A stretch of 64,000 nucleotides of DNA, from assembly GCF_041886205.1 (NCBI RefSeq), contig NZ_CP169029.1; one strand, written 5' to 3'. The notes beneath the pieces are model-generated. The model had not been told where the DNA came from, made no database searches, and saw only the letters and a program-made list of their open reading frames with translations. Position numbers and translations under genes: made by a program. The stretch comes from Escherichia coli. GTDB lineage: Bacteria > Pseudomonadota > Gammaproteobacteria > Enterobacterales > Enterobacteriaceae. Positions 1 through 64,000 of this stretch are shown here, one piece after another (the first letter of the stretch is position 1; each line of letters starts with the position of its first letter).

Positions 1-3000
1 CCACCGTCAGGCCGCACGATGCCAGCCAGCGGCGGCTTTCCTCACTCACCCGGTCAGCCAGGATTTCACTTTCCAGCCGGTCGAGCATCTGCACCAGCAC
101 CGGCGGGAACACCACACTGCCACCGTCTTCGCCGCCGGACTGCTGAAGGGTATCCGCCAGGCTGCGGCGCTGCGTTTTCGCCTGCTCACCGGTGGCGGTT
201 TCAACCCTGATGAGTGGCGTGAAGCTCCCCGGCTGATAAATCGTCTGGATGCGGGTCCTGTCGTTCTGTATCGTGGTCAGCCGGTCGCCGTCCCAGCCGT
301 ACCAGGTCACTTGCGGTTTCCGTGACAGCGACATCCAGCCCGTCAGGTCCCGTTCACGCCGCCACACCCGTTTTGCCACCCTGCGGCCCAGCGGGTCGTA
401 AAGATAGCGACTTTCGACCAGCGGCTCTGCATATTGTGTCCGCGTGTAGTGCACCAGCCGGTGCTGACTGTCGTAATGGTACCGGTGGGTGCGCTCATCA
501 TCCGTGCGGATAACCCCTTCCGGGATGAGGTCGGTTTTCTCCGTCAGCCTGCCGTGACGGTCATACCGGTAAAGATAGTGCGCGTCACGGGCGATACGGT
601 TATCCGGCCACATGCTGAGGGTGCTGTCCGGGTGCAGCTCCGGGTCGGGCAGGCGGTTACCTGCCGGGTCTGTGGCATACGGGATGCGGATATCCAGATT
701 CGCTGCGGTGGTGTGAACGCTGGTCAGCCTGCCGGTGGTGCTGTAGCTGTAACTCCGGGTCTGGCGCGGGCTGCTGATGCGGATGAGTTCGCCGTTGTCG
801 TTCCAGGTGTAATCGCGGTCATACAGCAGGCTGTTCAGGTGCTGGCTCTGTAACTGCCCGGCAGGGGTGTAAGCGGTGGTGAGTTCATTAACGGCCGAAG
901 CTGCGCAGCGTTTCCCGGTGCAGGCGGTCGCGGGTGTACTCCACCAGCGGTGTGTCGCCGAGTTTCATGCCTGCCAGGTAACCGCTGCCGTAGGTCAGCC
1001 ATTCCACGGCGGGCAGGCTGTCCGGTATACAGCGGTTCGCCAGCCCCTGCGCGTTGTACGCATGTCTGGTCTCATGCTGCCAGAGCAGTGCTTCCGTCTG
1101 CGGGTGATGCACCGTCTGACGTTCACCGGTCAGGCGGCCTTTATCATCATACCCGTAGTGCACCGTCACCCGGTGCCCTTCGCTGATATGGCTGATGTCT
1201 GTCAGCCAGCCGCGTGTCGTCATACTGCCACCGCTCTGCCGGTTTCACCCTTCACGGTGCGGTGCGTGAGGCGGTCTGCTTCGTCATAGTGCCAGTGGGT
1301 GACCAGCCCCTCATCCTCACTGCTGGATGAGTTTGCCGGTCAGGTCGTGGTGATAACGCTGTGTGCGGCCGTCAAAGCCGGTTTCCTGTATCGAGCCGGT
1401 CAAGCACATCGTAACGGAAGGTGGTGTGGCTGCCGTTTTCACTGGTCAGGCGGATGACCCGTCCGGCAGCATCGTATTCCATACTGCGCGTCAAGCCCGC
1501 CCTGCGTGGTACAGACGGCCTTTCCCGCGCGCATCGTACTGTGTCCCGTTTCTGCTGCCGTCCGGGGCAATAACGGCGGTCAGGTCACCGGCGGCGTTGT
1601 ATTCATACCGCGTTTCATGGCCCTGCGTGTCTTTCACCGAGCAGTTAACTGTCCACGGCTGTCGTATGCGCGGTACTGGCTCATGCCCTTCCTCGCGGTG
1701 CACCGCCGTCATCTGACCGAAACGGTCATGGTCATAGCGGGTCGTGGTAACCGGAACAGTCAGTGAAGGTCAGCAACTGACCGTAACGGCTCCACGTCAT
1801 GGTTTTCCGGTACTGCCCGTCGCATCCGTCCGTTGTCGCAGGGAAGCTCACTGTGCGCGGATTATCATAACGGTAGCGGGTGATATCGCCGTCAGGGGCG
1901 AGTCTCCTGAATCAGACGTCCGTATTCATCATATTCCCGGCGCATTTCCAGCCCGTCCTGGCCCGGTAGCTGACGTTAACTGGTTGTGGTCGTTATAGTG
2001 AAACGCCGATGCCCTGCCATCCGGCGTGGTGATGCGCGTGATGAGCGCCGCGACACCACATCCGGGCTGTACTCTGTCTGTCCGGCCTGCGGCATCCGTC
2101 TGTGCCTTAAGCCTGCCCACCGCATCAAACTCGACTCTGCGTGACGCTGCCGTCCGCGTGTTCCTTTTTCACCACCCGCTTCAGCCCGGCTTCGCCCTGC
2201 GTGTGCAGCACTTCACGGCGGTTCAGGCTGTCGGTGATGGTGATGCGGTCCTTCTCATACTGATAGCGTGTAGCTCCAGAGCCTGCCGGGTTGAGCTGCT
2301 TCGTCACCCGCCCGGTCACTCGTCGTACCGGTAGCGGATTTCCGGCCGGCCCGCGTAACGGTGCGCCACCATCCGGCCCCGGTGTTGCATCATCGTAAGT
2401 GAAAGCTGCGCACCTGCGTTCCGCTGCGGTCATACACCGCCGCGCAGTTCGCCGCGCTGGCCGTCCAGCGTGTAGCGCGCCAGCGGCGCGGCAGGCTGAA
2501 TTCTCCGGGTATGCCGGGTCGTGCGTCAGCCACACCGCCGACAAGACGGATGCCGTTGTCCGGGCCGTATTCGGTGTACCCGGGCAGTGTGTCGAGGAAA
2601 AGCGGACGGTTCCGAGACCGGCGGGAAGATAAAGAGTGCGCGCTGCTCGGGCTTGTCCTGCCCGCTGCGCCTGCGTGGTCAGCACCAGCCGGAAGTGACG
2701 CCCGGCACCGTCCGTCACGCCGGTGATTTCGCCGCCGAATGTCACCCGCCGGCCTCGCGGTGGAACGTCAGCGTCCGCCCGAAGCGGTCCGCCAGCCCGG
2801 TCAGCACCCGGTACGGCGGCAGCGCGCGCAGGCAGCACCTCGTCCGCTTCCGGCACCCGCTCACGACCAGCCGAGCAGCCACCACGGCCCCTGCAGCGCT
2901 GTTCGTCGCCAGATAACGATGCGGACTTAAGCGGATATCTTCCGGCAGCGCCTGCCAGAGTGCGCCTAGCCGTGTGACCGTTCATCCAGCTCCGCCACGC

Positions 3001-3441
3001 CGCCGCGCACCAGCCACAGTGACTCGCTGCGGCTGTAGCCGTCCTCGCCGGGAAACAGCGTGCTCAAAGTGACAGGCTCCTGCCGCCGTTGTCAGCTGAG
3101 TATCAGTGCGTCATCGCGCAGCTGTAAGCGGATATCCGCAGGCGCTTTCAGCCGGGGCCGAGGCTCCCCACCGGCGCGGGCGTTCTGGTCCGGTAGCTGC
3201 TGTAGGTGCGGGAGAGGATGAACGGCAGCGGGCGCGGGCAGGGCGATGTCGGTCTCGCCGGGCAGGCACCTTCGCACCGAGCAGCGGATTGACCGGATGG
3301 CCGGACGTCACCCCGCCGGACACGCCGAACAGGCCACGCCGGTGGGCGCGCCGATGCGCACCCGGCTGCCGAACCCTCGGACAATGCCGCGGCCGCCTTG
3401 CGGGTCATGTCGCCCTGACGCGCCGCCGGTTTTCCGCTCAT
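1..3441 (-). pseudogene. Rhs-family YD-repeat protein, N-terminal and core part only; C-terminal toxin domain lies beyond the window start; reading frame broken many times
   Basis: Minus-strand ORF starting at 3441 begins MSGKPAARQGDMT (typical Rhs N-terminus); downstream fragments carry YD-repeat sequence (e.g. YGYDDKGRLTGE, RYEYNAAGDLTAV, ITTPDGR); fragments lie in different frames. Confidence 0.8.
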
Positions 3442-3479
3442 GAATCAATTCCTCTTTCTGCTTATTAATAATGGCTTGT

Positions 3480-5693
3480 CTGTTACTGCACCAGTACCGT
3501 TTTAACAGGTGCACCCGACCCTAGTACTGCTCGCATATCCGGCGTATCCGGGGGGTGAATCTTTCGGCATCAGGCGTCATCCGGTGCGGGATCGTCGAGG
3601 CTGCCACAGTTCCAGTTAATCAACTGGCGCAGTCACCGTTCACCTGCTCGACTCACCCTGCCAGAGTGAATGTGCGTGCCGTTGAGAAAGATTGCTGCCG
3701 TCCTTCGTCAGCACCAGCCTTGCCTCACCACAGCAGAGCTCCAGATGCCACAGGCGAGATAAACTCGCGGTCTGCCCGTGTGTCAGTCCTTCATTCGTCT
3801 TCTACCACCGGTGAAAGGCGGCGTGATTCCCCACATTGACGTCTGTAGCCCAGCCCGACCCTGAACCAGTGATCCGAAGCAGCCCTGCCTGTGAGGACTG
3901 CAACAGACGCCACCGAGGTGTGGTCGTAATGCCGCCTACCGTCGTCTGGTACGCCCACCGTCAGCGCACGAACGAGTCGCCACCGTTTCCACTCTGAACA
4001 GAACCCACGTTGATGATCTGGTTACCGCCCACCGTCTCCACACTGGTTCATCCCCCACTCGTCTGTATCTGATTAACGCCAATGTTCTGGATCTGGTTAT
4101 TGGTACCGGCGATCGCCTGGTTGTTGCCAATGGTCTCGGCATGGTTGTTTATCACATCCGTGGTGCGGTTATTCAGCACCTCAGGTGTTCATCTGTCTTC
4201 TGCGCGTGGATGTAGACCTGTTCTTTCCCTGTCGCATCGTCAAACTTCAGTTCATTAAACCCGCTGCCCGTATACGTTTTCGAGCGGATGGTCATCTGCG
4301 TCTTCGTTCCGGCAGGCTGCCGGGTGTGCGGTTTTCCTGGTGGTAGGTACGCCCCATAATGATCGGCTGGTCCGGATCGCCGTTGAGGAAGTCCACAATC
4401 ACCTCCTGACCCACACGCGGTATCGCCAGGTGGCCAAAACCGGTGCCTGCCCACGCCTGTGCCACACGGATCCAGCACGAACTGTCTTGGTCTGCCGGGT
4501 TATAACGGTCCCAGTTGAACTTCACCCGCACGCGACCATGTTCGTCGCAGAAGATTTCCTCGCCTGCCGGTCCTGTCACGACAGCGCTCTGCGGGCCGTC
4601 AACCAGCGGTTTCAGCAACGGCTGTGGTCGCCATGTTCTGTCTGCCGGGATCACCGCAAAATGGTTATCCAGCGCCGTCCCCGCTCCCTGCCGTCCTGGC
4701 ACCGCCTGTGGCTGTTCGCCGTGCAGTTCACTTGCCACCACCTGCCATTCCCGGTTCAGGTTCGCCTGCGGATGCCCCGTCAGCACAATTCGCCGTCCCG
4801 GCCATATCTCCGGCGAGCGGCTTGTTCCCCGCGCGGTTTCTGCGTTGTTGCGCCAGCCGTCCATCTGCCAGCGGGCAAAGTTCTGCCCGTGGGCACTCTC
4901 GAAACGTCCGGGGTAGTCATACACTTCATACTGCGTGCGCTGGTAGTCCTGGTGCTGGCCTTCCTGTTCAAAACGTCCGGCCCAGCCGGGTCGCTTAAAG
5001 GTGTAGTCTTTGTGTTCACCACGGAAGAAGGGCGGATTTGTGCGCTGTAGCGGAACTGGCTGATGCAGAGGGTGCTCACCTCGGTACGGGTGTTCGGATT
5101 CCAGGGATTTCAAAAGATTCGGGCAGATAACGCGACTGTGTCGCACAGCACCAGGCTCTGGTCGGTACTTTTGTAAGCATGCTCCTCATAAAAGAAGATG
5201 CCTTCCTCCGCCGCCATCCGGCACAGGAAATCGTAATCAGTCTCACCGTACTGGACACAAAACTCACGGGAAGGATGCGGCTCGCTGAACAGCGGACTCC
5301 ATTCGGTCACCCCGTTTTCCTGCAACATCGTGCCGAGGATGCTTTCGATGTCCTCGTTCTGGAAGATACGGAAGTTCTGGCGCAGACCGGCACGCCACAG
5401 CGGCGGGTGCACCTTCATGCTGTACAGCATCTGGTTTTTGTCGTTCTCCCCCAGTTCAAACCAGGTCACCACACCTTCACCCGGCGCTGTACGTCATCGC
5501 CCTGCCATACCGTCAGGTAGGCCATTTTGTCCAGCACCTGCGCAAATTCAAGGGAGAGAAACTGCTGGCTGACCAGAGAGAGATCGAGGGAAAAAAGCGA
5601 AGAGAGTGACTGGTTCAGATGAAAGGAAACCACCGCAAACGCATCCGGTGGCAGGCCGTCCACTTCCAGTGTGAAACGTAATCCGGTTGACAT
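3480..5693 (-). pseudogene. vgrG: VgrG spike protein (TssI), frameshifted; 3' end approximate
   Basis: Fragments at 5466-5693, 5110-5472, 4292-5146 and 4173-4478 (minus) read MSTGLRFTLEVDGLPPDAF..., ...GRTYHQENRTPGS..., MTIRSKTYTGSGFNELKFDDATGKEQVYIHAQK, matching VgrG gp27/gp5 modules; frames differ between fragments. Confidence 0.8.
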
Positions 5694-5850
5694 AGCAACC
5701 TCTGGGGTTAGGAAAAACAGACAGTTCGCTGTTAAAGCGGCTGTGACAGTACAGTGTTACGCTTGCGTTCAGGCACGCTACCGCCGAGTTTTCCGGCAGT
5801 CGCCATCTCCCTTGCTAGTACCCTAACTGACAACCTTTTTTTTATGGTGT

Positions 5851-5890
5851 AATACAAAAACAGCATCCGGCCTGATAGCCGGATGCTGTT
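5851..5890 (-). terminator. Rho-independent terminator immediately downstream of hcp, upstream of vgrG
   Basis: Inverted repeat cagcatccggc / gccggatgctg (5861-5888) with 6 nt loop, followed on the minus strand by a T-run (A-run 5851-5860 on plus). Confidence 0.55.
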
Positions 5891-5898
5891 GGCTTAAC

Positions 5899-6425
5899 TT
5901 ATGCTTCCAGCGGTGCGCGCCAGTCGTCGGCACCGGAGGTGCCAGATTTGACGTGTTCCCATTCAATTTTCGCGGTAGGCCAGTGAAACTTCGAGCAACT
6001 GGGTGAACTCGCGTTTCGCCGGGTCCTGGCAATGCGGCATATGCAGTTCTCATATCGCCAATCGTCGAATCAGTCAGGCGGGGAGCGAGATAGTGCTCCT
6101 GTTTGCCTTCCACAGAGGTACGCCACCAGTGAAGTTCAGCGGTTGGGCAGCATTTCGCCGGAGGCCAGTGCGTTGTACATCAGCGGAACCGCTTTGTTCA
6201 GCGCCACGGTAAAAATGAAAGGCTTGTGAGCGCACGCTGACCCGCAGGCTGACCGGACTGAGGATCGGTCCGCACAGATAACGTTATGCAGGAATTCCTG
6301 CACCAGCATCTCCGTCTTCGTGCCCCTGCACATAGATGTTGCCGACAGAATCAGCGGTAAATGCACCTGCAGTAATATTTCCCTGGGTCTGACCAGTGAT
6401 GGAAGATATAACACGGTGTTGGCAT
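5899..6425 (-). pseudogene. hcp: Hcp (TssD) tube protein, frameshifted
   Basis: Minus-strand translation from 6425 begins MPTPCY... and ends ...PLEA*; internal fragments ...EMLVQEFLHNV...HKPFIFTVALNKAVPLMYNALASGEML and VEGKQEHY...LTDSTIGDMRT match the Hcp family; length 527 nt is not a multiple of 3. Confidence 0.8.
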
Positions 6426-7134
6426 TTGTAAACTCCTTGTTAACGTGGTTAATTACTACTTACAATGACCTGCCGTTAATCCCAGACAGGCAGATGCAGC
6501 TCACTTCACGGAACCGCATCATTTTTCAGTATTTTTTACATACAAACCGAGCTAGAATTTACGGTTGTCGTAAAAACTATTTTTAAAATCATTACATAAC
6601 TCTCATTCAGCAAATAACTTAATAATATATATCTGGATAGCCATACCCAACTGTTCAAAGTCCGTATTGCCTCCATAAAATGGCCAACAGCGCGAACCAA
6701 CTGAAAATAAATATTGTATTTATCCTTTCTGAATTATCATTTTGATAATTTTTGAAGATATTCCTTAAAAATACCCACTTAATCAATCACAGTAAACACA
6801 TGTATAAATAAGCAATCATTAGATTAGCTCATGTTTAATGAAATTATTATATACTTCAATAAGTTACATAAAAAATCTATATTTAAATTATTGCCATAAT
6901 ACACCTGACGCGAATTGCACAGGTTCACACAATCTATTTAACGCTTGCAGAATACCCCTCTTTACCATCGATAAAAAGTCCTTTTCTTATTTATTTTGAA
7001 GCGTAAAATGCGGGGTGATGAAGGAGCTGGTGATTTTATTTTCACCGCCATTAGGGCGGCATTGCCGATATTTTTTTGCGGTACAAATATGCCGTGTTCA
7101 TGGCCTGTACGAGATAACATGACGGATTACTTTT
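6426..7134. promoter_or_regulatory. AT-rich divergent intergenic region between hcp-vgrG-rhs (minus) and tssB operon (plus); presumed promoters
   Basis: ~700 bp non-coding, visibly AT-rich compared with flanking genes; sits between divergently oriented T6SS genes; no specific promoter elements verified. Confidence 0.35.
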
Positions 7135-7646
7135 ATGAGCAAAAAATTTGAAGGCAGCGTCGCGCCTCGCGAGCGTATTAACATATCGTATGTCCCAAAA
7201 ACAGATGGCCAGACGGCTGAAGCGGAACTTCCGCTTAACATGCTCGTTGTCGGCGATACCGGAAATACGCAGGAAAACATCCCCACTGGATGAACGTCAG
7301 GCAGTTTCCGTTAACAAGCACAATTTCGGTGCAGTGATGGCTGAAGCAGCCATTGGCCTCAATTTTACTGTCCCCGCCACGCCTGAAGGGAAGCACAACA
7401 GACGATGAACTGAATGTGGCGCTGAATATCAAATCACTGGAAGCTGACTCTTTCACCAGATAGCGTGGCCCGGCAGGTTCCGGGAAGCGAGTAGTAATCG
7501 CTGGAACTGCGTGAAGCACTGACTGCACTGAAGGGGCTCGGCTGGGTAAACCTTCCGGCATTCCGTACCCAGCTCCAGGCATTGCTGGAAAATGAAGAGT
7601 CCCGCGAGCAGTTGCTCAAAGAAATCGGTCTGGTGAGCAATAAATA
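7135..7646 (+). pseudogene. tssB: TssB (VipA) small sheath subunit, frameshifted
   Basis: Translation from ATG 7135: MSKKFEGSVAPRERINISYVPKTDGQTAEAELPLNMLVVGDTGNTQENIP then stop; continues in another frame as LDERQAVSVNKHNFGAVMAEAAIGLNF; TssB-family N-terminal signature. Confidence 0.75.
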
Positions 7647-7958
7647 ACCACCACGATTCCATTAAACAGGGTTATCCAGGACATGACGGCACACAAAAAT
7701 ATCTCCGGGACATACCACCTCTCTGTTGCAGACATTCTGCAGGTGCTTTACCAGGTATGTTTCAGCCCGTCCGTTGAAATCAACCAGGACTGGTGTGGCT
7801 GCGCTGATTACAACACTGGATCGCCGTATCAGTGATCTATTGGATGAGATTATCCATTTTTGTGAGTTTCAGCAGAGCGCGTCGCACTGGCAGCGCGTAC
7901 TTCACTGATGGCGAAAGGCCGGTTCCAGAAACACAGCTAAAACAGAAGGATTTTCAGT

Positions 7959-9461
7959 ATGTCTTTACAGGAAGAGGAACTCTGTTCCCAGTCATGCCGG
8001 GCAGCCTGGAGCAGGCATCGTCGCTGCTTGATCAAATCATGGCACAGACCCGTATTCAGGCCCGGTTCGGAAGGTTATGACGTTGCCCGCCAGGGTGTGA
8101 CAGCCTTTATTGCCAGCATCCTGCAATCCACTGCATCTGCCGAACCGGTCAATAAACTGGCCGTGGACAGCATGATTGCAGATATTGATGAACGCATCAG
8201 CCGCCAGATGGATGTCATCATCCAGGGCGCGCCTGCCTTTCAGCAGGTCGAATCGTTCTGGCGCTCACTGAAAACCATGGTGGATCGCGTTGATTTCCGT
8301 GAAAACATCAAGGTCAACGTGCTTCATGTCACCAAAGCAGGGAACTTCTGGAAGACTTTGAGTTTGCGCCAGAAATTATTCAGTCCGGATTTGATCAAGC
8401 ACGTTTATTCGTCCGGATTCGGACAGTTTGGCGGTGAACCCATCGCTGCCGTGCTGGGCGCTTATGAGTTCAAAAATACCGCGCCTGACATGAGACTGTC
8501 GGCAAGACGCCAGTGCCGTGGGCGCAACGGCGCACGCACCGTTCCTGTCCTCCGTTTCCCCGGCGGAGTTTATGGGGCTGAACTCGTGGACCGAACTGCC
8601 TAATATCAAAGATCTTTATGCCATCTTTGAAGGTCCGGCCTACACCAAATGGCGCGCCCTGGCGTGACTCGGAAGATTCGCGCTGGATTCAGGGCTTACG
8701 GCACCCCGTTCTTCCTGCTTCGCCAGCCCTGGTCACCAGCAGATAACCCTGTTAAGAAGCTTTAACTATCACGAAGATGTCAGCCAGAACCACGAAGATT
8801 ATCTGTGGGGTAATACGGCCTGGATGCTGGCATGCAATATCGCAGACAGTTTTGCCGAATACCGCTGGTGTCCAAACATTATCGGCCCGCAAAGCGGCGG
8901 CGCGGTGAAAGATCTGCCGGTGCATCTGTTCGAAACGATGGGGCAGATTCAGGCCAAAATCCCAACCGAGGTGCTGGTCACCGATCGCCGCGAATTTGAA
9001 CTGGCTGAAGAGGGTTTTATCACCCTGACCATGCGTAAAGACTCTGATAATGCAGCCTTTTTCTCTGCAAACTCGGTACAAAAACCTGAAGCACTTTCCG
9101 GGAAAAGATGCAGAAACCAACTATAAGCTGGGTCTGCAGTCTCCCTGATCTCTTCATCATCAACCGGTTAGCGCACTACATCAAGGTGTTGCAGCGTGAA
9201 CATACTGGGGTCATGGAAAGAAAGGAGCGACTTAGAGAGGGCAGCTCAGACACCCTGGATCCGTCAGTATGTTGCCGACCAGGAAAACCCGCCGGACGGA
9301 CGTGCGCAGCCCGCAAACCTCTGCGCGCAGCCAGAGTTGAGGTTATGGATGTGGAAGGCGAACCCGGCTGGTACCAGGTTGCGCTAAGCGTGAGGCCTCA
9401 TTTTAAATTTATGGGGGCAAATTTTGAGCTTTCCCTGGTCGGCCGGTTAGACAGGGAGTAA
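7959..9461 (+). pseudogene. tssC: TssC (VipB) large sheath subunit, several frameshifts
   Basis: Fragments SLLDQIMAQTRIQ, EGYDVARQGVTAFIASIL, PVNKLAVDSMIADIDERISRQMDVIIQGAPAFQQVESFWRSLK and C-terminal ARVEVMDVEGEPGWYQVALSVRPHFKFMGANFELSLVGRLDRE match TssC; pieces are in three frames. Confidence 0.8.
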
Positions 9462-9466
9462 CACAC

Positions 9467-9893
9467 CATGAGAGTACCGGATCGGGAAAAGAACCACAGG
9501 TTCTCTTTTTTGAGCGTATGGAAGCCTCTTCGGCCAGAAACCGGGCAGGGAGGCAGTATTCATTCGCTCAGGCAATCCATTCGCCAGAACCTGACGAAAC
9601 ATTCTGAGTACCCGGTCCGGTAGTTGCCGGGGTGCGCCTGAGCTGGGCATTGATGAACCGGAAGGGGCTGAAAACTTCCGCGAATCCATGAGTCGGGCCA
9701 TCGAGCAATGTATAGAACGCTATGAACCCCGGATCTCACACGCTGAAGTGCAGGCAGTGGTTTCATCCGCCTCCAGCCCGCTGGATACGGCTGCTTCATA
9801 TTACAGCCTGGGTGACATTTCAGTCTGAAACGCATGAGGTGCTTGAATTTGATATGGCACCGAATGCAGCCAGCATTACCGGGTGGACTGACA
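9467..9893 (+). pseudogene. tssE: TssE baseplate (gp25-like) protein, frameshifted; assignment from position and size
   Basis: ~140-codon gene slot between tssC and tssF starting ATG 9467 (MRVPDREKNHRFSFLSVWKPL...); frame is interrupted; identity based mainly on synteny. Confidence 0.45.
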
Positions 9894-9894
9894 A

Positions 9895-11701
9895 ATGGAA
9901 TTTGAAGAACGCTATTTCCGGGAAGAACTCGATTACCTGCGCCAGCTGAGCAAGCTGCTCGGCAATGGATCTATCTGGCCCGCTTCCTGGCCGAAAAAGA
10001 TGCGGATCCGGATATCCAGAACGCCTGCTGGAAGGGGTGGGGCGTCTTTCTTAACCGGCAATCTCCGCCAGAAAATTGAGGATGAATTCCCAGAACTGAC
10101 GCACGGGCTCAATCAAAGATGCTATGGCCTGATCACCTGCGTCCGGTTCCTGGCAATGACCCTTGATCTATATACGCCGGATATGGATAAGTCTTCTGTA
10201 CCGGTGTTAATCCCCTCGTAGACTCAGCAGTTGAACATACCAACGCCGGGGAAATCAGAGTTGATGAAGTGCTGCCCTCTGATGCTAAAAAGGAGGAGCC
10301 GCCTCCCCTGTACCTTCAGCCCTCTGCCGGGATATCAGGCTGCTGGCCCGTTCGCCTGGAGCAGATTGACTGCAGTACGACCCGTAATGGTGTTATCATA
10401 CATCACCCTTTCGGTTCGCACCGGAAACGGACTTCCGCACGCTGGATCTGAACAAACTTCGCTTCTGCCGCTCGGCAATGACGACAACTATACCCGTGAC
10501 CAGCTTTATTTATGGTTCTGCGAATACTTGCAGGGTGCCGACCTGACTGTGGGTGAACAGCATATTCGCCTGCCTGAGTTTATGCTAAAAGCTGTCGGTT
10601 TTGAGCCGCAGGACGCCATGCTGGCCCTGGCCTGAAAAACGTCCACAGCGGCTACCGGATCCTTCAGGAGTATTTCCGTTACCCCGATGCGTTTCTCTTT
10701 TTTGATCTTTGTGGTTGTCCGGCTTTGCCTGACGGATTGCAGGCGGAATTCTTTACCCTGCAACTGCGTTTTTCGCGCCCTTTGCCCGTGGACATCCGGC
10801 TGCGCCGCGATTCCCTGCGCCTGTATCGCGCACCTGCCATTAATTTATTTATCCACCATGCAGAAGCCATCACGCTGGACAAACCGGCGGGCAAGACTAT
10901 CCGCTGGTTCCCAGCCGCCATTACCCACAACATTACGATGTATTTTCCGTTAACAGTGTGGTGAGCCAGGTCCAGGATATGTTCAGGAAAAAAGATCTGG
11001 GGCGTCCTGTTTCGACGCAGGCCGCGCGCCAGTGGCCAGCCTTTGAAAGTTTCAGCCATCAGATGGAATACAGCCGGAAGCGGGAAGTGGTGTACTGGCA
11101 ATCACCGGACCAAAACATCCCTGTTCCATCGCGGCTTTGATCATACCCTTGCCTTTATACATGCTGATGGCAGTTATCCGTCAGACGAATCTTCTCGCTC
11201 GAGTAAATGAAGTGGTTTCGGTATCGCTGACCTGTACCAACCGTGAGCTTCCGTCACAAATACGTTCCGGGCGATATCACCGGCACAACCGGTAAAAATG
11301 CGGCTGTTGCTTCATTTCGCAACATTACCCGCCCGACGCAACCACTCTGGCCGGTCATTGACTGGCAGCCTGCACTGGTCCCTGCTCTCCGCCATGAACC
11401 TGAATTATCTGTCATTACTGGATACGGACGCGCTGAAGCAGCTCATCGCCAGTCTTTGATCGCCACGCAATCCATCATCCGCAGACGGCACGGCTGTCAC
11501 AACAAAAGCTGGATGCCATTGAGCGTCTGGAGACCCGCCCCGTTGATCGCCTGTTTACGGGTATTCCCGTCCGGGGACTTGGCCTCCACGCTGTATCTGC
11601 ACCCGGAGCCGTTTGTCTGTGAAGGGAAATGTATCTGCTCGGTACGGTGCTTTCGCATTTTCTGTCGCTGTACGCCAGCGTTAACTCATTCCACATGCTG
11701 A
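9895..11701 (+). pseudogene. tssF: TssF baseplate protein, several frameshifts
   Basis: N-terminus MEFEERYFREELDYLRQL is the conserved TssF start; ~600-codon span fits TssF; ORF pieces at 9895-10221, 10231-10635, 10725-10964, 11243-11701 in different frames. Confidence 0.7.
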
Positions 11702-11729
11702 CCGTTGTGAACACAGAAAGCCAGGAGAC

Positions 11730-12817
11730 ATGGAAATGGACGGAAAGAATCGGGCAGCATCCTCTTATCTGAGTCCGGGAAATCCCCCGGCAGATAAAGA
11801 GCAGAATGATCCGCTGGCACAGGTTTTCCATAATGCCTGCTCTTACAATTTTTTTGCGATGGCGGGCTCGTTGCACCGCCTGGCAAAGGGTGAAAGGGGA
11901 CGCCAGAATTATCCCTGCGTGACGATCCGGCACAGGAAACCCTGCGTTTCAGCGCCGATGCCAGCCTTGCCTTCCCGTGCAGTGATATCAGTGCACTGAA
12001 ACGGGATACGTCAGGGGCATTCAGGATGACCACCACCTTTATGGGGTTACAGGGGAGCCAGTCGCCTCTCCCCGGTTATTACCTCGATCACCTGGCCTGG
12101 AAAGCGGTACATGAACAAAGTCCGGTAGGTGATTTTCTGGATATGTTCAGCCACCGCCTGACCCAGTTTGTCTGGCATATCTGGCGTAAGTACCGCTATC
12201 ACATCAGTTTTCGTAACGGCGGTGTGGATGCGTTCTCGCAGCGCATGTACTCCCTTGTCGGGCTGGGCCACCGCCAGCTTCGCGATAAGCTGGCGATTAA
12301 TCACAGCAAAATGCTGGCGTATTCCGGGATCCTGGCAAATCCGGGATGATCCCCGGAAATAATCTGTGGCCTGGTGTCCCACTGCTTTGATTTGTCAGAA
12401 GTGACGCTGCAAAACTGGCAACGTCGCAAGGTGGATATTGAACCGGATCAGCAAAATAGTCTGGGGAGCTATTCTCTTAAAAATGGCGAAAAACTGGCGG
12501 GAAGATCGGTACTGGGCAACTTTGTTCTGGGTACACGAGTGCCCGATCTCAGCGGAAAATTCCAGCTCAGTATTACCAGCCTGACCCGAAAACAGTTCCT
12601 CTCTTTCTGCCGTCTGGCGAAAACTTCCTGCCACTGACGATGTTCGTGTCCTTCATCCTGCGCGATCAGCTTGCCTGGGACTTACATCTGGGGCTGGCGC
12701 CGGAGCAGGTGGGCGCAATGCGCCTGGGCGATAACAAAAGTGCGCTGCTGGGCTGGACCAGCTTCCTCGGCACACCGGAAGAACGACCCTCAGTCACCAT
12801 CAGGGTACGGTCGTAAA
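11730..12817 (+). pseudogene. tssG: TssG baseplate protein, frameshifted
   Basis: Follows tssF; N-terminal fragment contains LAQVFHNACSYNFF (TssG-like YNFFQ motif region); ~360-codon slot; pieces at 11730-11999, 12026-12349, 12374-12637 in different frames. Confidence 0.55.
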
Positions 12818-12819
12818 TT

Positions 12820-14121
12820 ATGATAATCACGGAGCAGAATATGCCGGAAGAGAAACTACAGACGCTTTCATTGCAGGTCATTAACGGCAGTGAGCTGGAA
12901 AGCGGACGGGCGGCGCGCTGTCTGTTCACACAGCAGGGAAATGTCGGCCATGGCCCCGAATGCCACTGGTCGGTACAGGATCGTCAGCAGAGCATTCCGG
13001 CCCAGGCTTTTACCGTTATCCTGCACGATGGCACATTTTGTCTGCGCCCGCAGACGGCACAACTGTGGCTGAATCAGGCAAAAGTCACAGCAACATCAGA
13101 CCTAATACAGTTGCGCCAGGGCGATGAGATCCAGATCGGACGGCTGATGGTGAGGGTTCATCTGAACCGGGGAGATATTCCCCATTACGATGAGGAAATG
13201 GCCACTCCCGAAACCATCGTTACCAATCGCGATATGCTCACGGATACCCTGCTATCAACGGAGGGTACGCCACACTATCCGGGAATGACTCACCGGCACC
13301 AACTTGCAGACACCGTGGTAAACGGTTTTTCTGCCGATCCACTCCAGGCACTTCAGTCCGAAAGCCTGATTACCACGGGCGATCCGCTTTCAGGCATTGC
13401 GGCTGTCCGGCCATCGGCACCGCTGTCCGATCCGGCAAGTAATGGGGGGATCAATACTCCGTTTATGGATCTGCCGCCCATTTATGCCAGCCCCGGCGAT
13501 CGTAATGACGACGTCTCTGCGGCAGAAATGGCGCAACGCCACCTTGCGGTCACCCCCTTACTGCGCGGTCTTGGCGGCTCGCTTACCATGAGCAATTCCG
13601 ACGATGCGGATGATTTTCTGGAGGAGGCCGGACGAACGTTACAGGCCGCAATAAAAGGTCTGCTCGATTTGCAGCAGCAGCGTAACAGCCTCTCAGACAA
13701 ACATTTGCGCCCGCTGGAAGATAACCCGCTGCGCCTGAACATGGATTACGCCACCGCGCTCGACGTAATGTTTGCCGAAGGTAAAAGCCCGGTACATCTG
13801 GCGGCTCCCGCCGCCGTCAGTGAAAGCCTGCGCAATGTCCGCCACCACGAAGAAGCTAACCGGGCAGCGATTGTGGAGTCGCTTCGTGTCCTGCTGGATG
13901 CTTTCTCACCACAAAATCTGCTGCGCCGCTTTGTGCAGTACCGCCGCAGCCATGAACTGCGCCAGCCGCTGGATGATGCCGGAGCATGGCAAATGTACAG
14001 CCATTATTACGAAGAACTGGCCTCCGATCGCCAGCAGGGGTTTGAGATGCTGTTTAACGAGGTCTACGCCCAGGTCTATGACCGGGTGCTTCGTGAAAAA
14101 CAGCGGGAGCCGGAAGCATGA
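12820..14121 (+). CDS. tagH: T6SS-associated FHA-domain-like protein (TagH-like), 433 aa, intact
   Basis: Single long ORF; N-terminal region LSLQVINGSELESGRAARCLFTQQGNVGHGPECHWSVQD...TVILHDGTFCL resembles the FHA fold pattern of TagH/Fha proteins; embedded in T6SS operon; stop overlaps tssJ start (ATGA). Confidence 0.5.
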   Translation: MIITEQNMPEEKLQTLSLQVINGSELESGRAARCLFTQQGNVGHGPECHWSVQDRQQSIPAQAFTVILHDGTFCLRPQTAQLWLNQAKVTATSDLIQLRQGDEIQIGRLMVRVHLNRGDIPHYDEEMATPETIVTNRDMLTDTLLSTEGTPHYPGMTHRHQLADTVVNGFSADPLQALQSESLITTGDPLSGIAAVRPSAPLSDPASNGGINTPFMDLPPIYASPGDRNDDVSAAEMAQRHLAVTPLLRGLGGSLTMSNSDDADDFLEEAGRTLQAAIKGLLDLQQQRNSLSDKHLRPLEDNPLRLNMDYATALDVMFAEGKSPVHLAAPAAVSESLRNVRHHEEANRAAIVESLRVLLDAFSPQNLLRRFVQYRRSHELRQPLDDAGAWQMYSHYYEELASDRQQGFEMLFNEVYAQVYDRVLREKQREPEA

Positions 14122-14642
14122 ACAGGAAGGCGTTTCTGGCCTGCGTGCTGATGTGCGTCATATTAACCGGCTGCGAAACGGCGAAAAAAATCAGTGAGGT
14201 GATCAAAAACCCGGATATCCAGGTCGGGAGCCTGAAGGAGCAACCTTCGGAAATAACCGTCACCCTGCTGACCGAACCGGACACGCATACCAATGCGGAA
14301 GGTGAATCAGCCGCCGTGGATGTGCAACTGGTGTACCTGACTGACGACTCAAAATTGCTGGCAGCCGACTATGACCAGATAGCCAGTACGCCGCTACCGG
14401 ATGTGCTGGGTAAAAACTATATCGACCACCAGGATTTCAACCTGTTGCCGGACACCATCAAAACCCTGCCGCCGGTAAAGCTGGATGAGAAAACGCAGTT
14501 TATTGGTGTCGTGGCCGATTTCTCCGATGACCAGGCCACTGAATGGGAACAAATCGAGACGGTGGAAGGAACCGGCCACCATTACCGCCTGCTGGTGCAT
14601 GTACGTCAAAGCAGCATCGAAATGAAAAAAGAGGATGAATAA
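14118..14642 (+). CDS. tssJ: TssJ outer-membrane lipoprotein, 174 aa, intact
   Basis: Signal peptide with lipobox (MNRKAFLACVLMCVILTGC); size and position before tssK typical of TssJ. Confidence 0.7.
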   Translation: MNRKAFLACVLMCVILTGCETAKKISEVIKNPDIQVGSLKEQPSEITVTLLTEPDTHTNAEGESAAVDVQLVYLTDDSKLLAADYDQIASTPLPDVLGKNYIDHQDFNLLPDTIKTLPPVKLDEKTQFIGVVADFSDDQATEWEQIETVEGTGHHYRLLVHVRQSSIEMKKEDE

Positions 14643-14644
14643 TT

Positions 14645-15977
14645 ATGGCAACCACCCGCAACAAGGTGATGTGGCAGGAAGGGATGCTGATGCGCCCACA
14701 CCATTTCCAGCAACAGCAGCGTTACAACGACTACCTGGATAACCAGCGTTTCCGGGCCATGAATGATTTATCCTGGGGATTTACCGAACTCACCCTCAAC
14801 AATGAACTGCTGGCGCAGGGTAAGATCATGATTGACAGCGCGTCAGGCACACTGCCCGACGGCACCGTCTTTTCTATCCCCGACCAGGACGCACTGCCCG
14901 ATCCGCTGCACCCGCAAAATTTTCCGGACGAAAGAAGCCGCAATATCTACCTCGCTCTGCCGGTCGCCAGTGATGTGAGAAATGAAATCAGCGACGGACG
15001 GCGAATCGGGCGTTACCGGCTGAATTATGCCGATGTCCGGGATTTGCATTCAGAAGAAGGTGACGCGCGAACATTGACGCTGGGTCAACTGACGCCGCGC
15101 ATTATGAGCGGTGCAGAAGATATGAGCGCCTATATTACGCTCCCGCTTTGCCGTATCAGCGATCGCCATGCCGATGGCTCCCTGACGTTGGATGACGATT
15201 TTATCCCCTCCTGCCAGAATATTCAGGTCAGTAAGAAACTGCGTGTTTATCTCAAAGAGGTACAGGGGGCCATTGGCGGACGGGCAAGCGATCTGGCAAA
15301 CCGTATTGGCTCTCCGGCGCAGAGCGGCATCGCGGATGTGGCGGAATTTATGATGTTGCAGTTACTTAACCGTAACCAGACCCGGTTTACCCATCGCGCC
15401 CGCCGATCCCAGCTCCACCCGGAAGATTTCTACCTTGATCTTGCTGGGTTGCTGGGTGAACTGATGACCTTTACCGAGCCGTCGCGCCTGCCCTGCCCGC
15501 TTGATGTGTATGATCATCATGATCTGACCAAAACATTTAAAACACTGTTACCGGAAGTCAAACGGGCGCTACATACCGTACTGTCGCCAAGAGCGGTCAA
15601 TCTGCCGCTGCATCTGCGTGACGGTATCTGGCAGGCCGATATCCATGACACAGAACTGCTGCAATCTGCCACCTTTGTGCTGGCCGTGGCGGCAAACGTG
15701 CCGGTCGATCAGATCCAGCGTCAGTTTATCCAGCAGTCGAAAATTTCCTCGCCGGAAAAAATCCGCAATATGGTCAGTGTGCAGATCCCCGGTATTCCAT
15801 TGCGTGCCACTTATGGCGGCTCCCCGCCAGCTTCCTTATCATTCCGGGTTCAGCTATTTCGAACTCGACAAGAGCGGACAGGCCTGGACAGAAATGGCTG
15901 CCGCCGGGGCCGTTGCACTGCATGTATCCGGCAGTTTCCCGGATCTGAACATGCAACTGTGGGCGATAAGAGGGTAA
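14645..15977 (+). pseudogene. tssK: TssK baseplate protein, one apparent frameshift near the 3' end (~15.8 kb)
   Basis: N-terminus MATTRNKVMWQEGMLMRPHHFQQQQRYNDYLDNQRF... is TssK-like; C-terminal TssK sequence (FELDKSGQAWTEMAAAGAVALHVSGSFPDLNMQLWAIRG) is in the frame of ORF 15618-15977, not the frame of the long ORF. Confidence 0.8.
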
Positions 15978-15981
15978 GACG

Positions 15982-16742
15982 ATGGATGAGGGGTCACTGT
16001 CTCTGCCACCATTTACCGGATACGACGAAAAAAGCCAGCGCAACTACCATCTCGCGCTTCGTGGCAACAGCCTGAATCCGATGATCGACGCGGCCACGCC
16101 GCTACTCGGTATGGTAATGCGCCTTTCAACCATGAACAGCCAGACGATGCCGGAGCATCTTTTTGCTCAGGTGGTGACGGATGTTCAGGCCGTGGAGCAA
16201 CTGCTTCAGGAGCAGGGCTACGAACCGGGCGTGATTATCTCGTTTCGCTACATCCCCTGCACGTTTATTGATGAAGCTGGCGCTCGGTAACGGCTGGTCA
16301 AACAAGAACGAGTGGATCAAGCAGTCATTGCTGGTCCATTTCCACAACGAAGCCTGGGGTGGAGAGAAAGTTTTCATCCTGCTGGAGCGCCTGATCCGTG
16401 AACCCAAACGTTACCAGGATCTGCTGGAATTTCTCTGGATCTGTTTTTCTCTGGGATTTCGCGGGCGCTACAAAGTGGCAGCACAGGATCAGGGGGAATT
16501 TGAGCAGATCTACCGCCGTCTGTACCACGTTCTGCATAAACTGCGCGGCGATGCCCCTTTCCCGCTGTTACACCAGGACAAAAACCCAGGGCGGGCGTTA
16601 TCAGCTCATCAGTCGCCTGACTGTTAAACATATTTTTTGTGGTGGCGTTGTCGTGCTGGCGTTGTTTTACCTGTTCTATCTGTTGCGGCTGGACAGCCAG
16701 ACGCAGGACATCCTGCACCAGCTAAACAAATTACTTCGATAA
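15982..16742 (+). pseudogene. tssL: TssL (DotU-like) membrane protein, frameshifted
   Basis: N-terminal DotU-like sequence (NPMIDAATPLLGMVMRL...), C-terminal hydrophobic segment (VVVLALFYLFYLL) in a different frame; three ORF pieces. Confidence 0.7.
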
Positions 16743-16750
16743 GGACGTTT

Positions 16751-19521
16751 ATGATCCAGATTGATCTTCCCACGCTGGTAAAACGGCTGAACCTGTTCTC
16801 CCGCCAGGCGCTGGAGATGGCCGCCTCTGAATGTATGAGTCAGCAGGCAGCGGAAATTACCGTCAGCCATGTGCTCATTCAGATGCTCACCATGCCACGC
16901 AGTGACCTGCGGGTTATTACCCCGCCAGGGCGATATTGGCATGGAAGAAGTTGCGCCAGGCGCTGACGGTAGAGAACTACACGACCGCCCGTTCTGCGGA
17001 CAGCTACCCGGCGTTTTCCCCGATGCTGGTTGAGTGGCTGAAAGAGGGCTGGCTGCTGGCGTCGGCTGAGATGCAGCACAGCGAACTGCGCGGCGGCGTG
17101 TTGCTGCTGGCCCTGCTGCATTCGCCGCTGCGTTATATACCGCCTGCTGCCGCCCGGCTGACCGGCATGAACCGTGACCGTCTGCAAAGGACTTTGTGCA
17201 ATGGACACAGGAGTCGGCGGAATCAGTCGTGCCGGATGCAGACGGTAAAGGCGCAGGCACACATGACGGACGCCTCTGACACCCTGCTTGCCCGCTATGC
17301 CAAAAACATGACCGCAGACGCCCGTAACGGCAGGCTTGACCCGGTACTGTGCCGCGACCACGAAATCGACCTGATGATCGACATTCTCTGCCGCCGCCGT
17401 AAAAACAACCCGGTGGTGGTGGGCGAAGCGGGCGTGGGCAAAAGCGCACTGATTGAAGGGCTGGCGCTGCGCATCGTGGCAGGCCAGGTGCCGGACAAGC
17501 TGAAAAACACCGATATCATGACCCTGACCTGGGCGCATTGCAGGCCGGGGCGTCGGTGAAGGGTGAATTCGAAAAACGTTTCAAAGGGCTGATGGCGGAG
17601 GTCATTTCCTCCCCGGTGCCGGTCATTCTGTTTATCGACGAAGCACATACCCTGATTGGCGCGGGCAACCAGCAGGGCGGGCTGGATATCTCCAACCTGC
17701 TCAAACCGGCGCTGGCGCGCGGCGAGCTGAAAACCATCGCCGCCACCACCTGGAGCGGTACAAAAAATACTTCGAAAAAGATGCCGCCCTGTCGCGCCGC
17801 TTCCAGTTGGTGAAGGTCAGCGAACCCAACGCTGCCGAAGCCACCATTATTCTGCGCGGTCTGTCGGCGGTCTATGAACAGTCTCACGGCGTGCTGATTG
17901 ATGATGACGCCTTGCAGGCCGCTGCGACATTAAGCGAGCGTTATCTCTCCGGGCGTCAGTTACCGGACAAAGCGATTGATGTGCTGGATACCGCCTGCGC
18001 CCGTGTGGCCATCAACCTGTCGTCGCCGCCGAAGCAAATCTCGGCGCTGACCACTCTGAGCCACCAGCAGGAGGCGGGAAATTCGCCAGCTTGAGCGCGA
18101 GCTTCGCATCGGACTGCGTACCGACACATCACGGATGACCGAGGTGCTGGTGCAGTATGATGAAACGCTGACGGCGCTGGATGAACTGGAAGCGGCCTGG
18201 CACCAGCAGCAGACGCTGGTCCGGGAGATTATTGCGCTGCGCCAGCAGTTACTGGGCGTGGCAGAGGACGATGCGGCGCCGTTGCCGGACCGCAGATACC
18301 GTGGAGGATACGCAGCCAGAGTCAGAGTCAGAACAGGATAATACCGAGTGCCGTACCGGCTGGATGAGGCCGACAGAGAACAGCCGGAAGAGACCGCTGA
18401 AACAGTTTCCCCGGTACAACGTCTGGCGCCATCTCACTGCCGAACTGGACGCCCTGCATAACGACCGGTTGCTGGTTTCCCCGCACGTCGATAAAAAACA
18501 GATTGCGGCGGTGATTGCCGAATGGACCGGCGTGCCGCTTAACCGCCTGTCGCAGAATGAAATGTCGGTCATCACCGACCTGCCAAAATGGCTCGGCGAC
18601 ACCATCAAGGGCCAGGACCTGGCGATTGCCAGCCTGCACAAACACCTGCTGACCGCACGCGCCGACCTGCGCCGTCCGGGACGCCCGCTGGGCGCGTTCC
18701 TGCTGGCTGGCCCCAGCGGCGTGGGTAAAACTGAAACCGTCCTGCAACTGGCAGAGCTGCTCTACGGCGGTCGCCAGTACCTGACCACCATCAATATGTC
18801 CGAGTTCCAGGAGAAACATACCGTCTCGCGACTGATTGGTTCGCCTCCGGGCTACGTTGGCTACGGTGAAGGCGGCGTACTGACCGAAGCGATTCGCCAG
18901 AAACCCTACTCGGTAGTACTGCTCGATGAAGTGGAAAAAGCGCACCCGGATGTGCTCAACCTGTTCTACCAGGCGTTCGATAAGGGCGAAATGGCAGACG
19001 GTGAAGGCCGCCTGATTGACTGCAAAAATATCGTCTTCTTCCTGACGTCCAACCTCGGCTACCAGGTAATAGTCGAGCATGCCGATGACCCGGAAACCAT
19101 GCAGGAAGTACTGTATCCAGTTGTGCTGGCCGACTTCTTCAAACCTGCCCTGCTGGCGCGTATGGAAGTGGTGCCGTACCTGCCGCTGTCGAAAGAGACG
19201 CTCGCCACCATCATTGCCGGGAAACTGGCCCGCCTGGATAACGTGCTGCGCAGCCGCTTTGGCGCGGAGGTGATTATAGAACCGGAAGTGACGGACGAAA
19301 TCATGAGCCGCGTCACCCGCGCGGAAAACGGCGCGAGGATGCTGGAATCGGTCATCGACGGCAAGATGCCGCCGCTGCTCTCCCTGCTGCTGTTGCAGAA
19401 AATGGCGGCGAATACGGCGGTTGCCCGGATTCGGTTGTCGGCAGTGGACGGCGCATTTACGGCAGACGTGGAAGATGCTCAGAACGACGAGTCCGTCACA
19501 AAGGATGAAACGGTTTTATGA
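16751..19521 (+). pseudogene. clpV: ClpV (TssH) AAA+ ATPase, several frameshifts
   Basis: Two AAA+ Walker A motifs (GEAGVGKSA in fragment 16936-17559; GPSGVGKTE in fragment 18181-19521); ~920-codon span split over at least five ORF pieces in different frames. Confidence 0.85.
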
Positions 19522-20261
19522 GCAGGTTGCGCGTTTTCCGGCAGACAGGATGGTTTATCGCGGGCCTGATGACGGGCTTACCCGCCACTGCCGCGCCCGC
19601 AGAAGCATCGTCAATGGCCGGTGTGGCGGTTGCCGTCGCCACCACGACCCCGCCGGATGCGACAGCCACGTTACAGGCCATGCAGTCCTGTCGGCGGGAG
19701 TCCGCGGCGCTGGAGCGGCTTGACTGCTATGACCGCCTGCTGGCACCGCTGTCCCCGTCAGGGTTTGACGGGGCGCTGGTCAAAGCCGGTTTTGTGGGCG
19801 AAGCCTGGACCCGCGCCACAGAACAGGAAAAACACCGCCAGGGCAACACCACAGAGCTGCTGGTGACGCAGGTGCCGGGGGAGCGCCCGACGGTGGTGAT
19901 AACCACCCCGGCTATCGGTCATGTTCCGCCACGCCCGGTGCTGATGTTCAGTTGCGTGGACAATATCACCCGGATGCAGGTGGCGCTGATGCACCCTCTG
20001 GATGTCCATGATATCGCCGTCACTCTGAATGCCGACAACCGGGCATTGCGCAGCCACTGGTTTGTGCGCGAGAACGGCACCCTGCTGGAGTCCAGCCGGG
20101 GGTTATCCGGGATTGATGAAATTAAGCAACTGTTCGGCGCAAAAACGCTGACGGTGGATACCGGCGCAGACAATGCCGCCGGAAAGCTGACCTTTAACAT
20201 TGACGGGCTGGCAAGGGCGATTGCTCCCCTGCGCGATGCCTGCCACTGGGCGGGAGAGTAA
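19518..20261 (+). CDS. Predicted secreted/periplasmic protein of unknown function, 247 aa, intact, T6SS-cluster accessory
   Basis: Intact ORF with N-terminal signal-peptide-like hydrophobic segment (FIAGLMTGLPATAAPAEA); start overlaps clpV stop (ATGA) suggesting translational coupling. Confidence 0.55.
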   Translation: MSRLRVFRQTGWFIAGLMTGLPATAAPAEASSMAGVAVAVATTTPPDATATLQAMQSCRRESAALERLDCYDRLLAPLSPSGFDGALVKAGFVGEAWTRATEQEKHRQGNTTELLVTQVPGERPTVVITTPAIGHVPPRPVLMFSCVDNITRMQVALMHPLDVHDIAVTLNADNRALRSHWFVRENGTLLESSRGLSGIDEIKQLFGAKTLTVDTGADNAAGKLTFNIDGLARAIAPLRDACHWAGE

Positions 20262-20265
20262 AAAT

Positions 20266-21679
20266 ATGGCAATGGACTTACGCGATCCGAATGTCTGGAT
20301 ATCGCACCTGCTGGAAAACCTGCCGGAAGAGAAACTGGCATCGGCGCTGAAAGATGACAACCCGAACTGGGAGTATATCGACGGCGAAATCGTCAAGCTG
20401 GGATCGCTGGCCCACAGTCAACTGGATATCCCGGAACTCCAGCGCCGGGGGCTGGTCATTCTGGCTTCGGAGAGTAAGGATTTTCGTCTGCTGGCGCATC
20501 TGCTGAGAACCCTGCAACACGCCGGTGATCCTCACTCCCGCATTGCGCCTGCTGGCGCTGTATGTGGAGCATTACTGGGCGGTGGCTGCGCCGCAGAATA
20601 TGGCGCATAAAAAACGCTTTGCCAGCCAGGTCATTAAACGCTTTGAAACAGGTATTGAAGTTTTTTCACAGAACGCCGCCACAGCGCAGCGCGATGCGCT
20701 GTCAGGGGAACTGGCAAAACTGGCGCAATGCTGGCAGTCACATAACGCCCCGGAACTGGCACAGGCTACTGATGATCTTTTTGCCCCGTACCAGCGTGCG
20801 TTTAATCGTGCGGCACCGGTTCCTGTCCCCACTCCGGCGGCCTCCGGTAGTTCACCACAGACCACCGCCACGTCTGAAAGCGGCGTGACGCAACCCAGTG
20901 CTCCGGCTCCCCAAATCGTCATCGACAGTCACGACGACAAAGCCTGGCGCGACACGCTGTTAAAAGTGGCGGCCATTTTATGTGAACGCCAGCCGGATTC
21001 ACCGCAGGGCTACCGTCTGCGCCGCCATGCGCTTTGGCAGAACATCACCAGTACGCCCCAGGCGGAAAGCGATGGCCGTACTCCACTGGCTGCGGTCTCC
21101 GCCGATATGGTGGCAGATTACCATGCTCAGCTCGGTAGTGCCGATATGGCGCTGTGGCAGCAGGTGGAGAAAAGCGTACTGCTGGCTCCTTACTGGCTGG
21201 ATGGTCACTGCCTTTCTGCACAGACGGCGCTGCGTCTGGGTTACAAACAGGTGGCAGACGCCATCCGCGATGAGGTCATCCGCTTCCTTGAGCGTCTGCC
21301 CCAGCTTACCGGGCTGCTGTTTAATGACCACACACCGTTTATCAGTGAGCAGACGAAACAATGGCTGGCAGCTTCGCCCGACGCCAAAGTTGCACCGGTT
21401 GCGCAAATCGGTGAGGAATCGAAGGCAGCCAGAGCCTGTTTTGCTGAGCAGGGTCTGGAGGCGGCGCTGCGATATCTGGACATGCTACCCGAAGGCGATC
21501 CCCGCGATCAGTTTCACCGCCAGTACCTTGCCGCACAGTTGACGGAAGAGGCGGGGCTGGTACAGCTTGCGCAGCAGCAGTACCGGATGTTGTTCAGGAT
21601 GGGATTGCAGATGATGGTGGCAGACTGGGAGCCGTCCCTGCTTGAGCAGCTAGAACAAAAATTCACGGCAGAACAATAA
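20266..21679 (+). pseudogene. tssA: TssA (ImpA N-terminal domain) protein, one apparent frameshift near 20.53 kb
   Basis: N-terminal fragment MAMDLRDPNVWISHLLENLPEEKLASAL...SESKDFRLLAHLL (ImpA_N-like) in one frame, remainder (384 aa ORF 20525-21679) in another. Confidence 0.7.
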
Positions 21680-21697
21680 AAGAGAACAGGAGTTTTT

Positions 21698-24600
21698 GTG
21701 TTCAGATTACCAACACCCCGACTACTCAGCGGACTCAAATCAGCCCTGCGACCGGCGATGCCCCGGTTTAAAGTCTCTGCTTTCTGGCTGCTGATACTGG
21801 CGTGGATTTTTCTGCTGGTGTGGATCTGGTGGAAAGGCCCGACGTGGACGCTGTATGAAGAACAGTGGCTCTAAACCACTGGCGAACCGCTGGCTGGCAA
21901 CGGCGGCGTGGGGGATTATTGCCCTGATGTGGCTTACCGTCCGGGTGATGAAGCGCCTGCAACAGCTTGAAAAACAGCAAAAACAACAGCGCGAGGAAGC
22001 CGTTCGATCCGCTCAGTGTGGAACTGAACGCCCAGCAGCGTTACCTCGACCGCTGGCTGCTGCGCCTGCAACGCCATCTCGACAACCGCCGTTTCCTGTG
22101 GCAATTGCCGTGGTATATGGTCATCGGCCCGGCGGGCAGTGGCAAAACGACACTGCTGCGCGAGGGGTTTCCGTCAGACATTATTTATGCCCCGGAGGGC
22201 TCGCGCGGCGCAGAACAACGCCTGTACCTTACGCCCCATGTCGGTAAACAGGCGGTGATCTTTGATATCGACGGCACACTCTGCGCTCCCGCTGATGCGG
22301 ATATCCTGCATCGCCGTCTGTGGGAACATACCCTCGGCTGGCTGAAGGAAAAGCGCGCGCGCCAGCCCGCTGAACGGGATTATTCTGACACTCGATTTAC
22401 CCGATCTGCTGACCGCAGACAAGCGCCGCCGTGAGTATCTGCTACAGACGCTGCGCAGCCGCTTGCAGGATATACGCCAGCATCTTCACTGCCAGCTACC
22501 GGTTTACGTGGTACTGACCCGGCTTGATTTATTGCAGGGTTTTGCCGCCCTGTTCCAGTCCCTGAACAGACAGGATCGTGATGCGATTCTGGGTGTCACG
22601 TTCACCCGCCGTGCCCATGAAAATGATGACTGGCGAACAGAGTTGAATGCTTTCTGGCAGACATGGGTGGATCGAATGAATCTGGCGTTGCCGGATCTGA
22701 TGGTCGCTCAGACTCACACCCGCGCGTCTTTATTCAGTTTTTCCCGCCAGATGCAGGGAAGCCGTGAACCCCTGGTGTCACTGCTTGAAGGTCTGCTTGA
22801 CGGCGAAAATATGAACGTGATGCTGCGTGGTGTCTATCTCACCTCGTCACTGCAACGCGGCCAGATGGATGACATCTTTACCCAGTCCGCCGCCCGCCAG
22901 TACCGGCTGGGCAATAACCCACTGGCGTCCTGGCCCCTGGTGGACACCGCGCCTTATTTCACCCGCAGCCTGTTCCCGCAGGCATTACTCGCAGAGCCTA
23001 ATCTGGCAACGGAGAGCCGTGACTGGCTGATGCGTTCCCGTCGCCGCCTGACGGTTTTCTCTGCCACAGGCGGCGTGGCGGCACTGCTGCTCATCACCGG
23101 CTGGCATCACTATCACAACGGTAACTATCAGTCCGGCATCACCGTGCTTAAGCAGGCCAAAGCCTTTATGGACGTGCCGCCTCCGCAGGGGAAAGACGAC
23201 TACGGCAACCTGCAACTGCCGCTGCTGAACCCGGTACGCGATGCCACACTGGCCTATGGCGACTGGGGCGACCGCAGCCGTCTGGCCGATATGGGACTGT
23301 ACCAGGGACGACGTATCGGGCCTTATGTGGAACAGACCTATCTGCAACTACTAGAGCAGCGTTACCTGCCCTCGCTGTTTAACGGGCTGGTCAAAGCGAT
23401 GAACGCCGCGCCGCCGGAGAGTGAGGAAAAACTCGCCGTGCTGCGCGTGATGCGAATGCTGGAGGACAAAAGCGGACGCAATAATGAGGTGGTGAAGCAG
23501 TATATGGCAAAACGCTGGAGCGAAAAAGTTCCACGGCCAGCGTGATATCCAGGCACAACTGATGTCCCATCTTGACTACGCGCTGGCTCATACTGACTGG
23601 CATGCAGAGCGTCAGGCGGGCGACGGTGACGCCATCAGCCGCTGGATGCCATATGACAAGCCCGTGGTATCAGCACAGAAAGAACTGAGCAAACTGCCTG
23701 TCTACCAGCGGGTTTACCAGAGCCTGAAAACGCGGGCGCTGGGCGTTCTTACCTGCTGACCTCAATCTGCGTGACCAGGTAGGGCCAACCTTTGACCAGG
23801 TCTTTACATCTGCCGATGACAACAAACTGGTTGTTCCACAGTTTCTTACCCGTTACGGCCTGCAAAGCTATTTTGTAAAACAGCGCGATGAACTGGTTGA
23901 ACTGACGGCAATGGATTCCTGGGTACTCAACCTCACCCGCAGTGTGAAATACAGTGACGCCGACCGCGCGGAAATCCAGCGCCAGTTGACCGAGCAGTAT
24001 ATCAGCGACTACACCGCTACCTGGCGAGCCGGGATGTGACAATCTGAATATCCGCAATTTTGAGTCCATTGGACAACTGACCGGGGCGCTGGAGCAGGTT
24101 ATCAGCGGCGACCAGCCTTTGCAGCGGGCGCTGACTGTGTTGCGTGACAACACACAGCCAGGCGTCTTTTCTGAAAAACTTTCTGCCAAAGAACGGGATG
24201 AGGCTCTGGCAGAACCGGACTACCAGTTGCTCACCCGCCTCGGGCATGAATTTGCCCCGGAAAACAGTACTCTGGCAGTACAGAAAGACAAAGAAAGCAC
24301 GATGCAGGCCGTGTATCAGCAACTCACCGAGTTGCACCGCTATCTGCTGGCAATTCAGAACGCGCCTGTACCAGGGAAATCGGCGCTGAAAGCCGTGCAG
24401 TTGCGGCTTGATCAGAACAGCAGCGATCCGATATTCGCCACCCGCCAGATGGCAAAGACACTGCCTGCTCCGCTCAACCGCTGGGTTGGCAGACTGGCTG
24501 ACCAGGCCTGGCATGTGGTGATGGTGGAGGCCGTTCACTATATGGAAGTGGACTGGCGCGACAGCGTGGTGAAACCGTTTAACGAGCAACTGGCAAATAA

Positions 24601-25228
24601 CTATCCGTTTAATCCGCGTTCTGCACAGGATGCCTCACTGGATGCCTTCGAACGCTTCTTTAAACCGGATGGCATACTGGATACCTTCTACCAGCAGAAC
24701 CTGAAGCTGTTTATCGACAATGACCTGAGTCTGGAGGATGGCGATAACAGCGTCATTATTCGCGAAGATATTATTGCGCAACTGAAAACCGCGCAGAAAA
24801 TCCGTGACATCTTCTTCAGTAAACAGAACGGTCTGGGAACATCCTTTGCCGTGGAAACGGTATCGCTCTCCGGCAACAAACGCCGCAGTGTACTGAACCT
24901 TGACGGCCAGTTAGTCGATTACAGCCAGGGGCGCAACTATACCGCCCATCTGGTCTGGCCTAACAATATGCGCGAAGGCAACGAAAGCAAACTGACGCTC
25001 ATCGGCACCAGCGGCAACGCGCCGCGCAGTATCAGCTTCAGCGGGCCGTGGGCGCAGTTCCGCCTTTTCGGGGCCGGACAACTGACCGGAGTTCAGGATG
25101 GCAACGTTACCGTGCGCTTTAGCGTGGACGCTGGCGCGATGACCTACCGTGTGCATACCGACACTGAGGATAACCCATTCAGCGGTGGGTTATTCAGCCA
25201 GTTTGGTCTGTCAGACACACTGTACTGA
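21698..25228 (+). pseudogene. tssM: TssM (IcmF-like) membrane-complex protein, several frameshifts
   Basis: N-terminal transmembrane segments, Walker A motif GPAGSGKTTLL (fragment 21967-22434), ~1170-codon span ending with 369 aa fragment 24119-25228; at least five frame changes. Confidence 0.8.
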
Positions 25229-25238
25229 GGAGGCAGGG

Positions 25239-26593
25239 ATGGATAGTAACGGACTGACACAAACTATCGTTACCGGCAGTGACCCGCGCGGGGCTGCCGG
25301 AATTCAGTGCCATCCGCGAGGAAATAAACAAAGCCAGCCACCCGTCACAGCCTGAGCTGAACTGGAAACTGGTGGAGTCGCTGGCACTGGCGATTTTTAA
25401 AGCCAACGGTGTGGATTTACACACCGCCACCTACTAGACGCTTGCCCGGACACGGACACAGGGACTGGCGGGATTCTGCGAAGGTGCGGAACTGCTGGCG
25501 GCAATGGTAAGCCACGACTGGGATAAGTTCTGGCCGCAGGGCGGCCCGGCGCGTACTGAAACGCCGGACTGGTTTAACTCCCGAACCGGCAATATTCTGC
25601 GTCAGCAAATCTCCTTTGCGGAATCCGACCTACCACTGATCTACCGCACAGAGCGGGCATTGCAGCTTATCTGCGATAAGCTCCAGCAGGTGGAACTGAA
25701 GCGCGTTCCGCGCGTGGAGAATCTGCTCTATATTTATGCAGAACACGCGTAAACGGCTTGAACCCCAGACTGAAGAGTAACACTGAGAACGCCGCACAGA
25801 CCACGGTCAGAACGCTGATTTATGCCCCGGAAACACAGGCATCTTCCACACCAGAAGCGGTAGTGCCTCCCCTGCCCGGCCTGCCTGAGATGAAAGTGGA
25901 AGTGCGCAGTCTGACAGAGAATCCCCCACAGGCCAGTGTGATAAAGCAAGGCAGTACGGTAAGAGGGTTTATCGCAGGGATCGCCTGTTCAGTGGCTGTC
26001 GCCTCAGCATTGTGGTGGTGGCAGGTCTATCCGGTGCAGCAGCAACTGTTACAGGTTAACGACACCGCTCAGGGCGCAGCAACGGTGTGGATGGCCTCAC
26101 CTGAACTCGAAAACTATGAGCGCAGGCTGCAACAACTTCTTGATACCTCCCGGTACAGCCGCTGGAAACCGGGATGCAGATGATGCGTGTTGCCGACAGT
26201 CGCTGGCCGGAAAGCCTGCAACAGCAACAGGCCTCGACACAATGGAATGAGGCACTCAAAACCCGCGCACAGAGTAGCCCGCAGTTGCGTGGCTGGTTGC
26301 AGACCCGCCAGGACTTACATGCTTTTGCAGATCTAGTGATGCAGCGCGAGAAAGAGGGACTAACCCTTTCCTATATCAAAAATGTCATCTGGCAGGCGGA
26401 GCGGGGACTGGGGCAGGAAACACCCGTTGAGTCTCTGTTGACGCAGTACCAGGATGCCCGTGCGCAGAAGCAGAATACAGATGCGCTGGAAAAACAAATT
26501 AATGAGCGACTCGAAGGCGTGTTAAGCCGCTGGCTGCTGCTGAAGAATAACGTCATGCCAGAGGCGGCAACCGGTACCACGGCCGAAAAATAA
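25239..26593 (+). pseudogene. Second ImpA_N-domain T6SS accessory protein (VasL/TagA-like), frameshifted
   Basis: Alternate-frame translation near 25.3 kb gives LPEFSAIREEINKASHPSQPELNWKLVESLALAIFKANGVDLHTATY (ImpA_N signature); followed by a hydrophobic segment (FIAGIACSVAVASALWWW) and a C-terminal region; fragments in three frames. Confidence 0.5.
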
Positions 26594-26616
26594 TTATTTA
26601 ATTAAAGGAGATTATC

Positions 26617-27099
26617 ATGGCAAATATAAGTTATTTATCTTTGAGTGGAGAGACACAAGGGCTGATTTCAGCAGGTTGCTCAACGCTTGATTCTGTCGGA
26701 AACAAAGCGCAGCCAGAACATAAAGATCGAGATCATGGTTTATGCGTTAATGCATTCCATCTCAAGAAGTCAAAATGTCAATCATCATGAATTAATTATC
26801 ACCAAACCGGTTGATAAATCCTCACCATTGCTGGCAAAAGCACTTAGTGACAATGAAAAAATGGCAATATGTGAATTTATACTCTACCGAACCAGTAAAG
26901 CGGGTATTTACCAGCCTTATTATAAAATAAATCTGTCAAAAGCCCGAATATCAAGTATTGATTTTGTCACACCGCATGCTGTCCTGGAAAAGAACTGGAA
27001 CCACAGGAGAGAATTGCCTTTATTTATGAAGATATTTCCTGGGAGCATACGTTAGCCGGTACGAATGCAATGAGTAAATGGCAGGATCGTGTACAGTAA
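26617..27099 (+). pseudogene. hcp: Second Hcp (TssD) copy, two apparent frameshifts
   Basis: Strong RBS (aaggag) then MANISYLSLSGETQGLISAGCSTLDSVGNKAQPEH; continues in other frames as ...SISRSQNVNHHELIITKPVDKSSPLLAKALSDNEKMAICEFILYRTSKAG... and ...RIAFIYEDISWEHTLAGTNAMSKWQDRVQ*, all matching Hcp. Confidence 0.8.
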
Positions 27100-27142
27100 C
27101 TTACTGTAATAACATAATAAATTACTATTGCGGAGAGATAAA

Positions 27143-28039
27143 ATGGCTGGTTTAAGGAATAACAACAACACACAGAATGCACAGTGGGCTGATTATGTGG
27201 GTGACATTCTTCGGGGGGCTCAGCCGATAAACCAGCTAGTACCTCAGCACCCTTATCTTAACGACGTCCCACTCATTGATGAGTTAAGGCATCAGAACAC
27301 TCATCATGTTATTCTCTTGACACTTGATGTTGCAAAAAAAATACTCAGCCCAATAACATCATTTGATTACATTCATTTTATCACTACACATCCTTCAGGT
27401 ATAAAAGATACACTCGCCTGGTTAGTTAACGCGGGTAAATTAATGACTGAGTTTGATGACAATGGGAAAATTATATTTAACCTTAATGCCTTAAAGTATA
27501 CAAAAGCAAGTTACTTTGAAATACTTGGAGAGAAATATATAAAAATCACAACATCCAGCCCCTGGCTTTTAGAAAAGCTCGGTAAATATATTTTCTCTTC
27601 ACGAGCGCCTCAAGTTCTGGAACTCGCTATTGGCTGGCGAGGAGCTTTATCTGAATCAATAAAAGGAGTTAAGTTCTGTATCTGGTTTTCAGTAGCCTGG
27701 AGAACCATAGAATTTATTATGAGTTCAGAGCGAGATCTGGTTAATTTTCTTGGCGATTTTTCAATGGATGTGGCCAAAGCAGTTATAGCCGGTGGTGTTG
27801 CAACCGCTATTGGAAGCCTGGCTTCTTTTGCCTGTGTTAGCTTTGGCTTTCCAGTAATTCTTGTCGGAGGAGCAATTTTACTGACAGGGATAGTGTGTAC
27901 AGTTGTTTTAAATGAAATCGATGCTCAATGCCATTTATCAGAAAAATTAAAATATGCAATTAGAGATGGACTAAAACGGCAACAGGAACTTGATAAATGG
28001 AAAAGGGAAAACATGACTCCATTTATGTATGTTCTTTAA
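27143..28039 (+). CDS. Hypothetical protein with C-terminal glycine-zipper transmembrane hairpin; candidate Hcp-linked membrane-targeting effector
   Basis: Intact ORF (frame opens at 27128; ATG 27143 has a better RBS ggagag); AT-rich; C-terminal hydrophobic helices AVIAGGVATAIGSLASFACVSF and FPVILVGGAILLTGIVCTVVL; immediately downstream of hcp2. Confidence 0.6.
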   Translation: MAGLRNNNNTQNAQWADYVGDILRGAQPINQLVPQHPYLNDVPLIDELRHQNTHHVILLTLDVAKKILSPITSFDYIHFITTHPSGIKDTLAWLVNAGKLMTEFDDNGKIIFNLNALKYTKASYFEILGEKYIKITTSSPWLLEKLGKYIFSSRAPQVLELAIGWRGALSESIKGVKFCIWFSVAWRTIEFIMSSERDLVNFLGDFSMDVAKAVIAGGVATAIGSLASFACVSFGFPVILVGGAILLTGIVCTVVLNEIDAQCHLSEKLKYAIRDGLKRQQELDKWKRENMTPFMYVL

Positions 28040-28067
28040 CACTCCACCCGTGATATGAGGATTAACC

Positions 28068-28433
28068 ATGCGTTTACATGTTAAATTAAAAGAGTTTCTT
28101 TCGATGTTTTTTATGGCCATATTATTTTTCCCTGCATTCAATGCTTCTTTGTTTTTTACCGGAGTTAAACCTCTATATTCAATAATAAAATGCTCCACGG
28201 AAATATTTTATGATTGGAGAATGTTGATTCTGTGCTTTGGTTTCATGTCGTTTTCCTTTTTAAATATTCATGTAATTTTACTTACGATAATAAAATCATT
28301 CTTAATCAAAAAAACGAAGGTAGTCAATTTCGCCACAGACATAAACAATACAGCTAACTCTTATATTTTTACTAATAGCTATCGTAATAGCACCTTTAAT
28401 AGCTCCTTTTGTCACAGGATATGTCAATGCTAA
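28068..28433 (+). CDS. Small hypothetical inner-membrane protein (121 aa); candidate immunity protein
   Basis: Intact ORF with RBS (gagga) and two hydrophobic segments (FFMAILFFPAFNASLFF; MLILCFGFMSFSFLNIHVILLTII); directly follows the putative effector gene. Confidence 0.5.
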   Translation: MRLHVKLKEFLSMFFMAILFFPAFNASLFFTGVKPLYSIIKCSTEIFYDWRMLILCFGFMSFSFLNIHVILLTIIKSFLIKKTKVVNFATDINNTANSYIFTNSYRNSTFNSSFCHRICQC

Positions 28434-28703
28434 TTATCACCCCTGCGGTAATAATGCGGGGATTTTCCCAGCGAGCAATCTGATATTAAAAATGGCATGA
28501 AATGTAGTAACTGAATATATTTCTCGCAAGGAAGATTCAGCAGTTAAATAACTAAATATTCTAAAACAAACAGTTTTTAACTCCGGTATTCCATGTCCTT
28601 TCTTGCACTGTCTTTGTCAAGAAAGATTTCTTATGCAAAGAATTTTGTATTATTGCCGCCCAGAGATTCCTGGCGGCAGATAGAATCTATTATTGATAGC
28701 GAG

Positions 28704-29486
28704 TTAACCAAATCTTTTCACCATCGCTTTATAGGTCTTTTGCTTAAGTTGCATGATTTGCTGCTCTGTCATATCAGTCGTACTGGCTTCATTCTTGTCG
28801 GGCAATGGTGGAAGCACTTTATATTCATACTTCACCGGCGACCAGGTACGTAGCCCACTCACCTGTTGCCACATCCACCAGCGTGAAACGTACCAGGTAG
28901 CGCAGGGAGATAGCGTCGGTGAGTTTTTCATTTTTATAGTCGGACCATACTGTTGATTTCAGCGCAGAGTCATATTTTCCTGTCTGCAACGTATCCTGGA
29001 AAACAATAATCGCTTTCTGATGCCCTTTTGCAGCCCACAAAACGCAGTGCCTGCATCCAGTTCATATTCTCAGCACTGGCAACATCCTCGTTCTCATTTT
29101 TATCTTTGTTTTTGTTACAAGTCAGAGGCTTTTGCCTGTCCGGGATACTCAGAAAAGAACGTGGAAACAGTATAATATTTTCGCATCTCCTCCTGCATAA
29201 TGGTTTCCGGTGCGCGGTTGCCGGATTGAACAAGTATTACAGGAGAATTAAGGGGAACGCGGAACTCATCTCCATCAAGCGCAGCTTGAATATCCTCTTC
29301 GGATACGGCCAGAGTGGTTTCATTACCGAATAAATCTTTGTCTGTCAGTTGCTGGGGAGTGTTTTTATTAATATTACTTTGTGTGACTTGAGCTTTTTTC
29401 TTCTTTTCATCAATAGAAGATTCAGAGGCACATCCTGCAAGCAGCGAGAATAACACACATATGCAACAAAGCTTTTTTGAATTCAT
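28704..29486 (-). pseudogene. yafT: Lipoprotein YafT-like gene adjacent to aspV, frameshifted
   Basis: Minus-strand ORF from 29486 begins [21 protein letters not shown] (lipobox); continues in other frames down to 28704 (~261 codons total); position next to tRNA-Asp as for K-12 yafT. Confidence 0.65.
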
Positions 29487-29752
29487 AATTGGACACTCCC
29501 TCGCCTGTCATAATCATGGTAATGTTTAGCTAACGATTTTTAATTATATACTCCACTTGAATCAGAACAAACAAAAATAACAGTATATATAAATTCATTA
29601 AATCAATAGAAAAATGAAAATCATAACATTCAAATATATTTAAATTGAATGATTCGATAGTATGATTAAATATTAATGATATGGTCTACCATATGTGATT
29701 AACACATTTACAGCATAACAAAACCATAGACCGAAGAAATAGCGGGATTTAA

Positions 29753-29789
29753 ATGCAAAAAAAACCGCAAAATTAAAAATCTTGCGGTT
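29753..29789 (-). terminator. Rho-independent terminator downstream of aspV
   Basis: Inverted repeat aaccgcaa / ttgcggtt (29763-29789) followed on the minus strand by a T-run. Confidence 0.6.
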
Positions 29790-29816
29790 CTCTGAACTCA
29801 TTTTCATGAGTGAATC

Positions 29817-29893
29817 TGGCGGAACGGACGGGACTCGAACCCGCGACCCCCTGCGTGACAGGCAGGTATTCTAACCGACTGAACTACCGCTCC
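29817..29893 (-). tRNA. aspV: tRNA-Asp (GUC)
   Basis: 77 nt; reverse complement reads GGAGCGGTAGTTCAGTCGGTTAGAATACCTGCCTGTCACGCAGGGGGTCGCGGGTTCGAGTCCCGTCCGTTCCGCCA. Confidence 0.97.
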
Positions 29894-30025
29894 GCGTTGT
29901 GTTCCGTTGGGAACGAGGCGAATATTACGGATTGCCTCGTCCTTCGTCAATGGTTTTTCTCATCTTTTGAATCATTTGCTGCAAAAATCGCCCAAGTCGC
30001 TATTTTTATCGCCTTTTACATGTAT

Positions 30026-30757
30026 TTATGCCCGCCAGAGGCAGCTTCCGCCTTTCTTCTGCACCAGATCGAGACGGGCTTCATGTGCTGCAAGCTCGTC
30101 ATCTGTCGCAAAAACAACGCGTAACTTACTTGCCTGACGTACAATGCGCTGAATTGTTGCTTCACCTTGTTGCTGCTGTGTCTCTCCTTCCATCGCAAAA
30201 GCCATCGACGTTTGACCACCGGTCATCGCCAGATAAACTTCCGCAAGGATCTGGGCATCGAGTAATGCCCCGTGCAGCGTTCGTTTACTGTTATCTATTT
30301 CGTAGCGGGCACATAACGCATCGAGGCTGTTGCGTTTACCGGGAAACATTTTCCTCGCCACCGCAAGGCTATCGGTGACCTTACAGAAGGTATTAGTCTT
30401 CGGAATATCGCGCTTAAGCAACGAGAACTCGTAGTCCATAAAGCCGATATCGAACGCTGCGTTATGGATCACCAACTCCGCGCCGCGGATATAGTCCATG
30501 AACTCATCGGCTACTTCGGCAAACGTGGGCTTATCGAGCAAAAATTCATCGGCAATACCATGTACGCCAAAGGCTTCCGGATCCACCAGCCGATCGGGTT
30601 TGAGATAAACATGGAAGTTATTGCCCGTCAGGCGACGGTTCACCACTTCAACGGCCCCAATCTCAATGATCTTGTGGCCTTCATAGTGCGCACCAATCTG
30701 GTTCATACCGGTGGTTTCGGTATCGAGAACGATCTGGCGTGTAATTGCAGTGCTCAT
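30026..30757 (-). CDS. dnaQ: DNA polymerase III epsilon subunit (3'-5' proofreading exonuclease)
   Basis: 243 aa from [19 protein letters not shown]...; DEDDh exonuclease motifs; divergent from rnhA as in E. coli. Confidence 0.95.
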
Positions 30758-30821
30758 AGCGGTCATTTATGTCAGACTTGTCATTTTACAGTTCGATTCA
30801 ATTACAGGAAGTCTACCAGAG

Positions 30822-31289
30822 ATGCTTAAACAGGTAGAAATTTTCACCGATGGTTCGTGTCTGGGTAATCCTGGACCTGGGGGTTACGGCGCTATTTTAC
30901 GCTATCGCGGACGCGAGAAAACCTTTAGCGCAGGCTACACCCGCACCACCAACAACCGTATGGAGTTGATGGCCGCTATTGTCGCGCTGGAGGCGTTAAA
31001 AGAACATTGCGAAGTCATTTTGAGTACCGACAGCCAGTATGTCCGCCAGGGTATCACCCAGTGGATCCATAACTGGAAAAAACGTGGCTGGAAAACAGCA
31101 GACAAAAAACCAGTAAAAAATGTCGATCTCTGGCAACGTCTTGATGCTGCATTGGGGCAGCATCAAATCAAATGGGAATGGGTTAAAGGCCATGCCGGAC
31201 ACCCGGAAAACGAACGCTGTGATGAACTGGCTCGTGCCGCGGCGATGAATCCCACACTGGAAGATACGGGCTACCAAGTCGAAGTTTAA
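30822..31289 (+). CDS. rnhA: Ribonuclease HI
   Basis: 155 aa from [28 protein letters not shown]...; the ORF track's upstream extension overlaps dnaQ and is rejected. Confidence 0.95.
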
Positions 31290-32008
31290 GCCTGTGGTTT
31301 ACGACATTGCCGGGTGGCTCCAACCGCCTGGCGAATTCGTGGCTTGTTTTTACTCTGTTTCATCGGATTTAGCGTTAAAGGAATAGTCCGTTTCCGGGCA
31401 ACAATAAGTTGTAAGCAACCAAGCGCAGGAATATGCGCATTCAATAGTTTTCCTCCGTGTTTGTTCCACGGGAGAACGTGGAAACGGCTGGCGTGTAGCA
31501 CTTCAAAATTCAACAAAGAGAGCCAGTCCAGTTGCCGCATCAGAGTAAACATCCGGCTGTTATAGGGCGAGGTTTTTCGCAATACCGGCACAAGTTTGCG
31601 TAATCCCATTAAACTGATGGGATTGAAGCCACTAATCACCAGCCAGCCATCATCAATCAGTACCCGATCGGCTTCACGTAATAAACGATGCGGATCGGTG
31701 CACCACGGCAATGTATGTGCCAGTAGACAAACATCAACGGATTTATCGGCAAAAGGAAGATGAAGTGGATCCGCCTGCACCTGGACGGGCATTCCTTGCG
31801 CAGAAACATTCACTTGATGAGAAACCGCGCACGCTTCGCAATTGATTTCTGCGCTTAAATTGCCAATCTTAAGCAGATGAAAACCATACATTTTAGTGAA
31901 CCACGGGTTGAGCTGGCGCTCCAGCGCCTTGCGATAAAGCTCTCCCCAGGGCAAATCGCCCCAGCGATCAGGAGCCACGACAGTTTGAGGGACTCTTGCC
32001 GGTTTCAT
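31286..32008 (-). CDS. yafS: SAM-dependent methyltransferase YafS
   Basis: ORF 31286-32026 minus; start chosen at MKPARVPQ... (240 aa); synteny between rnhA and gloB. Confidence 0.85.
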
Positions 32009-32038
32009 CACAACCTTCCGTTTCACACTGAGAGGTAA

Positions 32039-32797
<759 letters not shown>

Positions 32798-32868
32798 TAA
32801 AACTTTCTTGTCATCGGCTCCGTTCGCCGTTATGATCGGTCGTCTTTTAAGCAACTATTGACACACAC

Positions 32869-34227
32869 ATGAAGGCAAAAGCGATATTACTCGCCTCTGT
32901 CCTGCTCGTGGGTTGCCAGAGTACCGGCAACGTTCAACAGCACGCACAGAGCCTTTCTGCAGCTGGTCAAGGGGAAGCAGCAAAGTTTACAAGTCAGGCA
33001 CGATGGATGGACGATGGGACGTCTATCGCGCCAGATGGTGACTTGTGGGCTTTCATTGGCGACGAGCTAAAGATGGGAATTCCGGAAAATGACCGGATTC
33101 GCGAACAGAAACAGAAATATTTACGCAATAAGAGCTATCTCCACGATGTAACTTTACGGGCAGAGCCGTATATGTACTGGATAGCCGGGCAAGTTAAAAA
33201 ACGTAACATGCCTATGGAACTGGTACTACTACCCATAGTGGAGAGCGCTTTTGATCCTCACGCAACGTCTGGCGCCAATGCCGCAGGCATCTGGCAGATC
33301 ATTCCGAGCACGGGGCGCAATTATGGTTTGAAACAGACCCGCAATTATGACGCGCGTCGCGATGTTGTTGCTTCAACAACTGCCGCGCTGAACATGATGC
33401 AGCGTCTGAACAAGATGTTTGACGGCGACTGGCTTCTGACCGTAGCGGCTTATAACAGCGGCGAAGGTCGGGTCATGAAGGCAATTAAAACGAACAAAGC
33501 GCGTGGGAAATCCACGGACTTCTGGTCGTTACCGTTGCCGCAGGAAACGAAGCAGTACGTGCCTAAAATGCTGGCATTGAGTGATATTCTCAAAAACAGC
33601 AAGCGTTATGGCGTACGTCTGCCAACGACCGATGAAAGCCGTGCTCTGGCGCGTGTGCACCTGAGCAGCCCGGTTGAAATGGCGAAGGTTGCAGATATGG
33701 CGGGGATTTCCGTCAGCAAGCTGAAGACATTCAACGCTGGCGTGAAAGGCTCCACGCTGGGCGCAAGTGGCCCGCAGTACGTGATGGTGCCAAAGAAGCA
33801 TGCAGATCAACTGCGTGAATCTCTGGCTTCAGGCGAAATTGCTGCTGTACAGTCGACGCTGGTTGCCGACAATACGCCGCTTAACAGCCGTGTTTACACC
33901 GTACGCTCTGGCGACACGCTTTCAAGTATCGCTTCACGTCTCGGCGTAAGCACCAAAGATTTGCAGCAGTGGAACAAACTGCGCGGATCTAAGCTGAAGC
34001 CAGGCCAAAGTTTGACGATTGGTGCAGGCAGTAGCGCACAGCGGTTGGCAAACAACAGCGATAGCATTACGTATCGTGTGCGCAAAGGCGATTCGCTTTC
34101 AAGCATTGCTAAACGCCACGGCGTGAACATCAAAGATGTGATGCGCTGGAACAGCGACACTGCGAATCTGCAACCAGGCGATAAGCTGACGTTGTTTGTG
34201 AAAAACAACAACATGCCAGATTCCTGA
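32869..34227 (+). CDS. mltD: Membrane-bound lytic murein transglycosylase D
   Basis: 452 aa; lipoprotein signal (LLVGC), transglycosylase domain and C-terminal LysM repeats (YTVRSGDTLSSIA..., YRVRKGDSLSSIA...). Confidence 0.93.
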   Translation: MKAKAILLASVLLVGCQSTGNVQQHAQSLSAAGQGEAAKFTSQARWMDDGTSIAPDGDLWAFIGDELKMGIPENDRIREQKQKYLRNKSYLHDVTLRAEPYMYWIAGQVKKRNMPMELVLLPIVESAFDPHATSGANAAGIWQIIPSTGRNYGLKQTRNYDARRDVVASTTAALNMMQRLNKMFDGDWLLTVAAYNSGEGRVMKAIKTNKARGKSTDFWSLPLPQETKQYVPKMLALSDILKNSKRYGVRLPTTDESRALARVHLSSPVEMAKVADMAGISVSKLKTFNAGVKGSTLGASGPQYVMVPKKHADQLRESLASGEIAAVQSTLVADNTPLNSRVYTVRSGDTLSSIASRLGVSTKDLQQWNKLRGSKLKPGQSLTIGAGSSAQRLANNSDSITYRVRKGDSLSSIAKRHGVNIKDVMRWNSDTANLQPGDKLTLFVKNNNMPDS

Positions 34228-34241
34228 CAAACCAGATAATA

Positions 34242-34274
34242 AAAAGGCACCGATTCCCCCGGTGCCTTTTTTAT
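34242..34274. terminator. Bidirectional rho-independent terminator between convergent mltD and yafE
   Basis: Stem ggcaccg / cggtgcc with 7 nt loop, flanked by A-run upstream and T-run downstream. Confidence 0.7.
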
Positions 34275-35045
34275 TTATGCCGCTTTATGTGCTTCTACCA
34301 TGATGATATCACTGGTGAAAGAGCCATCATTCTGCAAGGAAAAATACGTTCTCACCTCTGTCGATGCGCTCTGTTGGTAAATGCGAATAGCGTCTACTAA
34401 CGCTTCTGGCGTACGCATTCTCACGACCCATGAAGAAAATTCCAGCGGTAACTTATCTGTAATTAAATTATCAACTATCAGATTGGCTTCATTGATTAAC
34501 GTCAACCACTCACCGCTGGCGTAGTTTCGTACGTGAGAGGTATCGCGTAATGCTTCTACCGTCTGTAACCAGATGTCGCGCACTGGGTGGCCCGGAGACA
34601 TTACGTCCATCACAATCAGCCTACCGCCAGGTTTCAATATCCTATTCACTTCACGCAGTGCTGCACCAACATCATGCCAGTGATGGGCAGAATAACGGCT
34701 GATAACAATATCAAATGCGTTATCGGCAAATGGCAGACTTTCGGCATAACCCTGGCGGGTGGTGATATTTTTCAGTTGCCGGGCTTCGGCAGCTTGTGCC
34801 ACGACATCCAGCATTTGGGCAGATAAGTCATACGCCACCACCGCGCTCACGTTTTGCGCAGCGACAAAGCTGGCATGCCCTGCTCCGCAGCCCATATCAA
34901 GTACACTTGCATCAGGATAATCAGCCAGACGCACCGCCAGGCGCTGTAAATCTCGTCCGGATGCATGTACGGTACTAGTCAGATATTCGCTGGCTTGAGA
35001 GCTAAACTGCTTTTCTACGTGGTCATGGTGGGATTGTGTTGTCAT
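34275..35045 (-). CDS. yafE: Class I SAM-dependent methyltransferase YafE
   Basis: 256 aa; SAM-binding motif VLDMGCGAGH; synteny between mltD and yafD. Confidence 0.88.
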   Translation of the reverse strand: MTTQSHHDHVEKQFSSQASEYLTSTVHASGRDLQRLAVRLADYPDASVLDMGCGAGHASFVAAQNVSAVVAYDLSAQMLDVVAQAAEARQLKNITTRQGYAESLPFADNAFDIVISRYSAHHWHDVGAALREVNRILKPGGRLIVMDVMSPGHPVRDIWLQTVEALRDTSHVRNYASGEWLTLINEANLIVDNLITDKLPLEFSSWVVRMRTPEALVDAIRIYQQSASTEVRTYFSLQNDGSFTSDIIMVEAHKAA

Positions 35046-35122
35046 TGCGCTGTCCTTTTGTTGTTTGAGTATAAAAGGGCAGCGCCAAACGTTGGTCTGC
35101 CCTGTGGCAGACCTGACATACC

Positions 35123-35974
<852 letters not shown>

Positions 35975-36163
35975 CTACTGTTATAGGGATTTTAGCTCAC
36001 TCTTTCAACGAGCAATTGTATATTGTTATGTAAGCAAGTGCTTACACCGGTCAGAATTTTGCTCATTATTGAGAACATTAAATCGGATGACATATCACGC
36101 ATCCTGATGGTTTAATGACAAATAAATTCAAAATATCTCTTCTATTTTGCAACAGGAGCAAAA

Positions 36164-37078
36164 ATGAAAGCCACGTCGGAAGAACTCGCCATTTTTGTTT
36201 CGGTCGTCGAAAGCGGCAGCTTTAGCCGGGCAGCGGAACAATTAGGGCAAGCAAACTCAGCGGTAAGCCGGGCGGTGAAAAAGCTGGAGATGAAACTTGG
36301 CGTTAGCCTGCTTAATCGGACCACGCGACAACTTAGCCTGACGGAAGAAGGCGAGCGTTATTTTCGTCGCGTACAGTCAATTTTGCAGGAGATGGCAGCG
36401 GCAGAATCAGAAATTATGGAGACGCGTAATACACCGCGTGGACTGTTACGGATCGATGCCGCAACTCCAGTGGTGCTGCACTTTCTAATGCCGTTAATTA
36501 AGCCTTTCCGTGAACGCTATCCGGAAGTCACTTTATCGCTAGTCTCCTCCGAAACGATTATTAATTTGATCGAAAGAAAAGTGGATGTCGCGATACGCGC
36601 CGGTACGTTAACGGATTCCAGCTTACGTGCCAGACCGTTATTTAACAGTTATCGAAAAATTATCGCCTCCCCCGATTATATTTCCCGCTACGGGAAGCCA
36701 GAAACGATCGACGATTTAAAGCAACATGTTTGCCTGGGATTCACTGAACCCGCTTCCCTCAATACCTGGCCGATAGCCTGTAGTGATGGACAATTACATG
36801 AGGTGAAGTACGGTTTGTCATCCAATAGTGGGGAAACACTGAAACAGCTTTGCCTGAGTGGCAACGGGATTGCGTGTTTGTCCGACTACATGATCGACAA
36901 AGAAATCGCTCGCGGAGAATTGGTGGAGTTAATGGCAGATAAAGTGTTGCCAGTGGAAATGCCATTCAGTGCAGTCTATTACAGCGACCGTGCGGTAAGT
37001 ACGCGCATCCGGGCTTTTATCGATTTCCTTAGCGAGCATGTAAAAACAGCTCCCGGAGGAGCTGTCAGAGAGGCTTAA
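36164..37078 (+). CDS. yafC: LysR-family transcriptional regulator YafC
   Basis: 304 aa; N-terminal HTH ([35 protein letters not shown]); divergent from yafD, convergent with dkgB. Confidence 0.92.
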
Positions 37079-37878
37079 TCCCATTCAGGAGCCAGACCTT
37101 CCGGACTAACCAGGCGGTCGTTGCAATCCAGTGCGGCGATCGCTTTTTTATCTTCGACATCAAGCTGTAAATTTTGTGCCTTAAGATTACTCTCCAGGTT
37201 TTCACGTTTAGTAGAAGAAGGAATTACTGAGTAACCTTCCCCCATAGCCCACGCCAGAATCACTTGAGCCGGAGTCGCATTGTGTTTAGCTGCAATACGA
37301 GCAATAACCTCATCTTTCAGTGCCTTGCCATACGCCAGCGTCATATAGGAAGTAATATGGATGCCGTGCTGTTTAGCCCAAGCGACTACTTTACGGTTTT
37401 GCAGATAAGGAGAGAGTTCAATCTGGTTAGTAGCGATGTTTTCAGCGCCAACAGCAGCAATCGCTTTTTCCATCAACGGGATCGTGAAGTTGGAAATACC
37501 GATCTCACGCGTCAGCCCTTGTTTTTTGGCTTCCAGCAGCGCCTGCATAAACTCTTCAACAGAGACTTCATCGCTTGGTGACGGCCAGTGGATTAGCGTC
37601 AGATCAACATAATCGGTACGCAATTTTTGCAGGCTCTCTTTCAGACTCGGGATCAATTTGTCTTTGCTGAGATTTTCAATCCAGATTTTAGTGGTGATGT
37701 AGAGTTCATGACGTGGTACGCCACTTTCTGCAATCGCCTGACCTACTGCGGCTTCGTTATCATAGATTTGTGCGGTATCAATTGCGCGATAACCAAGTTC
37801 AAGCGCCGTTTTCACAGATGAAATAACAACGTCGTCTTTCAGACGGAAAGTACCTAAACCAAATGCAGGGATAGCCAT
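37075..37878 (-). CDS. dkgB: 2,5-diketo-D-gluconate reductase B (aldo-keto reductase)
   Basis: 267 aa; aldo-keto reductase family sequence ([16 protein letters not shown]...[10 protein letters not shown]). Confidence 0.93.
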
Positions 37879-38000
37879 AATATGCCTCTTTTAATGCTAT
37901 TTTCGTTAACTGAGGTGATTATGGGCTTCAGACTGTTGCGGAAAAAGAGCGTAAAACGCAGAGGATTTTTGCGATTCTGGCAATAATAGATATCCAGACG

Positions 38001-38028
38001 AAAAAAAACCTCGAGCGTTAACTCGAGG
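38001..38028 (-). terminator. Rho-independent terminator at the end of the rrnH-aspU transcript
   Basis: Stem cctcgag / ctcgagg with 6 nt loop; followed on minus strand by a T-run (A-run 38001-38008 on plus). Confidence 0.7.
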
Positions 38029-38040
38029 CTTCTTAATAAG

Positions 38041-38117
38041 TGGCGGAACGGACGGGACTCGAACCCGCGACCCCCTGCGTGACAGGCAGGTATTCTAACC
38101 GACTGAACTACCGCTCC
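38041..38117 (-). tRNA. aspU: tRNA-Asp (GUC)
   Basis: 77 nt, identical in sequence to the aspV copy at 29817-29893; located just distal to 5S rRNA. Confidence 0.97.
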
Positions 38118-38169
38118 ACCGAATTCTTTTACAACCACCGGTTTTATGACCGGCTTAATGCTTAATTTG

Positions 38170-38289
38170 ATGCCTGGCAGTTCCCTACTCTCGCATGGGG
38201 AGACCCCACACTACCATCGGCGCTACGGCGTTTCACTTCTGAGTTCGGCATGGGGTCAGGTGGGACCACCGCGCTACGGCCGCCAGGCA
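38170..38289 (-). rRNA. rrfH: 5S ribosomal RNA
   Basis: Reverse complement matches E. coli 5S rRNA (TGCCTGGCGGCCGTAGCGCGGTGGTCCCACCTGACCCCATGCCGAACTCAG...GGAACTGCCAGGCAT). Confidence 0.97.
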
Positions 38290-38371
38290 AATTCTTTTTT
38301 ATCAGACCGCTTCTGCGTTCTGATTTAATCTGTATCAGGCTGAAAATCTTCTCTCATCCGCCAAAACACCT

Positions 38372-41285
<2,914 letters not shown>

Positions 41286-41468
41286 TCACAACCCGAAGAT
41301 GTTTCTTTCGATTCATCATCGTGTTGCGAAAATTTGAGAGACTCACGAACAACTTTCGTTGTTCAGTGTTTCAATTTTCAGCTTGATCCAGATTTTTAAA
41401 GAGCAAAACTTCGCAGTGAACCTTTGCAGGTACACTCTGAAGTATTTTTTATTTAATCACTACAGAGA

Positions 41469-41544
41469 TGGTGGAGCTATGCGGGATCGAACCGCAGACC
41501 TCCTGCGTGCAAAGCAGGCGCTCTCCCAGCTGAGCTATAGCCCC
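41469..41544 (-). tRNA. alaV: tRNA-Ala (UGC), 16S-23S spacer
   Basis: Reverse complement GGGGCTATAGCTCAGCTGGGAGAGCGCCTGCTTTGCACGCAGGAGGTCTGCGGTTCGATCCCGCATAGCTCCACCA. Confidence 0.97.
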
Positions 41545-41586
41545 ATAACATGTAGTTAAAACCTCTTCAAATTTGCGGTGCAAATT

Positions 41587-41663
<77 letters not shown>

Positions 41664-41731
41664 GTAGAGGTTTTACTGCTCATTTTCATCAGACAATCTG
41701 TGTGAGCACTGCAAAGTACGCTTCTTTAAGG

Positions 41732-43273
<1,542 letters not shown>

Positions 43274-43454
43274 AAAAGTTTGATGCTCAAAGAATTAAAC
43301 TTCGTAATGAATTACGTGTTCACTCTTGAGACTTGGTATTCATTTTTCGTCTTGCGACGTTAAGAATCCGTATCTTCGAGTGCCCACACAGATTGTCTGA
43401 TAAATTGTTAAAGAGCAGTTGCGACGCGGCTTTCAGCTCACTGTCGCGAGGTGG

Positions 43455-43640
43455 CGTATATTACGCTTTCCTCTTTCAGAGTCAACCCTGAATTTCAGGA
43501 TTTTTCTCTTCAACCGAACCGGCTGTTTGTGTGAAGTGATTCACATCCGCCGTGTCGATGGAGGCGCATTATAGGGAGTCGTCTCAGGAAGACAAGTGGA
43601 AAAATGCATTTTTATTTCAATCGCTCATCTTTTAATCATT
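43455..43640 (-). promoter_or_regulatory. rrnH tandem promoters P1 and P2 with AT-rich UP element
   Basis: Minus strand: P1 ttgtct-16 nt-tataat (-35 at 43590-43595, -10 at 43568-43573) preceded by an AT-rich UP element; P2 ttgact-16 nt-taatat (-35 at 43480-43485, -10 at 43458-43463); matches the classical rrn P1/P2 layout. Confidence 0.75.
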
Positions 43641-44211
43641 ATGCCGGTTTTTGCTGCTTTTTTATCGCTTGCGGCAGGTCTGCCAGGCTATTTAACACCC
43701 AATCCGCCGCGTTTTCTGCTTCAGGCGTAATAGGTTTACCCGTACGCACCAGCACTTTTGTTCCCACGTTCGCCGCAGCCGCTGCCTGCATATCTTCTAA
43801 TTTATCGCCCACCATATAAGAAGCGGCCATATCAATATGCAAATAATCGCGTGCTGACAAAAGCATCCCCGGATGTGGTTTACGGCAGTCGCAGACCTGG
43901 CGAAACTCTTCAACACTACCCTGCGGATGATGCGGGCAATAATAGATACCATCCAGATCGACATCTCGGTCCGCCAGCGACCAGTCCATCCACTCGGTCA
44001 GCGTTTCAAACTGTGCTTCGGTAAATTTACCGCGAGCAATGCCAGACTGGTTGGTTACTACCACCAGCGCAAAGCCCATTTTTTTTAGCTCGCGCATGGC
44101 GTCAATAACACCGTCGATAAATTCAAAGTTGTCGATCTCATGGACATAGCCGTGATCGACATTAATGGTGCCATCACGGTCAAGAAAAATTGCGGGTACG
44201 CTCTTTGCCAC
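43639..44211 (-). CDS. gmhB: D-glycero-beta-D-manno-heptose-1,7-bisphosphate 7-phosphatase
   Basis: 190 aa ORF; HAD-phosphatase motif FLDRDGTIN; synteny between rrnH and metN. Confidence 0.93.
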
Positions 44212-44398
44212 CTTTTATAGCTCCTTAATAAGGCATGTGACGCTAGTATCGCATGTTTCGACCTGCAAGAAAGTGCTCTTCGCATAAACCTGATTGATTT
44301 AGACGTCTGGATGCCTTAACATCCATTTCATTGACGGCGTTGCCCGTTTCAGGCATTCGAGATGCCACGACTAACTTAATGACGATAATAAATAATCA

Positions 44399-45430
44399 AT
44401 GATAAAACTTTCGAATATCACCAAAGTGTTCCACCAGGGCACCCGCACCATCCAGGCGTTGAACAACGTCAGCCTGCATGTGCCAGCTGGACAAATTTAT
44501 GGCGTTATCGGTGCCTCAGGCGCGGGTAAGAGTACGCTTATACGTTGTGTAAACCTGCTGGAGCGCCCAACCGAGGGTAGCGTGCTGGTCGATGGCCAGG
44601 AACTGACCACGCTGTCAGAATCCGAGTTGACCAAAGCTCGCCGCCAGATTGGTATGATTTTCCAGCATTTTAACCTGCTCTCTTCGCGTACTGTTTTTGG
44701 CAACGTGGCTCTGCCGCTGGAGCTGGACAACACACCGAAAGACGAGATCAAACGTCGCGTGACGGAATTGCTGTCATTGGTTGGTCTTGGCGATAAGCAT
44801 GATAGCTACCCATCGAATCTTTCCGGTGGGCAGAAACAGCGTGTGGCGATTGCCCGTGCGTTAGCCAGCAATCCCAAAGTATTGCTGTGTGATGAAGCCA
44901 CCAGCGCGCTGGACCCGGCAACGACACGTTCTATTCTCGAGCTGCTGAAAGACATTAACCGCCGTCTGGGTTTGACGATTCTGTTGATCACCCACGAAAT
45001 GGACGTTGTAAAGCGTATTTGTGATTGCGTGGCGGTCATCAGCAATGGCGAACTGATCGAGCAGGACACGGTAAGTGAAGTGTTTTCGCATCCGAAAACG
45101 CCGTTGGCGCAGAAGTTTATTCAGTCGACCCTGCATCTGGATATCCCGGAAGATTACCAGGAACGTCTGCAAGCGGAGCCATTCACTGACTGCGTGCCGA
45201 TGCTGCGTCTGGAGTTTACCGGTCAGTCGGTCGATGCCCCACTGCTTTCTGAAACCGCGCGTCGTTTCAACGTCAACAACAACATTATTAGCGCGCAGAT
45301 GGACTACGCCGGTGGCGTTAAGTTCGGCATCATGCTGACTGAAATGCACGGCACACAACAAGATACGCAAGCCGCCATTGCCTGGCTGCAGGAACACCAT
45401 GTAAAAGTAGAGGTACTGGGTTATGTCTGA
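44399..45430 (+). CDS. metN: Methionine ABC transporter ATP-binding protein
   Basis: 343 aa; Walker [13 protein letters not shown] signature LSGGQKQR; synteny. Confidence 0.95.
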
Positions 45431-46076
45431 GCCGATGATGTGGCTGCTGGTTCGTGGCGTATGGGAAACGCTGGCAATGACCTTCGTATCCGGTTTTTTT
45501 GGCTTTGTGATTGGTCTGCCGGTTGGCGTTCTGCTTTATGTCACGCGTCCGGGGCAAATTATTGCTAACGCGAAGCTGTATCGTACCGTTTCTGCAATTG
45601 TGAACATTTTCCGTTCCATCCCGTTCATTATCTTGCTGGTATGGATGATTCCGTTTACCCGAGTTATTGTCGGTACATCGATTGGTTTGCAGGCAGCGAT
45701 TGTTCCGTTAACCGTTGGCGCAGCGCCGTTTATTGCCCGTATGGTCGAGAACGCTCTTCTGGAGATCCCAACCGGGTTAATTGAAGCTTCCCGCGCAATG
45801 GGTGCCACGCCAATGCAGATCGTCCGTAAAGTGCTGTTACCGGAAGCGTTGCCGGGTCTGGTGAATGCGGCAACTATCACCCTGATTACCCTAGTCGGTT
45901 ATTCCGCGATGGGTGGTGCAGTCGGTGCCGGTGGTTTAGGTCAGATTGGCTATCAGTATGGCTACATCGGCTACAACGCGACGGTGATGAATACGGTACT
46001 GGTATTGCTGGTCATTCTGGTTTATTTAATTCAGTTCGCAGGCGACCGCATCGTCCGGGCTGTCACTCGCAAGTAA
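45423..46076 (+). CDS. metI: Methionine ABC transporter permease
   Basis: 217 aa polytopic membrane protein; overlaps metN stop; synteny. Confidence 0.95.
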
Positions 46077-46115
46077 CGTTCAACACAACATAAATAATTG
46101 AAGAAGGAATAAGGT

Positions 46116-46931
46116 ATGGCGTTCAAATTCAAAACCTTTGCGGCAGTGGGAGCCCTGATTGGATCACTGGCACTGGTAGGCTGCGGTCAGGATGAAAAAG
46201 ATCCAAACCACATTAAAGTCGGCGTGATTGTTGGTGCCGAACAGCAGGTTGCAGAAGTCGCGCAGAAAGTTGCGAAAGACAAATATGGCCTGGACGTTGA
46301 GCTGGTAACCTTCAACGACTATGTTCTGCCAAACGAAGCATTGAGCAAAGGCGATATCGACGCCAACGCCTTCCAGCATAAACCGTACCTTGATCAGCAA
46401 CTGAAAGATCGTGGCTACAAACTGGTCGCAGTAGGCAACACTTTTGTTTATCCGATTGCTGGTTACTCCAAGAAAATCAAATCACTGGATGAACTGCAGG
46501 ATGGTTCGCAGGTTGCCGTGCCAAACGACCCAACTAACCTTGGTCGTTCACTGCTGCTGCTGCAAAAAGTGGGCTTGATCAAACTGAAAGATGGCGTTGG
46601 CCTGCTGCCGACCGTTCTTGATGTTGTTGAGAACCCCAAAAATCTGAAAATTGTTGAACTGGAAGCACCGCAACTGCCGCGTTCTCTGGACGACGCGCAA
46701 ATCGCTCTGGCAGTTATCAATACCACCTATGCCAGCCAGATTGGCCTGACTCCGGCGAAAGACGGTATCTTTGTTGAAGATAAAGAGTCCCCGTACGTAA
46801 ACCTGATCGTGACGCGTGAAGATAACAAAGACGCCGAGAACGTGAAGAAATTCGTCCAGGCTTATCAGTCTGACGAAGTTTACGAAGCAGCAAACAAAGT
46901 GTTTAACGGCGGAGCTGTTAAAGGCTGGTAA
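46116..46931 (+). CDS. metQ: Methionine-binding lipoprotein (ABC transporter substrate-binding)
   Basis: 271 aa; lipoprotein signal (LALVGC); synteny. Confidence 0.95.
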   Translation: MAFKFKTFAAVGALIGSLALVGCGQDEKDPNHIKVGVIVGAEQQVAEVAQKVAKDKYGLDVELVTFNDYVLPNEALSKGDIDANAFQHKPYLDQQLKDRGYKLVAVGNTFVYPIAGYSKKIKSLDELQDGSQVAVPNDPTNLGRSLLLLQKVGLIKLKDGVGLLPTVLDVVENPKNLKIVELEAPQLPRSLDDAQIALAVINTTYASQIGLTPAKDGIFVEDKESPYVNLIVTREDNKDAENVKKFVQAYQSDEVYEAANKVFNGGAVKGW

Positions 46932-47048
46932 TTTTTAGGCTGTTTCCACAATTTGTAATATCATTCAGGACGGGCGCTTGCCCGTCTTGTCATTTTTACA
47001 AGCTCCTGATTCAATATTGACGTTTTGATCATACATTGAGGAAATACT

Positions 47049-47453
47049 ATGCGTGCTTTACCGATCTGTTTAGTAGCACTCATGCTAAGCGGCTGTTCCA
47101 TGTTAAGCAGATCCCCTGTCGAACCCGTTCAAAGCACTGCACCCCAGCCGAAAGCGGAGCCTGCAAAACCGAAAGCGCCGCGCGCCACGCCGGTCCGAAT
47201 TTATACCAATGCAGAAGAATTAGTCGGCAAACCGTTCCGCGATCTCGGTGAAGTCAGTGGCGACTCTTGCCAGGCCTCTAATCAGGACTCTCCGCCGAGC
47301 ATTCCAACCGCACGTAAGCGGATGCAAATCAACGCCTCTAAAATGAAAGCCAATGCTGTATTACTGCATAGCTGCGAAGTCACCAGCGGTACGCCAGGCT
47401 GCTATCGTCAGGCTGTATGTATCGGTTCTGCGCTTAACATTACGGCGAAATGA
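47049..47453 (+). CDS. rcsF: Outer-membrane lipoprotein RcsF (Rcs phosphorelay sensor)
   Basis: 134 aa; lipobox (LMLSGC); synteny metQ-rcsF-tsaA. Confidence 0.93.
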   Translation: MRALPICLVALMLSGCSMLSRSPVEPVQSTAPQPKAEPAKPKAPRATPVRIYTNAEELVGKPFRDLGEVSGDSCQASNQDSPPSIPTARKRMQINASKMKANAVLLHSCEVTSGTPGCYRQAVCIGSALNITAK

Positions 47454-48157
47454 GCAGTTTCCAGTTCGAGCAAATAGGCGTTATTCGCTCGCCCTATAAA
47501 GAAAAGTTCGCCGTTCCGCGCCAGCCAGGTCTGGTAAAAAGCGCCAACGGCGAACTGCATCTCATTGCTCCCTACAACCAGGCCGACGCCGTTCGCGGCT
47601 TGGAAGCGTTCAGCCATTTATGGATCCTTTTCGTCTTTCATCAAACGATGGTAGGCGGCTGGCGTCCGACTGTGCGTCCACCGCGCCTCGGCGGTAACGC
47701 CAGAATGGGGGTTTTCGCAACACGCTCTACTTTCCGCCCTAACCCAATTGGCATGTCGCTGGTAGAGCTGAAAGAGGTTGTTTGCCATAAAGACAGCGTG
47801 ATTCTGAAGCTCGGCAGTCTGGATCTGGTCGATGGTACGCCGGTAGTGGATATCAAACCGTATCTCCCCTTTGCCGAATCGCTTCCCGATGCCAGTGCCA
47901 GCTATGCGCAAAGTGCGCCAGCTGCAGAGATGGCGGTGAGTTTTACCGCAGAGGTCGAAAAGCAGCTTTTGACGCTGGAGAAGCGTTATCCGCAGTTAAC
48001 GCTGTTTATCCGCGAAGTACTGGCGCAGGACCCGCGCCCGGCCTATCGTAAAGGTGAGGAAACGGGCAAAACCTATGCCGTCTGGCTACATGATTTTAAC
48101 GTTCGCTGGCGCGTCACCGACGCAGGTTTTGAAGTCTTTGCGCTGGAACCGCGTTAA
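47450..48157 (+). CDS. tsaA: tRNA (adenine37-N6)-methyltransferase TsaA (YaeB)
   Basis: 235 aa; overlaps rcsF stop; synteny. Confidence 0.9.
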   Translation: MSSFQFEQIGVIRSPYKEKFAVPRQPGLVKSANGELHLIAPYNQADAVRGLEAFSHLWILFVFHQTMVGGWRPTVRPPRLGGNARMGVFATRSTFRPNPIGMSLVELKEVVCHKDSVILKLGSLDLVDGTPVVDIKPYLPFAESLPDASASYAQSAPAAEMAVSFTAEVEKQLLTLEKRYPQLTLFIREVLAQDPRPAYRKGEETGKTYAVWLHDFNVRWRVTDAGFEVFALEPR

Positions 48158-48268
48158 ATTCACGCCCTTCTCTTTTGACATTTCTTTTGCACTGGTAAAC
48201 TAAATCACTTTTTTTTGTCCCAGGCTCGCCTTGAGCCTGTTCTACCTTCCAACTGGAACCGTAACAAC

Positions 48269-49987
48269 ATGCGTACTAGCCAATACCTGCTCTCCACTCT
48301 CAAGGAGACACCTGCCGACGCCGAGGTGATCAGCCATCAGCTGATGCTGCGCGCCGGGATGATCCGCAAGCTGGCCTCCGGGTTATATACCTGGCTGCCG
48401 ACCGGCGTGCGCGTTCTGAAAAAAGTCGAAAACATCGTGCGTGAAGAGATGAACAACGCCGGTGCGATCGAGGTGTCGATGCCGGTGGTTCAGCCAGCCG
48501 ATTTGTGGCAAGAGAGTGGTCGTTGGGAACAGTACGGTCCGGAACTGCTGCGTTTTGTTGACCGTGGCGAGCGTCCGTTCGTACTCGGCCCAACTCATGA
48601 AGAAGTTATCACTGACCTGATTCGTAACGAGCTTAGCTCTTACAAACAGCTGCCGCTGAACTTCTATCAGATCCAGACCAAGTTCCGCGACGAAGTGCGT
48701 CCGCGTTTCGGCGTCATGCGTTCCCGCGAATTCCTGATGAAAGATGCTTACTCTTTCCATACTTCTCAGGAATCCCTGCAGGAAACCTACGATGCAATGT
48801 ATGCGGCCTACAGCAAAATCTTCAGCCGCATGGGGCTGGATTTCCGCGCCGTACAAGCCGACACCGGTTCTATCGGCGGCAGCGCCTCTCACGAATTCCA
48901 AGTGCTGGCGCAGAGCGGTGAAGACGATGTGGTCTTCTCCGACACCTCTGACTATGCAGCGAACATTGAACTGGCAGAAGCTATCGCGCCGAAAGAACCG
49001 CGCGCTGCTGCTACCCAGGAAATGACGCTGGTTGATACGCCGAACGCGAAAACCATCGCGGAACTGGTTGAACAGTTCAATCTGCCGATTGAGAAAACGG
49101 TTAAGACTCTGCTGGTTAAAGCGGTTGAAGGCAGCAGCTTCCCGCTGGTTGCGCTGCTGGTGCGCGGTGATCACGAGCTGAACGAAGTTAAAGCAGAAAA
49201 ACTGCCGCAGGTTGCAAGCCCGCTGACTTTCGCGACCGAAGAAGAAATTCGTGCCGTGGTTAAAGCCGGTCCGGGTTCACTGGGTCCGGTAAACATGCCG
49301 ATTCCGGTGGTGATTGACCGTACCGTTGCGGCGATGAGTGATTTCGCTGCTGGTGCTAACATCGATGGTAAACACTACTTCGGTATCAACTGGGATCGCG
49401 ATGTCGCTACCCCGGAAGTTGCGGATATCCGTAACGTGGTGGCTGGCGATCCAAGCCCGGATGGCCAGGGTACGCTGCTGATCAAACGCGGTATCGAAGT
49501 TGGTCACATCTTCCAGCTGGGTACCAAGTACTCCGAAGCACTGAAAGCCTCCGTACAGGGTGAAGATGGCCGTAACCAAATCCTGACGATGGGTTGCTAC
49601 GGTATCGGGGTAACGCGTGTGGTAGCTGCGGCGATTGAGCAGAACTACGACGAACGCGGCATCGTATGGCCTGACGCTATCGCGCCGTTCCAGGTGGCGA
49701 TTCTGCCGATGAACATGCACAAATCCTTCCGCGTACAAGAGCTTGCTGAGAAACTGTACAGCGAACTGCGCGCGCAAGGTATCGAAGTGCTGCTGGATGA
49801 CCGCAAAGAGCGTCCGGGCGTGATGTTTGCTGATATGGAACTGATCGGTATTCCGCACACTGTTGTGCTGGGCGACCGTAACCTCGACAACGACGATATC
49901 GAATATAAATATCGTCGCAACGGCGAGAAACAGTTAATTAAGACTGGTGACATCGTCGAATATCTGGTGAAACAGATTAAAGGCTGA
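48269..49987 (+). CDS. proS: Prolyl-tRNA synthetase
   Basis: 572 aa from [20 protein letters not shown]...; the 590 aa ORF-track version uses an upstream in-frame ATG judged less likely. Confidence 0.95.
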
Positions 49988-49994
49988 TGCCAGA

Positions 49995-50024
49995 AAGGGT
50001 CCTGAATTTCAGGGCCCTTTTTTT
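49995..50024 (+). terminator. Rho-independent terminator after proS
   Basis: Imperfect stem gggtcctgaa / ttcagggccc followed by T7 run. Confidence 0.6.
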
Positions 50025-50040
50025 ACATGGATTGTATAAA

Positions 50041-50865
50041 ATGGATAAACCAAAGGCGTACTGCCGCCTGTTTCTCCCCAGCTTTCTTTTACTTTCGGCC
50101 TGTACCGTTGATATCAGCCAGCCAGACTCATCAGCCACGGCGGTAGATGCCGAGGCGAAAACATGGGCTGTCAAATTCCAGCATCAAAGCTCTTTCACCG
50201 AACAATCAATAAAAGAAATAACGGTACCTGATCTCAAACCCGGCGATTTGCTGTTCTCCTCAAGCCTTGGGGTAACCTCATTTGGAATCCGCGTCTTCAG
50301 CACTTCCTCTGTGAGTCACGTTGCAATCTATCTGGGTGATAATAACGTTGCAGAAGCGACAGGCGCTGGCGTCCAGATCGTTTCCCTTAAAAAAGCGATG
50401 AAGCATAGTGATAAGCTTTTCGTCTTACGAGTCCCGGATCTTACCCCGCAACAAGCCACAGATATCACCGCGTTTGCCAATAAAATCAAAGATAGCGGTT
50501 ATAACTATCGCGGCATTGTCGAATTTATTCCCTTTATGGTGACTCGCCAGATGTGCTCACTGAATCCGTTCTCCGAGGATTTTCGCCAACAGTGCGTCAG
50601 CGGCCTGGCGAAAGCGCAGTTAAGCAGTGTGGGCGAAGGAGACAAAAAGTCGTGGTTTTGTTCGGAATTTGTCACTGATGCATTTGCCAAAGCCGGGCAT
50701 CCGCTTACGCTGGCGCAATCAGGCTGGATTAGCCCTGCCGATCTGATGCATATGCGTACTGGCGATGTCTCTGCGTTTAAGCCAGAAACGCAGTTACAGT
50801 ATGTTGGGCACCTGAAGCCAGGGATTTATATCAAGGCGGGTCGCTTTGTTGGTTTGACCCGGTGA
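50041..50865 (+). CDS. yaeF: Lipoprotein YaeF (NlpC/P60-like peptidase family)
   Basis: Start chosen at MDKPKAYCRLFLPSFLLLSAC (lipobox) giving 274 aa; synteny after proS. Confidence 0.85.
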   Translation: MDKPKAYCRLFLPSFLLLSACTVDISQPDSSATAVDAEAKTWAVKFQHQSSFTEQSIKEITVPDLKPGDLLFSSSLGVTSFGIRVFSTSSVSHVAIYLGDNNVAEATGAGVQIVSLKKAMKHSDKLFVLRVPDLTPQQATDITAFANKIKDSGYNYRGIVEFIPFMVTRQMCSLNPFSEDFRQQCVSGLAKAQLSSVGEGDKKSWFCSEFVTDAFAKAGHPLTLAQSGWISPADLMHMRTGDVSAFKPETQLQYVGHLKPGIYIKAGRFVGLTR

Positions 50866-50895
50866 TAAAAACAAGCCTCAGAGTGTTTATATAAA

Positions 50896-51010
50896 TGCCT
50901 TATCCGCCTTAAGGTATGAGGGGGTTGTAGGCATGATAAGACGCGTCAGCGTCGCATCAGGCGTTGAGCGCCATTGCCGGATGCGGCGTGAACGCCTTAT
51001 CCGGCCTACG
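50896..51010. repeat. REP/BIME repetitive extragenic palindromic elements
   Basis: Imperfect palindromic units such as gccggatgcggcgtgaacgccttatccggcctac and tgccttatccgccttaagg...gacgcgtcagcgtcgcatcaggcg between yaeF and nlpE. Confidence 0.8.
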
Positions 51011-51084
51011 AAAAGCGTGTAAAATCAAAATGTTGAGATACATCCTTCTAGCCTGTTTTGCGTTTTTTTCTGCCTTAAGCAGGT

Positions 51085-51795
51085 TTACTGCCCCAAACTA
51101 CTGCAATCCTGGTTTGGGTAAAATTTCCCTACCGTATCGGGTGCCAATACTTTAGTCGGCGCACCGGTATCCGGATTAGCTTCAAGCGTAAAGTGACCTT
51201 CTACTGACAGTAACACCGGTTTTTCACTGTGGCCGCGCGCAGCCAGGTAGCCACGCTCCAGCTCTGCGTTATTCGCTACCATGAAACGTTTTCCGGTCGC
51301 GCAATCAGTGAAGGTCGCCGCATCAGCCATATAAAAATACATGCCCCGCAGGGTCATCGGCGTCAGGGGTAAACTGGATTGTGCCGGTTCCAGCGTATAG
51401 TTGAACTGCGATTCAATCGGATTGCCTTCACGATCGAGCATCTCCAGCGCATCGCCTTTCGCCCGATAATATGACTTTTCACCTTTGCTGTCGGTTAATA
51501 CCAGCTTGTCAGCGGTTCGCGCCCATGTACCGTAGGAAGCGAAGGAGGAAGGTTCTTCACGAGCACCAAGATAACGCTCATTCATCACCCATGTTCCGTC
51601 TTTTTCGAGGAACAGAGAGGTTTCGATTCCTTCGCAATCGGCACACGGTAGCACGCCGCGCCAACTTTGCGGCATCGGTTTCAGTTCGGCAGCCTGCGCC
51701 GGAGAAAGCGTATCGACTTCGGCCCGATTATTACATCCCATCAGAGTAAAAAGGCTGATTACAGCCATCGCTGTCACTATCGCTTTTTTCACCAT
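51085..51795 (-). CDS. nlpE: Outer-membrane lipoprotein NlpE (Cpx pathway activator)
   Basis: 236 aa; lipobox (LMGC) and CXXC motif (LPCADCEG); synteny. Confidence 0.93.
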   Translation of the reverse strand: MVKKAIVTAMAVISLFTLMGCNNRAEVDTLSPAQAAELKPMPQSWRGVLPCADCEGIETSLFLEKDGTWVMNERYLGAREEPSSFASYGTWARTADKLVLTDSKGEKSYYRAKGDALEMLDREGNPIESQFNYTLEPAQSSLPLTPMTLRGMYFYMADAATFTDCATGKRFMVANNAELERGYLAARGHSEKPVLLSVEGHFTLEANPDTGAPTKVLAPDTVGKFYPNQDCSSLGQ

Positions 51796-51808
51796 CCATT
51801 CCTTCTTT

Positions 51809-52231
51809 TTATTCCCGACCGCTGCGTACTTTGCCGCGCATCGCCTTCACGCTTGATTTTTGTGCTTTCGATGCCAGCCTGCGCTCTTTCGATGCACGGG
51901 TGGGCCGCGTGGGTCGTCGGGCTTTTTGTTCTTTTGTTAAATCTTTAATCACTGCCACCAGCCGGGCCAGAGCGGCTTCGCGGTTCAGTTCCTGACTGCG
52001 GTATTCCTGTGCCTTAATGACAATCACGCCATCACTGCTGATCAAATGATGGCTGGCGGCGAGCAGACGCTCTTTGTAATACTCTGGCAGGCTGGACGCC
52101 CGAATGTCAAAACGCAGATGAATAGCCGTTGAGGTCTTATTAACATGCTGCCCGCCAGCGCCCTGCGCACGAATGGCGGTGATCTCAAGCTCACCATCGG
52201 GAATAGCAACATGTCGGGAAATCACAATCAT
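51809..52231 (-). CDS. arfB: Peptidyl-tRNA hydrolase ArfB (YaeJ), ribosome rescue factor
   Basis: 140 aa; GGQ motif ([10 protein letters not shown]); synteny. Confidence 0.93.
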
Positions 52232-52773
52232 GAAGGTTGTTGCCAGGCAGTTAAGTTAACTTCCAGATTATTCTTATCATCCGATAACCAGATCACACCA
52301 TCCTGAATCGTTGCCTGCAGCGTCATGGTACGATCGGCAAAGGCGCTTACTTTCGCCAGTTGTTCATCGTCCAGATACCAGACGGAAAGATTGGCAAACT
52401 GCACACATTTGCTCTGATTTTGCTGCCACCAGATTTGCGCCGCCCGACTATTATAGGTAAACAGCGCCACTTCTGCGGCCTGGGTGCAGGCTTTCTTAAT
52501 CCGCCGCTCATCCGGCAGCCCCAGCTCAATCCACAAATCAATGCCCAGGTGATCGTTACGCAGCCACGCTTCCGGCTCATCATCGGCACACAAACCACGG
52601 GTAAATTGCAGACGTTCATCAGCATATTTCAGCCACGCCAGCAAGCGCAGCATCATACGCTCCTGGGTTTCTGAAGGGTGGCGCGCCAGCGTCAGAGAGG
52701 CATCGAGAAACTGGTTGCGGTCGAGATCGGCCACATTAACCGTCGCTTTATAAATTGTCGCTTTAAGCGCCAT
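52228..52773 (-). CDS. yaeQ: YaeQ family protein
   Basis: 181 aa; overlaps arfB start; synteny. Confidence 0.9.
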
Positions 52774-52938
52774 AAGAAAACTCCTTTCGAATCAGGAGGC
52801 CATTGTAACGGAATACGTGCAGTTGCGGCGCTGATATTGCAGAAATGAGTGTGGTATAGTCACCTTGCGAAACAGAGTTTATCTTCGTAGGCTTAGACTT
52901 GCATCCACGGTTAAGTCAGAGTGCTGACAGGAGGGCAT

Positions 52939-53139
52939 GTGGAAAAATATTGTGAGTTAATACGCAAGCGGTACGCGGAAATCGCCAGCGGAGACTTAGG
53001 ATACGTTCCGGACGCGCTGGGCTGCGTTTTGAAAGTGCTGAATGAAATGGCTGCCGACGACGCCCTTTCTGAGGCTGTCAGGGAAAAAGCAGCATACGCT
53101 GCGGCAAACTTACTGGTGAGCGATTATGTCAATGAATGA
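52939..53139 (+). CDS. yaeP: Small protein YaeP (UPF0253)
   Basis: 66 aa if started at GTG 52939 ([12 protein letters not shown]...); ORF track starts 18 nt upstream. Confidence 0.8.
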
Positions 53140-53386
53140 TACGTATCAACCAATCAATTGTGATGATTACGATAATCTTGAGCTAGCCTGCCAGCATCAT
53201 TTAATGCTGACACTTGAGCTGAAAGATGGCGAAAAATTGCAGGCAAAAGCCAGCGATTTAGTCTCCCGCAAAAATGTGGAGTATCTGGTCGTCGAGGCCG
53301 CTGGCGAAACCCGTGAGCTACGTCTGGATAAAATTACCAGCTTTAGCCACCCGGAAATCGGTACGGTGGTGGTGAGCGAGTCCTGA
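53132..53386 (+). CDS. rof: Rho-binding antiterminator Rof
   Basis: 84 aa from [23 protein letters not shown]...; overlaps yaeP end. Confidence 0.9.
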
Positions 53387-53394
53387 TTGACTTT

Positions 53395-53430
53395 CGCCGG
53401 ATGCGACGTTTGATGCGTCTTATCCGGCTT
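53395..53430. repeat. REP-like palindromic element between rof and tilS
   Basis: cgccggatgcgacgtttgatgcgtcttatccggc (REP consensus-like). Confidence 0.7.
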
Positions 53431-53434
53431 TCAC

Positions 53435-54733
53435 TTAACTAAGCGTTTTCTGCCAGACAAAACTTACGCCATTCTCACCTTCAGCCACACCTTCTTGCGT
53501 CACAAATACCCCTGCCGCCGCAATCAGCGTTTCGCCATAAAACAGCAGTGGCGTGGTGTCACGTAGCCACGGCGGCACGCCTAACTCTTGCCAGATTTTC
53601 TTCAGCTTACGTCCGCCGTTGCGCCCGACAATATGCAGCAATCCTGCCGCTTTGAAACGCACGCTGACCGCTTCGTCTGCACGCGGAGGGCGAATATCGA
53701 CTCCCGCAGTAAGCTGTACACTTCCCAGCCCCGCCGGTAATTCCAGCGGTTGTAGCCACGTCTGCCACGGCACAATGGTTTCGCTTTGCCCGGCAACGGA
53801 TTTAATCCACCACAGTTGCGATTGATAGCGGCGTATTTCAAACGCGCCAAAGCGTAAACAGGGGGAGGCATCTTCCCGCGCCAGCGCCACTTCCTGCCAG
53901 ATCCGCACCAGCGCGTCGCGGGAAGGCATCGGTGCATTCTGCCCTGCCAGCCAGCGGCGGATAATTGCCGCGCGACGGGCATCACTCATCGCCAGCATTG
54001 GCGCAATCTGCAGCGTCCCCTGCGGCGTTTGGCAGTGCGCTAAATCATCTGCCAGCAATTCATCCAGCAGGCTCTCTTGTTCAGCACAAAGTGCGGCGCT
54101 GCGAGCCGTTGCTTCGGCAAAATGCGGCCAACGCTGCTGCAATAACGGCACTACACGCAGGCGCAGAAAGTTACGATCGTATGAGTCGTCCTGATTACTT
54201 TCGTCTTCAATCCAGCGTAAACCATGCGCTAATGCCCACTGCTCCAGTTCCCCCCGCGTGCGGGCGAGCAACGGGCGGATAAGCCGTGTTCCGGCAAACT
54301 CCGAAACTTCCCCCATAGCCGAAAGCCCGGCAGGACCGCTACCGCGTTTTAGCGCCAGCAGAAAAGTTTCACATTGATCGTCGAGATGTTGCGCGGTGAC
54401 CAGCACTTCACCGGGCAACAAGGTGCGGGCAAATGCCTGATAACGCACCTGCCGCGCCTGGGCCTCAATCCCCAGCCCCTCTTGCGCAAGTTGTACGCGT
54501 TCGACCACCAGCGGCACCTGCCACTGTTGGCAGACGTTTTCGCAATGCGTAACCCAGGCATCGGCATTGGCACTTAAACCGTGATGCACATGAATAGCGC
54601 GCAGAGTGACGCCCGGATTTTCCGTCCGCCACTGCACCAACTGATGCAGCAGAACGGTGGAGTCAAGCCCGCCGCTAAAGGCCACCAGAATCTGGCGTGA
54701 GGTGAGAAGTTGTCTATTGAGCGTGAGTGTCAT
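53435..54733 (-). CDS. tilS: tRNA(Ile)-lysidine synthase
   Basis: 432 aa; PP-loop motif SGGLDS near N-terminus; synteny. Confidence 0.95.
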
Positions 54734-54797
54734 GATGGTGCGATTTTACAGTAGCAATGCCCGGCACGTTACCGGGCAAATGCGGCGATGACAAGCC

Positions 54798-55187
54798 TTA
54801 CTGCTCATACAGTTCCAACGGCAGCCCGTCCGGATCGTTAAAGAAGGTGAAGCGTTTTTGCGTGTATGGATCGACACGGATGGCTTCACACTTCACGTTA
54901 TGGCTTTCAAGGTGCGCCACTGCCGCATCGATGTCATCAACGCTAAAAGCCAGATGACGCAGGCCGCAAGCTTCCGGTCGGCTGGGGCGCTCCGGCGGGA
55001 ACGGAAAAGAGAAAAGCTCAATCACATATTGCCCATTAAGCGCCAAATCCCCTTTCCACGAGTCGCGCGCTTCGCGATAGACTTCGCTTTGCAGCGTGAA
55101 ACCAAGAATATCGCAGTAGAAAGCTTTGCTCACCGCATAATCCGTCGCAATAATCGCAATATGGTGAACCTGTTTTAAACCCAGCAT
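54798..55187 (-). CDS. yaeR: Glyoxalase/VOC-family protein YaeR
   Basis: 129 aa from MLGLKQVHHIAIIATDY...; ORF track extends 9 codons upstream. Confidence 0.88.
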   Translation of the reverse strand: MLGLKQVHHIAIIATDYAVSKAFYCDILGFTLQSEVYREARDSWKGDLALNGQYVIELFSFPFPPERPSRPEACGLRHLAFSVDDIDAAVAHLESHNVKCEAIRVDPYTQKRFTFFNDPDGLPLELYEQ

Positions 55188-55243
55188 AACGTCTCCTTTA
55201 TTTGTTAACAGCACGTTACTCGCCCGGAAGCCGCTCTGGCAAG

Positions 55244-57385
55244 TTATCCCGCCATTTTTAGGACTCGTACGCGGTAAACGCCGTCTTCGTCCTGTTTCGC
55301 GCCGTGAATATCCGTTTCAAAACCGGGGTAATGTTGCCCTACGGAACAAAGCATCAGTAGAAAATCGAGTACCGTGCGGCTCTCTTTGGTCAGCATTTCT
55401 CCTGGCATCAACAGCGGTACGCCCGGTGGATAAGGCAGGATCATATTTGCCGATACTCTACCGACCAGTTGTTCCAGCGCAATGGTTTCTACTTCACCTT
55501 TAATCTGTCTCTGCCATGCCTGATGTGGCGTCATGATCATTTCCGGCAAAGTATCGAATGCCCGCAACATCAAACCGGGAAGATCGTGTTTACGAATCAG
55601 CTTATGGATCCCTTGCGCCAGATCCTGGATACGCATATTGCGGTAGAAATCGGGATCTTCAGCATAGAGATCGGGTAGCATATTTTTGATCCGCAGGTTG
55701 AGATCGTAAGAGCGTTTAAATTCCGTCAACCCACGCAATAATCCCATTGCTTTGGTTTTATCGATACCAATACTAAAGAGAAACAGCAGGTTATAAGGGC
55801 CGGTTTTCTCTACTACGATCCCACGTTCGTCGAGGAATTTTGCCACCAGCGCCGCCGGGATCCCCTCCTCGCTCATATTGCCCTGTTCGTCCATCCCCGG
55901 TGTCAAAATAGTGACTTTAACCGGATCGAGAAACATATGATCGGCATCCGCATCGTTAAAGCCGTGCCACTGTTCGCCAGGCGCAACGGGCCAGCATTCG
56001 GCTTCATCCACCTGCGGCGGTTGCCAGATATCGAAAAACCAACCGTCAGACTCTTCCCGCAACCGCTGGACCTCTTTGCGAAAATGCAGCGCCCGCTCCA
56101 CCGAACGGTTAATCAGCCGTTTGCCCGGATTACCACGCAGCATCGCCGCCGCCGTCTCAACCGAAGCAACAATGGGATAACTGGGCGAGGTGGTGGTATG
56201 CATCATAAAGGCTTCGTTAAACGCCTCTTCGTCATACTCGCCTTTAATGTGGATCAGCGAAGCCTGCGATAACGCCGCCAGCATTTTGTGGGTCGATTGC
56301 GTTTCGAAGATCACTTTTCCCGCAACACGCTCGCCGCTCATACCACTTTTCCCCTGGTAGATCGGATGAAAATGGGTGTACGGCACCCAGGCGGAATCGA
56401 AGTGGATCGACGGGACATCCAGCGTCTGTTTGATCCAGTCGGTGTTGTAGAGCAAGCCATCATAGGTGGAGTTGGTAATCACCGCATGAACCGGCCATTG
56501 TGCCTGCGTGGTGGCAGCGACTTTCTCTTCGATGCTGTCGCGAGTAAATTCACGGCGCGGGATCCCACCAAGAATCCCCAACGCATTACGCGTCGGTTTC
56601 AGCCAGACTGGCACTACATCGTTCATCATCAACAGATGCGCCAGCGATTTATGACAATTGCGGTCGATCAACAGCGTACTGCCGGATGGCGCGGCGTACA
56701 TACCCACAATTTTGTTCGACGTCGATGTTCCGTTGGTAACGATATAACTCTGTTCCGCGCCAAAAGTCCGCGCGATGTACTCTTCCGCTTCCAGGTGTGG
56801 CCCGGTGTGGTCGAGCAACGAACCAAGCTCGGTAACCGAAATAGAGACATCAGCCTTGAGGGTATTCCCGCCGAAAAAATCATAAAACAGACAGCCAACC
56901 GGGCTTTTTTGATAGGCGGTACCGCCCATATGCCCCGGCGTACAAAAGGTGTACTTCCGCTCTTTGACGTAGGTAAACAAGGCTTTCGTGAACGGCGGTG
57001 TAATGTTATCAAGATATTCGTCGGTGTACTGACGCATACGAATGGCGATATCTTCCGCCTGCCCCAGCGCATATTCAAAAAACCAGAGCGCCATCCGCAT
57101 ATCCTGCACGCTGACATCCATCGTCGAGTGGGTGTTGATGAAGGCATAAAGCGGGAGATATTCATTAAGCTGATTGATATCGCTACATAAATCGAGACTG
57201 TACTCATCCCAGTCAAAAATCACGCCGCAAATTCGAGGGTTATGTTCGATAAATTTCAGCAAATCAACGCTGTTTTGTGGCCAGATAATCTGAAAGCCTT
57301 GCGCCAGCAGCGCCGACTCCAGTTCTTTGATGGGCTCATCTTTATAAAAGACGCCATGCGGTCCCATAATGGCAATGATGTTCAT
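55244..57385 (-). CDS. ldcC: Constitutive lysine decarboxylase
   Basis: 713 aa; Orn/Lys/Arg decarboxylase family sequence incl. PLP-binding region (FETQSTHKMLAALSQASLIHIKG); synteny beside accA. Confidence 0.95.
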   Translation of the reverse strand: MNIIAIMGPHGVFYKDEPIKELESALLAQGFQIIWPQNSVDLLKFIEHNPRICGVIFDWDEYSLDLCSDINQLNEYLPLYAFINTHSTMDVSVQDMRMALWFFEYALGQAEDIAIRMRQYTDEYLDNITPPFTKALFTYVKERKYTFCTPGHMGGTAYQKSPVGCLFYDFFGGNTLKADVSISVTELGSLLDHTGPHLEAEEYIARTFGAEQSYIVTNGTSTSNKIVGMYAAPSGSTLLIDRNCHKSLAHLLMMNDVVPVWLKPTRNALGILGGIPRREFTRDSIEEKVAATTQAQWPVHAVITNSTYDGLLYNTDWIKQTLDVPSIHFDSAWVPYTHFHPIYQGKSGMSGERVAGKVIFETQSTHKMLAALSQASLIHIKGEYDEEAFNEAFMMHTTTSPSYPIVASVETAAAMLRGNPGKRLINRSVERALHFRKEVQRLREESDGWFFDIWQPPQVDEAECWPVAPGEQWHGFNDADADHMFLDPVKVTILTPGMDEQGNMSEEGIPAALVAKFLDERGIVVEKTGPYNLLFLFSIGIDKTKAMGLLRGLTEFKRSYDLNLRIKNMLPDLYAEDPDFYRNMRIQDLAQGIHKLIRKHDLPGLMLRAFDTLPEMIMTPHQAWQRQIKGEVETIALEQLVGRVSANMILPYPPGVPLLMPGEMLTKESRTVLDFLLMLCSVGQHYPGFETDIHGAKQDEDGVYRVRVLKMAG

Positions 57386-57440
57386 GTGTTCCTCCTGGAA
57401 AATCCTTCCTTAATCATAGCCTGCTCAAACCGTGGCGATA

Positions 57441-57470
57441 AAAAAGGGCCACCGAAGTGACCCTTTTTCA
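57441..57470 (-). terminator. Rho-independent terminator after accA
   Basis: Minus-strand hairpin gggtcac / gtggccc with UUCG-type tetraloop followed by T-run. Confidence 0.7.
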
Positions 57471-57483
57471 GAACTTTTGCGAA

Positions 57484-58443
57484 TTACGCGTAACCGTAGC
57501 TCATCAGGCGCTGATAACGACGATTTTTTAAATCTTCAGTGCTTAACACGTCGAGATCGGCCAGATCCGCCAACAGTTGCGCTTTCAACGATGCCGCCAT
57601 CGCTTCCGGGTTACGGTGAGCACCACCCAGCGGTTCTGGGATGATGGAGTCGATCAGTTTTAGTTCTTTCAGACGCGGAGCGATGATACCCATCGCTTCA
57701 GCCGCCAGCGGCGCTTTATCAGCGCTCTTCCACAGAATGGACGCACAACCTTCCGGCGAGATAACGGAATAGGTGCTGTATTGCAGCATATTCACTTTAT
57801 CGCCCACGCCAATCGCCAGCGCGCCGCCAGAACCACCTTCACCGATAACGGTACAAATAGTCGGTACGCTAAGGCGAGACATTTCACGCAGGTTGCGTGC
57901 AATGGCTTCAGACTGACCGCGCTCTTCTGCGCCCACGCCCGGATAAGCCCCCGGGGTGTCGATAAAGGTGATGATTGGCATCTTAAAGCGTTCAGCCATT
58001 TGCATCAGACGCAGTGCTTTGCGGTAACCTTCTGGCGCTGGCATACCAAAGTTACGGCGAATTTTTTCTTTGGTTTCACGACCTTTTTGATGACCAATGA
58101 TCATCACCGGACGACCATCGAGACGGGCGATACCACCGACGATAGCTTTATCGTCTGCATACGCGCGGTCGCCAGCCAGTTCGTCAAATTCATCAAATGC
58201 CAGGCGAACGTAATCCAGGGTATAAGGACGCTGTGGATGGCGTGCCAGTTGCGCAATCTGCCATGCACCGAGATCGGCGAAGATTTTACGTGTCAGTTCT
58301 ACGCTTTTTTCACGCAGACGATGCACTTCTTCATCGATGTTAATATCCAGTTTCTCATCCTGACGGCTAACCGCAGTCAGAGAATCGATTTTCGCTTCCA
58401 GCTCTGCAATCGGCTGTTCAAAATCAAGGAAATTCAGACTCAT
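57484..58443 (-). CDS. accA: Acetyl-CoA carboxylase carboxyltransferase alpha subunit
   Basis: 319 aa from [22 protein letters not shown]...; synteny. Confidence 0.97.
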
Positions 58444-58455
58444 AGTATTCCTGTA

Positions 58456-61400
58456 TTAGTCAAACTCCAGTTCCACCTGCTCCGAACCAATGAGGCCACG
58501 GAGATCGTTTAATAAACGATCGCTCGGAGAGACACGCCACGTCGCGCCAAAACGCAACCGCGCGCGTGCATCCGCCCTCTGATAGTAGAGATGTACTGGA
58601 ATTGTCCCAGAGCGGTGGGGTTCCAGAGACTGACGGAGTCGGTTTAAAAGCTGGTCATCAATTTGCCTGTCCGTCAGCGAGATAGCAAGCCCGCGAGCAT
58701 ATTTTTCCCGGGCTTCGTCAATATCCATCACTTCGCGAGCGGTCATTTTAAGCCCACCGCTGAAGTCATCAAAGCTGACCTGTCCGCTGACGATAAGTAT
58801 GCGGTCTTTTTCCAGCAATTGCTGGTATTTATCCAGGGCGTCAGTAAACAACATCACTTCCAGCCGCCCGGAACGGTCATCCAGCGTGCAGATACCGATA
58901 CGATTGCCGCGCTTGGTGACCATAACCCGCGCGGCAACAACGAGCCCCGCAGCCGTGATGACTTTACCACGTTCTGTCGGGTGCATGTCTTTCAGCCTTA
59001 CGCCTCCGACATAACGCTCAATCTCTTTTAAATACTGGTTGATAGGGTGTCCCGTCAGGTACAGACCTAACGTTTCACGTTCCCCATCTAATACCACCTG
59101 CTCCGGCCACGGTTGGCAGCTGGCGTAGGATTGTTCAATTTGTTCCGGCTCTTCGGCCAGCACGCCGAACATATCGGCCTGACCGATAGCTTCCGCTTTC
59201 GCGTGTTGATCTGCCGCTTTTAACGCATCGCCCAGCGAGTTCATCAGTGCCGCGCGGTGTGGCCCAAGACGGTCAAACGCCCCGGACATAATCAGTTTTT
59301 CCAGCACCCGCCGGTTTAACTTTTTGGTGTCGGTTCGGGCGCAGAGATCAAACAGTTCGCGGAAGTAGCCGCCTTTATTACGGGCTTCGATGATGGCCTC
59401 AATCGGACCTTCACCGACCCCTTTGATCGCGCCAATACCATACACGATTTCGCCGTCGTCGTTGACGTGGAAATGGTAAAGACCGGAGTTTATATCTGGT
59501 GGCAGGATTTTCAGCCCCATCCGCCAGCACTCATCCACCAGGCCCACCACCTTCTCGGTGTTGTCCATATCGGCGGTCATTACCGCCGCCATAAACTCTG
59601 CCGGATAGTGCGCTTTCAGCCATAACGTTTGATATGACACCAAAGCATAGGCCGCAGAGTGCGATTTGTTAAATCCGTAACCAGCGAATTTCTCCACCAG
59701 GTCGAAGATTTTCATCGCCAGTTCGGCGTTGATTCCGTTCTTTTCTGCACCTTCAGCAAATACAGAACGCTGCTTAGCCATCTCTTCCGGCTTTTTCTTA
59801 CCCATCGCACGACGCAGCATATCCGCGCCACCGAGGGTATAACCAGAAAGCACCTGCGCAATCTGCATGACCTGTTCCTGATACAGGATGATACCGTAGG
59901 TTGGCTCCAGTACCGGTTTCAGGCTTTCATGCTGCCACTGTACGTCCGGATAGGAGATCTCTTCGCGACCATGTTTACGGTCGATAAAGTTATCCACCAT
60001 CCCTGATTGCAACGGACCAGGGCGGAACAGTGCCACCAGTGCGATCATATCTTCGAAGCAGTCAGGTTGCAGACGCTTGATCAGGTCCTTCATGCCGCGC
60101 GATTCAAGCTGGAATACCGCCGTGGTTTCCGAGCGTTGCAGCATGTCGAAGCTTTTCTTGTCATCCAGCGGGATCGCGGCGATATCCAGCGGCGGCTCGC
60201 CATTCTTCGCCCGCCGCTTGTTGATCATCTCCAGCGCCCAGTTGATGATGGTGAGCGTACGCAAACCAAGGAAGTCGAACTTCACCAGTCCGGCGTATTC
60301 AACGTCGCTTTTATCAAACTGGGTGACCGGATGTTTGCCCTCTTCATCGCAATAAAGCGGCGCAAAATCGGTAATTTTGGTCGGCGCGATAACCACCCCA
60401 CCGGCGTGCTTACCGGCGTTACGGGTGACCCCTTCCAGTTTGCGCGCCATGTCGATCAGCGCCTTAACTTCTTCATCCGCTTCGTAGATTTCCGGCAGCT
60501 GCGGCTCGGCTTCAAACGCTTTCGCCAGCGTCATGCCAGGATCGGGCGGGATCAGTTTCGAGATACGGTCGACAAAGCCGTACGGATGCCCCAGCACGCG
60601 GCCTACGTCGCGGATCACCGCTTTCGCCGCCATCGTACCGAAGGTGATAATCTGCGATACCGCATCACGACCGTACATGTCCGCTACGTGCTCGATAACC
60701 TGGTCGCGTTTCTCCATACAGAAGTCAACGTCGAAGTCAGGCATGGAGACACGTTCCGGGTTAAGGAAACGTTCGAACAGCAGGTCAAATTCCAGCGGAT
60801 CGAGGTCGGTGATTTTCAGCGCGTAGGCCACCAGTGACCCTGCACCAGAACCACGGCCCGGCCCTACCGGTACGCCGTTATCTTTCGACCACTGGATAAA
60901 TTCCATAACGATGAGGAAGTAGCCCGGGAAGCCCATCTGGTTGATAACCTGAAGTTCAGTCTCCAGACGTTCGTCATATTCCGGGCGGCGCTTAACACGT
61001 TCTTCCTCGTCAGGGAATAAAAAGGCCAGACGCTCTTCCAGGCCCTCTTTTGCACGCTTGACCAGATAATCTTCGGTGCTCATGTCCCCGGTCGGGAACT
61101 GCGGCAGGAAGTATTCACCAAGACGCACAGTTACGTTACAGCGTTTGGCGATCTCAACGGTGTTGGCAAGGGCTTCTGGGATGTCGGCAAACAGCTCGCA
61201 CATCTCCTCTTCGCTACGCATATATTGCTGCGGCGAATAGTTACGCGGGCGTTTAGGATCGTCGAGGGTAAAGCCGTCGTGGATCGCGACGCGGATTTCG
61301 TGTGCGTCAAAGTCGCTGCTGTCGATAAAGCGCACGTCGTTGGTCGCCACGACGGGCAAACCGCGCGCTTCCGCCAGTTCCACCGCCGCGTGCAAATAGC

Positions 61401-61938
61401 TTTCTTCATCCGGCCTGCCGGTGCGGATCAGCTCGAGAAAATAGCGATCCGGGAAGTGTTCTTCATAAAACGCGACACACTCATCTACCAGCGCGCTGTT
61501 ACCACGCAAAAGACTGCGTCCGACGTCGCCCATGCGCCCGCCGGAAAGAAGGATCAACCCTTCGTTTAATTCGATAAGCCAGTCGCGATCGATGATCGGC
61601 CCGGCGGCACCGTACCCGCGCTGATACGCTTTTGAGATCAGCAACGTCAGATTCTGATAGCCGGTATTGTTCGCCGCCAGTACCGTCAGGTGGGTTAACT
61701 CATCACCCAGCAGGTCGCACTGGACATTAAAATCTGCCCCGACGATAGGCTTAATCCCTGCGCCATGTCCCGCTCCGTAGAACTTCACCAGACCGCAAAG
61801 GTTGGTGAAATCGGTGATCGCCAGTGCTGGCATACCCAACGCCGCCGCCTTTTTTACCAGCGGTGCGGTTTTGGCCAGGCCATCGATCATCGAGTAGTCG
61901 CTGTGCACCCGCAGGTGTACGAAACGTGGTTCAGACAT
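58456..61938 (-). CDS. dnaE: DNA polymerase III alpha subunit
   Basis: 1160 aa uninterrupted ORF from [23 protein letters not shown]... (PHP domain N-terminus). Confidence 0.98.
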
Positions 61939-61974
61939 CTTCAGATTCCGGTTTACTTAATCTCGACACAAGAA

Positions 61975-62571
61975 TCAGGACGCAAGTCCCAGTGCGCGTT
62001 TGACAGGCCCAAAGCTGCGACGATGATGTTCAGTCGCGCCATATTCAGCCAGTTTTTCCAGATGAAAAGCGGTTGGATACCCTTTATGTTGGGCAAAACC
62101 ATATTGCGGGAAAACAATATCCAGCGCCGCCATTTCGGCGTCGCGCGTCACTTTCGCCAGGATAGACGCGGCACTGATTTCCGGTACGCGGCTATCGCCT
62201 TTCACCACTGCCATCGAAGGCATCGGTAATTTCGGGCAGCGGTTACCATCAATCAACACATATTCCGGCGCAATATGCAGCCCAGCGACGGCTCGCTGCA
62301 TCGCCAGCATGGTCGCATGAAGAATGTTCAGCTCGTCGATTTCGTAGGGTTCCGCGCGGCCCAGACTCCAGCTCAACGCTTTCTCTTTGATCTCTTCACA
62401 GAGCGCCAGACGACGTTTTTCGCTCAGCTTTTTGGAATCATTCAGCCCGGCAATCGGGCGCGCCGGGTCGAGAATCACCGCAGCGGTGACGACCGCGCCA
62501 ACTAACGGCCCGCGTCCGACTTCATCCACACCCGCAACCAGGTGCGTGTGCGGATAAACAAATTCGATCAT
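61975..62571 (-). CDS. rnhB: Ribonuclease HII
   Basis: 198 aa from [28 protein letters not shown]...; synteny. Confidence 0.96.
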
Positions 62572-63716
62572 TGTGCTAACTCCAGAACGGCTTGTGCCGC
62601 CTGCTCATCGGCATTGCAGCGGATCTGCTGATGCAGTTCACGGAAGGTATCGTGCATCGCGTGGCTGGTTTTCCCGTTCGCCAACAGCGGTAACAGCGCC
62701 GCAGCCAGTTTTTGCGGCTCACACTCTTCCTGCAATAACTCTTTGACTAACTCTCTGCCCGCCAGCAGATTTGGCAGCGAGACATAATCAGTTTTCACCA
62801 GCCGCTTCGCCAACCAGAAGGTAAAAGGCTTCATGCGATATCCCACCACCATCGGGCATTTCGCCAGCATACACTCCAGGGCTGCCGTCCCCGACGCCAG
62901 TAGTGCCGCATCGCTGGCGACCATCGCCTCACGGCCCATTCCATCCAGCAAATGAACCGACAGGTCTGGCGCGACTTCAGCTTTGATGCGTTCAAACTGC
63001 TCGCGGCGTTTGGCATTCACCAGCGGCACCACGATTTCGAGATCCGGATATGTCTGGCGCAAAAGCTGGGCAGTTTTCAGGAAATCGGCACTAAGCATTT
63101 CGACTTCTGCACCACGGCTGCCCGGCAACAATGCCAGACAGTGGGCATCGTAAGGGATCCCCAGCACATCACGGGCACCATTTTTATCTGGATCTAACGG
63201 CATGGCATCAGCCATGGTATGACCGATAAAGCGGCACGGTACATTGTATTTGTCATAAAACGCTTTTTCGAAAGGCAGAAATGCGAGCACCAGATCGGTG
63301 GCTCTGCCTATTTTGAAAACGCGTTTCTGTCGCCACGCCCAGACGGATGGACTGACGTAATGAATGGTTTTGATACCCTGCTTTTTGAGGTTACCTTCAA
63401 GAGTAATATTGAAGTCGGGCGCATCAATACCAACAAAAACATCTGGCTTCAGTTCGCCAAAACGCTTTGTCAGATCGGCACGAATATGCAGTAAGCGACG
63501 CAGACGACCGAGCACTTCAACAATGCCCATCACCGCCAGTTCTTCCATTTCGTACCAGGCTTCGCAGCCTTCAGCCTGCATTCGTGGCCCGGCAACGCCA
63601 ACAAAGCGGGCGTTGGGCACACGTTCTTTCAGAGCGCGGATTAAACCGGCCCCCAGGATATCGCCGGAGGTTTCTCCGGCGACCAGGGCAATCGTTAATG
63701 GACGCTGTTCAGTCAT
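62568..63716 (-). CDS. lpxB: Lipid-A-disaccharide synthase
   Basis: 382 aa from [30 protein letters not shown]...; overlaps rnhB start. Confidence 0.96.
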
Positions 63717-64000
63717 TAACGAATCAGACCGCGCGTTGAGCGTGCAAAGAAATCGGTAAAAGCTTTCACTTCCGGATACGTTTCCGCCAGTTCAGCAATT
63801 TCCGGTTTCACTTCATCGAGCGTTTTACCGCTGCGATAAATCAGCTTATACGCATTGCGGATAGCGGTAATCGCCTCGCGGCTGAATCCGCGGCGCTTCA
63901 GCCCTTCGATATTGACACCGAACGGCGTTGCGTGGTTACCCTGCGCAATGACATAAGGAGGGACGTCCTGCGCCACACCGGAGCAACCGCCAACCATCAC
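63716..64000 (-). CDS. lpxA: UDP-N-acetylglucosamine acyltransferase, C-terminal 94 codons only (gene continues beyond window end)
   Basis: Partial minus-strand ORF ending ...[11 protein letters not shown]; hexapeptide-repeat acyltransferase C-terminus; overlaps lpxB start. Confidence 0.9.

What the first reader, a model, noticed from the sequence alone, without database searches (positions are those of the whole stretch)
7647..7958. Unassigned ~310 bp between tssB and tssC
tssB appears to end near 7646 and tssC to start near 7959 (the conserved SLLD.IMAQTRI motif is at ~8000), leaving a gap with short ORFs (e.g. 7683-7835 MTAHKNISGTYHLSVADILQVLYQ...) and no recognisable motif. It could be an N-terminal extension of tssC, a small accessory gene, or non-coding spacer; frameshifts make this hard to resolve.
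Basis: seen in the sequence. Interest (0 to 1): 0.25.

Follow-up and report, generated by a model that had tools for sequence, protein, structure and literature searches.

The report
Broken tssC-derived small ORF (Z0263-like)
The "empty" 310 bp between the two sheath genes of this E. coli type VI secretion cluster holds a frameshifted copy of a small ORF already annotated in about 2,250 complete E. coli genomes, which is a diverged leftover copy of the start of tssC and now evolves like unconstrained DNA, so it is ordinary.

Summary
The tssB stop codon is at 7645-7647, the tssC ATG is at 7959, and 311 nt lie between them.

The interval is not unassigned. Intact E. coli T6SS-2 clusters carry a 225-bp CDS here (WP_000123967.1, "hypothetical protein"; by locus-tag numbering Z0263 of EDL933).

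Residues 28-72 are homologous to TssC residues 58-102 (hhalign 97% probability, E 2e-11). That stretch covers the domain-3 helix and the FQQ..W motif.

The element occurs only in the Escherichia/Citrobacter/Atlantibacter/Yokenella sub-lineage. More distant clusters have tssB and tssC 11-47 nt apart.

Recent evolution looks neutral:
- dN/dS is 0.7-2.3, against 0-0.15 for tssB and tssC.
- Substitutions show no codon periodicity.
- The ORF is independently broken in at least four lineages and has a nonsense allele in one E. coli strain, all beside intact sheath genes.

Only the last 50 nt, which hold the tssC ribosome-binding site, are constrained. The ORF did stay open across the deep split between the two groups (P about 0.02 under neutrality), which hints at past weak selection.

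Verdict: a known annotated ORF, most likely a decaying tssC-fragment relic. Low interest.

The parts
7135..7647 (+). tssB (sheath small subunit). The copy carries 12 extra bases relative to E. coli O103:H2 and is multiply frameshifted. Stop TAA at 7645-7647.
   Evidence: Pfam T6SS_VipA and TIGR03358 match the intact orthologue.
7648..7682 (+). 5' spacer between the tssB stop and the small-ORF ATG. It contains one extra A at 7681, and the Shine-Dalgarno match is weak or badly spaced.
   Evidence: Its divergence is near the synonymous-site rate (0.136 against 0.18).
7683..7908 (+). Frameshifted copy of the 74-codon small ORF of E. coli T6SS-2 (WP_000123967.1; inferred to be Z0263 of EDL933). ATG at 7683, TGA at 7906-7908.
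7790..7790 (+). Extra C (GGACTGG against GGATGG) that shifts the frame after codon 36. It is absent from all 1,964 complete E. coli genomes that match this stretch.
7764..7899 (+). Segment encoding ORF residues 28-72, homologous to TssC residues 58-102 (loop, domain-3 helix, FQQ..W motif).
   Evidence: BLASTP 3e-8; Pfam VipB positions 2-33 and TIGR03355 positions 41-82; PDB TssC/VipB chains; hhalign 97.3%, E 2.3e-11.
7909..7958 (+). Conserved leader of tssC, with AAGGA at 7946-7950, 8 nt before the ATG.
   Evidence: There are 0-3 differences in 50 nt among Citrobacter-type lineages that differ at 18% of third codon positions. The homologous 20-nt spacer is already present in outgroups.
7959..9461 (+). 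tssC (sheath large subunit). The copy carries 27 extra bases and is multiply frameshifted.

Best explanation
The interval carries a small ORF that is a diverged copy of a piece of tssC, the part encoding TssC residues about 58-102 and possibly from about residue 40. In the ancestor of one T6SS-2 sub-lineage (Escherichia, Citrobacter youngae, Atlantibacter, Yokenella and related metagenomic contigs), about 270-290 bp holding this fragment were inserted between the tssB stop codon and the tssC ribosome-binding site. The most likely route is a partial duplication of the resident tssC 5' end. This origin is inferred, not shown. The fragment stayed open as a 70-74 codon ORF and is annotated as a hypothetical protein in E. 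coli. Today it shows no detectable protein-level constraint and is being lost piecemeal. It is therefore best read as a gene relic that merely spaces tssB from tssC. Only the final 50 nt or so, the tssC translation-initiation region, are functionally constrained. In this window the relic is additionally split by one extra base at 7790. That base is one of about 100 insertion-type differences scattered over hcp-tssF in this sequence.
For: Identity and position:
- The interval is 98% identical to the tssB-CDS-tssC interval of E. coli O103:H2.
- The region is present in 2,258 of 5,426 complete E. coli genomes.

Homology to TssC.

Phyletic pattern:
- The element is present only where TssC is at least 87% identical.
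- In Rahnella, Buttiauxella, Trabulsiella, Enterobacillus, Lonsdalea, Halomonas, Photobacterium, Helicobacter and Bordetella-like clusters the spacer is 11-47 nt.

Neutral-like recent evolution:
- dN/dS is 1.0-2.3 between E. coli alleles and 0.72 between L003 and Atlantibacter, against 0-0.15 for tssB and tssC.
- Variable sites by codon position are 21/28/23.
- In codons 39-70 there are 5 synonymous and 17 nonsynonymous codon variants.
- The 5' half of the ORF diverges at 0.167, against 0.18-0.19 at third positions of tssB and tssC.

Independent inactivations beside intact tssB and tssC:
- E. albertii: ATG lost, indels of -1, +4 and -18.
- C. youngae: TGA at codon 22.
- Yokenella: +1 frameshift and a TAG.
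- L073/L076: 8-nt deletion.
- E. coli SCU-102: natural W69-stop allele.

Other points:
- The converse also occurs: the ORF is intact beside a truncated tssC in L003 and L074.
- The small ORF is slightly closer to its own clade's TssC (16-18 of 45 identities) than to other TssC proteins (9-17 of 45).
Against: - The reading frame, start and stop are shared by the E. coli-type and Citrobacter-type groups although they differ at 43% of sites. Simulation gives about 7% for no stop and about 2% for no stop plus a retained start under neutrality, before counting indels.
- The one indel inside the ORF between the two groups is 12 nt, and the E. marmotae deletion is 48 nt. Both are in frame.
- In the deep comparison, positions 1 and 2 differ less (37-43%) than position 3 (50-56%).
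- Together these three points suggest weak selection for an open frame in the past.
- The 3' half of the ORF diverges at only about half the synonymous rate (0.082).
- All 39 full-length E. coli copies in the evenly sampled listing are annotated as CDS.
- The duplication origin is not demonstrated. Similarity between the ORF leader and the tssC leader is not significant, and DNA-level similarity to tssC is weak (z = 6 in E. coli, 1.5 in Atlantibacter).
Confidence: 0.6

Rival explanations
1. It is a working small accessory protein that stands alone as a copy of the TssC domain-3 helix. In the sheath this helix packs against the C-terminal helix of TssB. A free copy made between TssB and TssC could hold or cap TssB, acting as a chaperone or as a brake on sheath assembly.
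For: - The ORF is open with the same start and stop in two groups that differ at 43% of sites (P about 0.02 under neutrality).
- Indels inside the ORF are in frame.
- TssC-invariant residues are retained (I, D, I, H, W in ..LI..LD.RI..L.DEIIH...QQ...W).
- AlphaFold predicts a helical hairpin, helices 15-26 and 35-73, with pLDDT about 75-85 over residues 11-60.
- In P. aeruginosa, TssC1 helices 39-54 and 66-86 form a three-helix bundle with TssB1 helix 117-133 (PMC5807055).
Against: - Recent dN/dS is about 1 or higher and there is no third-position excess.
- There are at least four independent knock-outs plus a nonsense allele in E. coli, all beside intact tssB and tssC.
- The element is absent from all other T6SS clusters examined.
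- The ribosome-binding site is poor (sequence).
- No family beyond this narrow clade was found among 1.84 billion representative proteins.
- No interaction was tested here.
Confidence: 0.2
2. The interval acts in cis for tssC expression. It could be a 5' leader or internal control region of tssC. Alternatively the ORF could matter only because it is translated, keeping ribosomes on a 300-nt intra-operon spacer so that transcription reaches tssC. Under that second idea the amino-acid sequence would be free to drift while stop codons are disfavoured.
For: - Constraint rises toward tssC: pairwise divergence is 0.167, then 0.082, then 0.027 along the interval, against 0.18 at synonymous sites.
- An open frame with a neutral-looking protein sequence matches 'translation matters, sequence does not'.
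- The literature reports conflicting data on whether tssB and tssC share one transcript, and reports CsrA repression of tssC with an AGGA motif 8 nt from its ATG (PMC13141884).
Against: - No sigma-70-like promoter or intrinsic terminator was found in the gap.
- There is no Rfam match.
- The consensus RNA fold is weak (-13.5 kcal/mol over 212 columns), with essentially one two-state covariation event.
- The conserved 50 nt are largely the ancestral 20-nt spacer plus the ribosome-binding site, already present in clusters without the insert.
- Lineages with an early stop or frameshift keep intact downstream sheath genes.
Confidence: 0.12
3. It is an N-terminal extension of tssC that only appears separate because of frameshifts in this copy.
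For: The window copy is heavily frameshifted, and the ORF sequence is TssC-like.
Against: - In intact E. coli clusters the ORF ends at a TGA 50 nt before the tssC ATG, and a further stop codon separates the two in that frame.
- tssC starts at the same MSLQEEEL with its own AAGGA site in every orthologue, with or without the insert.
- The downstream TssC already has the full N-terminus, including the segment that the ORF duplicates.
Confidence: 0.01

Closest known systems
E. coli T6SS-2 hypothetical protein WP_000123967.1 (74 aa). By locus-tag numbering this is Z0263 of O157:H7 EDL933, between tssB Z0264 and tssC/vipB Z0262.
   Same: Same position, same flanking genes, about 98% nucleotide identity, same start and stop. 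Z0262 and Z0264 are assigned in PMC6730261 and PMC12981562. Z0263 is listed with T6SS genes in PMC10657854.
   Different: The window copy has an extra C at 7790 that splits the ORF, an extra A at 7681, and a V22L change. That Z0263 is this ORF is inferred from numbering. It was not checked against the EDL933 record.
TssC/VipB sheath large subunit (Pfam PF05943, TIGR03355), N-terminal domain-3 helix region.
   Same: ORF residues 28-72 align to TssC 58-102 with conserved ..MI..LD.kIS.QmDeIlH...FQ..ES.WR.. positions. The predicted structure is helical.
   Different: Only about 45 of about 490 residues are represented. The ClpV-binding LLDxIMxQTR motif is missing, as are sheath domains 1 and 2. 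Scores are far below the family cut-offs. It cannot be a sheath subunit.
Gene relics from partial tandem duplication (truncated paralogous fragments next to the parent gene).
   Same: Homology to part of the adjacent gene, lineage-restricted presence, neutral-like substitution pattern, and repeated independent disruption.
   Different: The frame stayed open across a deep split, which a pure relic would do only about 2% of the time. The duplication boundaries could not be demonstrated.

Membership tests
E. coli T6SS-2 small ORF family (WP_000123967.1 / Z0263-like) | Lies between tssB and tssC of a T6SS-2 (aspV-island) cluster | tested here: met
   tRNA-Asp flanks the island in the window at 29817-29893.
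E. coli T6SS-2 small ORF family (WP_000123967.1 / Z0263-like) | Sequence identity to family members over the full length | tested here: met
   The alignment shows mean column identity of 98% over 411 columns. The two halves translate to the family sequence.
E. coli T6SS-2 small ORF family (WP_000123967.1 / Z0263-like) | Uninterrupted ORF of 74 codons | tested here: not met
   The +1 insertion at 7790 splits it into 7683-7835 and 7726-7908. The insertion is absent from 1,964 E. coli genomes.
TssC/VipB sheath large subunit (PF05943 + PF18945; TIGR03355) | Whole-protein score above the curated cut-off | tested here: not met
   17.4 bits against 27 (Pfam), and 19.7 bits against 271.5 (TIGR03355).
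TssC/VipB sheath large subunit (PF05943 + PF18945; TIGR03355) | Sheath domains 1 and 2 and the gpW/gp25-like C-terminal domain (about 490 aa) | tested here: not met
   Only 74 aa, covering model positions 41-82 of 473.
TssC/VipB sheath large subunit (PF05943 + PF18945; TIGR03355) | N-terminal ClpV-binding helix motif (LLDxIMxQTR) | tested here: not met
   The motif is present in the adjacent tssC. There is no significant match in the small ORF, where homology starts at TssC residue about 50-58.
TssC/VipB sheath large subunit (PF05943 + PF18945; TIGR03355) | Homology of the helix and FQQ..W segment (common descent of this piece) | tested here: met
   hhalign 97.3%, E 2.3e-11; BLASTP 3e-8.
Functional T6SS accessory (Tag-type) gene | Purifying selection on the protein | tested here: not met
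   Recent dN/dS is 0.7-2.3, there is no codon periodicity, and the synonymous to nonsynonymous count is 5:17. The deep branch is only weakly constrained.
Functional T6SS accessory (Tag-type) gene | Retained wherever the core genes are intact | tested here: not met
   The ORF is broken in C. youngae, Yokenella and L073/L076, all with full-length tssB and tssC, and in E. albertii, where tssC is intact up to the contig end.
Functional T6SS accessory (Tag-type) gene | Expressed protein with a T6SS phenotype or binding partner | not testable with these tools
   No expression or interaction data were found.
Relic of partial duplication of tssC | Derived from the neighbouring gene, with identifiable duplication boundaries | tested here: inconclusive
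   Protein homology is clear. The ORF is slightly closest to its own clade's TssC. Leader similarity is not significant, and DNA similarity is weak.

The most novel reading that the evidence does not exclude
The 74-residue product is a functional free-standing mimic of the TssC domain-3 helix. It would bind the C-terminal helix of TssB and tune sheath assembly in E. coli T6SS-2. It would have been kept as an open frame since the Escherichia/Citrobacter split and be now relaxing in lineages whose T6SS-2 is silenced or degenerating.
Probability: 0.15. Interest if true: 0.5.

Novelty: already known. Interest (0 to 1): 0.18.

Why it matters
Little changes for T6SS biology. The finding resolves an apparent hole in the cluster as a frameshifted copy of an ORF that RefSeq already annotates.

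Two points are useful:
- The "hypothetical protein" between tssB and tssC of E. coli T6SS-2, which one strain-typing study lists among T6SS virulence markers as Z0263, can be labelled a TssC N-terminal fragment with no detectable current constraint.
That layer looks technical or very recent, so pseudogene calls in this window should not be over-interpreted.

Tried and rejected
- Rfam scan of 7000-8300 at E up to 1 found nothing.
- A promoter and terminator scan of the intact interval found nothing inside the gap.
- RNAalifold on 11 orthologous 3' halves gave only a weak fold: a GGAUGAxAUxAUCC hairpin and a hairpin over the tssC start that never varies. This is no convincing covariation.
- A Foldseek search of the AlphaFold model against the PDB gave no meaningful hit, because a helical hairpin is too simple a shape.
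- An exhaustive phmmer search of 1.84 billion representative proteins found only this narrow family plus spurious repeat proteins. TssC itself was not reached at library-wide E-values.
- The test for a duplicated leader (ORF leader against tssC leader or outgroup spacer) was not significant: 7-40% of shuffles scored as high.
- DNA alignment of the gap to the tssC 5' end gave z = 6 in E. coli but 1.5 in Atlantibacter, which is too noisy to define duplication boundaries.
- Attribution of the fragment to a particular TssC lineage had too few sites. The own clade is only marginally closest.
- I considered, by hand count, whether residues invariant in the small-ORF family are enriched at TssC-invariant positions (4 of 11 against 6 of 34). 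I judged this not significant and did not pursue it.
- An AlphaFold run on a TssB-linker-ORF fusion was considered and not run. With only one job left, no positive control was possible, and an alignment padded with TssC segments would bias the answer.
- No paper was found that discusses this ORF's function.

Full report
**1. What is at the coordinates**

The window sequence shows tssB ending ...AGC AAT AAA TAA, with the stop at 7645-7647. tssC starts at ATG 7959, preceded by AAGGA at 7946-7950. That leaves 311 nt between them.

It also contains a second ORF in another frame, 7726-7908, ending ...GVAALITTLDRRISDLLDEIIHFCEFQQSASHWQRVLH. Both flanking genes are broken into many short ORFs in this window.

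**2. Comparison with intact clusters**

Window 7000-9600 matches more than 2,100 complete E. coli genomes over its full length at about 96.7% identity.

In E. coli O103:H2 12009 the region is annotated tssB, then a 225-bp CDS "hypothetical protein" WP_000123967.1, then tssC, tssE and tssF. It lies inside the T6SS island next to tRNA-Asp. The CDS encodes MTAHKNISETYHLSVADILQVVYQVCFSPSVEINQDGVAALITTLDRRISDLLDEIIHFCEFQQSASHWQRVLH.

Aligned to it, the window interval is 98% identical. It carries one extra A two bases before the ATG (7681) and one extra C at 7790 (GGACTGG instead of GGATGG). The C shifts the frame after codon 36.

The 309-nt interval is present in 2,258 of 5,426 complete E. coli genomes. 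It was annotated as a CDS in all 39 full-length copies of the evenly sampled listing. No genome among the 1,964 that match the 71 nt around 7790 has the extra C.

By locus-tag numbering the ORF should be Z0263 of EDL933. TssB is Z0264 and TssC/VipB is Z0262 (PMC6730261; PMC12981562). Z0263 is listed with T6SS genes in PMC10657854. This equation is an inference. I did not see the EDL933 record.

**3. What the ORF is**

It is not motif-free. Several searches tie it to TssC:
- BLASTP against the adjacent TssC aligns ORF residues 15-72 with TssC 50-102 (34% identity, E 3e-8).
- Pfam VipB matches profile positions 2-33, and TIGR03355 matches positions 41-82. Both scores are far below the family cut-offs.
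- phmmer against PDB sequences finds only TssC/VipB chains.
- A profile of seven family members against a profile of thirteen TssC N-termini gives hhalign probability 97.3%, E 2.3e-11, with ORF 28-72 aligned to TssC 58-102.

The E. coli T6SS-2 TssC is very close to V. cholerae VipB. In the P. aeruginosa sheath structure, TssC1 helix 66-86 and helix 39-54 form a three-helix bundle (domain 3) with TssB1 helix 117-133 (PMC5807055). So the ORF corresponds to the TssC half of that outer-surface bundle. It lacks the ClpV-binding LLDxIMxQTR motif and everything that builds the sheath wall.

AlphaFold, run on the 7-sequence alignment, predicts a helical hairpin with helices at 15-26 and 35-73 and mean pLDDT 74. 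A Foldseek search of the PDB with this model was uninformative.

**4. Distribution**

Word-indexed and exhaustive protein searches find the family only in Escherichia, plus one 40%-identical, 70-aa relative, P0044. P0044 also lies between tssB and tssC on a metagenomic contig.

A scan of one genome per GTDB species with TssC returned 65 loci. tblastn and direct inspection of these show two states:
- The insert is present only where TssC is at least 87% identical to the E. coli protein: E. coli, E. albertii, Citrobacter youngae, Atlantibacter subterranea and Yokenella regensburgei.
- In Rahnella, Buttiauxella, Trabulsiella, Enterobacillus, Entomohabitans, Lonsdalea, Halomonas/Vreelandella, Photobacterium, Helicobacter and a Bordetella-labelled MAG, the tssB stop and the tssC ATG are 11-47 nt apart.

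The 20-nt Rahnella/Buttiauxella spacer (TAATTTTTAGAAGGATTTTGAACATG) matches the bases immediately upstream of E. coli tssC. The extra 270-290 bp therefore sit between the tssB stop and the pre-existing tssC ribosome-binding site, and they arose once in this sub-lineage.

A DNA-pattern scan of metagenomes added four more Citrobacter-type loci.

**5. State of the ORF in each lineage**

| Lineage | ORF state |
|---|---|
| E. coli alleles A, B, B2 | intact, 74 aa |
| L003 | intact, 70 aa |
| L074/L075 | intact, 70 aa |
| Atlantibacter | intact, 70 aa, but DEIIH has become GEITY |
| E. marmotae | in-frame 16-codon deletion |
| E. albertii | broken: ATG lost, indels of -1, +4 and -18 |
| C. youngae | broken: TGA at codon 22 |
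| Yokenella | broken: +1 frameshift and a TAG |
| L073/L076 | broken: shared 8-nt deletion |
| E. coli SCU-102 | natural W69-stop allele, annotated as 68 aa |

tssB and tssC are full-length in C. youngae, Yokenella, L073, L076 and Atlantibacter. tssC is truncated in L003 and L074, where the small ORF is intact. Integrity of the ORF is therefore uncoupled from integrity of the sheath genes.

**6. Selection**

Nei-Gojobori estimates:
- tssB: dN/dS 0.04-0.16.
- First 219 codons of tssC: 0-0.15.
- Small ORF between E. coli alleles: 1.0-2.3.
- Small ORF, L003 against Atlantibacter: 0.72.
- Small ORF, E. coli against L003: about 0.3, but dS is saturated there.

Differences by codon position:
- Between E. 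coli alleles: 2/10/2 and 6/8/1.
- Within the Citrobacter-type group: 7/9/5, 5/7/3 and similar.

Across seven Citrobacter-type sequences the variable sites number 21/28/23 by codon position. In codons 39-70 there are 5 synonymous against 17 nonsynonymous codon variants. There is no coding signature.

Mean pairwise divergence in the Citrobacter-type group:

| Region | Divergence |
|---|---|
| tssB, third positions | 0.178 |
| tssC, third positions | 0.189 |
| tssB and tssC, first and second positions | 0.018-0.025 |
| 5' spacer | 0.136 |
| ORF, 5' half | 0.167 |
| ORF, 3' half | 0.082 |
| Last 50 nt before tssC | 0.027 |

Constraint therefore rises toward the tssC start and is at the nucleotide level, not the protein level.

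**7. The counter-evidence**

The E. coli-type and Citrobacter-type ORFs differ at 43% of aligned sites, yet they share start, frame and stop. The only indel inside the ORF between the two groups is 12 nt.

I simulated random substitution at that divergence. The frame stays free of stops in about 7% of trials, and free of stops with a start codon in about 2%, before allowing for indels. At the within-group divergences of 10-17%, 18-39% of copies are expected to survive. That matches the roughly half that do survive.

In the deep comparison, positions 1 and 2 are somewhat less diverged (37-43%) than position 3 (50-56%).

The simplest reading is that the frame was weakly selected for part of its history. 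Selection could have acted on the protein, or simply on the stretch being translated. That constraint is no longer detectable.

**8. Origin**

A partial duplication of the resident tssC 5' end is the most economical source:
- The ORF is marginally closest to its own clade's TssC (16-18 of 45 identities, against 9-17 for others).
- In E. coli the DNA aligns to the tssC 5' end better than shuffled sequence does (z = 6). That alignment continues past the ORF stop, toward TssC codon 113 or so.

The evidence is not conclusive. The Atlantibacter alignment is not significant (z = 1.5). The visual resemblance between the ORF leader and the tssC leader does not beat shuffles. The origin is therefore inferred, not shown.

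**9. Cis-acting alternatives**

There is no promoter-like or terminator-like site in the gap, no Rfam family, and only a weak consensus fold.

PMC13141884 reports that the tssB operon behaves as one polycistronic unit. It cites earlier work placing tssB and tssC in different operons, and it cites CsrA repression of tssC with an AGGA motif 8 nt before the ATG. This fits the conserved last 50 nt, but those bases are largely the ancestral spacer. None of the papers I read on the EHEC cluster discusses the small ORF.

**10. The frameshift in context**

Against O103:H2, the window has 0 indels in dkgB through dnaQ and in the rRNA genes. It has 12, 27, 11 and 36 extra bases in tssB, tssC, tssE and tssF, with few deletions.

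The extra bases come in patches: about 1.5-4.5 kb, 6.0-11.7 kb and 28-29.5 kb. They are mostly single bases and are not tied to homopolymers (53 of 114 lie next to the same base, which is the chance level).

Mismatches in the same genes are dominated by third positions (tssC 12/8/36, vgrG 34/27/114). That is ordinary divergence under selection.

The insertions therefore form a separate layer. They are either very recent or technical, for example an unpolished stretch of a long-read assembly. I cannot tell which. Either way, the split of the small ORF in this window is not a lineage feature of E. coli.

**11. Verdict**

- The interval is a frameshifted copy of a known, annotated, lineage-restricted small ORF.
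- The ORF descends from a fragment of tssC.
- It is most likely a decaying relic (0.6). A TssB-binding mimic (0.2) and a cis or translated-spacer role (0.12) are not excluded.
- Interest is low.

Noticed in passing
window 1500-4500, 6000-11700, 28000-29500: There are patches with about 1 extra base per 50 nt relative to all E. coli references. Insertions greatly outnumber deletions and are not homopolymer-linked. The adjacent core genes (30-39.5 kb) have zero indels. Substitutions in the same genes are dominated by third positions. This looks like a technical or very recent layer that creates most of the 'pseudogenes' in this T6SS island.
   Followed up: partly
window 7909-7958: The 50 nt upstream of tssC are far more conserved (0.027 pairwise) than synonymous sites (0.18) across Citrobacter-type lineages. 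They include AAGGA 8 nt before the ATG. The literature reports CsrA repression of tssC.
   Followed up: partly
L078 13547-13753 (E. coli SCU-102): A natural nonsense allele of the small ORF (W69 to stop), annotated as a 68-aa protein WP_000718847.1, lies next to intact tssB and tssC.
   Followed up: yes
window 39500-64000; L077: The core part of the window (dnaE, ldcC, proS, rRNA operon) is 99.9% identical to E. coli wlxctx60 and 6EVA. E. coli wlxctx60, the one inspected, carries a different, remnant T6SS island (tssA, tssG, partial tssF/tssE/tagJ) at the same tRNA-Asp site. The T6SS-2 island here therefore has a separate history from the backbone.
   Followed up: partly
window 1-7000: The rhs-vgrG-hcp end of the island is at most 85.5% identical to any of 5,426 complete E. 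coli genomes, although coverage is 100%. It is a divergent Rhs/VgrG allele with added indels.
   Followed up: partly
L003 1767-2653; L074: These are metagenomic Citrobacter-type clusters in which the small ORF is intact but tssC is truncated (234 and 326 codons). In L003 the truncated tssC is followed directly by a YafT-family gene, so this is a degenerating T6SS-2 cluster.
   Followed up: no
window 7843-7856 (GGATGAGATTATCC): A small hairpin-forming palindrome lies within the DEIIH codons. It is conserved as GGATGAAATCATCC in the Citrobacter-type group. There is only one two-state covariation event, so this is weak evidence.
   Followed up: partly

What the first reader, a model, noticed from the sequence alone, without database searches (positions are those of the whole stretch)
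12820..14121. FHA-like protein without a cognate kinase or phosphatase in the cluster
The 433 aa ORF between tssG and tssJ has an N-terminal region resembling the FHA phosphothreonine-binding fold of TagH/Fha. In threonine-phosphorylation-regulated T6SSs this partner comes with PpkA/PppA, but no Ser/Thr kinase or phosphatase gene is recognisable anywhere in this island. The FHA assignment is from pattern recall and the domain looks divergent.
Basis: inference. Interest (0 to 1): 0.4.

Follow-up and report, generated by a model that had tools for sequence, protein, structure and literature searches.

The report
Kinase-less TagH of E. coli T6SS-1
The ORF is the ordinary TagH (Fha) accessory protein of the common E. 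coli type VI secretion island next to tRNA-Asp. It does lack a partner kinase and phosphatase, but this is a documented, normal feature of Vibrio cholerae-type secretion clusters.

Summary

No Ser/Thr kinase or PP2C phosphatase is present in the 64-kb window or in an intact reference copy of the island. This rests on RefSeq annotation, a Pfam scan of all unassigned proteins, and a six-frame tblastn with a working positive control.

The feature is already known. The window is the E. coli aspV T6SS-1 (vas-like) island, and tagH is 100% identical across more than 1300 of the 5426 complete genomes searched. Published work states that V. cholerae, E. coli O157 and Y. pestis clusters carry Fha without PpkA/PppA.

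One addition: the canonical phosphothreonine-contact residues are replaced (Arg to His44, Ser to Pro60, His to Ala63, Asn to Ala80). Canonical TagH relatives sit beside kinase and phosphatase genes. The likely role is a phosphorylation-independent assembly scaffold.

In this window nearly all neighbouring T6SS genes carry odd small indels, probably a sequence-quality artefact.

The parts
   Evidence: TIGR03354 344 bits. 100% nucleotide identity to tagH of more than 1300 complete E. coli genomes. GGAG lies 7 nt upstream of 12841.
12859..13170 (+). N-terminal FHA-fold domain (aa 14-117 in 433-aa numbering). It lacks the canonical pThr-contact residues: His44, Pro60, Ala63 and Ala80 replace Arg, Ser, His and Asn. 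Gly43, Thr79 and Asn85 are retained.
13192..13524 (+). Predicted disordered linker rich in Thr, Pro, Ala, Asp and Ser (aa 125-235)
   Evidence: Most of the segment is below pLDDT 50, and ten-residue block means run 35-59. Composition and lowest conservation of the three parts.
13564..14085 (+). T6SS_FHA_C all-helical C-terminal domain (Pfam aa 249-422; the AF2 helical domain spans about aa 240-430). This is the best conserved part of the protein.
   Evidence: PF20232 142 bits. AF2 pLDDT is mostly 88-97 across this domain, with one ten-residue block at about 70. Conservation is higher than in the FHA domain.
11736..12816 (+). tssG upstream neighbour, broken by 4 small indels in this window
14118..14642 (+). 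tssJ lipoprotein gene, overlapping the tagH stop by 4 nt and intact
14645..25228 (+). Downstream T6SS genes: tssK, tssL (icmH/dotU), tssH (clpV), vasI, tssA, tssM. All except vasI carry indels in this window. None encodes a kinase or phosphatase.
3520..11772 (.). Upstream T6SS genes: vgrG (-), hcp (-), tssB, tssC, tssE, tssF (+). All carry many small indels in this window.
29817..29893 (-). tRNA-Asp (aspV), the island boundary. Core genes dnaQ, rnhA and onward follow it.

Best explanation
The ORF is TagH (also called Fha or VasC), the accessory protein of the E. coli aspV-associated T6SS-1. This is a V. cholerae vas-type (T6SS i1) cluster with gene order tssB-C-E-F-G-tagH-tssJ-K-L-H-vasI-tssA-tssM-vasL.

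Shown here:
- The protein has three parts: an N-terminal FHA-fold domain, a disordered linker of about 110 aa, and a conserved helical T6SS_FHA_C domain.
- The island has no PpkA, PppA or TagF.
- Four canonical FHA signature residues (the phosphate-contacting Arg and Ser, the loop-stabilising His, the peptide-contacting Asn) are replaced. These include the Arg and Ser whose equivalents were shown by mutagenesis to matter in P. aeruginosa Fha1 (R32/S48) and A. tumefaciens Fha (R30/S46).

Inferred mechanism: TagH works constitutively, without a threonine-phosphorylation switch. It would act as a cytoplasmic scaffold that nucleates or stabilises the inner-membrane complex (TssL/TssM) and baseplate (TssE/F/G/K) at the start of T6SS assembly. 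Its FHA-fold face would serve as a phospho-independent (or non-canonical) protein-binding surface, with the linker and C-terminal domain providing multivalent and membrane contacts. Control of the system would then lie at transcription or elsewhere.

This inference rests on experiments with the V. cholerae homolog. That protein is kinase-less and not detectably phosphorylated, yet it is required for Hcp secretion and TssG focus formation.
For: Identity:
- TIGR03354 344 bits; PF20232 and PF00498.
- RefSeq annotates tagH in 2247 of the 5426 complete E. coli genomes searched.
- Synteny with an intact island.

Fold and architecture:
- AF2 model.

No kinase or phosphatase.

Loss of pThr-contact residues:
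- Two independent alignments agree: Rad53 FHA1 by phmmer and the 93-sequence TagH family alignment containing canonical members.
- Both give H44=Arg, P60=Ser, A63=His, A80=Asn.
- Across the family the Arg column reads S 59, A 11, H 8, C 5, R 3.

Link between residues and context:
- All three TagH relatives with GR...SxxH...TNG are canonical. The two on long enough contigs (L003, L005) have PP2C and Pkinase genes right after tssM.
- Five relatives without the Arg (L006, L007/8, L009, L010, L011), like E. coli, have the vas-type order and no kinase or phosphatase in the available flanks.

Literature:
- V. cholerae, E. coli O157 and Y. pestis clusters have Fha without PpkA/PppA. V. cholerae TagH is required for Hcp secretion, no phosphorylation was detected, and Fha1 R32/S48 correspond to S38/K54 (PMC8993066; PMC10482370).
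- Fha acts as an assembly-initiating scaffold with an FHA, disordered-region and C-terminal architecture, and this also holds for V. cholerae Fha (bioRxiv 10.1101/2023.12.21.572528).
- Boyer subgroup I does not depend on PpkA/PppA/Fha regulation (PMC2660368).
Against: - No experiment on the E. coli protein was found, so the mechanism is transferred from V. cholerae and A. citrulli homologs with about 30-35% identity.
- In V. cholerae, mutating the residues at the Arg and Ser positions (S38A, K54A) still impaired function. That surface therefore matters, and a non-canonical phospho-ligand is not excluded.
- His44 is conserved in the enterobacterial clade and could contact a phosphate when protonated.
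- A kinase encoded elsewhere in the genome cannot be excluded from a 64-kb window. From my own knowledge, E. coli has Hanks-type YegI and the PP2C-like PphC.
- The context survey is small and contig flanks are at most 10 kb.
- In this window nearly all essential T6SS genes appear frameshifted. If that is real, TagH here has no machine to serve.
Confidence: 0.72

Rival explanations
1. TagH is still a phosphothreonine reader and is served in trans. A kinase and phosphatase encoded outside the island phosphorylate TagH, TssL or another component, and the divergent FHA domain binds that phospho-site through a non-canonical pocket, for example using His44 and Thr79.
For: The review PMC10482370 raises this possibility for V. 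cholerae. The S38A and K54A mutations at the equivalent surface impair V. cholerae TagH. Thr79 (the Rad53 T106 position) and the fold are retained, and His44 is conserved in the enterobacterial clade. The linker is rich in Thr and Ser.
Against: Four of the canonical signature residues are replaced, including the phosphate-contacting Arg and Ser. No TagH phosphorylation was detected in V. cholerae, and no ppkA or pppA exists in that genome. The FHA domain evolves faster than the C-terminal domain, and residue loss tracks kinase absence.
Confidence: 0.18
2. In this particular genome tagH is an intact but functionless remnant. The surrounding T6SS-1 island is decaying, with frameshifts in almost every core gene, and tagH simply has not been hit yet.
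For: Relative to intact islands, tssB, C, E, F, G, K, L, H, A, M, hcp and vgrG in the window carry between 1 and 45 indel events each. T6SS degeneration in E. coli lineages is documented (PMC10711316 and PMC12981562).
Against: The indel pattern does not look like natural decay. Single-base insertions outnumber single-base deletions 198 to 58, and most are outside homopolymers. Indels are about as frequent as substitutions in hcp, tssB and tssE. The pattern is patchy: none in 12.6-15.8 kb, and only four events in tssG just upstream of that, although the local rate elsewhere is about 1 per 70 bp. No complete E. coli genome shares them. This points to sequence or assembly error, in which case the island is probably intact.
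Confidence: 0.1

Closest known systems
Vibrio cholerae TagH / VasC / Fha (VCA0112) of the vas T6SS (T6SS i1)
   Same: The gene position is the same (tssG-tagH-tssJ-tssK-tssL) and so is the three-part architecture. There is no PpkA, PppA or TagF. The canonical Arg and Ser of the FHA pocket are replaced (S38/K54 in V. cholerae, H44/P60 here). The V. cholerae protein is required for Hcp secretion and TssG foci, and no phosphorylation was detected.
   Different: Identity to Vibrio-type representatives is only about 30-35%. The E. coli, Salmonella and Citrobacter clade has additionally lost the conserved His (Ala63), which most family members keep (70 of 93), and uses His rather than Ser at the Arg position. 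The E. coli island has no vasH sigma-54 activator gene. No experiments on the E. coli protein were found.
Pseudomonas aeruginosa Fha1 (PA0081), Agrobacterium tumefaciens Fha and Serratia Fha of the threonine phosphorylation pathway
   Same: Same protein family (TIGR03354, FHA plus T6SS_FHA_C) and the same neighbourhood with tssJ, tssK and tssL. Presumably the same scaffold role in assembling the membrane complex and baseplate.
   Different: Those proteins keep the GR...SxxH...TNG residues, and R32/S48 or R30/S46 are needed for function. They are encoded with PpkA, PppA and often TagF, and they bind or carry pThr. The canonical relatives found here sit beside PP2C and Pkinase genes. The E. coli protein meets none of these points.
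Phospho-independent FHA-like domains of other secretion systems (T3SS YscD and PrgH cytoplasmic domains, T7SS EssC/YukB N-terminal domains)

Membership tests
TagH / Fha family of T6SS accessory proteins (NCBIfam TIGR03354; Pfam FHA + T6SS_FHA_C) | Full-length match to the TagH equivalog model above its curated cutoff | tested here: met
   344 bits against a cutoff of 120.25, covering aa 16-425 and model positions 1-420 of 420
TagH / Fha family of T6SS accessory proteins (NCBIfam TIGR03354; Pfam FHA + T6SS_FHA_C) | C-terminal T6SS_FHA_C domain (PF20232) | tested here: met
   142 bits, E 2e-41, aa 249-422. Confident helical domain in the AF2 model.
TagH / Fha family of T6SS accessory proteins (NCBIfam TIGR03354; Pfam FHA + T6SS_FHA_C) | N-terminal FHA fold | tested here: met
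   [not shown]
TagH / Fha family of T6SS accessory proteins (NCBIfam TIGR03354; Pfam FHA + T6SS_FHA_C) | Encoded inside a T6SS core gene cluster | tested here: met
   Lies between tssG and tssJ in the aspV T6SS-1 island
Threonine phosphorylation pathway (PpkA-PppA-Fha) type of T6SS regulation | Hanks-type Ser/Thr kinase (PpkA) encoded in the cluster | tested here: not met
   None in the RefSeq annotation of the intact island, in the Pfam scan of unassigned proteins, or in six-frame tblastn (best E 0.44; positive control 1e-40)
Threonine phosphorylation pathway (PpkA-PppA-Fha) type of T6SS regulation | PP2C phosphatase (PppA) encoded in the cluster | tested here: not met
   Same searches: best tblastn E 0.2, positive control 1e-62
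Threonine phosphorylation pathway (PpkA-PppA-Fha) type of T6SS regulation | Canonical pThr-binding residues in the FHA domain (the Arg and Ser equivalent to Fha1 R32/S48, plus His and Asn) | tested here: not met
   Arg to His44, Ser to Pro60, His to Ala63, Asn to Ala80. Only Gly43, Thr79 and Asn85 are kept.
Threonine phosphorylation pathway (PpkA-PppA-Fha) type of T6SS regulation | Phosphorylation of Fha or TssL, and pThr-dependent binding | not testable with these tools
   This needs Phos-tag or mass spectrometry and binding assays. For the V. cholerae homolog no phosphorylation was detected (PMC8993066).
Threonine phosphorylation pathway (PpkA-PppA-Fha) type of T6SS regulation | TagF (COG3913) repressor that binds Fha | tested here: not met
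   No TagF is annotated in the intact island, and none of the unassigned proteins hit a TagF model in the Pfam scan. No dedicated TagF search of the six-frame translation was run.
E. coli T6SS-1 / V. cholerae vas-type (T6SS i1) cluster | Gene order tssB-tssC-tssE-tssF-tssG-tagH-tssJ-tssK-tssL with vasI, vasL and a divergent hcp-vgrG | tested here: met
   Annotation of L001 and its mapping to the window. The same order is seen in L006-L011. The EHEC aspV island is described as vas-like (PMC5363993). No TssC phylogeny was run to assign the i1 subtype formally.

The most novel reading that the evidence does not exclude
The enterobacterial TagH clade (E. coli, E. albertii, Salmonella, Citrobacter, Hafnia) may be the most degenerate form of a 'pseudo-FHA'. 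It would have given up phosphothreonine reading entirely (Arg, Ser, His and Asn all replaced). More generally, loss of the pThr pocket across the TagH family would track loss of PpkA/PppA, splitting T6SS Fha proteins into switchable phospho-readers and constitutive scaffolds. The published reading of V. cholerae S38/K54 as 'conserved phosphopeptide-binding residues' would then need revising.
Probability: 0.55. Interest if true: 0.35.

Novelty: already known. Interest (0 to 1): 0.15.

Why it matters
It matters little as a discovery. A kinase-less Fha in vas-type T6SS clusters, E. coli included, is in the literature, and this gene is annotated as tagH in thousands of genomes.

The useful residue is a sharper hypothesis. 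The FHA pocket of this clade lacks the residues that define phosphothreonine reading, and canonical versus degenerate pockets appear to co-vary with presence versus absence of PpkA/PppA. That argues against looking for a hidden kinase. It favours treating TagH as a constitutive assembly scaffold, which can be tested in any E. coli strain with an active T6SS-1.

Tried and rejected
- Hidden kinase or phosphatase in the island: rejected. RefSeq annotation of an intact copy, a Pfam scan of all 9 unassigned or hypothetical products, annotation of a near-identical reference (L002) covering the window's core flank, and six-frame tblastn with T6SS-linked PP2C and STK queries all found nothing. The six-frame search matters because frameshifts in the window could hide ORFs.
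- The FHA call as a false positive from a marginal Pfam score: rejected by the TagH equivalog model and the structure-based matches.
That stretch is covered only by tblastn.
- A literature search for a statement that kinase-less Fha proteins lack the canonical residues found no such statement. Wang et al. 2022 instead call the substituted residues 'conserved'.
- I did not identify the source assembly of the window.

Full report
**Observation.** The window holds an uninterrupted ATG ORF at 12820..14121 (+), 433 aa.
- It matches the NCBIfam TagH equivalog TIGR03354 over its whole length (344 bits, cutoff 120).
- It matches Pfam T6SS_FHA_C (aa 249-422, 142 bits).
- It matches Pfam FHA only marginally (aa 42-107, 22.3 bits against a gathering score of 20.7). 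There is also a sub-threshold hit to the FHA-like cytoplasmic domain of T3SS YscD.

An AlphaFold2 model built on a 93-sequence family alignment has three parts:
- a confident beta-sandwich at aa 14-117 (pLDDT above 90);
- a low-confidence, presumably disordered segment at about aa 125-235, rich in Thr, Pro, Ala, Asp and Ser;
- a confident all-helical domain at aa 240-430.

The start is probably the in-frame ATG at 12841. It has a GGAG 7 nt upstream and is the RefSeq start, giving 426 aa. The ATG at 12820 follows the tssG stop by 3 nt and has no such motif.

**Where the window comes from.**
- The tagH DNA is 100% identical to tagH in many complete E. coli genomes. Of the 5426 genomes searched, 2247 have a match and 1339 of those are at 99% or above.
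- In an intact reference (NZ_CP025916, locus L001) the order is rhs, vgrG and hcp on one strand. On the other strand come tssB, a 74-aa ORF, tssC, tssE, tssF, tssG, tagH, tssJ, tssK, tssL (icmH), tssH, vasI, tssA, tssM, a VasL-domain gene, hcp, a hypothetical gene and ykfM. These are followed by yafT, tRNA-Asp (aspV), dnaQ and rnhA.
- This is the aspV-associated, V. cholerae vas-like T6SS island, described for EHEC EDL933 in PMC5363993.
- The rest of the window (29.8-64 kb) is core chromosome: dnaQ through the rrnH operon, metNIQ, proS, dnaE and lpxB. It is 99.9% identical to another E. coli genome.

**No kinase or phosphatase.**
- None is annotated in the intact island.
- The nine hypothetical or poorly named products of that island gave no Pkinase, PP2C or SpoIIE hit in Pfam. 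Two are VasI and VasL/ImpA_N, and one weakly resembles the VipB N-terminus.
- No such gene is annotated in the near-identical reference (L002) that covers the window's core part.
- Many ORFs in the window are broken, so I also searched all six frames. The queries were two PP2C and two Ser/Thr-kinase proteins taken from T6SS clusters of canonical TagH relatives (L003, L005). The best window hit had E 0.2 (24 bits, noise), while the queries found each other at 1e-62 and 1e-40.
- TagF is not annotated either.

**The phosphopeptide pocket.** Two independent alignments give the same equivalences. One is a phmmer alignment to Rad53 FHA1. The other is the TagH family alignment, which contains three textbook members with GR...SxxH...TNG...NG.

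| Rad53 FHA1 residue | E. coli TagH residue | Status |
|---|---|---|
| G69 | Gly43 | kept (invariant in the family) |
| R70 | His44 | replaced |
| S85 | Pro60 | replaced |
| H88 | Ala63 | replaced |
| T106 | Thr79 | kept |
| N107 | Ala80 | replaced |
| N112 | Asn85 | kept (invariant in the family) |

The Arg and Ser positions are the ones shown by mutagenesis to matter in P. aeruginosa Fha1 (R32, S48) and A. tumefaciens Fha (R30, S46).

Across 93 family members the Arg column reads S 59, A 11, H 8, C 5, R 3. The His variant occurs only in the E. coli, E. albertii, Salmonella, Citrobacter and Hafnia clade. The His column reads H 70, A 14.

The FHA domain is also less conserved than the C-terminal domain. 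Against a Salmonella homolog the figures are 52% and 92%, and across distant homologs 27% and 43%.

**Context of relatives.**
- Two of the three canonical relatives lie on contigs long enough to judge. Both have the order tagH-tssJ-tssK-tssL-tssM followed directly by PP2C and Pkinase genes. The third contig is too short.
- Five relatives lacking the Arg have the vas-type order tssB-C-E-F-G-tagH-tssJ-K-L, two of them with a sigma-54 activator and vasI. None has a kinase or phosphatase in the available flanks of up to 10 kb.
- With the published cases, canonical pockets go with PpkA/PppA (P. aeruginosa, A. tumefaciens) and degenerate pockets go without (V. cholerae with S38/K54, and E. coli).
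- The sample is small and not phylogenetically corrected, so this is a supported lead and not a demonstrated rule.

**What is already known.**
- Wang et al. 2022 (PMC8993066) state that some T6SS clusters, 'such as those of V. cholerae, E. coli O157, and Y. pestis', contain the FHA gene without ppkA or pppA. They also report that V. cholerae TagH is needed for Hcp secretion, that no phosphorylation of it could be detected, and that Fha1 R32/S48 correspond to TagH S38/K54.
- The 2023 review PMC10482370 says the same and speculates about unidentified kinases.
- Boyer et al. 2009 noted that subgroup I, which holds the V. cholerae locus, does not depend on the PpkA/PppA/Fha mechanism.
- Pei et al. 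(bioRxiv 10.1101/2023.12.21.572528) report that Fha has an FHA domain, a disordered region and a C-terminal amphipathic helix. They report that it forms condensates, recruits membrane-complex and baseplate proteins, and initiates assembly. They also found that V. cholerae Fha forms such condensates and is required for TssG foci.

The finding is therefore a correct reading of a known and common arrangement.

**Most likely mechanism.**
- Shown: the identity, the three-part architecture, the absence of PpkA, PppA and TagF, and the degenerate pocket.
- Inferred: TagH acts as a constitutive, phosphorylation-independent scaffold for early T6SS assembly. The FHA fold would serve as a protein-binding module, as in the pThr-independent FHA-like domains of YscD, PrgH and EssC, which also appear in the structural search at lower Z.
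- Main rival: a trans-encoded kinase and a non-canonical phospho-pocket. This is not excluded, because the equivalent surface matters in V. cholerae and His44 is clade-conserved.
- Tests that would decide between them: binding assays, phosphoproteomics and kinase deletions.

**Caveat specific to this window.** Relative to intact islands, the stretch 2069-29760 carries about 300 small indels. Of these, 198 are single-base insertions, mostly outside homopolymers.
- They break vgrG, hcp, tssB, C, E, F, G, K, L, H, A and M. Only tagH, tssJ and vasI are untouched.
- No complete E. coli genome shares them (best 96.9%).
- The core flank has only 4 gaps in 34 kb.
- Indels are about as common as substitutions, there is a strong insertion bias, and a clean stretch at 12.6-15.8 kb holds no indels, with only four events in tssG just upstream. 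This pattern does not look like natural pseudogene decay and suggests a sequence-quality problem.
- I cannot explain why the indels are confined to the island. If they are real, TagH here is an intact remnant of a dead system.

**Verdict.** The feature is already known and ordinary, so interest is low.

Noticed in passing
window 2069-29760 (whole T6SS island up to aspV): There are about 300 small indels relative to intact E. coli islands. Of these, 198 are single-base insertions, mostly outside homopolymers. They frameshift almost every T6SS gene: vgrG 45 events, tssF 37, tssC 21, tssH 15, tssA 14, tssE 10, tssB 9, hcp 7, tssM 6, tssG 4, tssL 2, tssK 1. Only tagH, tssJ and vasI are clean. The adjacent 34 kb of core genome has only 4 gaps, and no complete E. 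coli genome shares the indels (best 96.9%). The pattern looks like a sequence or assembly artefact and not natural decay, but why it is confined to the island is unexplained.
   Followed up: partly
window 7683-7908 (+); L001 14927-15151: A 74-aa ORF annotated 'hypothetical' between tssB and tssC weakly matches the N-terminus of the sheath protein family VipB/TssC (Pfam E 0.0026). It could be a detached or mis-annotated N-terminal piece of tssC in this island type.
   Followed up: no
L002 1234-7687 (NZ_AP045833, aspV-proximal region) versus window 1-29800: The genome closest to the window in the core flank (99.9%) carries a different, fragmentary T6SS at aspV: tagJ, tssE and tssF pieces, plus tssG, tssA and a DUF6531/Rhs pseudogene. 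The aspV site therefore hosts alternative T6SS islands in near-identical backgrounds.
   Followed up: no
[not shown]
   Followed up: partly
window 1-3441 (-): The window starts inside an Rhs core gene downstream of vgrG. The first roughly 2 kb do not align to the reference Rhs (a variable C-terminal or toxin region), have 62-65% G+C, and are broken into short ORFs on both strands.
   Followed up: no
PMC8993066 (V. cholerae TagH paper) versus alignment A1, columns for E. coli TagH positions 44 and 60: The paper calls S38 and K54 'conserved phosphopeptide binding residues', yet they occupy the positions of the canonical Arg and Ser (Fha1 R32/S48) and are substitutions of them. Most vas-type TagH proteins share this (Arg column: S 59, R 3 of 93).
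   Followed up: yes

Follow-up and report, generated by a model that had tools for sequence, protein, structure and literature searches.

Which gene lies between clpV and tssA in the T6SS island of this Escherichia coli stretch, and does its intact reading frame carry any meaning in an island whose other frames are mostly broken? Both questions were addressed in the window, i.e. the whole stretch of 64,000 nucleotides that was analysed. A sequence-only reading of the window had described at this place a 247-aa ORF with a signal-peptide-like N-terminus and an ATGA overlap with the clpV stop, and had left it unrecognised, as a possible accessory protein or substrate.

Identity and genomic context of the ORF

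The features at and around the ORF were as follows:

16751-19521, + strand: clpV (tssH), frame-disrupted according to its mapping to O103:H2, with 11 bases inserted and 6 deleted and the first stop at codon 72
19501-19505, + strand: putative Shine-Dalgarno-like AAGGA, 12 nt upstream of the vasI ATG, as read from the sequence
19518-19521, + strand: ATGA start/stop overlap of vasI with the clpV (tssH) frame, present in the sequence and annotated alike in O103:H2
19518-20261, + strand: vasI/tagO coding sequence, 247 aa plus stop, from the ORF list, PF11319, TIGR03360 and identity to WP_000088859.1
20266-21679, + strand: tssA (VasJ type), broken in two by a single inserted nucleotide at 20535, from mapping and domains

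The ORF at 19518-20261 is, with high confidence, vasI (synonym tagO), a conserved accessory gene that belongs to the E. coli T6SS-2 cluster but not to its core. Its product matched the NCBIfam equivalog TIGR03360 ("T6SS-associated protein VasI", labelled 'VI_minor_1') at 259.5 bits, the curated cutoff being 124.2, and across the full profile (positions 1-187 of 187), and the Pfam family PF11319 (VasI, formerly DUF3121) with E = 1.9e-53 and 181.3 bits against a cutoff of 26.5, over positions 2-184 of 184. It was also 100% identical to the RefSeq protein WP_000088859.1, annotated as vasI in E. coli O103:H2, and the two genes differed by three nucleotides, all of them synonymous. The exact protein was present on at least 1000 public contigs, where it is named VasI or TagO. 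Of 5426 complete E. coli genomes, 2956 carried the 16.5-22.5 kb stretch of the window, and its best matches (99.4%) had a vasI annotation at the position of the ORF. Published work uses the name tagO for the gene and E. coli T6SS-2 for the cluster (PMC10562709).

Beyond the VasI models, no Pfam family matched the ORF at E ≤ 1, and a PDB sequence search with VasI returned nothing at E ≤ 10. The VasI models were likewise the sole significant matches in Pfam and NCBIfam when homology to the 13 core families TssA-TssM was considered, in agreement with the earlier view that the gene is not a core Tss component. The two profile scores and the identity to an annotated VasI establish clear homology with a T6SS accessory protein already described, the very outcome that the sequence-only reading had named as its refutation; the suggestion of an accessory stands, that of a novel one does not. 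vasI is an already known gene, neither a new accessory nor a new substrate, and its importance as a finding is small, since thousands of E. coli genomes routinely carry it under the annotation vasI/tagO.

The ORF list and the flanking domains confirmed the placement of the 247-aa ORF between clpV and tssA. The ORF ending at 19521, which is the last clpV fragment, contained the AAA_2 and ClpB_D2-small domains, and the two ORFs downstream of vasI contained the ImpA_N and T6SS_VasJ domains, which together make up TssA. At the vasI start (GGTTTT-ATGA-GC), the ATG start codon given by the ORF list (19518-19520) overlaps the upstream TGA stop (19519-19521), and the O103:H2 reference locus shows the same 4-nt overlap (tssH 16254-19019, vasI 19016-19759). 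The overlap was thus correctly described, but the translational coupling to clpV that had been proposed with it is only nominal in the window, since ribosomes entering at the clpV start stop at codon 72, before they reach the overlap.

Some database VasI entries begin at Met33 (215 aa), which would drop the h-region of the signal peptide. This start was rejected, as the ATG start codon at 19518 yields the 247-aa protein annotated in RefSeq, keeps the signal peptide common to the Citrobacter, Salmonella and E. albertii homologues, and reproduces the kept overlap with the preceding gene. Two antisense ORFs, 19922-20341 (-) and 19761-20057 (-), had no Pfam family and were taken as GC-rich frame noise.

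The genes of the cluster in the window follow an order of the V. cholerae type, and the insertion site of the cluster is the aspV tRNA gene. In O103:H2 strain 12009, the order is tssB-tssC-tssE-tssF-tssG-tagH-tssJ-tssK-tssL-tssH-vasI-tssA-tssM-vasL-hcp, and the cluster adjoins tRNA-Asp. In three relatives with 28-43% identity, a contig look-up placed vasI directly 5' of a VasJ-type tssA, itself followed by tssM; the gene preceding vasI was clpV, or clpV plus the sigma-54 activator vasH, and was overlapped by vasI over 4-19 nt. A vasI inside a T6SS cluster, upstream of VasJ-type tssA and tssM, was therefore found in the window, in O103:H2 and in these three distant relatives. Conservation at this position, which had been proposed as a check on the gene, holds for the arrangement clpV-(vasH)-vasI-tssA-tssM in relatives with identities as low as 28%.

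The window contained two tRNA-Asp genes of 77 nt with identical sequence, one at the island boundary (aspV, 29817-29893) and one at the end of an rRNA operon (38041-38117). For the island (1-29800), the nearest counterpart was the one in B1 STEC, for example O103:H2. The core flank (29811-58005) showed ~99.9-100% identity to E. coli 6EVA and similar strains, and 6EVA-type strains carry a different T6SS cluster (long form of tssL, tagK, tagJ) at the same tRNA-Asp site. This pattern would fit a role of aspV as a hotspot at which alternative T6SS islands are exchanged.

Predicted export and fold of VasI

Three segments were distinguished along the protein:

19518-19592, + strand: predicted Sec signal peptide (heuristic), aa 1-25, with a basic n-region, a hydrophobic core and an A-T-A motif
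19593-19676, + strand: Ala/Thr/Pro-rich variable linker, aa 26-53, outside the VasI profile, pLDDT ~58-77
19677-20249, + strand: VasI domain, aa 54-244, a helical hairpin (C58...R67-L-x-C70-Y-D72) followed by an IalB-like beta-sandwich with C146 and C242

Relatives of VasI were collected by a search of 1.84 billion representatives, which yielded 318 sequences, of which 81 full-length members were aligned. Read heuristically, the N-terminus of the window protein consists of a basic n-region (MSRLRVFRQTG) and a hydrophobic region (WFIAGLMTGLPATA), with putative cleavage sites between A-T-A and A or between A-E-A and S. In this allele, the h-region reaches only moderate hydrophobicity. An N-terminal hydrophobic 12-residue window (mean Kyte-Doolittle of at least 1.6) was present in 76 of the 81 homologues, and together with the heuristic reading it bears out the signal-peptide-like N-terminus noticed at the outset. 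The N-termini of close relatives are canonical signal peptides; across the homologues their sequences differ while the layout stays the same: some basic residues, then a hydrophobic stretch, then a small-x-small site. A lipobox was flagged by regular expression in 2 of the 81 sequences, and the linker preceding the C...RLxC[YF]D motif varied in length.

Nine columns of the alignment were invariant (C58, R67, C70, D72, C146, W181, G195, C242 and W244), and all of these residues, including the four cysteines, were present in the window protein. Membership in the VasI family is thus supported by sequence, position and invariant residues. VasI would be exported by Sec, with cleavage by signal peptidase I after A25 or A30, and would fold in the periplasm with two disulfides formed by the four invariant cysteines.

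An AlphaFold2 model built on the 81-member alignment had a mean pLDDT of 86, with values of at least 90 at about residues 95-245. The signal peptide and linker were disordered and of low confidence in this model. Next came two short helices, which hold C58 and C70, and then another helix; a beta-sandwich with some nine strands and a C-terminal helix beside C242 made up the rest. The predicted fold is accordingly a helical hairpin plus an IalB-like beta-sandwich. The closest solved fold was IalB of Bartonella henselae (PDB 3dtd; PF06776), a likeness of fold only, at ~10% sequence identity; no match of VasI to the IalB profile (PF06776) was obtained in Pfam at E ≤ 1. VasI further differs from IalB in its T6SS context and in an extra helical hairpin, stapled by cysteines, at the N-terminus. 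The fold match names no activity, as IalB itself has no defined mechanism. Chain A of PDB 8z5n, a periplasmic ring component of the Vibrio sodium-driven flagellar motor, was also similar to the model (9% identity, moderate Z), and this likeness may be taken as a lead, not as evidence for the function of VasI.

Frame disruption of the island and the intact vasI frame

Mapping of 22 O103:H2 island genes onto the window left only three with an uninterrupted frame, namely tagH, tssJ and vasI, so that the earlier remark that vasI is among the few intact genes of the island proved accurate. The other two lie together:

12841-14642, + strand: tagH and tssJ, the only other intact island genes (FHA/T6SS_FHA_C and T6SS-SciN domains)

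The remaining 19 genes were frameshifted, including clpV, tssA, tssM, tssB/C, tssE/F/G, tssK/L and both hcp genes, with first stops at codon 72 in clpV, 115 in tssA, 29 in tssM and 215 in tssC. Flanking housekeeping genes were all intact (9 of 9).

Indel density was patchy along the island (~15/kb at 5.9-12.6 kb, none at 12604-15808, 5/kb at 15.8-19.1 kb). The 3.2-kb stretch 12604-15808, which holds tagH, tssJ and most of tssK, showed no indel and six substitutions relative to O103:H2, an indel-free gap far longer than the average rate of the island predicts. Further upstream, the Rhs core and VgrG genes (366-5693) differed from O103:H2 by hundreds of substitutions and indels, far more than the structural genes, and their mapped frames also had early stops; such high divergence is expected for variable effector modules.

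The spectrum of the island changes was unusual. Between 5899 and 29800, 145 indel events were counted against 129 substitutions relative to the best reference, with 152 bases inserted and 24 deleted. About half of the inserted bases had no identical neighbour, and many insertions were single non-homopolymer bases. The adjoining 8.6-kb housekeeping flank (29.9-38.5 kb) had one indel against 132 substitutions, so that the indel excess is confined to the island and biased towards insertion. Natural gene decay, by comparison, normally proceeds mostly by substitutions and with a bias towards deletion. The indel spectrum of the island is therefore atypical of natural pseudogene decay, which makes an unpolished or corrupted stretch a serious possibility: the indels may be an artefact of assembly or polishing, or an artificial perturbation. 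This version of the island was absent from the 5426 complete RefSeq E. coli genomes, the best matches reaching 99.4% (16.5-22.5 kb) and 96.8% (6-12.5 kb), and neither of the frameshift-specific ORF products at 18181-19518 and 14645-16072 was on record. Given this unnatural-looking spectrum, the frameshifts call for verification before the island genes are described as pseudogenes. Whether they are artefacts or not, the identity of the ORF as vasI is unchanged.

The weight of the intact frame was assessed with a chance model in which 44 indel events were placed at random in 15809-29800. The event rate over this stretch is 3.14 per kb, giving a probability that 744 bp remain untouched of 0.10 by formula and 0.093 by random placement (vasI untouched in 9.3% of trials); over 19123-29800, with 2.53 events per kb, the probability is 0.15. 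At least one of the ten genes in 15809-29800 was untouched in 58% of trials, and several further indel-free gaps of 1.2-1.3 kb exist. Nor is vasI spared elsewhere: strain RM9513 carries a tagO-tssH deletion (PMC10562709), and many VasI entries in databases are truncated or fused products. The intact vasI frame is what chance would give and is no evidence of selection; should the frameshifts be real, the small vasI gene would just have escaped a hit so far.

Selection could nevertheless be invoked, with vasI held intact for a T6SS-independent role, either in the envelope and host interaction or in phage defence like that of the VasI-fold protein of SDIC4. That vasI is one of three intact genes among 22, and that all three of its nucleotide differences from O103:H2 are synonymous, would fit such a role, as would the VasI-like fold reported in the anti-phage system SDIC4 (bioRxiv 10.1101/2024.01.28.577318). 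However, three synonymous changes carry no statistical weight, and escape by chance has a probability of 0.09-0.15 for vasI and of 0.58 for some gene in 15809-29800. The proteins of SDIC4 have no detectable sequence identity to T6SS VasI according to the same preprint (bioRxiv 10.1101/2024.01.28.577318), and the defence profiles of PADLOC-DB 2.0, a library that SDIC4 postdates, gave no family matching VasI at E ≤ 1. The gene itself is lost or fused in other E. coli, and with clpV truncated at codon 72 its coupling, and probably its expression, are compromised in the window. Maintenance by selection is thus extremely unlikely, and the VasI of the window is a bona fide T6SS form.

Proposed function and comparison with known systems

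Among VasI members, VCA0118 of V. cholerae is the sole one with a published deletion phenotype. Its deletion left the secretion of Hcp and VgrG-1 at wild-type level, abolished virulence towards amoebae and reduced the killing of E. coli (PMC3166118). VasI has been measured as a stable component together with other T6SS proteins (PMC6565705), and its function is still called poorly understood or unknown in reviews and in a preprint of 2024 (bioRxiv 10.1101/2024.01.28.577318). No mechanistic study of VasI/TagO beyond that of Zheng et al. (2011) was found in the literature, nor was a published biochemical function, partner or localisation.

With slightly better than even confidence, VasI is proposed to be a periplasmic helper that improves productive delivery rather than firing. 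It would assist the envelope-spanning part of the machine and would not be needed for sheath contraction or for the release of Hcp and VgrG, but would raise the efficiency of cargo delivery into the target cell per firing event. Such a helper would account for the V. cholerae phenotype. Of the two options raised in the sequence-only reading, the periplasmic accessory is thus the likelier one, on the grounds of the predicted signal peptide and the four invariant cysteines, and the same two features disfavour a substrate.

The V. cholerae authors themselves favoured a role as effector or adhesin (Zheng et al. 2011; PMC3166118), in which VasI would be a secreted T6SS substrate acting on or in the target cell. 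Retained Hcp and VgrG-1 secretion with lost virulence is indeed the phenotype expected of an effector (PMC3166118), and the closest solved fold, IalB, is that of a protein named for host-cell invasion. The conserved predicted Sec-type signal peptide and the four invariant cysteines nevertheless point to the periplasm. T6SS cargo is loaded onto Hcp, VgrG or PAAR in the cytoplasm. The traits expected of a cargo effector, lack of a Sec signal and linkage to vgrG, hcp, PAAR, adaptor or immunity genes, were not seen here, the N-terminus being signal-peptide-like and vasI having clpV and tssA as neighbours and lying among the structural genes clpV, tssA and tssM rather than beside a vgrG, PAAR or immunity gene. 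Moreover, the one deletion lowered the killing of amoebae and bacteria alike (PMC3166118), an uncommon pattern for a single effector. An effector or adhesin role therefore ranks second, is less likely than a periplasmic helper, and is very improbable.

With 19 of 22 island genes frameshifted, VasI cannot do the proposed helper job in the window, and because the surrounding system is disrupted, the window adds nothing on the biochemical role of the family.

Compared with Vibrio, where the order is vasG-vasH-vasI-vasJ-vasK, the E. coli gene belongs to the same family and likewise lies just 5' of tssA (vasJ). The two clusters differ in that the sigma-54 activator gene vasH stands between clpV and vasI in Vibrio but is missing from this place in the E. 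coli cluster. V. cholerae VCA0118, with 227 aa, is shorter than the 247-aa E. coli protein, and its export is also predicted. The VasI sequence diverges fast: in V. fluvialis it shares 47.8% identity with VCA0118, lower than any other value listed for that cluster. The closest known system is that of WP_000088859.1, the vasI of an E. coli T6SS-2, with which the window gene shares the protein, the 4-nt tssH overlap, the neighbours and the invariant residues; the gene itself shows no difference from that system, and only its context does, the island of the window being frame-disrupted.

What the first reader, a model, noticed from the sequence alone, without database searches (positions are those of the whole stretch)
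25239..26593. Second ImpA_N-domain gene in addition to tssA
Besides tssA (20266-21679), a second gene upstream of hcp2 encodes an ImpA_N-like N-terminus (LPEFSAIREEINK...NWKLVESLALAIFKANGVDLHTATY), a hydrophobic segment and a C-terminal region, resembling VasL/TagA-type accessory proteins. It is frameshifted here.
Basis: partly seen in the sequence, partly recalled or inferred. Interest (0 to 1): 0.3.

Follow-up and report, generated by a model that had tools for sequence, protein, structure and literature searches.

The report
Broken tagA/vasL gene of E. coli T6SS-2
This is the already known accessory gene tagA (vasL) of a common E. coli type VI secretion cluster, whose protein anchors and stops the growing firing sheath; here it is a broken copy inside a cluster that is broken almost everywhere, so it is ordinary.

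Summary
Window 25239-26593 (+) is the ortholog of a 450-aa E. coli protein that RefSeq names [quoted passage not shown]. [quoted passage not shown] It sits directly after tssM and before hcp, in the same order as V. cholerae vasI-vasJ-vasK-vasL. That makes it the TagA/VasL class of TssA-like accessory proteins.

The copy here is dead. It carries three +1 insertions, one -1 deletion and one TAT>TAG nonsense change.

One lesion, +A at 25769, is a real rare allele. It is shared with strain 99E2750 and two read-set assemblies. The other four occur in none of about 2,400-2,700 E. coli genomes.

These lesions are part of damage across the whole island:
- 133 inserted and 28 deleted bases, mostly outside homopolymers.
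- Substitutions biased AT>GC.
- No indels at all in the adjacent core genes.

This spectrum is unlike natural decay, so I suspect a technical artefact in the island sequence. Interest is low.

The parts
25239..26593 (+). tagA/vasL pseudogene (ImpA_N - TM - VasL), full extent from ATG to TAA
   Evidence: Collinear with the intact 1353-bp ortholog L002:3140-4492. RefSeq names that ortholog 'ImpA and VasL domain-containing protein'.
25227..25233 (+). Shine-Dalgarno GAGGAGG, 5 nt upstream of the ATG and overlapping the tssM stop (TGA 25226-25228)
   Evidence: Read directly from the sequence.
25272..25578 (+). Region coding for the ImpA_N domain (aa 12-113 of the intact protein), interrupted by +G at 25290 and the TAG at 25435-25437
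   Evidence: Pfam PF06812: E 4.5e-19 on the ortholog, 64.9 bits on the repaired window protein. AF2 helical N-domain aa 8-173 has TssA Nt structure 6HS5 as best PDB match.
25290..25290 (+). Lesion 1: inserted G (GGG>GGGG), a +1 frameshift after codon 17
   Evidence: No identical 61-mer in 2674 E. coli genomes carrying the site.
25435..25437 (+). Lesion 2: TAT>TAG nonsense (Y66*), T>G at 25437
   Evidence: No identical 55-mer in 2581 genomes.
25732..25732 (+). Lesion 3: inserted A inside CTATTTTATG, not a homopolymer slip; +1 frameshift at codon 164
   Evidence: No identical 61-mer in 2676 genomes.
25769..25769 (+). Lesion 4: inserted A (CAG[A]CTG), +1 frameshift at codon 176; a real rare allele
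   Evidence: Shared with strain 99E2750 only, 1 of 2391 genomes, where PGAP flags the gene 'frameshifted'. The resulting 179-aa product is also called in two Logan read-set assemblies.
25956..26027 (+). Region coding for the hydrophobic / transmembrane helix (aa 239-262, TVRGFIAGIACSVAVASALWWWQV)
   Evidence: Kyte-Doolittle maximum 1.69. AF2 helix 240-273. G246 is nearly invariant in 50 homologs.
26148..26149 (+). Lesion 5: one C lost between these bases (CCCC>CCC), a -1 frameshift at codon 303
   Evidence: No identical 61-mer in 2383 genomes.
26115..26542 (+). Region coding for the VasL domain (aa 292-434)
   Evidence: Pfam PF12486: E 4.8e-23, covering model positions 1-146 of 147. The raw fragment 26174-26590 alone scores 73 bits.
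21788..25228 (+). tssM (upstream neighbour), disrupted by 6 single-base insertions
   Evidence: Mapped onto L001 tssM.
20266..21679 (+). tssA, the core ImpA_N + VasJ paralog, with +C at 20535
26617..27099 (+). hcp (downstream neighbour), with +G at 26729 and -A after 26987

Best explanation
The interval is the tagA (vasL) gene of the E. coli T6SS-2 cluster inserted at the aspV tRNA-Asp locus.

The intact protein is 450 aa. It has a cytoplasmic, all-helical ImpA_N domain of the kind found at the N-terminus of the TssA cap protein. This is followed by a disordered linker of about 60 residues, one membrane-spanning helix, and a helical C-terminal VasL domain.

The function is inferred by homology to V. 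cholerae TagA (VCA0121/VasL) and EAEC TagA. The protein sits in the inner membrane. When the growing sheath-tube, capped by TssA, reaches the far side of the cell, TagA captures the distal end. It stops further polymerisation and holds the sheath extended until it fires. It is an efficiency factor rather than a core component.

In this window the gene cannot make that protein. Translation from the ATG goes out of frame after codon 17, and four more lesions follow. At least one lesion, +A at 25769, is a genuine and rare natural allele. The other four belong to a pattern of single-base insertions across the whole island. That pattern is more likely a defect of the sequence record than natural decay.

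Shown here: identity, domain architecture, synteny and the lesions. Inferred: topology and the mechanism.
For: Domains: ImpA_N and VasL on the ortholog and on the repaired window protein.

Structure: the AF2 model has mean pLDDT 80.5. The N-domain (aa 8-173) is above 90, aa 179-238 are disordered, and there is a helix at 240-273 followed by a helical C-domain. The best PDB fold match is 6HS5, the TssA N-terminal domain. A profile search of PDB hits only TssA entries 6RJU and 6HS5, and only over ImpA_N.

Synteny: tssK-tssL-tssH-vasI-tssA-tssM-[ImpA_N+VasL]-hcp in E. coli and in Salmonella bongori. Vibrio has the same order, vasI-tssA(vasJ)-tssM(vasK)-vasL (PMC5371669).

Conservation: intact proteins of about 445-450 aa occur across Enterobacteriaceae, with clusters of 1949 and 3152 member sequences. 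There are 737 cluster representatives at E<=1e-3.

Literature: the TagA class is defined as ImpA_N plus a transmembrane/hydrophobic region plus the VasL domain PF12486. V. cholerae tagA deletion gives over-long, bent, less stable sheaths. EAEC tagA mutants keep about 12% of activity (PMC6745524; PMC7545191; PMC6730261).

Lesions.
Against: - No experiment exists on the T6SS-2 TagA of E. coli itself. The published E. coli TagA is reported in a different E. coli cluster, T6SS1. It shares only 19.3% identity with V. cholerae TagA (PMC6745524), so function across the class is extrapolated.
- I could not obtain the VCA0121 sequence for a direct pairwise comparison. The link rests on shared Pfam families and synteny.
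- Topology (N-in, C-out) is inferred only from K/R residues before the helix and none after it.
- The C-terminal VasL domain has no significant structural match, so its role is unknown.
Confidence: 0.9

Rival explanations
1. Most lesions in this gene, and in the island generally, are errors in the sequence record rather than mutations in the organism. Possible causes are unpolished long-read or low-coverage consensus, or some other corruption. Under this reading the organism carries, at most, the single 99E2750-type +A frameshift.
For: Compared with 99E2750, the island (7011-29486) has 133 inserted and 28 deleted bases. 100 of these are isolated single-base insertions, and 68 inserted bases are unlike either neighbour, so they are not homopolymer slips.

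The 109 substitutions are spread evenly over codon positions. In tssB-tssF the ratio is 43 nonsynonymous to 19 synonymous, against 22 to 87 in the core genes. They are biased AT>GC, 81 against 14. WW dinucleotides are lost.

There is no IS element and no large deletion. The core genes dnaQ-dkgB have 0 indels. From 29811 to 58005 the window is 99.86% identical to strain 6EVA.

Two natural strains, W and 99E2750, differ by about 375 substitutions but only 11 gap openings over the same stretch, and that divergence does not correlate with the noise.

Four of the five lesions in this gene are found in no other genome. Lesion-bearing ORFs and k-mers are absent from public gene-call, metagenome and species-representative collections.
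Against: - The noise stops at the island boundary and is very uneven within the island: about 20-60 events per kb at 7-11.6 kb, and 0-5 per kb over most of 12-28 kb. A simple coverage model does not predict this.
- No known platform is documented, to my knowledge, to give insertions plus AT>GC substitutions together.
- One lesion is certainly real.
- I have no reads and do not know the source record.
Confidence: 0.7
2. All lesions are real. The T6SS-2 island in this strain is an old, neutrally decaying relic, and tagA is one of many genuine pseudogenes.
For: - Damage is confined to an accessory island, while essential neighbours are perfect. That is what relaxed selection predicts.
- Substitutions are random with respect to codon position.
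- The +A allele shows tagA was already broken in a related natural island.
- The haplotype switch between island and core lies within the tRNA-Asp gene, a natural island boundary.
Against: - The insertion:deletion ratio of about 5:1, the non-homopolymer insertions and the AT>GC bias are the opposite of the known E. coli mutational biases (GC>AT, deletions, homopolymer indels; established knowledge).
- The substitution:indel ratio is about 1:1, against roughly 30:1 between natural strains over the same stretch.
- There are no IS elements or large deletions.
- No other genome shares any intermediate stage.
Confidence: 0.15
3. The gene is a second core TssA (cap protein), not an accessory TagA.
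For: It shares the ImpA_N domain and gives weak matches to the NCBIfam TssA models TIGR03362 and TIGR03363.
Against: - TIGR03362 scores 81.9 bits against a cut-off of 230.1, and the match covers only the N-terminal part.
- There is no VasJ (PF16989) C-terminal domain. It has a transmembrane helix and a VasL domain instead.
- Pairwise similarity to the cluster's TssA is 27% over 82 aa, E 0.39.
- A bona fide tssA is already present at 20266-21679.
Confidence: 0.02
4. The split is functional. In the 99E2750-type allele, a 179-aa soluble ImpA_N protein and a 243-aa TM-VasL protein are made separately and act together or in a new way.
For: Gene callers predict both halves as separate ORFs in two read-set assemblies. 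Every other annotated T6SS-2 gene from tssB to hcp is unflagged in 99E2750.
Against: - The allele is in 1 of 2391 genomes, so it is not conserved.
- The window copy has four further lesions that destroy both halves.
- No start codon or Shine-Dalgarno site was examined for the second half.
Confidence: 0.03

Closest known systems
V. cholerae TagA (VCA0121, originally VasL); Class B / TsmA TssA-like protein
   Same: Same architecture, ImpA_N plus a hydrophobic/TM region plus the VasL domain PF12486, whose family is named after this protein. Same position directly after tssM (vasK), in the block vasI-tssA(vasJ)-tssM(vasK)-vasL.
   Different: Different genus. The E. coli cluster has no vasH annotated between tssH and vasI, and hcp rather than vgrG follows the gene. 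The window copy is a pseudogene.
EAEC TagA of the T6SS1 (Sci-1) cluster (Santin et al. 2018, as cited in PMC6745524 and PMC6730261)
   Same: Same class of ImpA_N accessory protein. It binds TssA, localises to the distal end of the sheath, and stops and holds it. It is non-essential: the mutant keeps about 12% of activity.
   Different: It is reported for a different E. coli T6SS family, T6SS1. The class is very divergent: V. cholerae TagA and EAEC TagA share only 19.3% identity.
RefSeq 'type VI secretion system ImpA and VasL domain-containing protein' / 'VasL domain-containing protein' (WP_126492280, WP_001087745)
   Same: Direct orthologs, 98-99% identical after repair (8 aa differences), at the same locus and with the same neighbours.
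   Different: Those are intact 450-aa ORFs. The window copy has 4 frameshifts and 1 nonsense codon.
TssA (VasJ-type, Class A) of the same cluster, window 20266-21679
   Same: Shares the N-terminal ImpA_N fold.
   Different: TssA has a C-terminal VasJ oligomerisation domain and no TM helix. Pairwise similarity is at noise level. The two are ancient paralogs, not a recent duplication.

Membership tests
TagA / VasL class (Class B, TsmA) of TssA-like T6SS accessory proteins | N-terminal ImpA_N domain (PF06812) | tested here: met
   E 4.5e-19 on the intact ortholog. 64.9 bits against a cut-off of 26.9 on the repaired window protein. Fold match to TssA Nt structure 6HS5.
TagA / VasL class (Class B, TsmA) of TssA-like T6SS accessory proteins | Hydrophobic / transmembrane region after the ImpA_N domain | tested here: met
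   Kyte-Doolittle 19-residue maximum 1.69 at aa 239-257, the only stretch above 1.6. AF2 helix 240-273.
TagA / VasL class (Class B, TsmA) of TssA-like T6SS accessory proteins | C-terminal VasL domain (PF12486) | tested here: met
   E 4.8e-23, covering model positions 1-146 of 147. 81.8 bits on the repaired window protein.
TagA / VasL class (Class B, TsmA) of TssA-like T6SS accessory proteins | Encoded inside a T6SS cluster that also has a separate core tssA, adjacent to tssM | tested here: met
   The order vasI-tssA-tssM-[this gene]-hcp is seen in the window, in E. coli references and in S. bongori. Vibrio has the same order.
TagA / VasL class (Class B, TsmA) of TssA-like T6SS accessory proteins | An open reading frame able to produce the full protein | tested here: not met
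   Four frameshifts and one nonsense codon in the window copy. By descent it is a member of the gene family, but as written it is a pseudogene.
TagA / VasL class (Class B, TsmA) of TssA-like T6SS accessory proteins | Membrane localisation, binding to TssA, and arrest and stabilisation of the extended sheath | not testable with these tools
   Known only from experiments on V. cholerae and EAEC TagA (PMC6745524, PMC7545191).
Core TssA (Class A, VasJ-type cap protein) | C-terminal VasJ domain (PF16989), and a score above the NCBIfam TIGR03362 cut-off | tested here: not met
   No PF16989 hit. TIGR03362 scores 81.9 bits against a cut-off of 230.1. The cluster's true TssA scores 517 bits and has VasJ at E 1.9e-70.

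The most novel reading that the evidence does not exclude
The damage confined to the island might be biological rather than technical. It consists of about 130 single-base, mostly non-homopolymer insertions plus AT>GC substitutions. It stops exactly at the tRNA-Asp boundary and spares every core gene. If real, it would be the footprint of a mutational process targeted at, or confined to, a horizontally acquired island, with a spectrum unlike any known E. coli mutator.
Probability: 0.03. Interest if true: 0.7.

Novelty: already known. Interest (0 to 1): 0.1.

Why it matters
For biology, it matters little. TagA/VasL-type proteins are described, named in Pfam, annotated by RefSeq and studied experimentally. 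Disrupted T6SS genes are annotated in several other E. coli genomes examined here.

There are two modest points of value.

1. The +A frameshift shared with strain 99E2750 marks a natural tagA-null allele in a T6SS-2 cluster whose other annotated genes are unflagged. This is consistent with TagA being dispensable, and that strain could serve as a natural test of what TagA does in T6SS-2.

2. Any 'pseudogene' or 'frameshift' finding between window positions 1 and about 29,500 should be treated with suspicion until reads are checked.

Tried and rejected
1. Finding the source of the window, or any other copy of the lesions. None of these searches found anything:
- An exact 50-mer spanning two tagA lesions in GTDB species representatives.
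- A 36-mer with several tssF lesions, and a 41-mer with the +A allele, in JGI metagenomes.
- Exact look-up of lesion-bearing ORFs, tssC' of 214 aa and tssK' of 476 aa.
- Look-up of the 298-aa ORF downstream of hcp. It returned only genes cut off at contig ends, so it was uninformative.

2. Explaining the noise by local AT content. The correlation is weak (Spearman -0.32), and the AT-rich stretch 26.6-28.1 kb is nearly clean. Rejected.

3. Explaining the noise by natural strain diversity, as from a mixed consensus. There is no correlation with W-versus-99E2750 divergence (rho 0.00). Rejected.

4. Finding a close relative with the same island. The complete genomes examined whose core matches the window at 99.9-100% (6EVA, LHM10-1) carry a different T6SS at aspV.

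5. Direct comparison with V. cholerae VCA0121 and EAEC TagA. I could not retrieve their sequences. The top 150 remote homologs that I named were all Enterobacterales.

6. A structural clue for the VasL domain. Foldseek gave only insignificant TPR-like or helical-repeat matches.

7. The left end of the window (1-7000; Rhs, VgrG, Hcp on the minus strand) is only 85.5% identical to the best E. coli match. Inspection suggests genuine Rhs-family divergence mixed with indels. I did not resolve it.

Full report
**What is at the coordinates.** Window 25239-26593 (+) starts with an ATG five bases after a GAGGAGG Shine-Dalgarno that overlaps the tssM stop codon, and it ends at a TAA. No single ORF spans it.

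Megablast places the interval in 2950 of 5426 complete E. coli genomes. There it lies between tssM and an hcp gene and is annotated 'VasL domain-containing protein' or 'type VI secretion system ImpA and VasL domain-containing protein'. In strains NCTC9082 and W it is an intact 1353-bp, 450-aa gene.

**The lesions.** Aligned to the NCTC9082 ortholog, the window copy has five lesions:
- +G at 25290
- T>G at 25437 (TAT>TAG, Y66*)
- +A at 25732
- +A at 25769
- loss of one C after 26148

The three +1 insertions bring the frame back to that of the ATG between 25770 and 26148, and the deletion then shifts it again. I removed the insertions, restored the C and read through the stop. This gives a 450-aa protein with only 8 residue differences from the ortholog.

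**What the protein is.**
- Pfam on the intact ortholog gives ImpA_N (aa 12-113, E 4.5e-19) and VasL PF12486 (aa 292-434, E 4.8e-23, full model length).
- The repaired window protein gives 64.9 and 81.8 bits against cut-offs of 26.9 and 27.3.
- The only strongly hydrophobic stretch is aa 239-262 (Kyte-Doolittle maximum 1.69).
- An AlphaFold model built on 50 homologs (mean pLDDT 80.5) shows a confident helical N-domain at aa 8-173. After it come a disordered linker (179-238), a long helix (240-273) and a helical C-domain (276-435).
- The best PDB fold match is the TssA N-terminal domain 6HS5. A profile search of PDB sequences hits only TssA entries, 6RJU and 6HS5, and only over ImpA_N. The VasL domain has no informative structural match.
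- It is not a second core TssA. There is no VasJ domain, and NCBIfam TssA scores 81.9 bits against a cut-off of 230.1. The cluster's real TssA scores 517 bits. The two paralogs are barely alignable pairwise (27% over 82 aa, E 0.39).

**Context and conservation.** The window carries the T6SS-2-type cluster at the aspV tRNA-Asp / dnaQ locus. The gene order is tssB, tssC, tssE, tssF, tssG, tagH, tssJ, tssK, tssL, tssH, vasI, tssA, tssM, this gene, hcp.

The block tssK-tssL-tssH-vasI-tssA-tssM-[ImpA_N+VasL]-hcp recurs in Salmonella bongori. The order vasI-tssA(vasJ)-tssM(vasK)-vasL is that of the V. cholerae and V. fluvialis clusters (PMC5371669).

Intact homologs of about 445-450 aa with both domains are abundant across Escherichia, Salmonella, Citrobacter, Enterobacter and others, including clusters of 1949 and 3152 sequences. 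An exhaustive HMMER search finds 737 cluster representatives. The remote ones I named are annotated VasL proteins of Pantoea, Rouxiella, Moellerella and other genera.

**How it most likely works (inferred from homologs).** The literature defines 'TagA' as a type VI accessory gene with an ImpA domain: ImpA_N, then a transmembrane/hydrophobic region, then a VasL domain (PMC6745524).
[quoted passage not shown] Its deletion gives fewer, longer, bent sheaths that contract soon after assembly or detach.
- TagA, TssA and TssM jointly control initiation and termination (PMC7545191).
- The EAEC tagA mutant keeps about 12% of activity, so the protein is accessory (PMC6730261).

I therefore read the intact E. 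coli T6SS-2 protein as a membrane anchor that captures the TssA-capped distal end, stops polymerisation and holds the sheath. A cytoplasmic N-terminus and a periplasmic VasL domain are only a positive-inside inference.

**Status of the copy here.** The gene is dead as written, but it is not special in this. Against strain 99E2750, the best match, the island part of the window (7011-29486) has 133 inserted and 28 deleted bases. Every T6SS gene except tagH, tssJ and vasI is hit. The adjacent core genes dnaQ through dkgB have none.

The spectrum is abnormal in several ways:
- 100 events are isolated single-base insertions, and about half of the inserted bases match neither neighbour.
- The 109 substitutions are spread evenly over codon positions, about 70% nonsynonymous, while the core genes are about 80% synonymous.
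- The substitutions are biased AT>GC, 81 against 14.
- WW dinucleotides are lost.
- There are no IS elements or large deletions.

For comparison, two natural strains (W and 99E2750) differ over the same stretch by about 375 substitutions and only 11 gap openings, and their divergence does not track the noise.

From 29811 rightwards the window is 99.86% identical to strain 6EVA, and nearly all differences lie in the rrn operon. 6EVA and its relative LHM10-1 carry a different T6SS at aspV. The switch of haplotype lies within the tRNA-Asp gene.

**Which lesions are real.**
- The +A at 25769 is shared with exactly one of 2391 genomes, 99E2750, where PGAP marks the gene 'frameshifted'. The resulting 179-aa ImpA_N product and a 243-aa VasL product are called in two independent read-set assemblies. 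This allele is real, and the window's island is of the 99E2750 type.
- The other four lesions are in none of 2383-2676 genomes carrying the site.
- No lesion-bearing sequence was found in any other public collection I could query.

Natural E. coli mutation is biased the other way, towards GC>AT, deletions and homopolymer indels (established knowledge). I therefore put about 0.7 on a technical defect of the island sequence, about 0.15 on genuine decay, and a few per cent on something biological and new. The source record and reads are needed to decide.

**Verdict.** The gene is a known kind (TagA/VasL) with direct, annotated orthologs in thousands of genomes, and the copy here is a pseudogene. 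Novelty: already known. Interest: low (0.1). The only unusual thing is the error-like pattern across the island, which is a caution for every 'frameshift' finding in the left half of this window.

Noticed in passing
window 7011-29486 (whole T6SS-2 island): Compared with the closest genome, the island has 133 inserted and 28 deleted bases, mostly single and outside homopolymers. Its 109 substitutions are random over codon positions and biased AT>GC (81 against 14). The adjacent core genes have zero indels. The damage is densest at 7.0-11.6 kb and 28.1-29.2 kb. The spectrum is opposite to natural E. coli mutation, so I suspect an artefact.
   Followed up: partly
window 29811-58005 versus 1-29810: The core part is 99.86-100% identical to strains 6EVA, wlxctx60, VE-T9 and XJ5.2. 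The two of this lineage that I examined (6EVA and LHM10-1) carry a different T6SS at aspV, with long-form TssL, TagJ, TagK and a short 349-aa ImpA protein. The window's island is of the 99E2750 type. The haplotype switch lies inside tRNA-Asp (29817-29893). This combination was not seen in any of 5426 complete genomes.
   Followed up: partly
window 1-7000, minus strand: An Rhs core, VgrG and an Hcp gene are all fragmented. The best identity to any complete E. coli genome is only 85.5%, with 219 gap openings against 99E2750. Part of this looks like genuine Rhs-family divergence and part like the same indel noise.
   Followed up: partly
L001 (E. coli 99E2750) 18140-19493; L010/L011 3001-4354: A natural tagA allele split by +A into a 179-aa ImpA_N ORF and a 243-aa TM-VasL ORF. 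The other annotated T6SS-2 genes from tssB to hcp in L001 carry no pseudogene flag. This is a natural tagA-null or split variant.
   Followed up: partly
window 20535; 26729 and 26987: The 'reference' genes named in the finding are themselves disrupted. tssA has +C at 20535. hcp has +G at 26729 and -A after 26987. Only tagH, tssJ and vasI are free of indels in the cluster.
   Followed up: yes
window 27143-28058: A conserved 304-aa hypothetical protein lies directly downstream of hcp (WP_000908052 in references), with hydrophobic stretches in its C-terminal half. No family search was run on it; related loci list no Pfam hit for the intact 304-aa product. It could be an effector or immunity gene. 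In S. bongori the gene at the same position has a Glucosaminidase domain. Several public contigs end inside this gene.
   Followed up: no
window 38041-43273: An rrn operon (16S, tRNA-Ile, tRNA-Ala, 23S, 5S) followed by a second tRNA-Asp, on the minus strand. This is ordinary. The few differences from 6EVA cluster here, as expected for multi-copy rRNA.
   Followed up: yes
L007 (E. coli O157:H7 Balcarce_14.2) 1640-3049: O157:H7 strains carry a 469-aa variant of the same gene. Its 3' end diverges and overlaps hcp, and tssM is frameshifted in that genome.
   Followed up: no

Follow-up and report, generated by a model that had tools for sequence, protein, structure and literature searches.

A Tme-family toxin gene and its ykfM partner at the cargo end of the Escherichia coli aspV T6SS-1 island

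The locus studied here raises the question of whether the two genes that follow a second hcp copy form an effector/immunity pair, whether such a pair has been described before and whether the present copy could work. It was examined within a stretch of 64 000 nucleotides of Escherichia coli DNA (the window). An initial annotation had remarked upon the AT-richness of this part of the island, and the G+C content was found to be 0.30–0.40 across 26.6–28.6 kb, compared to 0.55–0.60 in tssM/tagA. Our analysis supports one joint explanation, to which we assign a probability of about 85 %: that hcp2–tme–ykfM makes up the cargo end of the aspV T6SS-1 island of E. coli, encoding a membrane-disrupting, antibacterial Tme toxin and YkfM as its Tmi-type immunity protein.

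Gene order and island boundary

The window was aligned to the matching locus of E. coli O103:H2 12009 (NC_013353.1), which is annotated, in order, with Hcp (160 aa), a 304 aa hypothetical protein, YkfM (159 aa) and a 261 aa protein at the yafT position. The first gene, hcp2, encodes the Hcp/TssD tube protein and occupies 26617..27099 on the + strand, where the alignment revealed it to be frameshifted; its reference orthologue, WP_001284199.1, matched TIGR03344 at 2e-60 and 203 bits, against a cut-off of 58.9. The next ORF runs from an ATG at 27143 to a stop at 28039 (+ strand, 298 aa) with a GGAGAG ribosome-binding site ahead of it, and was identified by alignment and from a published table as tme, a Tme-family T6SS effector gene and the full-length form of K-12 yafU. 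The reference protein (WP_000908052.1) has 304 aa, and an additional T at 28035 of the window removes the last six residues (NTPPVI).

The coordinates and ribosome-binding site first proposed for the second ORF (28068–28433, 121 aa, GAGG ahead) proved correct, although its description as an intact two-helix protein did not. This ORF is ykfM with an additional A at 28343, so that residues 1–92 alone are authentic, and the stretch up to the ancestral stop at 28551 holds three further 1 bp insertions. The gene as a whole, a Tmi-type immunity gene that is a pseudogene as written, was placed by alignment at 28068..28551 (+ strand), with the frame kept to codon 92. In the reference, ykfM starts 9 bp past the toxin stop and its product has three membrane helices or hydrophobic segments (residues 10–33, 52–76 and 92–118), followed by a tail with the conserved motif YHPC...Y(I/V)KNGxxC. 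The frameshift after codon 92 removes the third helix and the Cys motif, and the product in the window, which keeps the first two hydrophobic segments only and lacks the tail, owes its two-helix appearance to this event.

Further downstream, alignment identified a remnant of the yafT lipoprotein gene with six indel events (28690..29486, − strand). In Salmonella, the gene syntenic with yafT carries PF25851 (YafT). In the window, yafT is a neighbour of the module at the island end. The boundary itself is marked by the tRNA-Asp gene aspV (29817..29893, − strand, ARAGORN), and homology to strains with a different island begins at 29811. A promoter and terminator scan returned no more sites than expected by chance.

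Identity of the toxin and its partner

The module is already known. Fridman et al. (2020, Nat Commun 11:1085; PMC7046647) published the family, its motif and its immunity partner, and their Supplementary Data 5 lists WP_000908052.1 as a Tme-domain protein at NC_013353.1 239484–240398, with the Tme domain at residues 122–277 (E = 3.7e-36), the Hcp protein WP_001284199.1 at 43 bp upstream and, 9 bp downstream, the 159 aa protein WP_001236643.1, for which three membrane helices are given. These three proteins are those annotated at the matching locus of O103:H2 12009. The suggestion that the pair was undescribed is thereby overturned, whereas its functional part, an Hcp-linked toxin directed at membranes with a small membrane immunity protein after it, is supported. 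We found no experiment on the E. coli Tme–YkfM pair in the searchable literature; it is for the Vibrio proteins Tme1 and Tme2 that periplasmic toxicity, depolarization, propidium iodide uptake, T6SS secretion and immunity by the cognate partner only have been reported (PMC7046647).

Tme membership is defined by homology to residues 161–310 of Tme1 with the family PSSM (E < 1e-8 across an alignment of 80 aa or more), and the published RPS-BLAST table places the E. coli protein inside this definition; in the window the toxin domain (residues 122–277) corresponds to 27506..27973 (+ strand). It contains the family signature of a DxxK motif, a hydrophobic stretch and a closing Asp. The first is D209-V-A-K212 (27767..27778, + strand) and the last D260 (27920..27922, + strand), and between them lies a hydrophobic helical hairpin of residues 213–259 (27779..27919, + strand), with a Kyte–Doolittle maximum of 2.71 and a break at P237. 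The glycine-zipper spacing claimed for this hairpin was evident as small-xxx-small motifs (AGGVATAIG, ATAIGSLAS), and the published table gives a Phobius membrane helix at residues 234–256 (PMC7046647). Among 120 diverse homologues, D209 was conserved in 110, K212 in 118 and D260 in 117.

An HMM search with the toxin, built on the E. coli clade, returned 700 cluster representatives and retrieved members in which the same domain is fused to PAAR or MIX, while Tme1 itself was not found among the matches by cluster look-up. In these proteins the toxin domain is again C-terminal, fused to PAAR in P0114 and P0127, and in P0147 and P0178 to LysM and the N-terminal part of VPA1263, a MIX effector. 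PAAR or MIX/LysM takes the place of residues 1–121 of the E. coli protein (27143..27505, + strand), a region specific to the Hcp-linked enterobacterial subgroup, whose N-termini in E. coli, Salmonella, Rahnella, Kluyvera and Photorhabdus keep the motif W..Y.G..LRG..PINQL.PQHPY. This region may be the loading or delivery part. A search with its conserved 45–68 residues, aimed at a polymorphic delivery domain carried by other toxins, yielded no alternative C-terminal toxin, only fragments and stand-alone stubs of 37–116 aa. Tme1 is presumably one of the RIX-domain effectors. RIX domains are placed at effector N-termini in a later paper (PMC10435454).

Neither protein gave a significant match in Pfam, NCBIfam or PADLOC, a PDB sequence search with the toxin family profile gave no match, and neither a colicin pore-forming fold nor the Pfam domain for it was found in the toxin. 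The AlphaFold2 (AF2) model was of moderate quality overall (pLDDT 77.5, pTM 0.59), with block-mean pLDDT of about 80–95 across the four long helices (residues 165–290), and lacked a specific structural neighbour among solved structures. It shows 13 helices and one beta-sheet (residues 100–152), followed by long helices at 165–193, 199–234 and 238–263, with the hydrophobic helices among these long C-terminal ones. At 34 kDa the protein is large, a point against carriage in the Hcp lumen.

The gene closes the structural operon, directly behind tagA/VasL and hcp, a position that would also suit an accessory or structural part of the T6SS, such as an Hcp2-specific adaptor or a membrane anchor, and some Salmonella and Photorhabdus homologues are named automatically as ‘ImpA domain-containing protein’. 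We consider this very improbable. Pfam and NCBIfam detect no ImpA or other T6SS structural family in the protein, its G+C content is unlike that of the structural genes, and homologues occur with orphan hcp and DUF1240 genes only, the latter paired and in multiple copies as is typical of immunity arrays. In the E. coli island, hcp lies 43 bp upstream of the toxin gene, giving the association with a T6SS that characterizes Tme genes, be it through a T6SS gene directly upstream or through an N-terminal PAAR, MIX or VgrG domain. Elsewhere, hcp adjoins toxin and DUF1240 genes in Salmonella (in the same aspV island), Photorhabdus and Rahnella, and in two of these three genera the linkage stands outside any large T6SS cluster.

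The immunity partner was identified along similar lines. Reference YkfM lies immediately downstream of the toxin and has a number of membrane helices within the range of 3–6 that defines Tmi proteins. The table of Fridman et al. does not label YkfM as Tmi, and the label used here follows from the authors’ text, which names multi-helix, DUF1240-like proteins encoded downstream of the toxins as the Tmi immunity proteins (PMC7046647). A direct Pfam hmmscan of YkfM gave no PF06836 match. When the YkfM family was compared by hhalign with five proteins encoded downstream of Tme homologues, four of which match PF06836 at E ≤ 1e-3 (best 4e-41), a probability of 97.9 % was obtained (E = 5e-13, 132 columns). 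This profile–profile match indicates that YkfM is DUF1240-like, the category used by the Tme/Tmi authors.

Under the Tme/Tmi reading, the 34 kDa effector would be loaded on or in the Hcp2 tube via its conserved N-terminal ~120 residues and fired by T6SS-1 into a neighbouring Gram-negative cell; delivery is probably Hcp-dependent, to judge by gene linkage. From the periplasm, the Tme domain would insert into the inner membrane its hydrophobic hairpin of residues 213–259, which D209xxK212 and D260 enclose, and by homology to Vibrio Tme1/Tme2 the membrane potential would be lost and the cell permeabilized. YkfM, which has three helices in the inner membrane and whose tail with two Cys residues is predicted to be periplasmic, would protect sister cells, and by analogy with Tmi1/Tmi2 it may neutralize its cognate toxin specifically.

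State of the copy in the window

The initial annotation had described two intact ORFs, and this did not hold: the toxin is short by six residues, and both ykfM and hcp2 are frameshifted. Judged against more than 2 500 E. coli genomes, hcp2 proves to be frameshifted twice, by an additional G at 26729 and a missing A at 26987, which put 86 codons out of frame and create a stop at 26788–26790, leaving pieces of 57 aa and 122 aa in the ORF list. Almost every T6SS core gene in the window is frameshifted besides. As judged by its reading frames, the module as written cannot work, since hcp2, ykfM and the T6SS core genes are all disrupted.

Were these frameshifts genuine, the window would hold the relic of a dead T6SS-1 island, dead immunity gene included. 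They are confined to the island (1–29810), no frameshift falls in the coding core flank, which over 7 kb is 100 % identical to other genomes, and public assemblies also hold ykfM products with other frameshifts. Even so, we regard genuine decay as doubtful. From 5 kb on there were 116 one-base insertions compared to 18 one-base deletions, and the inserted base equalled a neighbouring base in 19 of 43 cases, as often as expected at random and unlike slippage. Across most of the island, substitutions relative to the reference are fewer than indels; none of the 5 426 complete genomes shares the indels, and the exact 121 aa product is absent from public records. The pattern suggests sequence error rather than natural decay, and the island indels are what uncorrected sequence errors of the insertion type, or added noise, would leave. 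Such an abnormal load of random 1 bp insertions calls for caution in pseudogene calling from the window sequence. Exact matches to the 298 aa product in public records are genes cut at contig ends.

Distribution, the K-12 remnants and known systems

Among 5 426 complete E. coli genomes, the N-terminal part of the toxin was present in 2 573 and the tssH–tssM–tagA stretch in 2 665, so the toxin tracks T6SS-1. The immunity gene reaches beyond the toxin: ykfM was found in 2 997 genomes, about 420 of which lack the N-terminal part of the toxin. This places the toxin in about 47 % and the immunity gene in about 55 % of complete genomes, and the pair is therefore probably a major determinant of T6SS-1 compatibility between one E. 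coli and another.

The initial annotation had left open whether yafU and ykfM of K-12 are truncated relatives of the pair, and alignment settles this. The second ORF is ykfM itself, which is intact in K-12 (b4586) with two amino-acid differences, and the pseudogene yafU (b0218) is the C-terminal 112 residues of the toxin (193–304, 100 % identity), with the DxxK motif and hairpin included. A deletion ending at an ISAs1 (yafF) element has removed the T6SS, hcp2 and the first 186–192 toxin codons. These two long-standing K-12 ‘y-genes’ gain meaning, yafU as the remnant of a membrane toxin of the T6SS and ykfM as the immunity gene to it. Our literature search found no searchable paper that links either gene to a T6SS. 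Both are labelled uncharacterized in databases, and annotation (‘hypothetical protein’ in RefSeq, ‘inner membrane protein YafU’ in UniProt) does not yet show the link to the toxin.

Names and phenotypes of this kind could be taken to mean that the pair are ordinary inner-membrane or stress-tolerance proteins that happen to lie beside a T6SS, with no toxin or immunity role. Even full-length homologues carry the UniProt name ‘Inner membrane protein yafU’, a ykfM::Tn5 mutant of K-12, a strain without T6SS-1, is more readily killed by nalidixic acid, mitomycin C and peroxide, and the genomes with ykfM alone would fit. We give this explanation hardly any credence, as relatives carry this C-terminal domain joined to delivery domains (PAAR and MIX), linkage to hcp is kept in three other genera, and family members have been found by experiment to be T6SS-secreted toxins; nor did Pfam, NCBIfam or PADLOC reveal a housekeeping match or homologue. 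In addition, 371 of the genomes with an orphan ykfM share the single ISAs1 deletion junction of K-12, which indicates that most of this retention is clonal. For the same reason, we rejected orphan ykfM retention as evidence of selection.

Returning to the toxin–immunity interpretation, we tentatively raise the possibility that orphan ykfM in K-12 and about 420 other complete genomes without T6SS-1 is a working Tmi immunity gene, protective against Tme-firing E. coli. If true, it would shield T6SS-1-less strains from the Tme toxin, which roughly half of E. coli strains continue to fire. The retained yafU fragment, which has DxxK, the membrane hairpin and a Met of its own, may make ykfM hard to lose, and this could explain the hypersensitivity of K-12 ykfM::Tn5 to lethal stress.

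Several membrane-active toxins invite comparison. Colicin-type and VasX pore formers and Tse4 share an inner-membrane target and depolarization, and Tse4, a glycine-zipper toxin, also shares the small-xxx-small spacing. In the Ssp6/Sip6 pair of Serratia, the immunity protein Sip6 is one that we take to be an outer-membrane protein. Ssp6 resembles E. coli Tme as an enterobacterial depolarizing T6SS toxin, probably Hcp-dependent and encoded next to an orphan hcp, with a small membrane immunity gene downstream (Mariano et al. 2019, PMC6889166). It is described by its authors as a small effector, unlike E. coli Tme, and Sip6 as membrane-associated with two predicted membrane helices (PMC6889166). 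Among the statements of that report is that Ssp6 homologues occur in some E. coli clinical isolates (PMC6889166).

The Ssp4/Sip4 pair of Serratia marcescens (Reglinski et al. 2025, PMC12669606) is closer in form. Ssp4 is likewise a helical T6SS toxin of ~300 aa whose membrane helices are C-terminal and which has a single beta-sheet, it shares with Tme-family toxins an action from the periplasm, and it has some Hcp- or VgrG-linked members; its multi-helix inner-membrane immunity protein has four membrane helices, compared to three in YkfM. The pores formed by Ssp4 are cation-selective and leave membrane integrity unaffected (PMC12669606). This raises an alternative in which delivery and immunity are as we propose, yet the toxin, like Ssp4 or Ssp6, forms small, regulated, ion-selective pores that depolarize the cell without loss of integrity, in place of the gross permeabilization reported for Tme1/Tme2. 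The 13 helices, beta-sheet and long C-terminal helices of our model echo the published description of the Ssp4 model, and the two toxins have in common their length, a known or expected periplasmic action, frequent Hcp linkage and the type of immunity protein. We nevertheless judge the alternative unlikely. The list of Ssp4 homologues (Dataset EV2) has no Escherichia, Salmonella or Photorhabdus entries, despite UniProt holding full-length E. coli homologues of the toxin; none of the 12 AlphaFold-database neighbours of the AF2 model occurs in it, and the Ssp4 authors class Tme1/Tme2 apart. Homology to Tme is neither claimed by those authors nor demonstrated here. Membership of the Ssp4 group, defined by a HMMER score of >100 to SMDB11_3980, was rejected by an indirect look-up in the homologue list.

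Tme/Tmi (PMC7046647) remains the system to which the E. coli pair compares most fully, and some differences can be named. The E. coli N-terminus comprises ~120 conserved residues found only in Hcp-linked enterobacterial members, and YkfM scores under the Pfam DUF1240 threshold. At positions 137 and 143, G and R are conserved in 111/120 and 109/120 relatives, respectively (about 91–92 %), but replaced by T and L in the E. coli/Salmonella clade, the activity of which could differ from that of the relatives as a result. In common with the published family, the E. coli pair has a C-terminal domain recognized by the family PSSM, the motif of DxxK, membrane helix and D, a T6SS gene (hcp) immediately upstream of the toxin, relatives with PAAR and MIX fusions, and a three-helix DUF1240-like immunity protein encoded downstream.

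Family identity of the toxin and its partner

The 298-aa ORF behind hcp2 (27143-28039) and the ykfM homologue that follows it form a pair of the Tme/Tmi family that has been catalogued before, and this identity is settled by the literature. Three features define the Tme family (Fridman et al. 2020, PMC7046647): a C-terminal domain in which a nearly invariant DxxK precedes a membrane helix and a further Asp, T6SS genes upstream and, downstream, immunity proteins (Tmi) that are DUF1240-like and have several helices. Supplementary Data 5 of that study contains the corresponding 304-aa protein of E. coli O103:H2 12009 (WP_000908052.1, NC_013353.1 239484-240398), with a Tme domain at 122-277 (E = 3.7e-36), the Hcp protein WP_001284199.1 upstream and WP_001236643.1, with three membrane helices, downstream. 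The initial annotation was right to read an effector and its immunity protein here, and wrong to call them undescribed.

Neither the toxin nor YkfM, which has no direct Pfam match, was matched in Pfam, NCBIfam or PADLOC, and a word-indexed search with the toxin returned only a narrow enterobacterial group of E. coli, Salmonella (62% identity) and Rahnella (39%). A profile built from nine members and scored against 1.84 billion representatives retrieved 700 relatives, of which 343 scored E <= 1e-10; what they share is the C-terminal part (roughly profile positions 120-285). Some relatives (P0114, P0127) have a PAAR domain fused to this domain; in others (P0147 from Shewanella; P0178, recorded as 'MIX and LysM ... 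protein') its fusion partners are LysM and the N-terminal region of VPA1263, a MIX effector of Vibrio. Such fusions are characteristic of T6SS toxin domains. Among 120 diverse homologues that were aligned, D209 was conserved in 110, K212 in 118 and D260 in 117 (304-aa numbering), and the hydrophobic hairpin that had been noticed in the ORF is real, occupying residues 213-259 between K212 and D260. Elsewhere in the Tme domain (window 27551-27571, residues 137-143), the E. coli/Salmonella clade carries T137 and L143 (KITTSSPWLLEKLG) at positions that are G in 111/120 and R in 109/120 family members, forming a GYxGxR motif (KITGYAGLRRIL); the change is specific to this clade and lies in an element that is otherwise highly conserved.

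Island end and state of the sequence

The E. coli T6SS-1 island, which is inserted at the tRNA-Asp gene aspV (29817-29893, the island boundary), ends on the right with this region, whose gene order is tssM, tagA/VasL, hcp, 298-aa ORF, 121-aa ORF, yafT remnant, aspV, dnaQ and rnhA. The ORF coordinates, ribosome-binding sites and AT-richness first described were borne out, with a G+C of 0.30-0.40 at 26.6-28.6 kb compared with 0.55-0.60 for the structural genes. The yafT homologue (28690-29486, minus strand, a remnant in the window) is AT-rich like the toxin/immunity pair, and is retained at the island end in both E. coli and Salmonella; in the Salmonella locus it carries PF25851.

Of the 5,426 complete genomes of E. 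coli, 4,190 had matches to 26400-29600, with identities of up to 99.1%. O103:H2 12009 is annotated here with an Hcp of 160 aa, a hypothetical protein of 304 aa (WP_000908052.1), a YkfM of 159 aa (WP_001236643.1) and, at the yafT position, a 261-aa protein. Base-by-base alignment revealed single-base indels as the main difference from this genome, so that the claim of intact ORFs does not hold for all of them: hcp2 has gained a G at 26729 and lost an A at 26987, the toxin gene has gained a T at 28035, with the loss of just its six C-terminal residues, ykfM has gained an A at 28343 plus three further insertions, and the yafT homologue has six indel events. Because ykfM is frameshifted, the supposed 'two-helix' membrane protein of 121 aa (28068-28433) consists of residues 1-92 of YkfM and a further 29 that are read out of frame; its third membrane helix is missing, as is the conserved YHPC...Y(I/V)KNGxxC tail. 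The exact sequence of this 121-aa product was absent from public records on look-up.

The T6SS core genes of the island are all frameshifted except vasI, tssJ and tagH. From 5 kb onward, one-base insertions in the island number 116 and one-base deletions 18. The inserted base equals a neighbouring base in 19/43 cases, as expected of random insertion, and along most of the island indels outnumber substitutions. Other genomes match the adjoining core at 100% identity over 7 kb; its coding flank has no indels, and in 21 kb of it the sole one outside the rRNA operon is a one-base gap at 29815, immediately beyond the tRNA-Asp gene, where island and core meet. The island indels occurred in none of the 5,426 complete genomes. 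Those at 1-29810 suggest an insertion-type sequence error, or noise that was added, limited to the island, and not natural decay; in either case the module cannot be called functional from the window sequence alone.

Strains that match the core flank of the window at 100% identity (29811-37000; for example E. coli 6EVA, NZ_CP138428.1, locus L008) have a different type VI cluster at aspV, with tssB/C, tagJ/tagK, tssE-G and an ImpA-family gene, and homology to them breaks right beside the tRNA. The window therefore joins such a core to a T6SS-1 island whose nearest counterparts are in O103/B1-type strains, a pairing seen in 0/5,426 complete genomes.

Immunity genes and the K-12 remnants

The hcp/toxin/DUF1240 layout is repeated around relatives: Salmonella has tssM-tagA-hcp-toxin-DUF1240-...-DUF1240-yafT-dnaQ, an orphan hcp in Photorhabdus adjoins the toxin and three DUF1240 genes, and Rahnella has toxin-DUF1240-hcp. 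A YkfM-family profile matched the bona fide DUF1240 proteins of these loci with 97.9% probability (E = 5e-13), and both share a C-terminal Y..C...Y(I/V)K...C motif. Arrays of two or three DUF1240 genes follow a single toxin gene in the Salmonella enterica aspV island (locus L011, 5926-8010) and in Photorhabdus (locus L009, 5860-7140); the extra copies may be spare or orphan immunity genes.

Among E. coli genomes, the N-terminal part of the toxin was counted in 2,573, a T6SS-1 core stretch in 2,665 and ykfM in 2,997; the toxin thus goes with the machine, and the immunity gene alone persists beyond it. Whether K-12 yafU and ykfM are truncated relatives had been left as a question. YafU (112 aa, an annotated pseudogene) is identical to toxin residues 193-304, and K-12 YkfM is an intact orthologue of the second gene. 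The deletion that removed T6SS-1 from K-12 has its end point near codon 187 of the toxin gene (yafU-yafF, locus L002, 3247-3879) and abuts an ISAs1 (H-repeat, yafF) fragment, a junction common to 371 complete genomes. At its far end, beyond the Rhs gene, the intact O103:H2 island has an ISAs1 copy as well. On this reading, K-12 yafU is the stump, and ykfM the orphan immunity gene, of this module. A literature search found no explicit statement of this in print, and we regard the link as a useful annotation note rather than a discovery.

Proposed delivery and action

The N-terminal motif W..Y.G..LRG..PINQL.PQHPY is confined to the Hcp-linked subgroup and, with the hcp linkage conserved across four genera, suggests delivery by Hcp2. 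The first ~45 residues (window 27143-27280) are nearly identical among toxins otherwise only about 36% identical (P0016, P0018, P0019 and P0060), and many stand-alone N-terminal stubs of 37-116 aa occur in Yersinia pestis, Photorhabdus, Serratia, Morganella and Xenorhabdus (sequences of this segment include P0250, P0252, P0255 and P0262). This looks like a conserved delivery segment behind which recombination has occurred.

An AlphaFold2 model from the 120-sequence alignment (pLDDT 77.5, pTM 0.59) has a helical N-terminal part, a small beta-sheet at 100-152 and four long helices at 165-290, which include the hairpin (block-mean pLDDT about 80-95). This predicted architecture broadly resembles the description of Serratia Ssp4, and the toxin might alternatively be a small ion-selective pore like Ssp4 or Ssp6. 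However, the published Ssp4 homologue list has no Escherichia entry and includes 0/12 structural neighbours of the model, and for this reason we did not assign the toxin to Ssp4. Its characterized counterparts are Tme1 and Tme2 (PMC7046647). Both show toxicity from the periplasm alone, collapse the membrane potential and admit propidium iodide, and each is neutralized by no Tmi other than its cognate one. By homology with these, the E. coli toxin is most likely a T6SS-1 cargo effector whose hairpin would enter the inner membrane of the target cell from its periplasmic face, with YkfM as its putative inner-membrane antidote.
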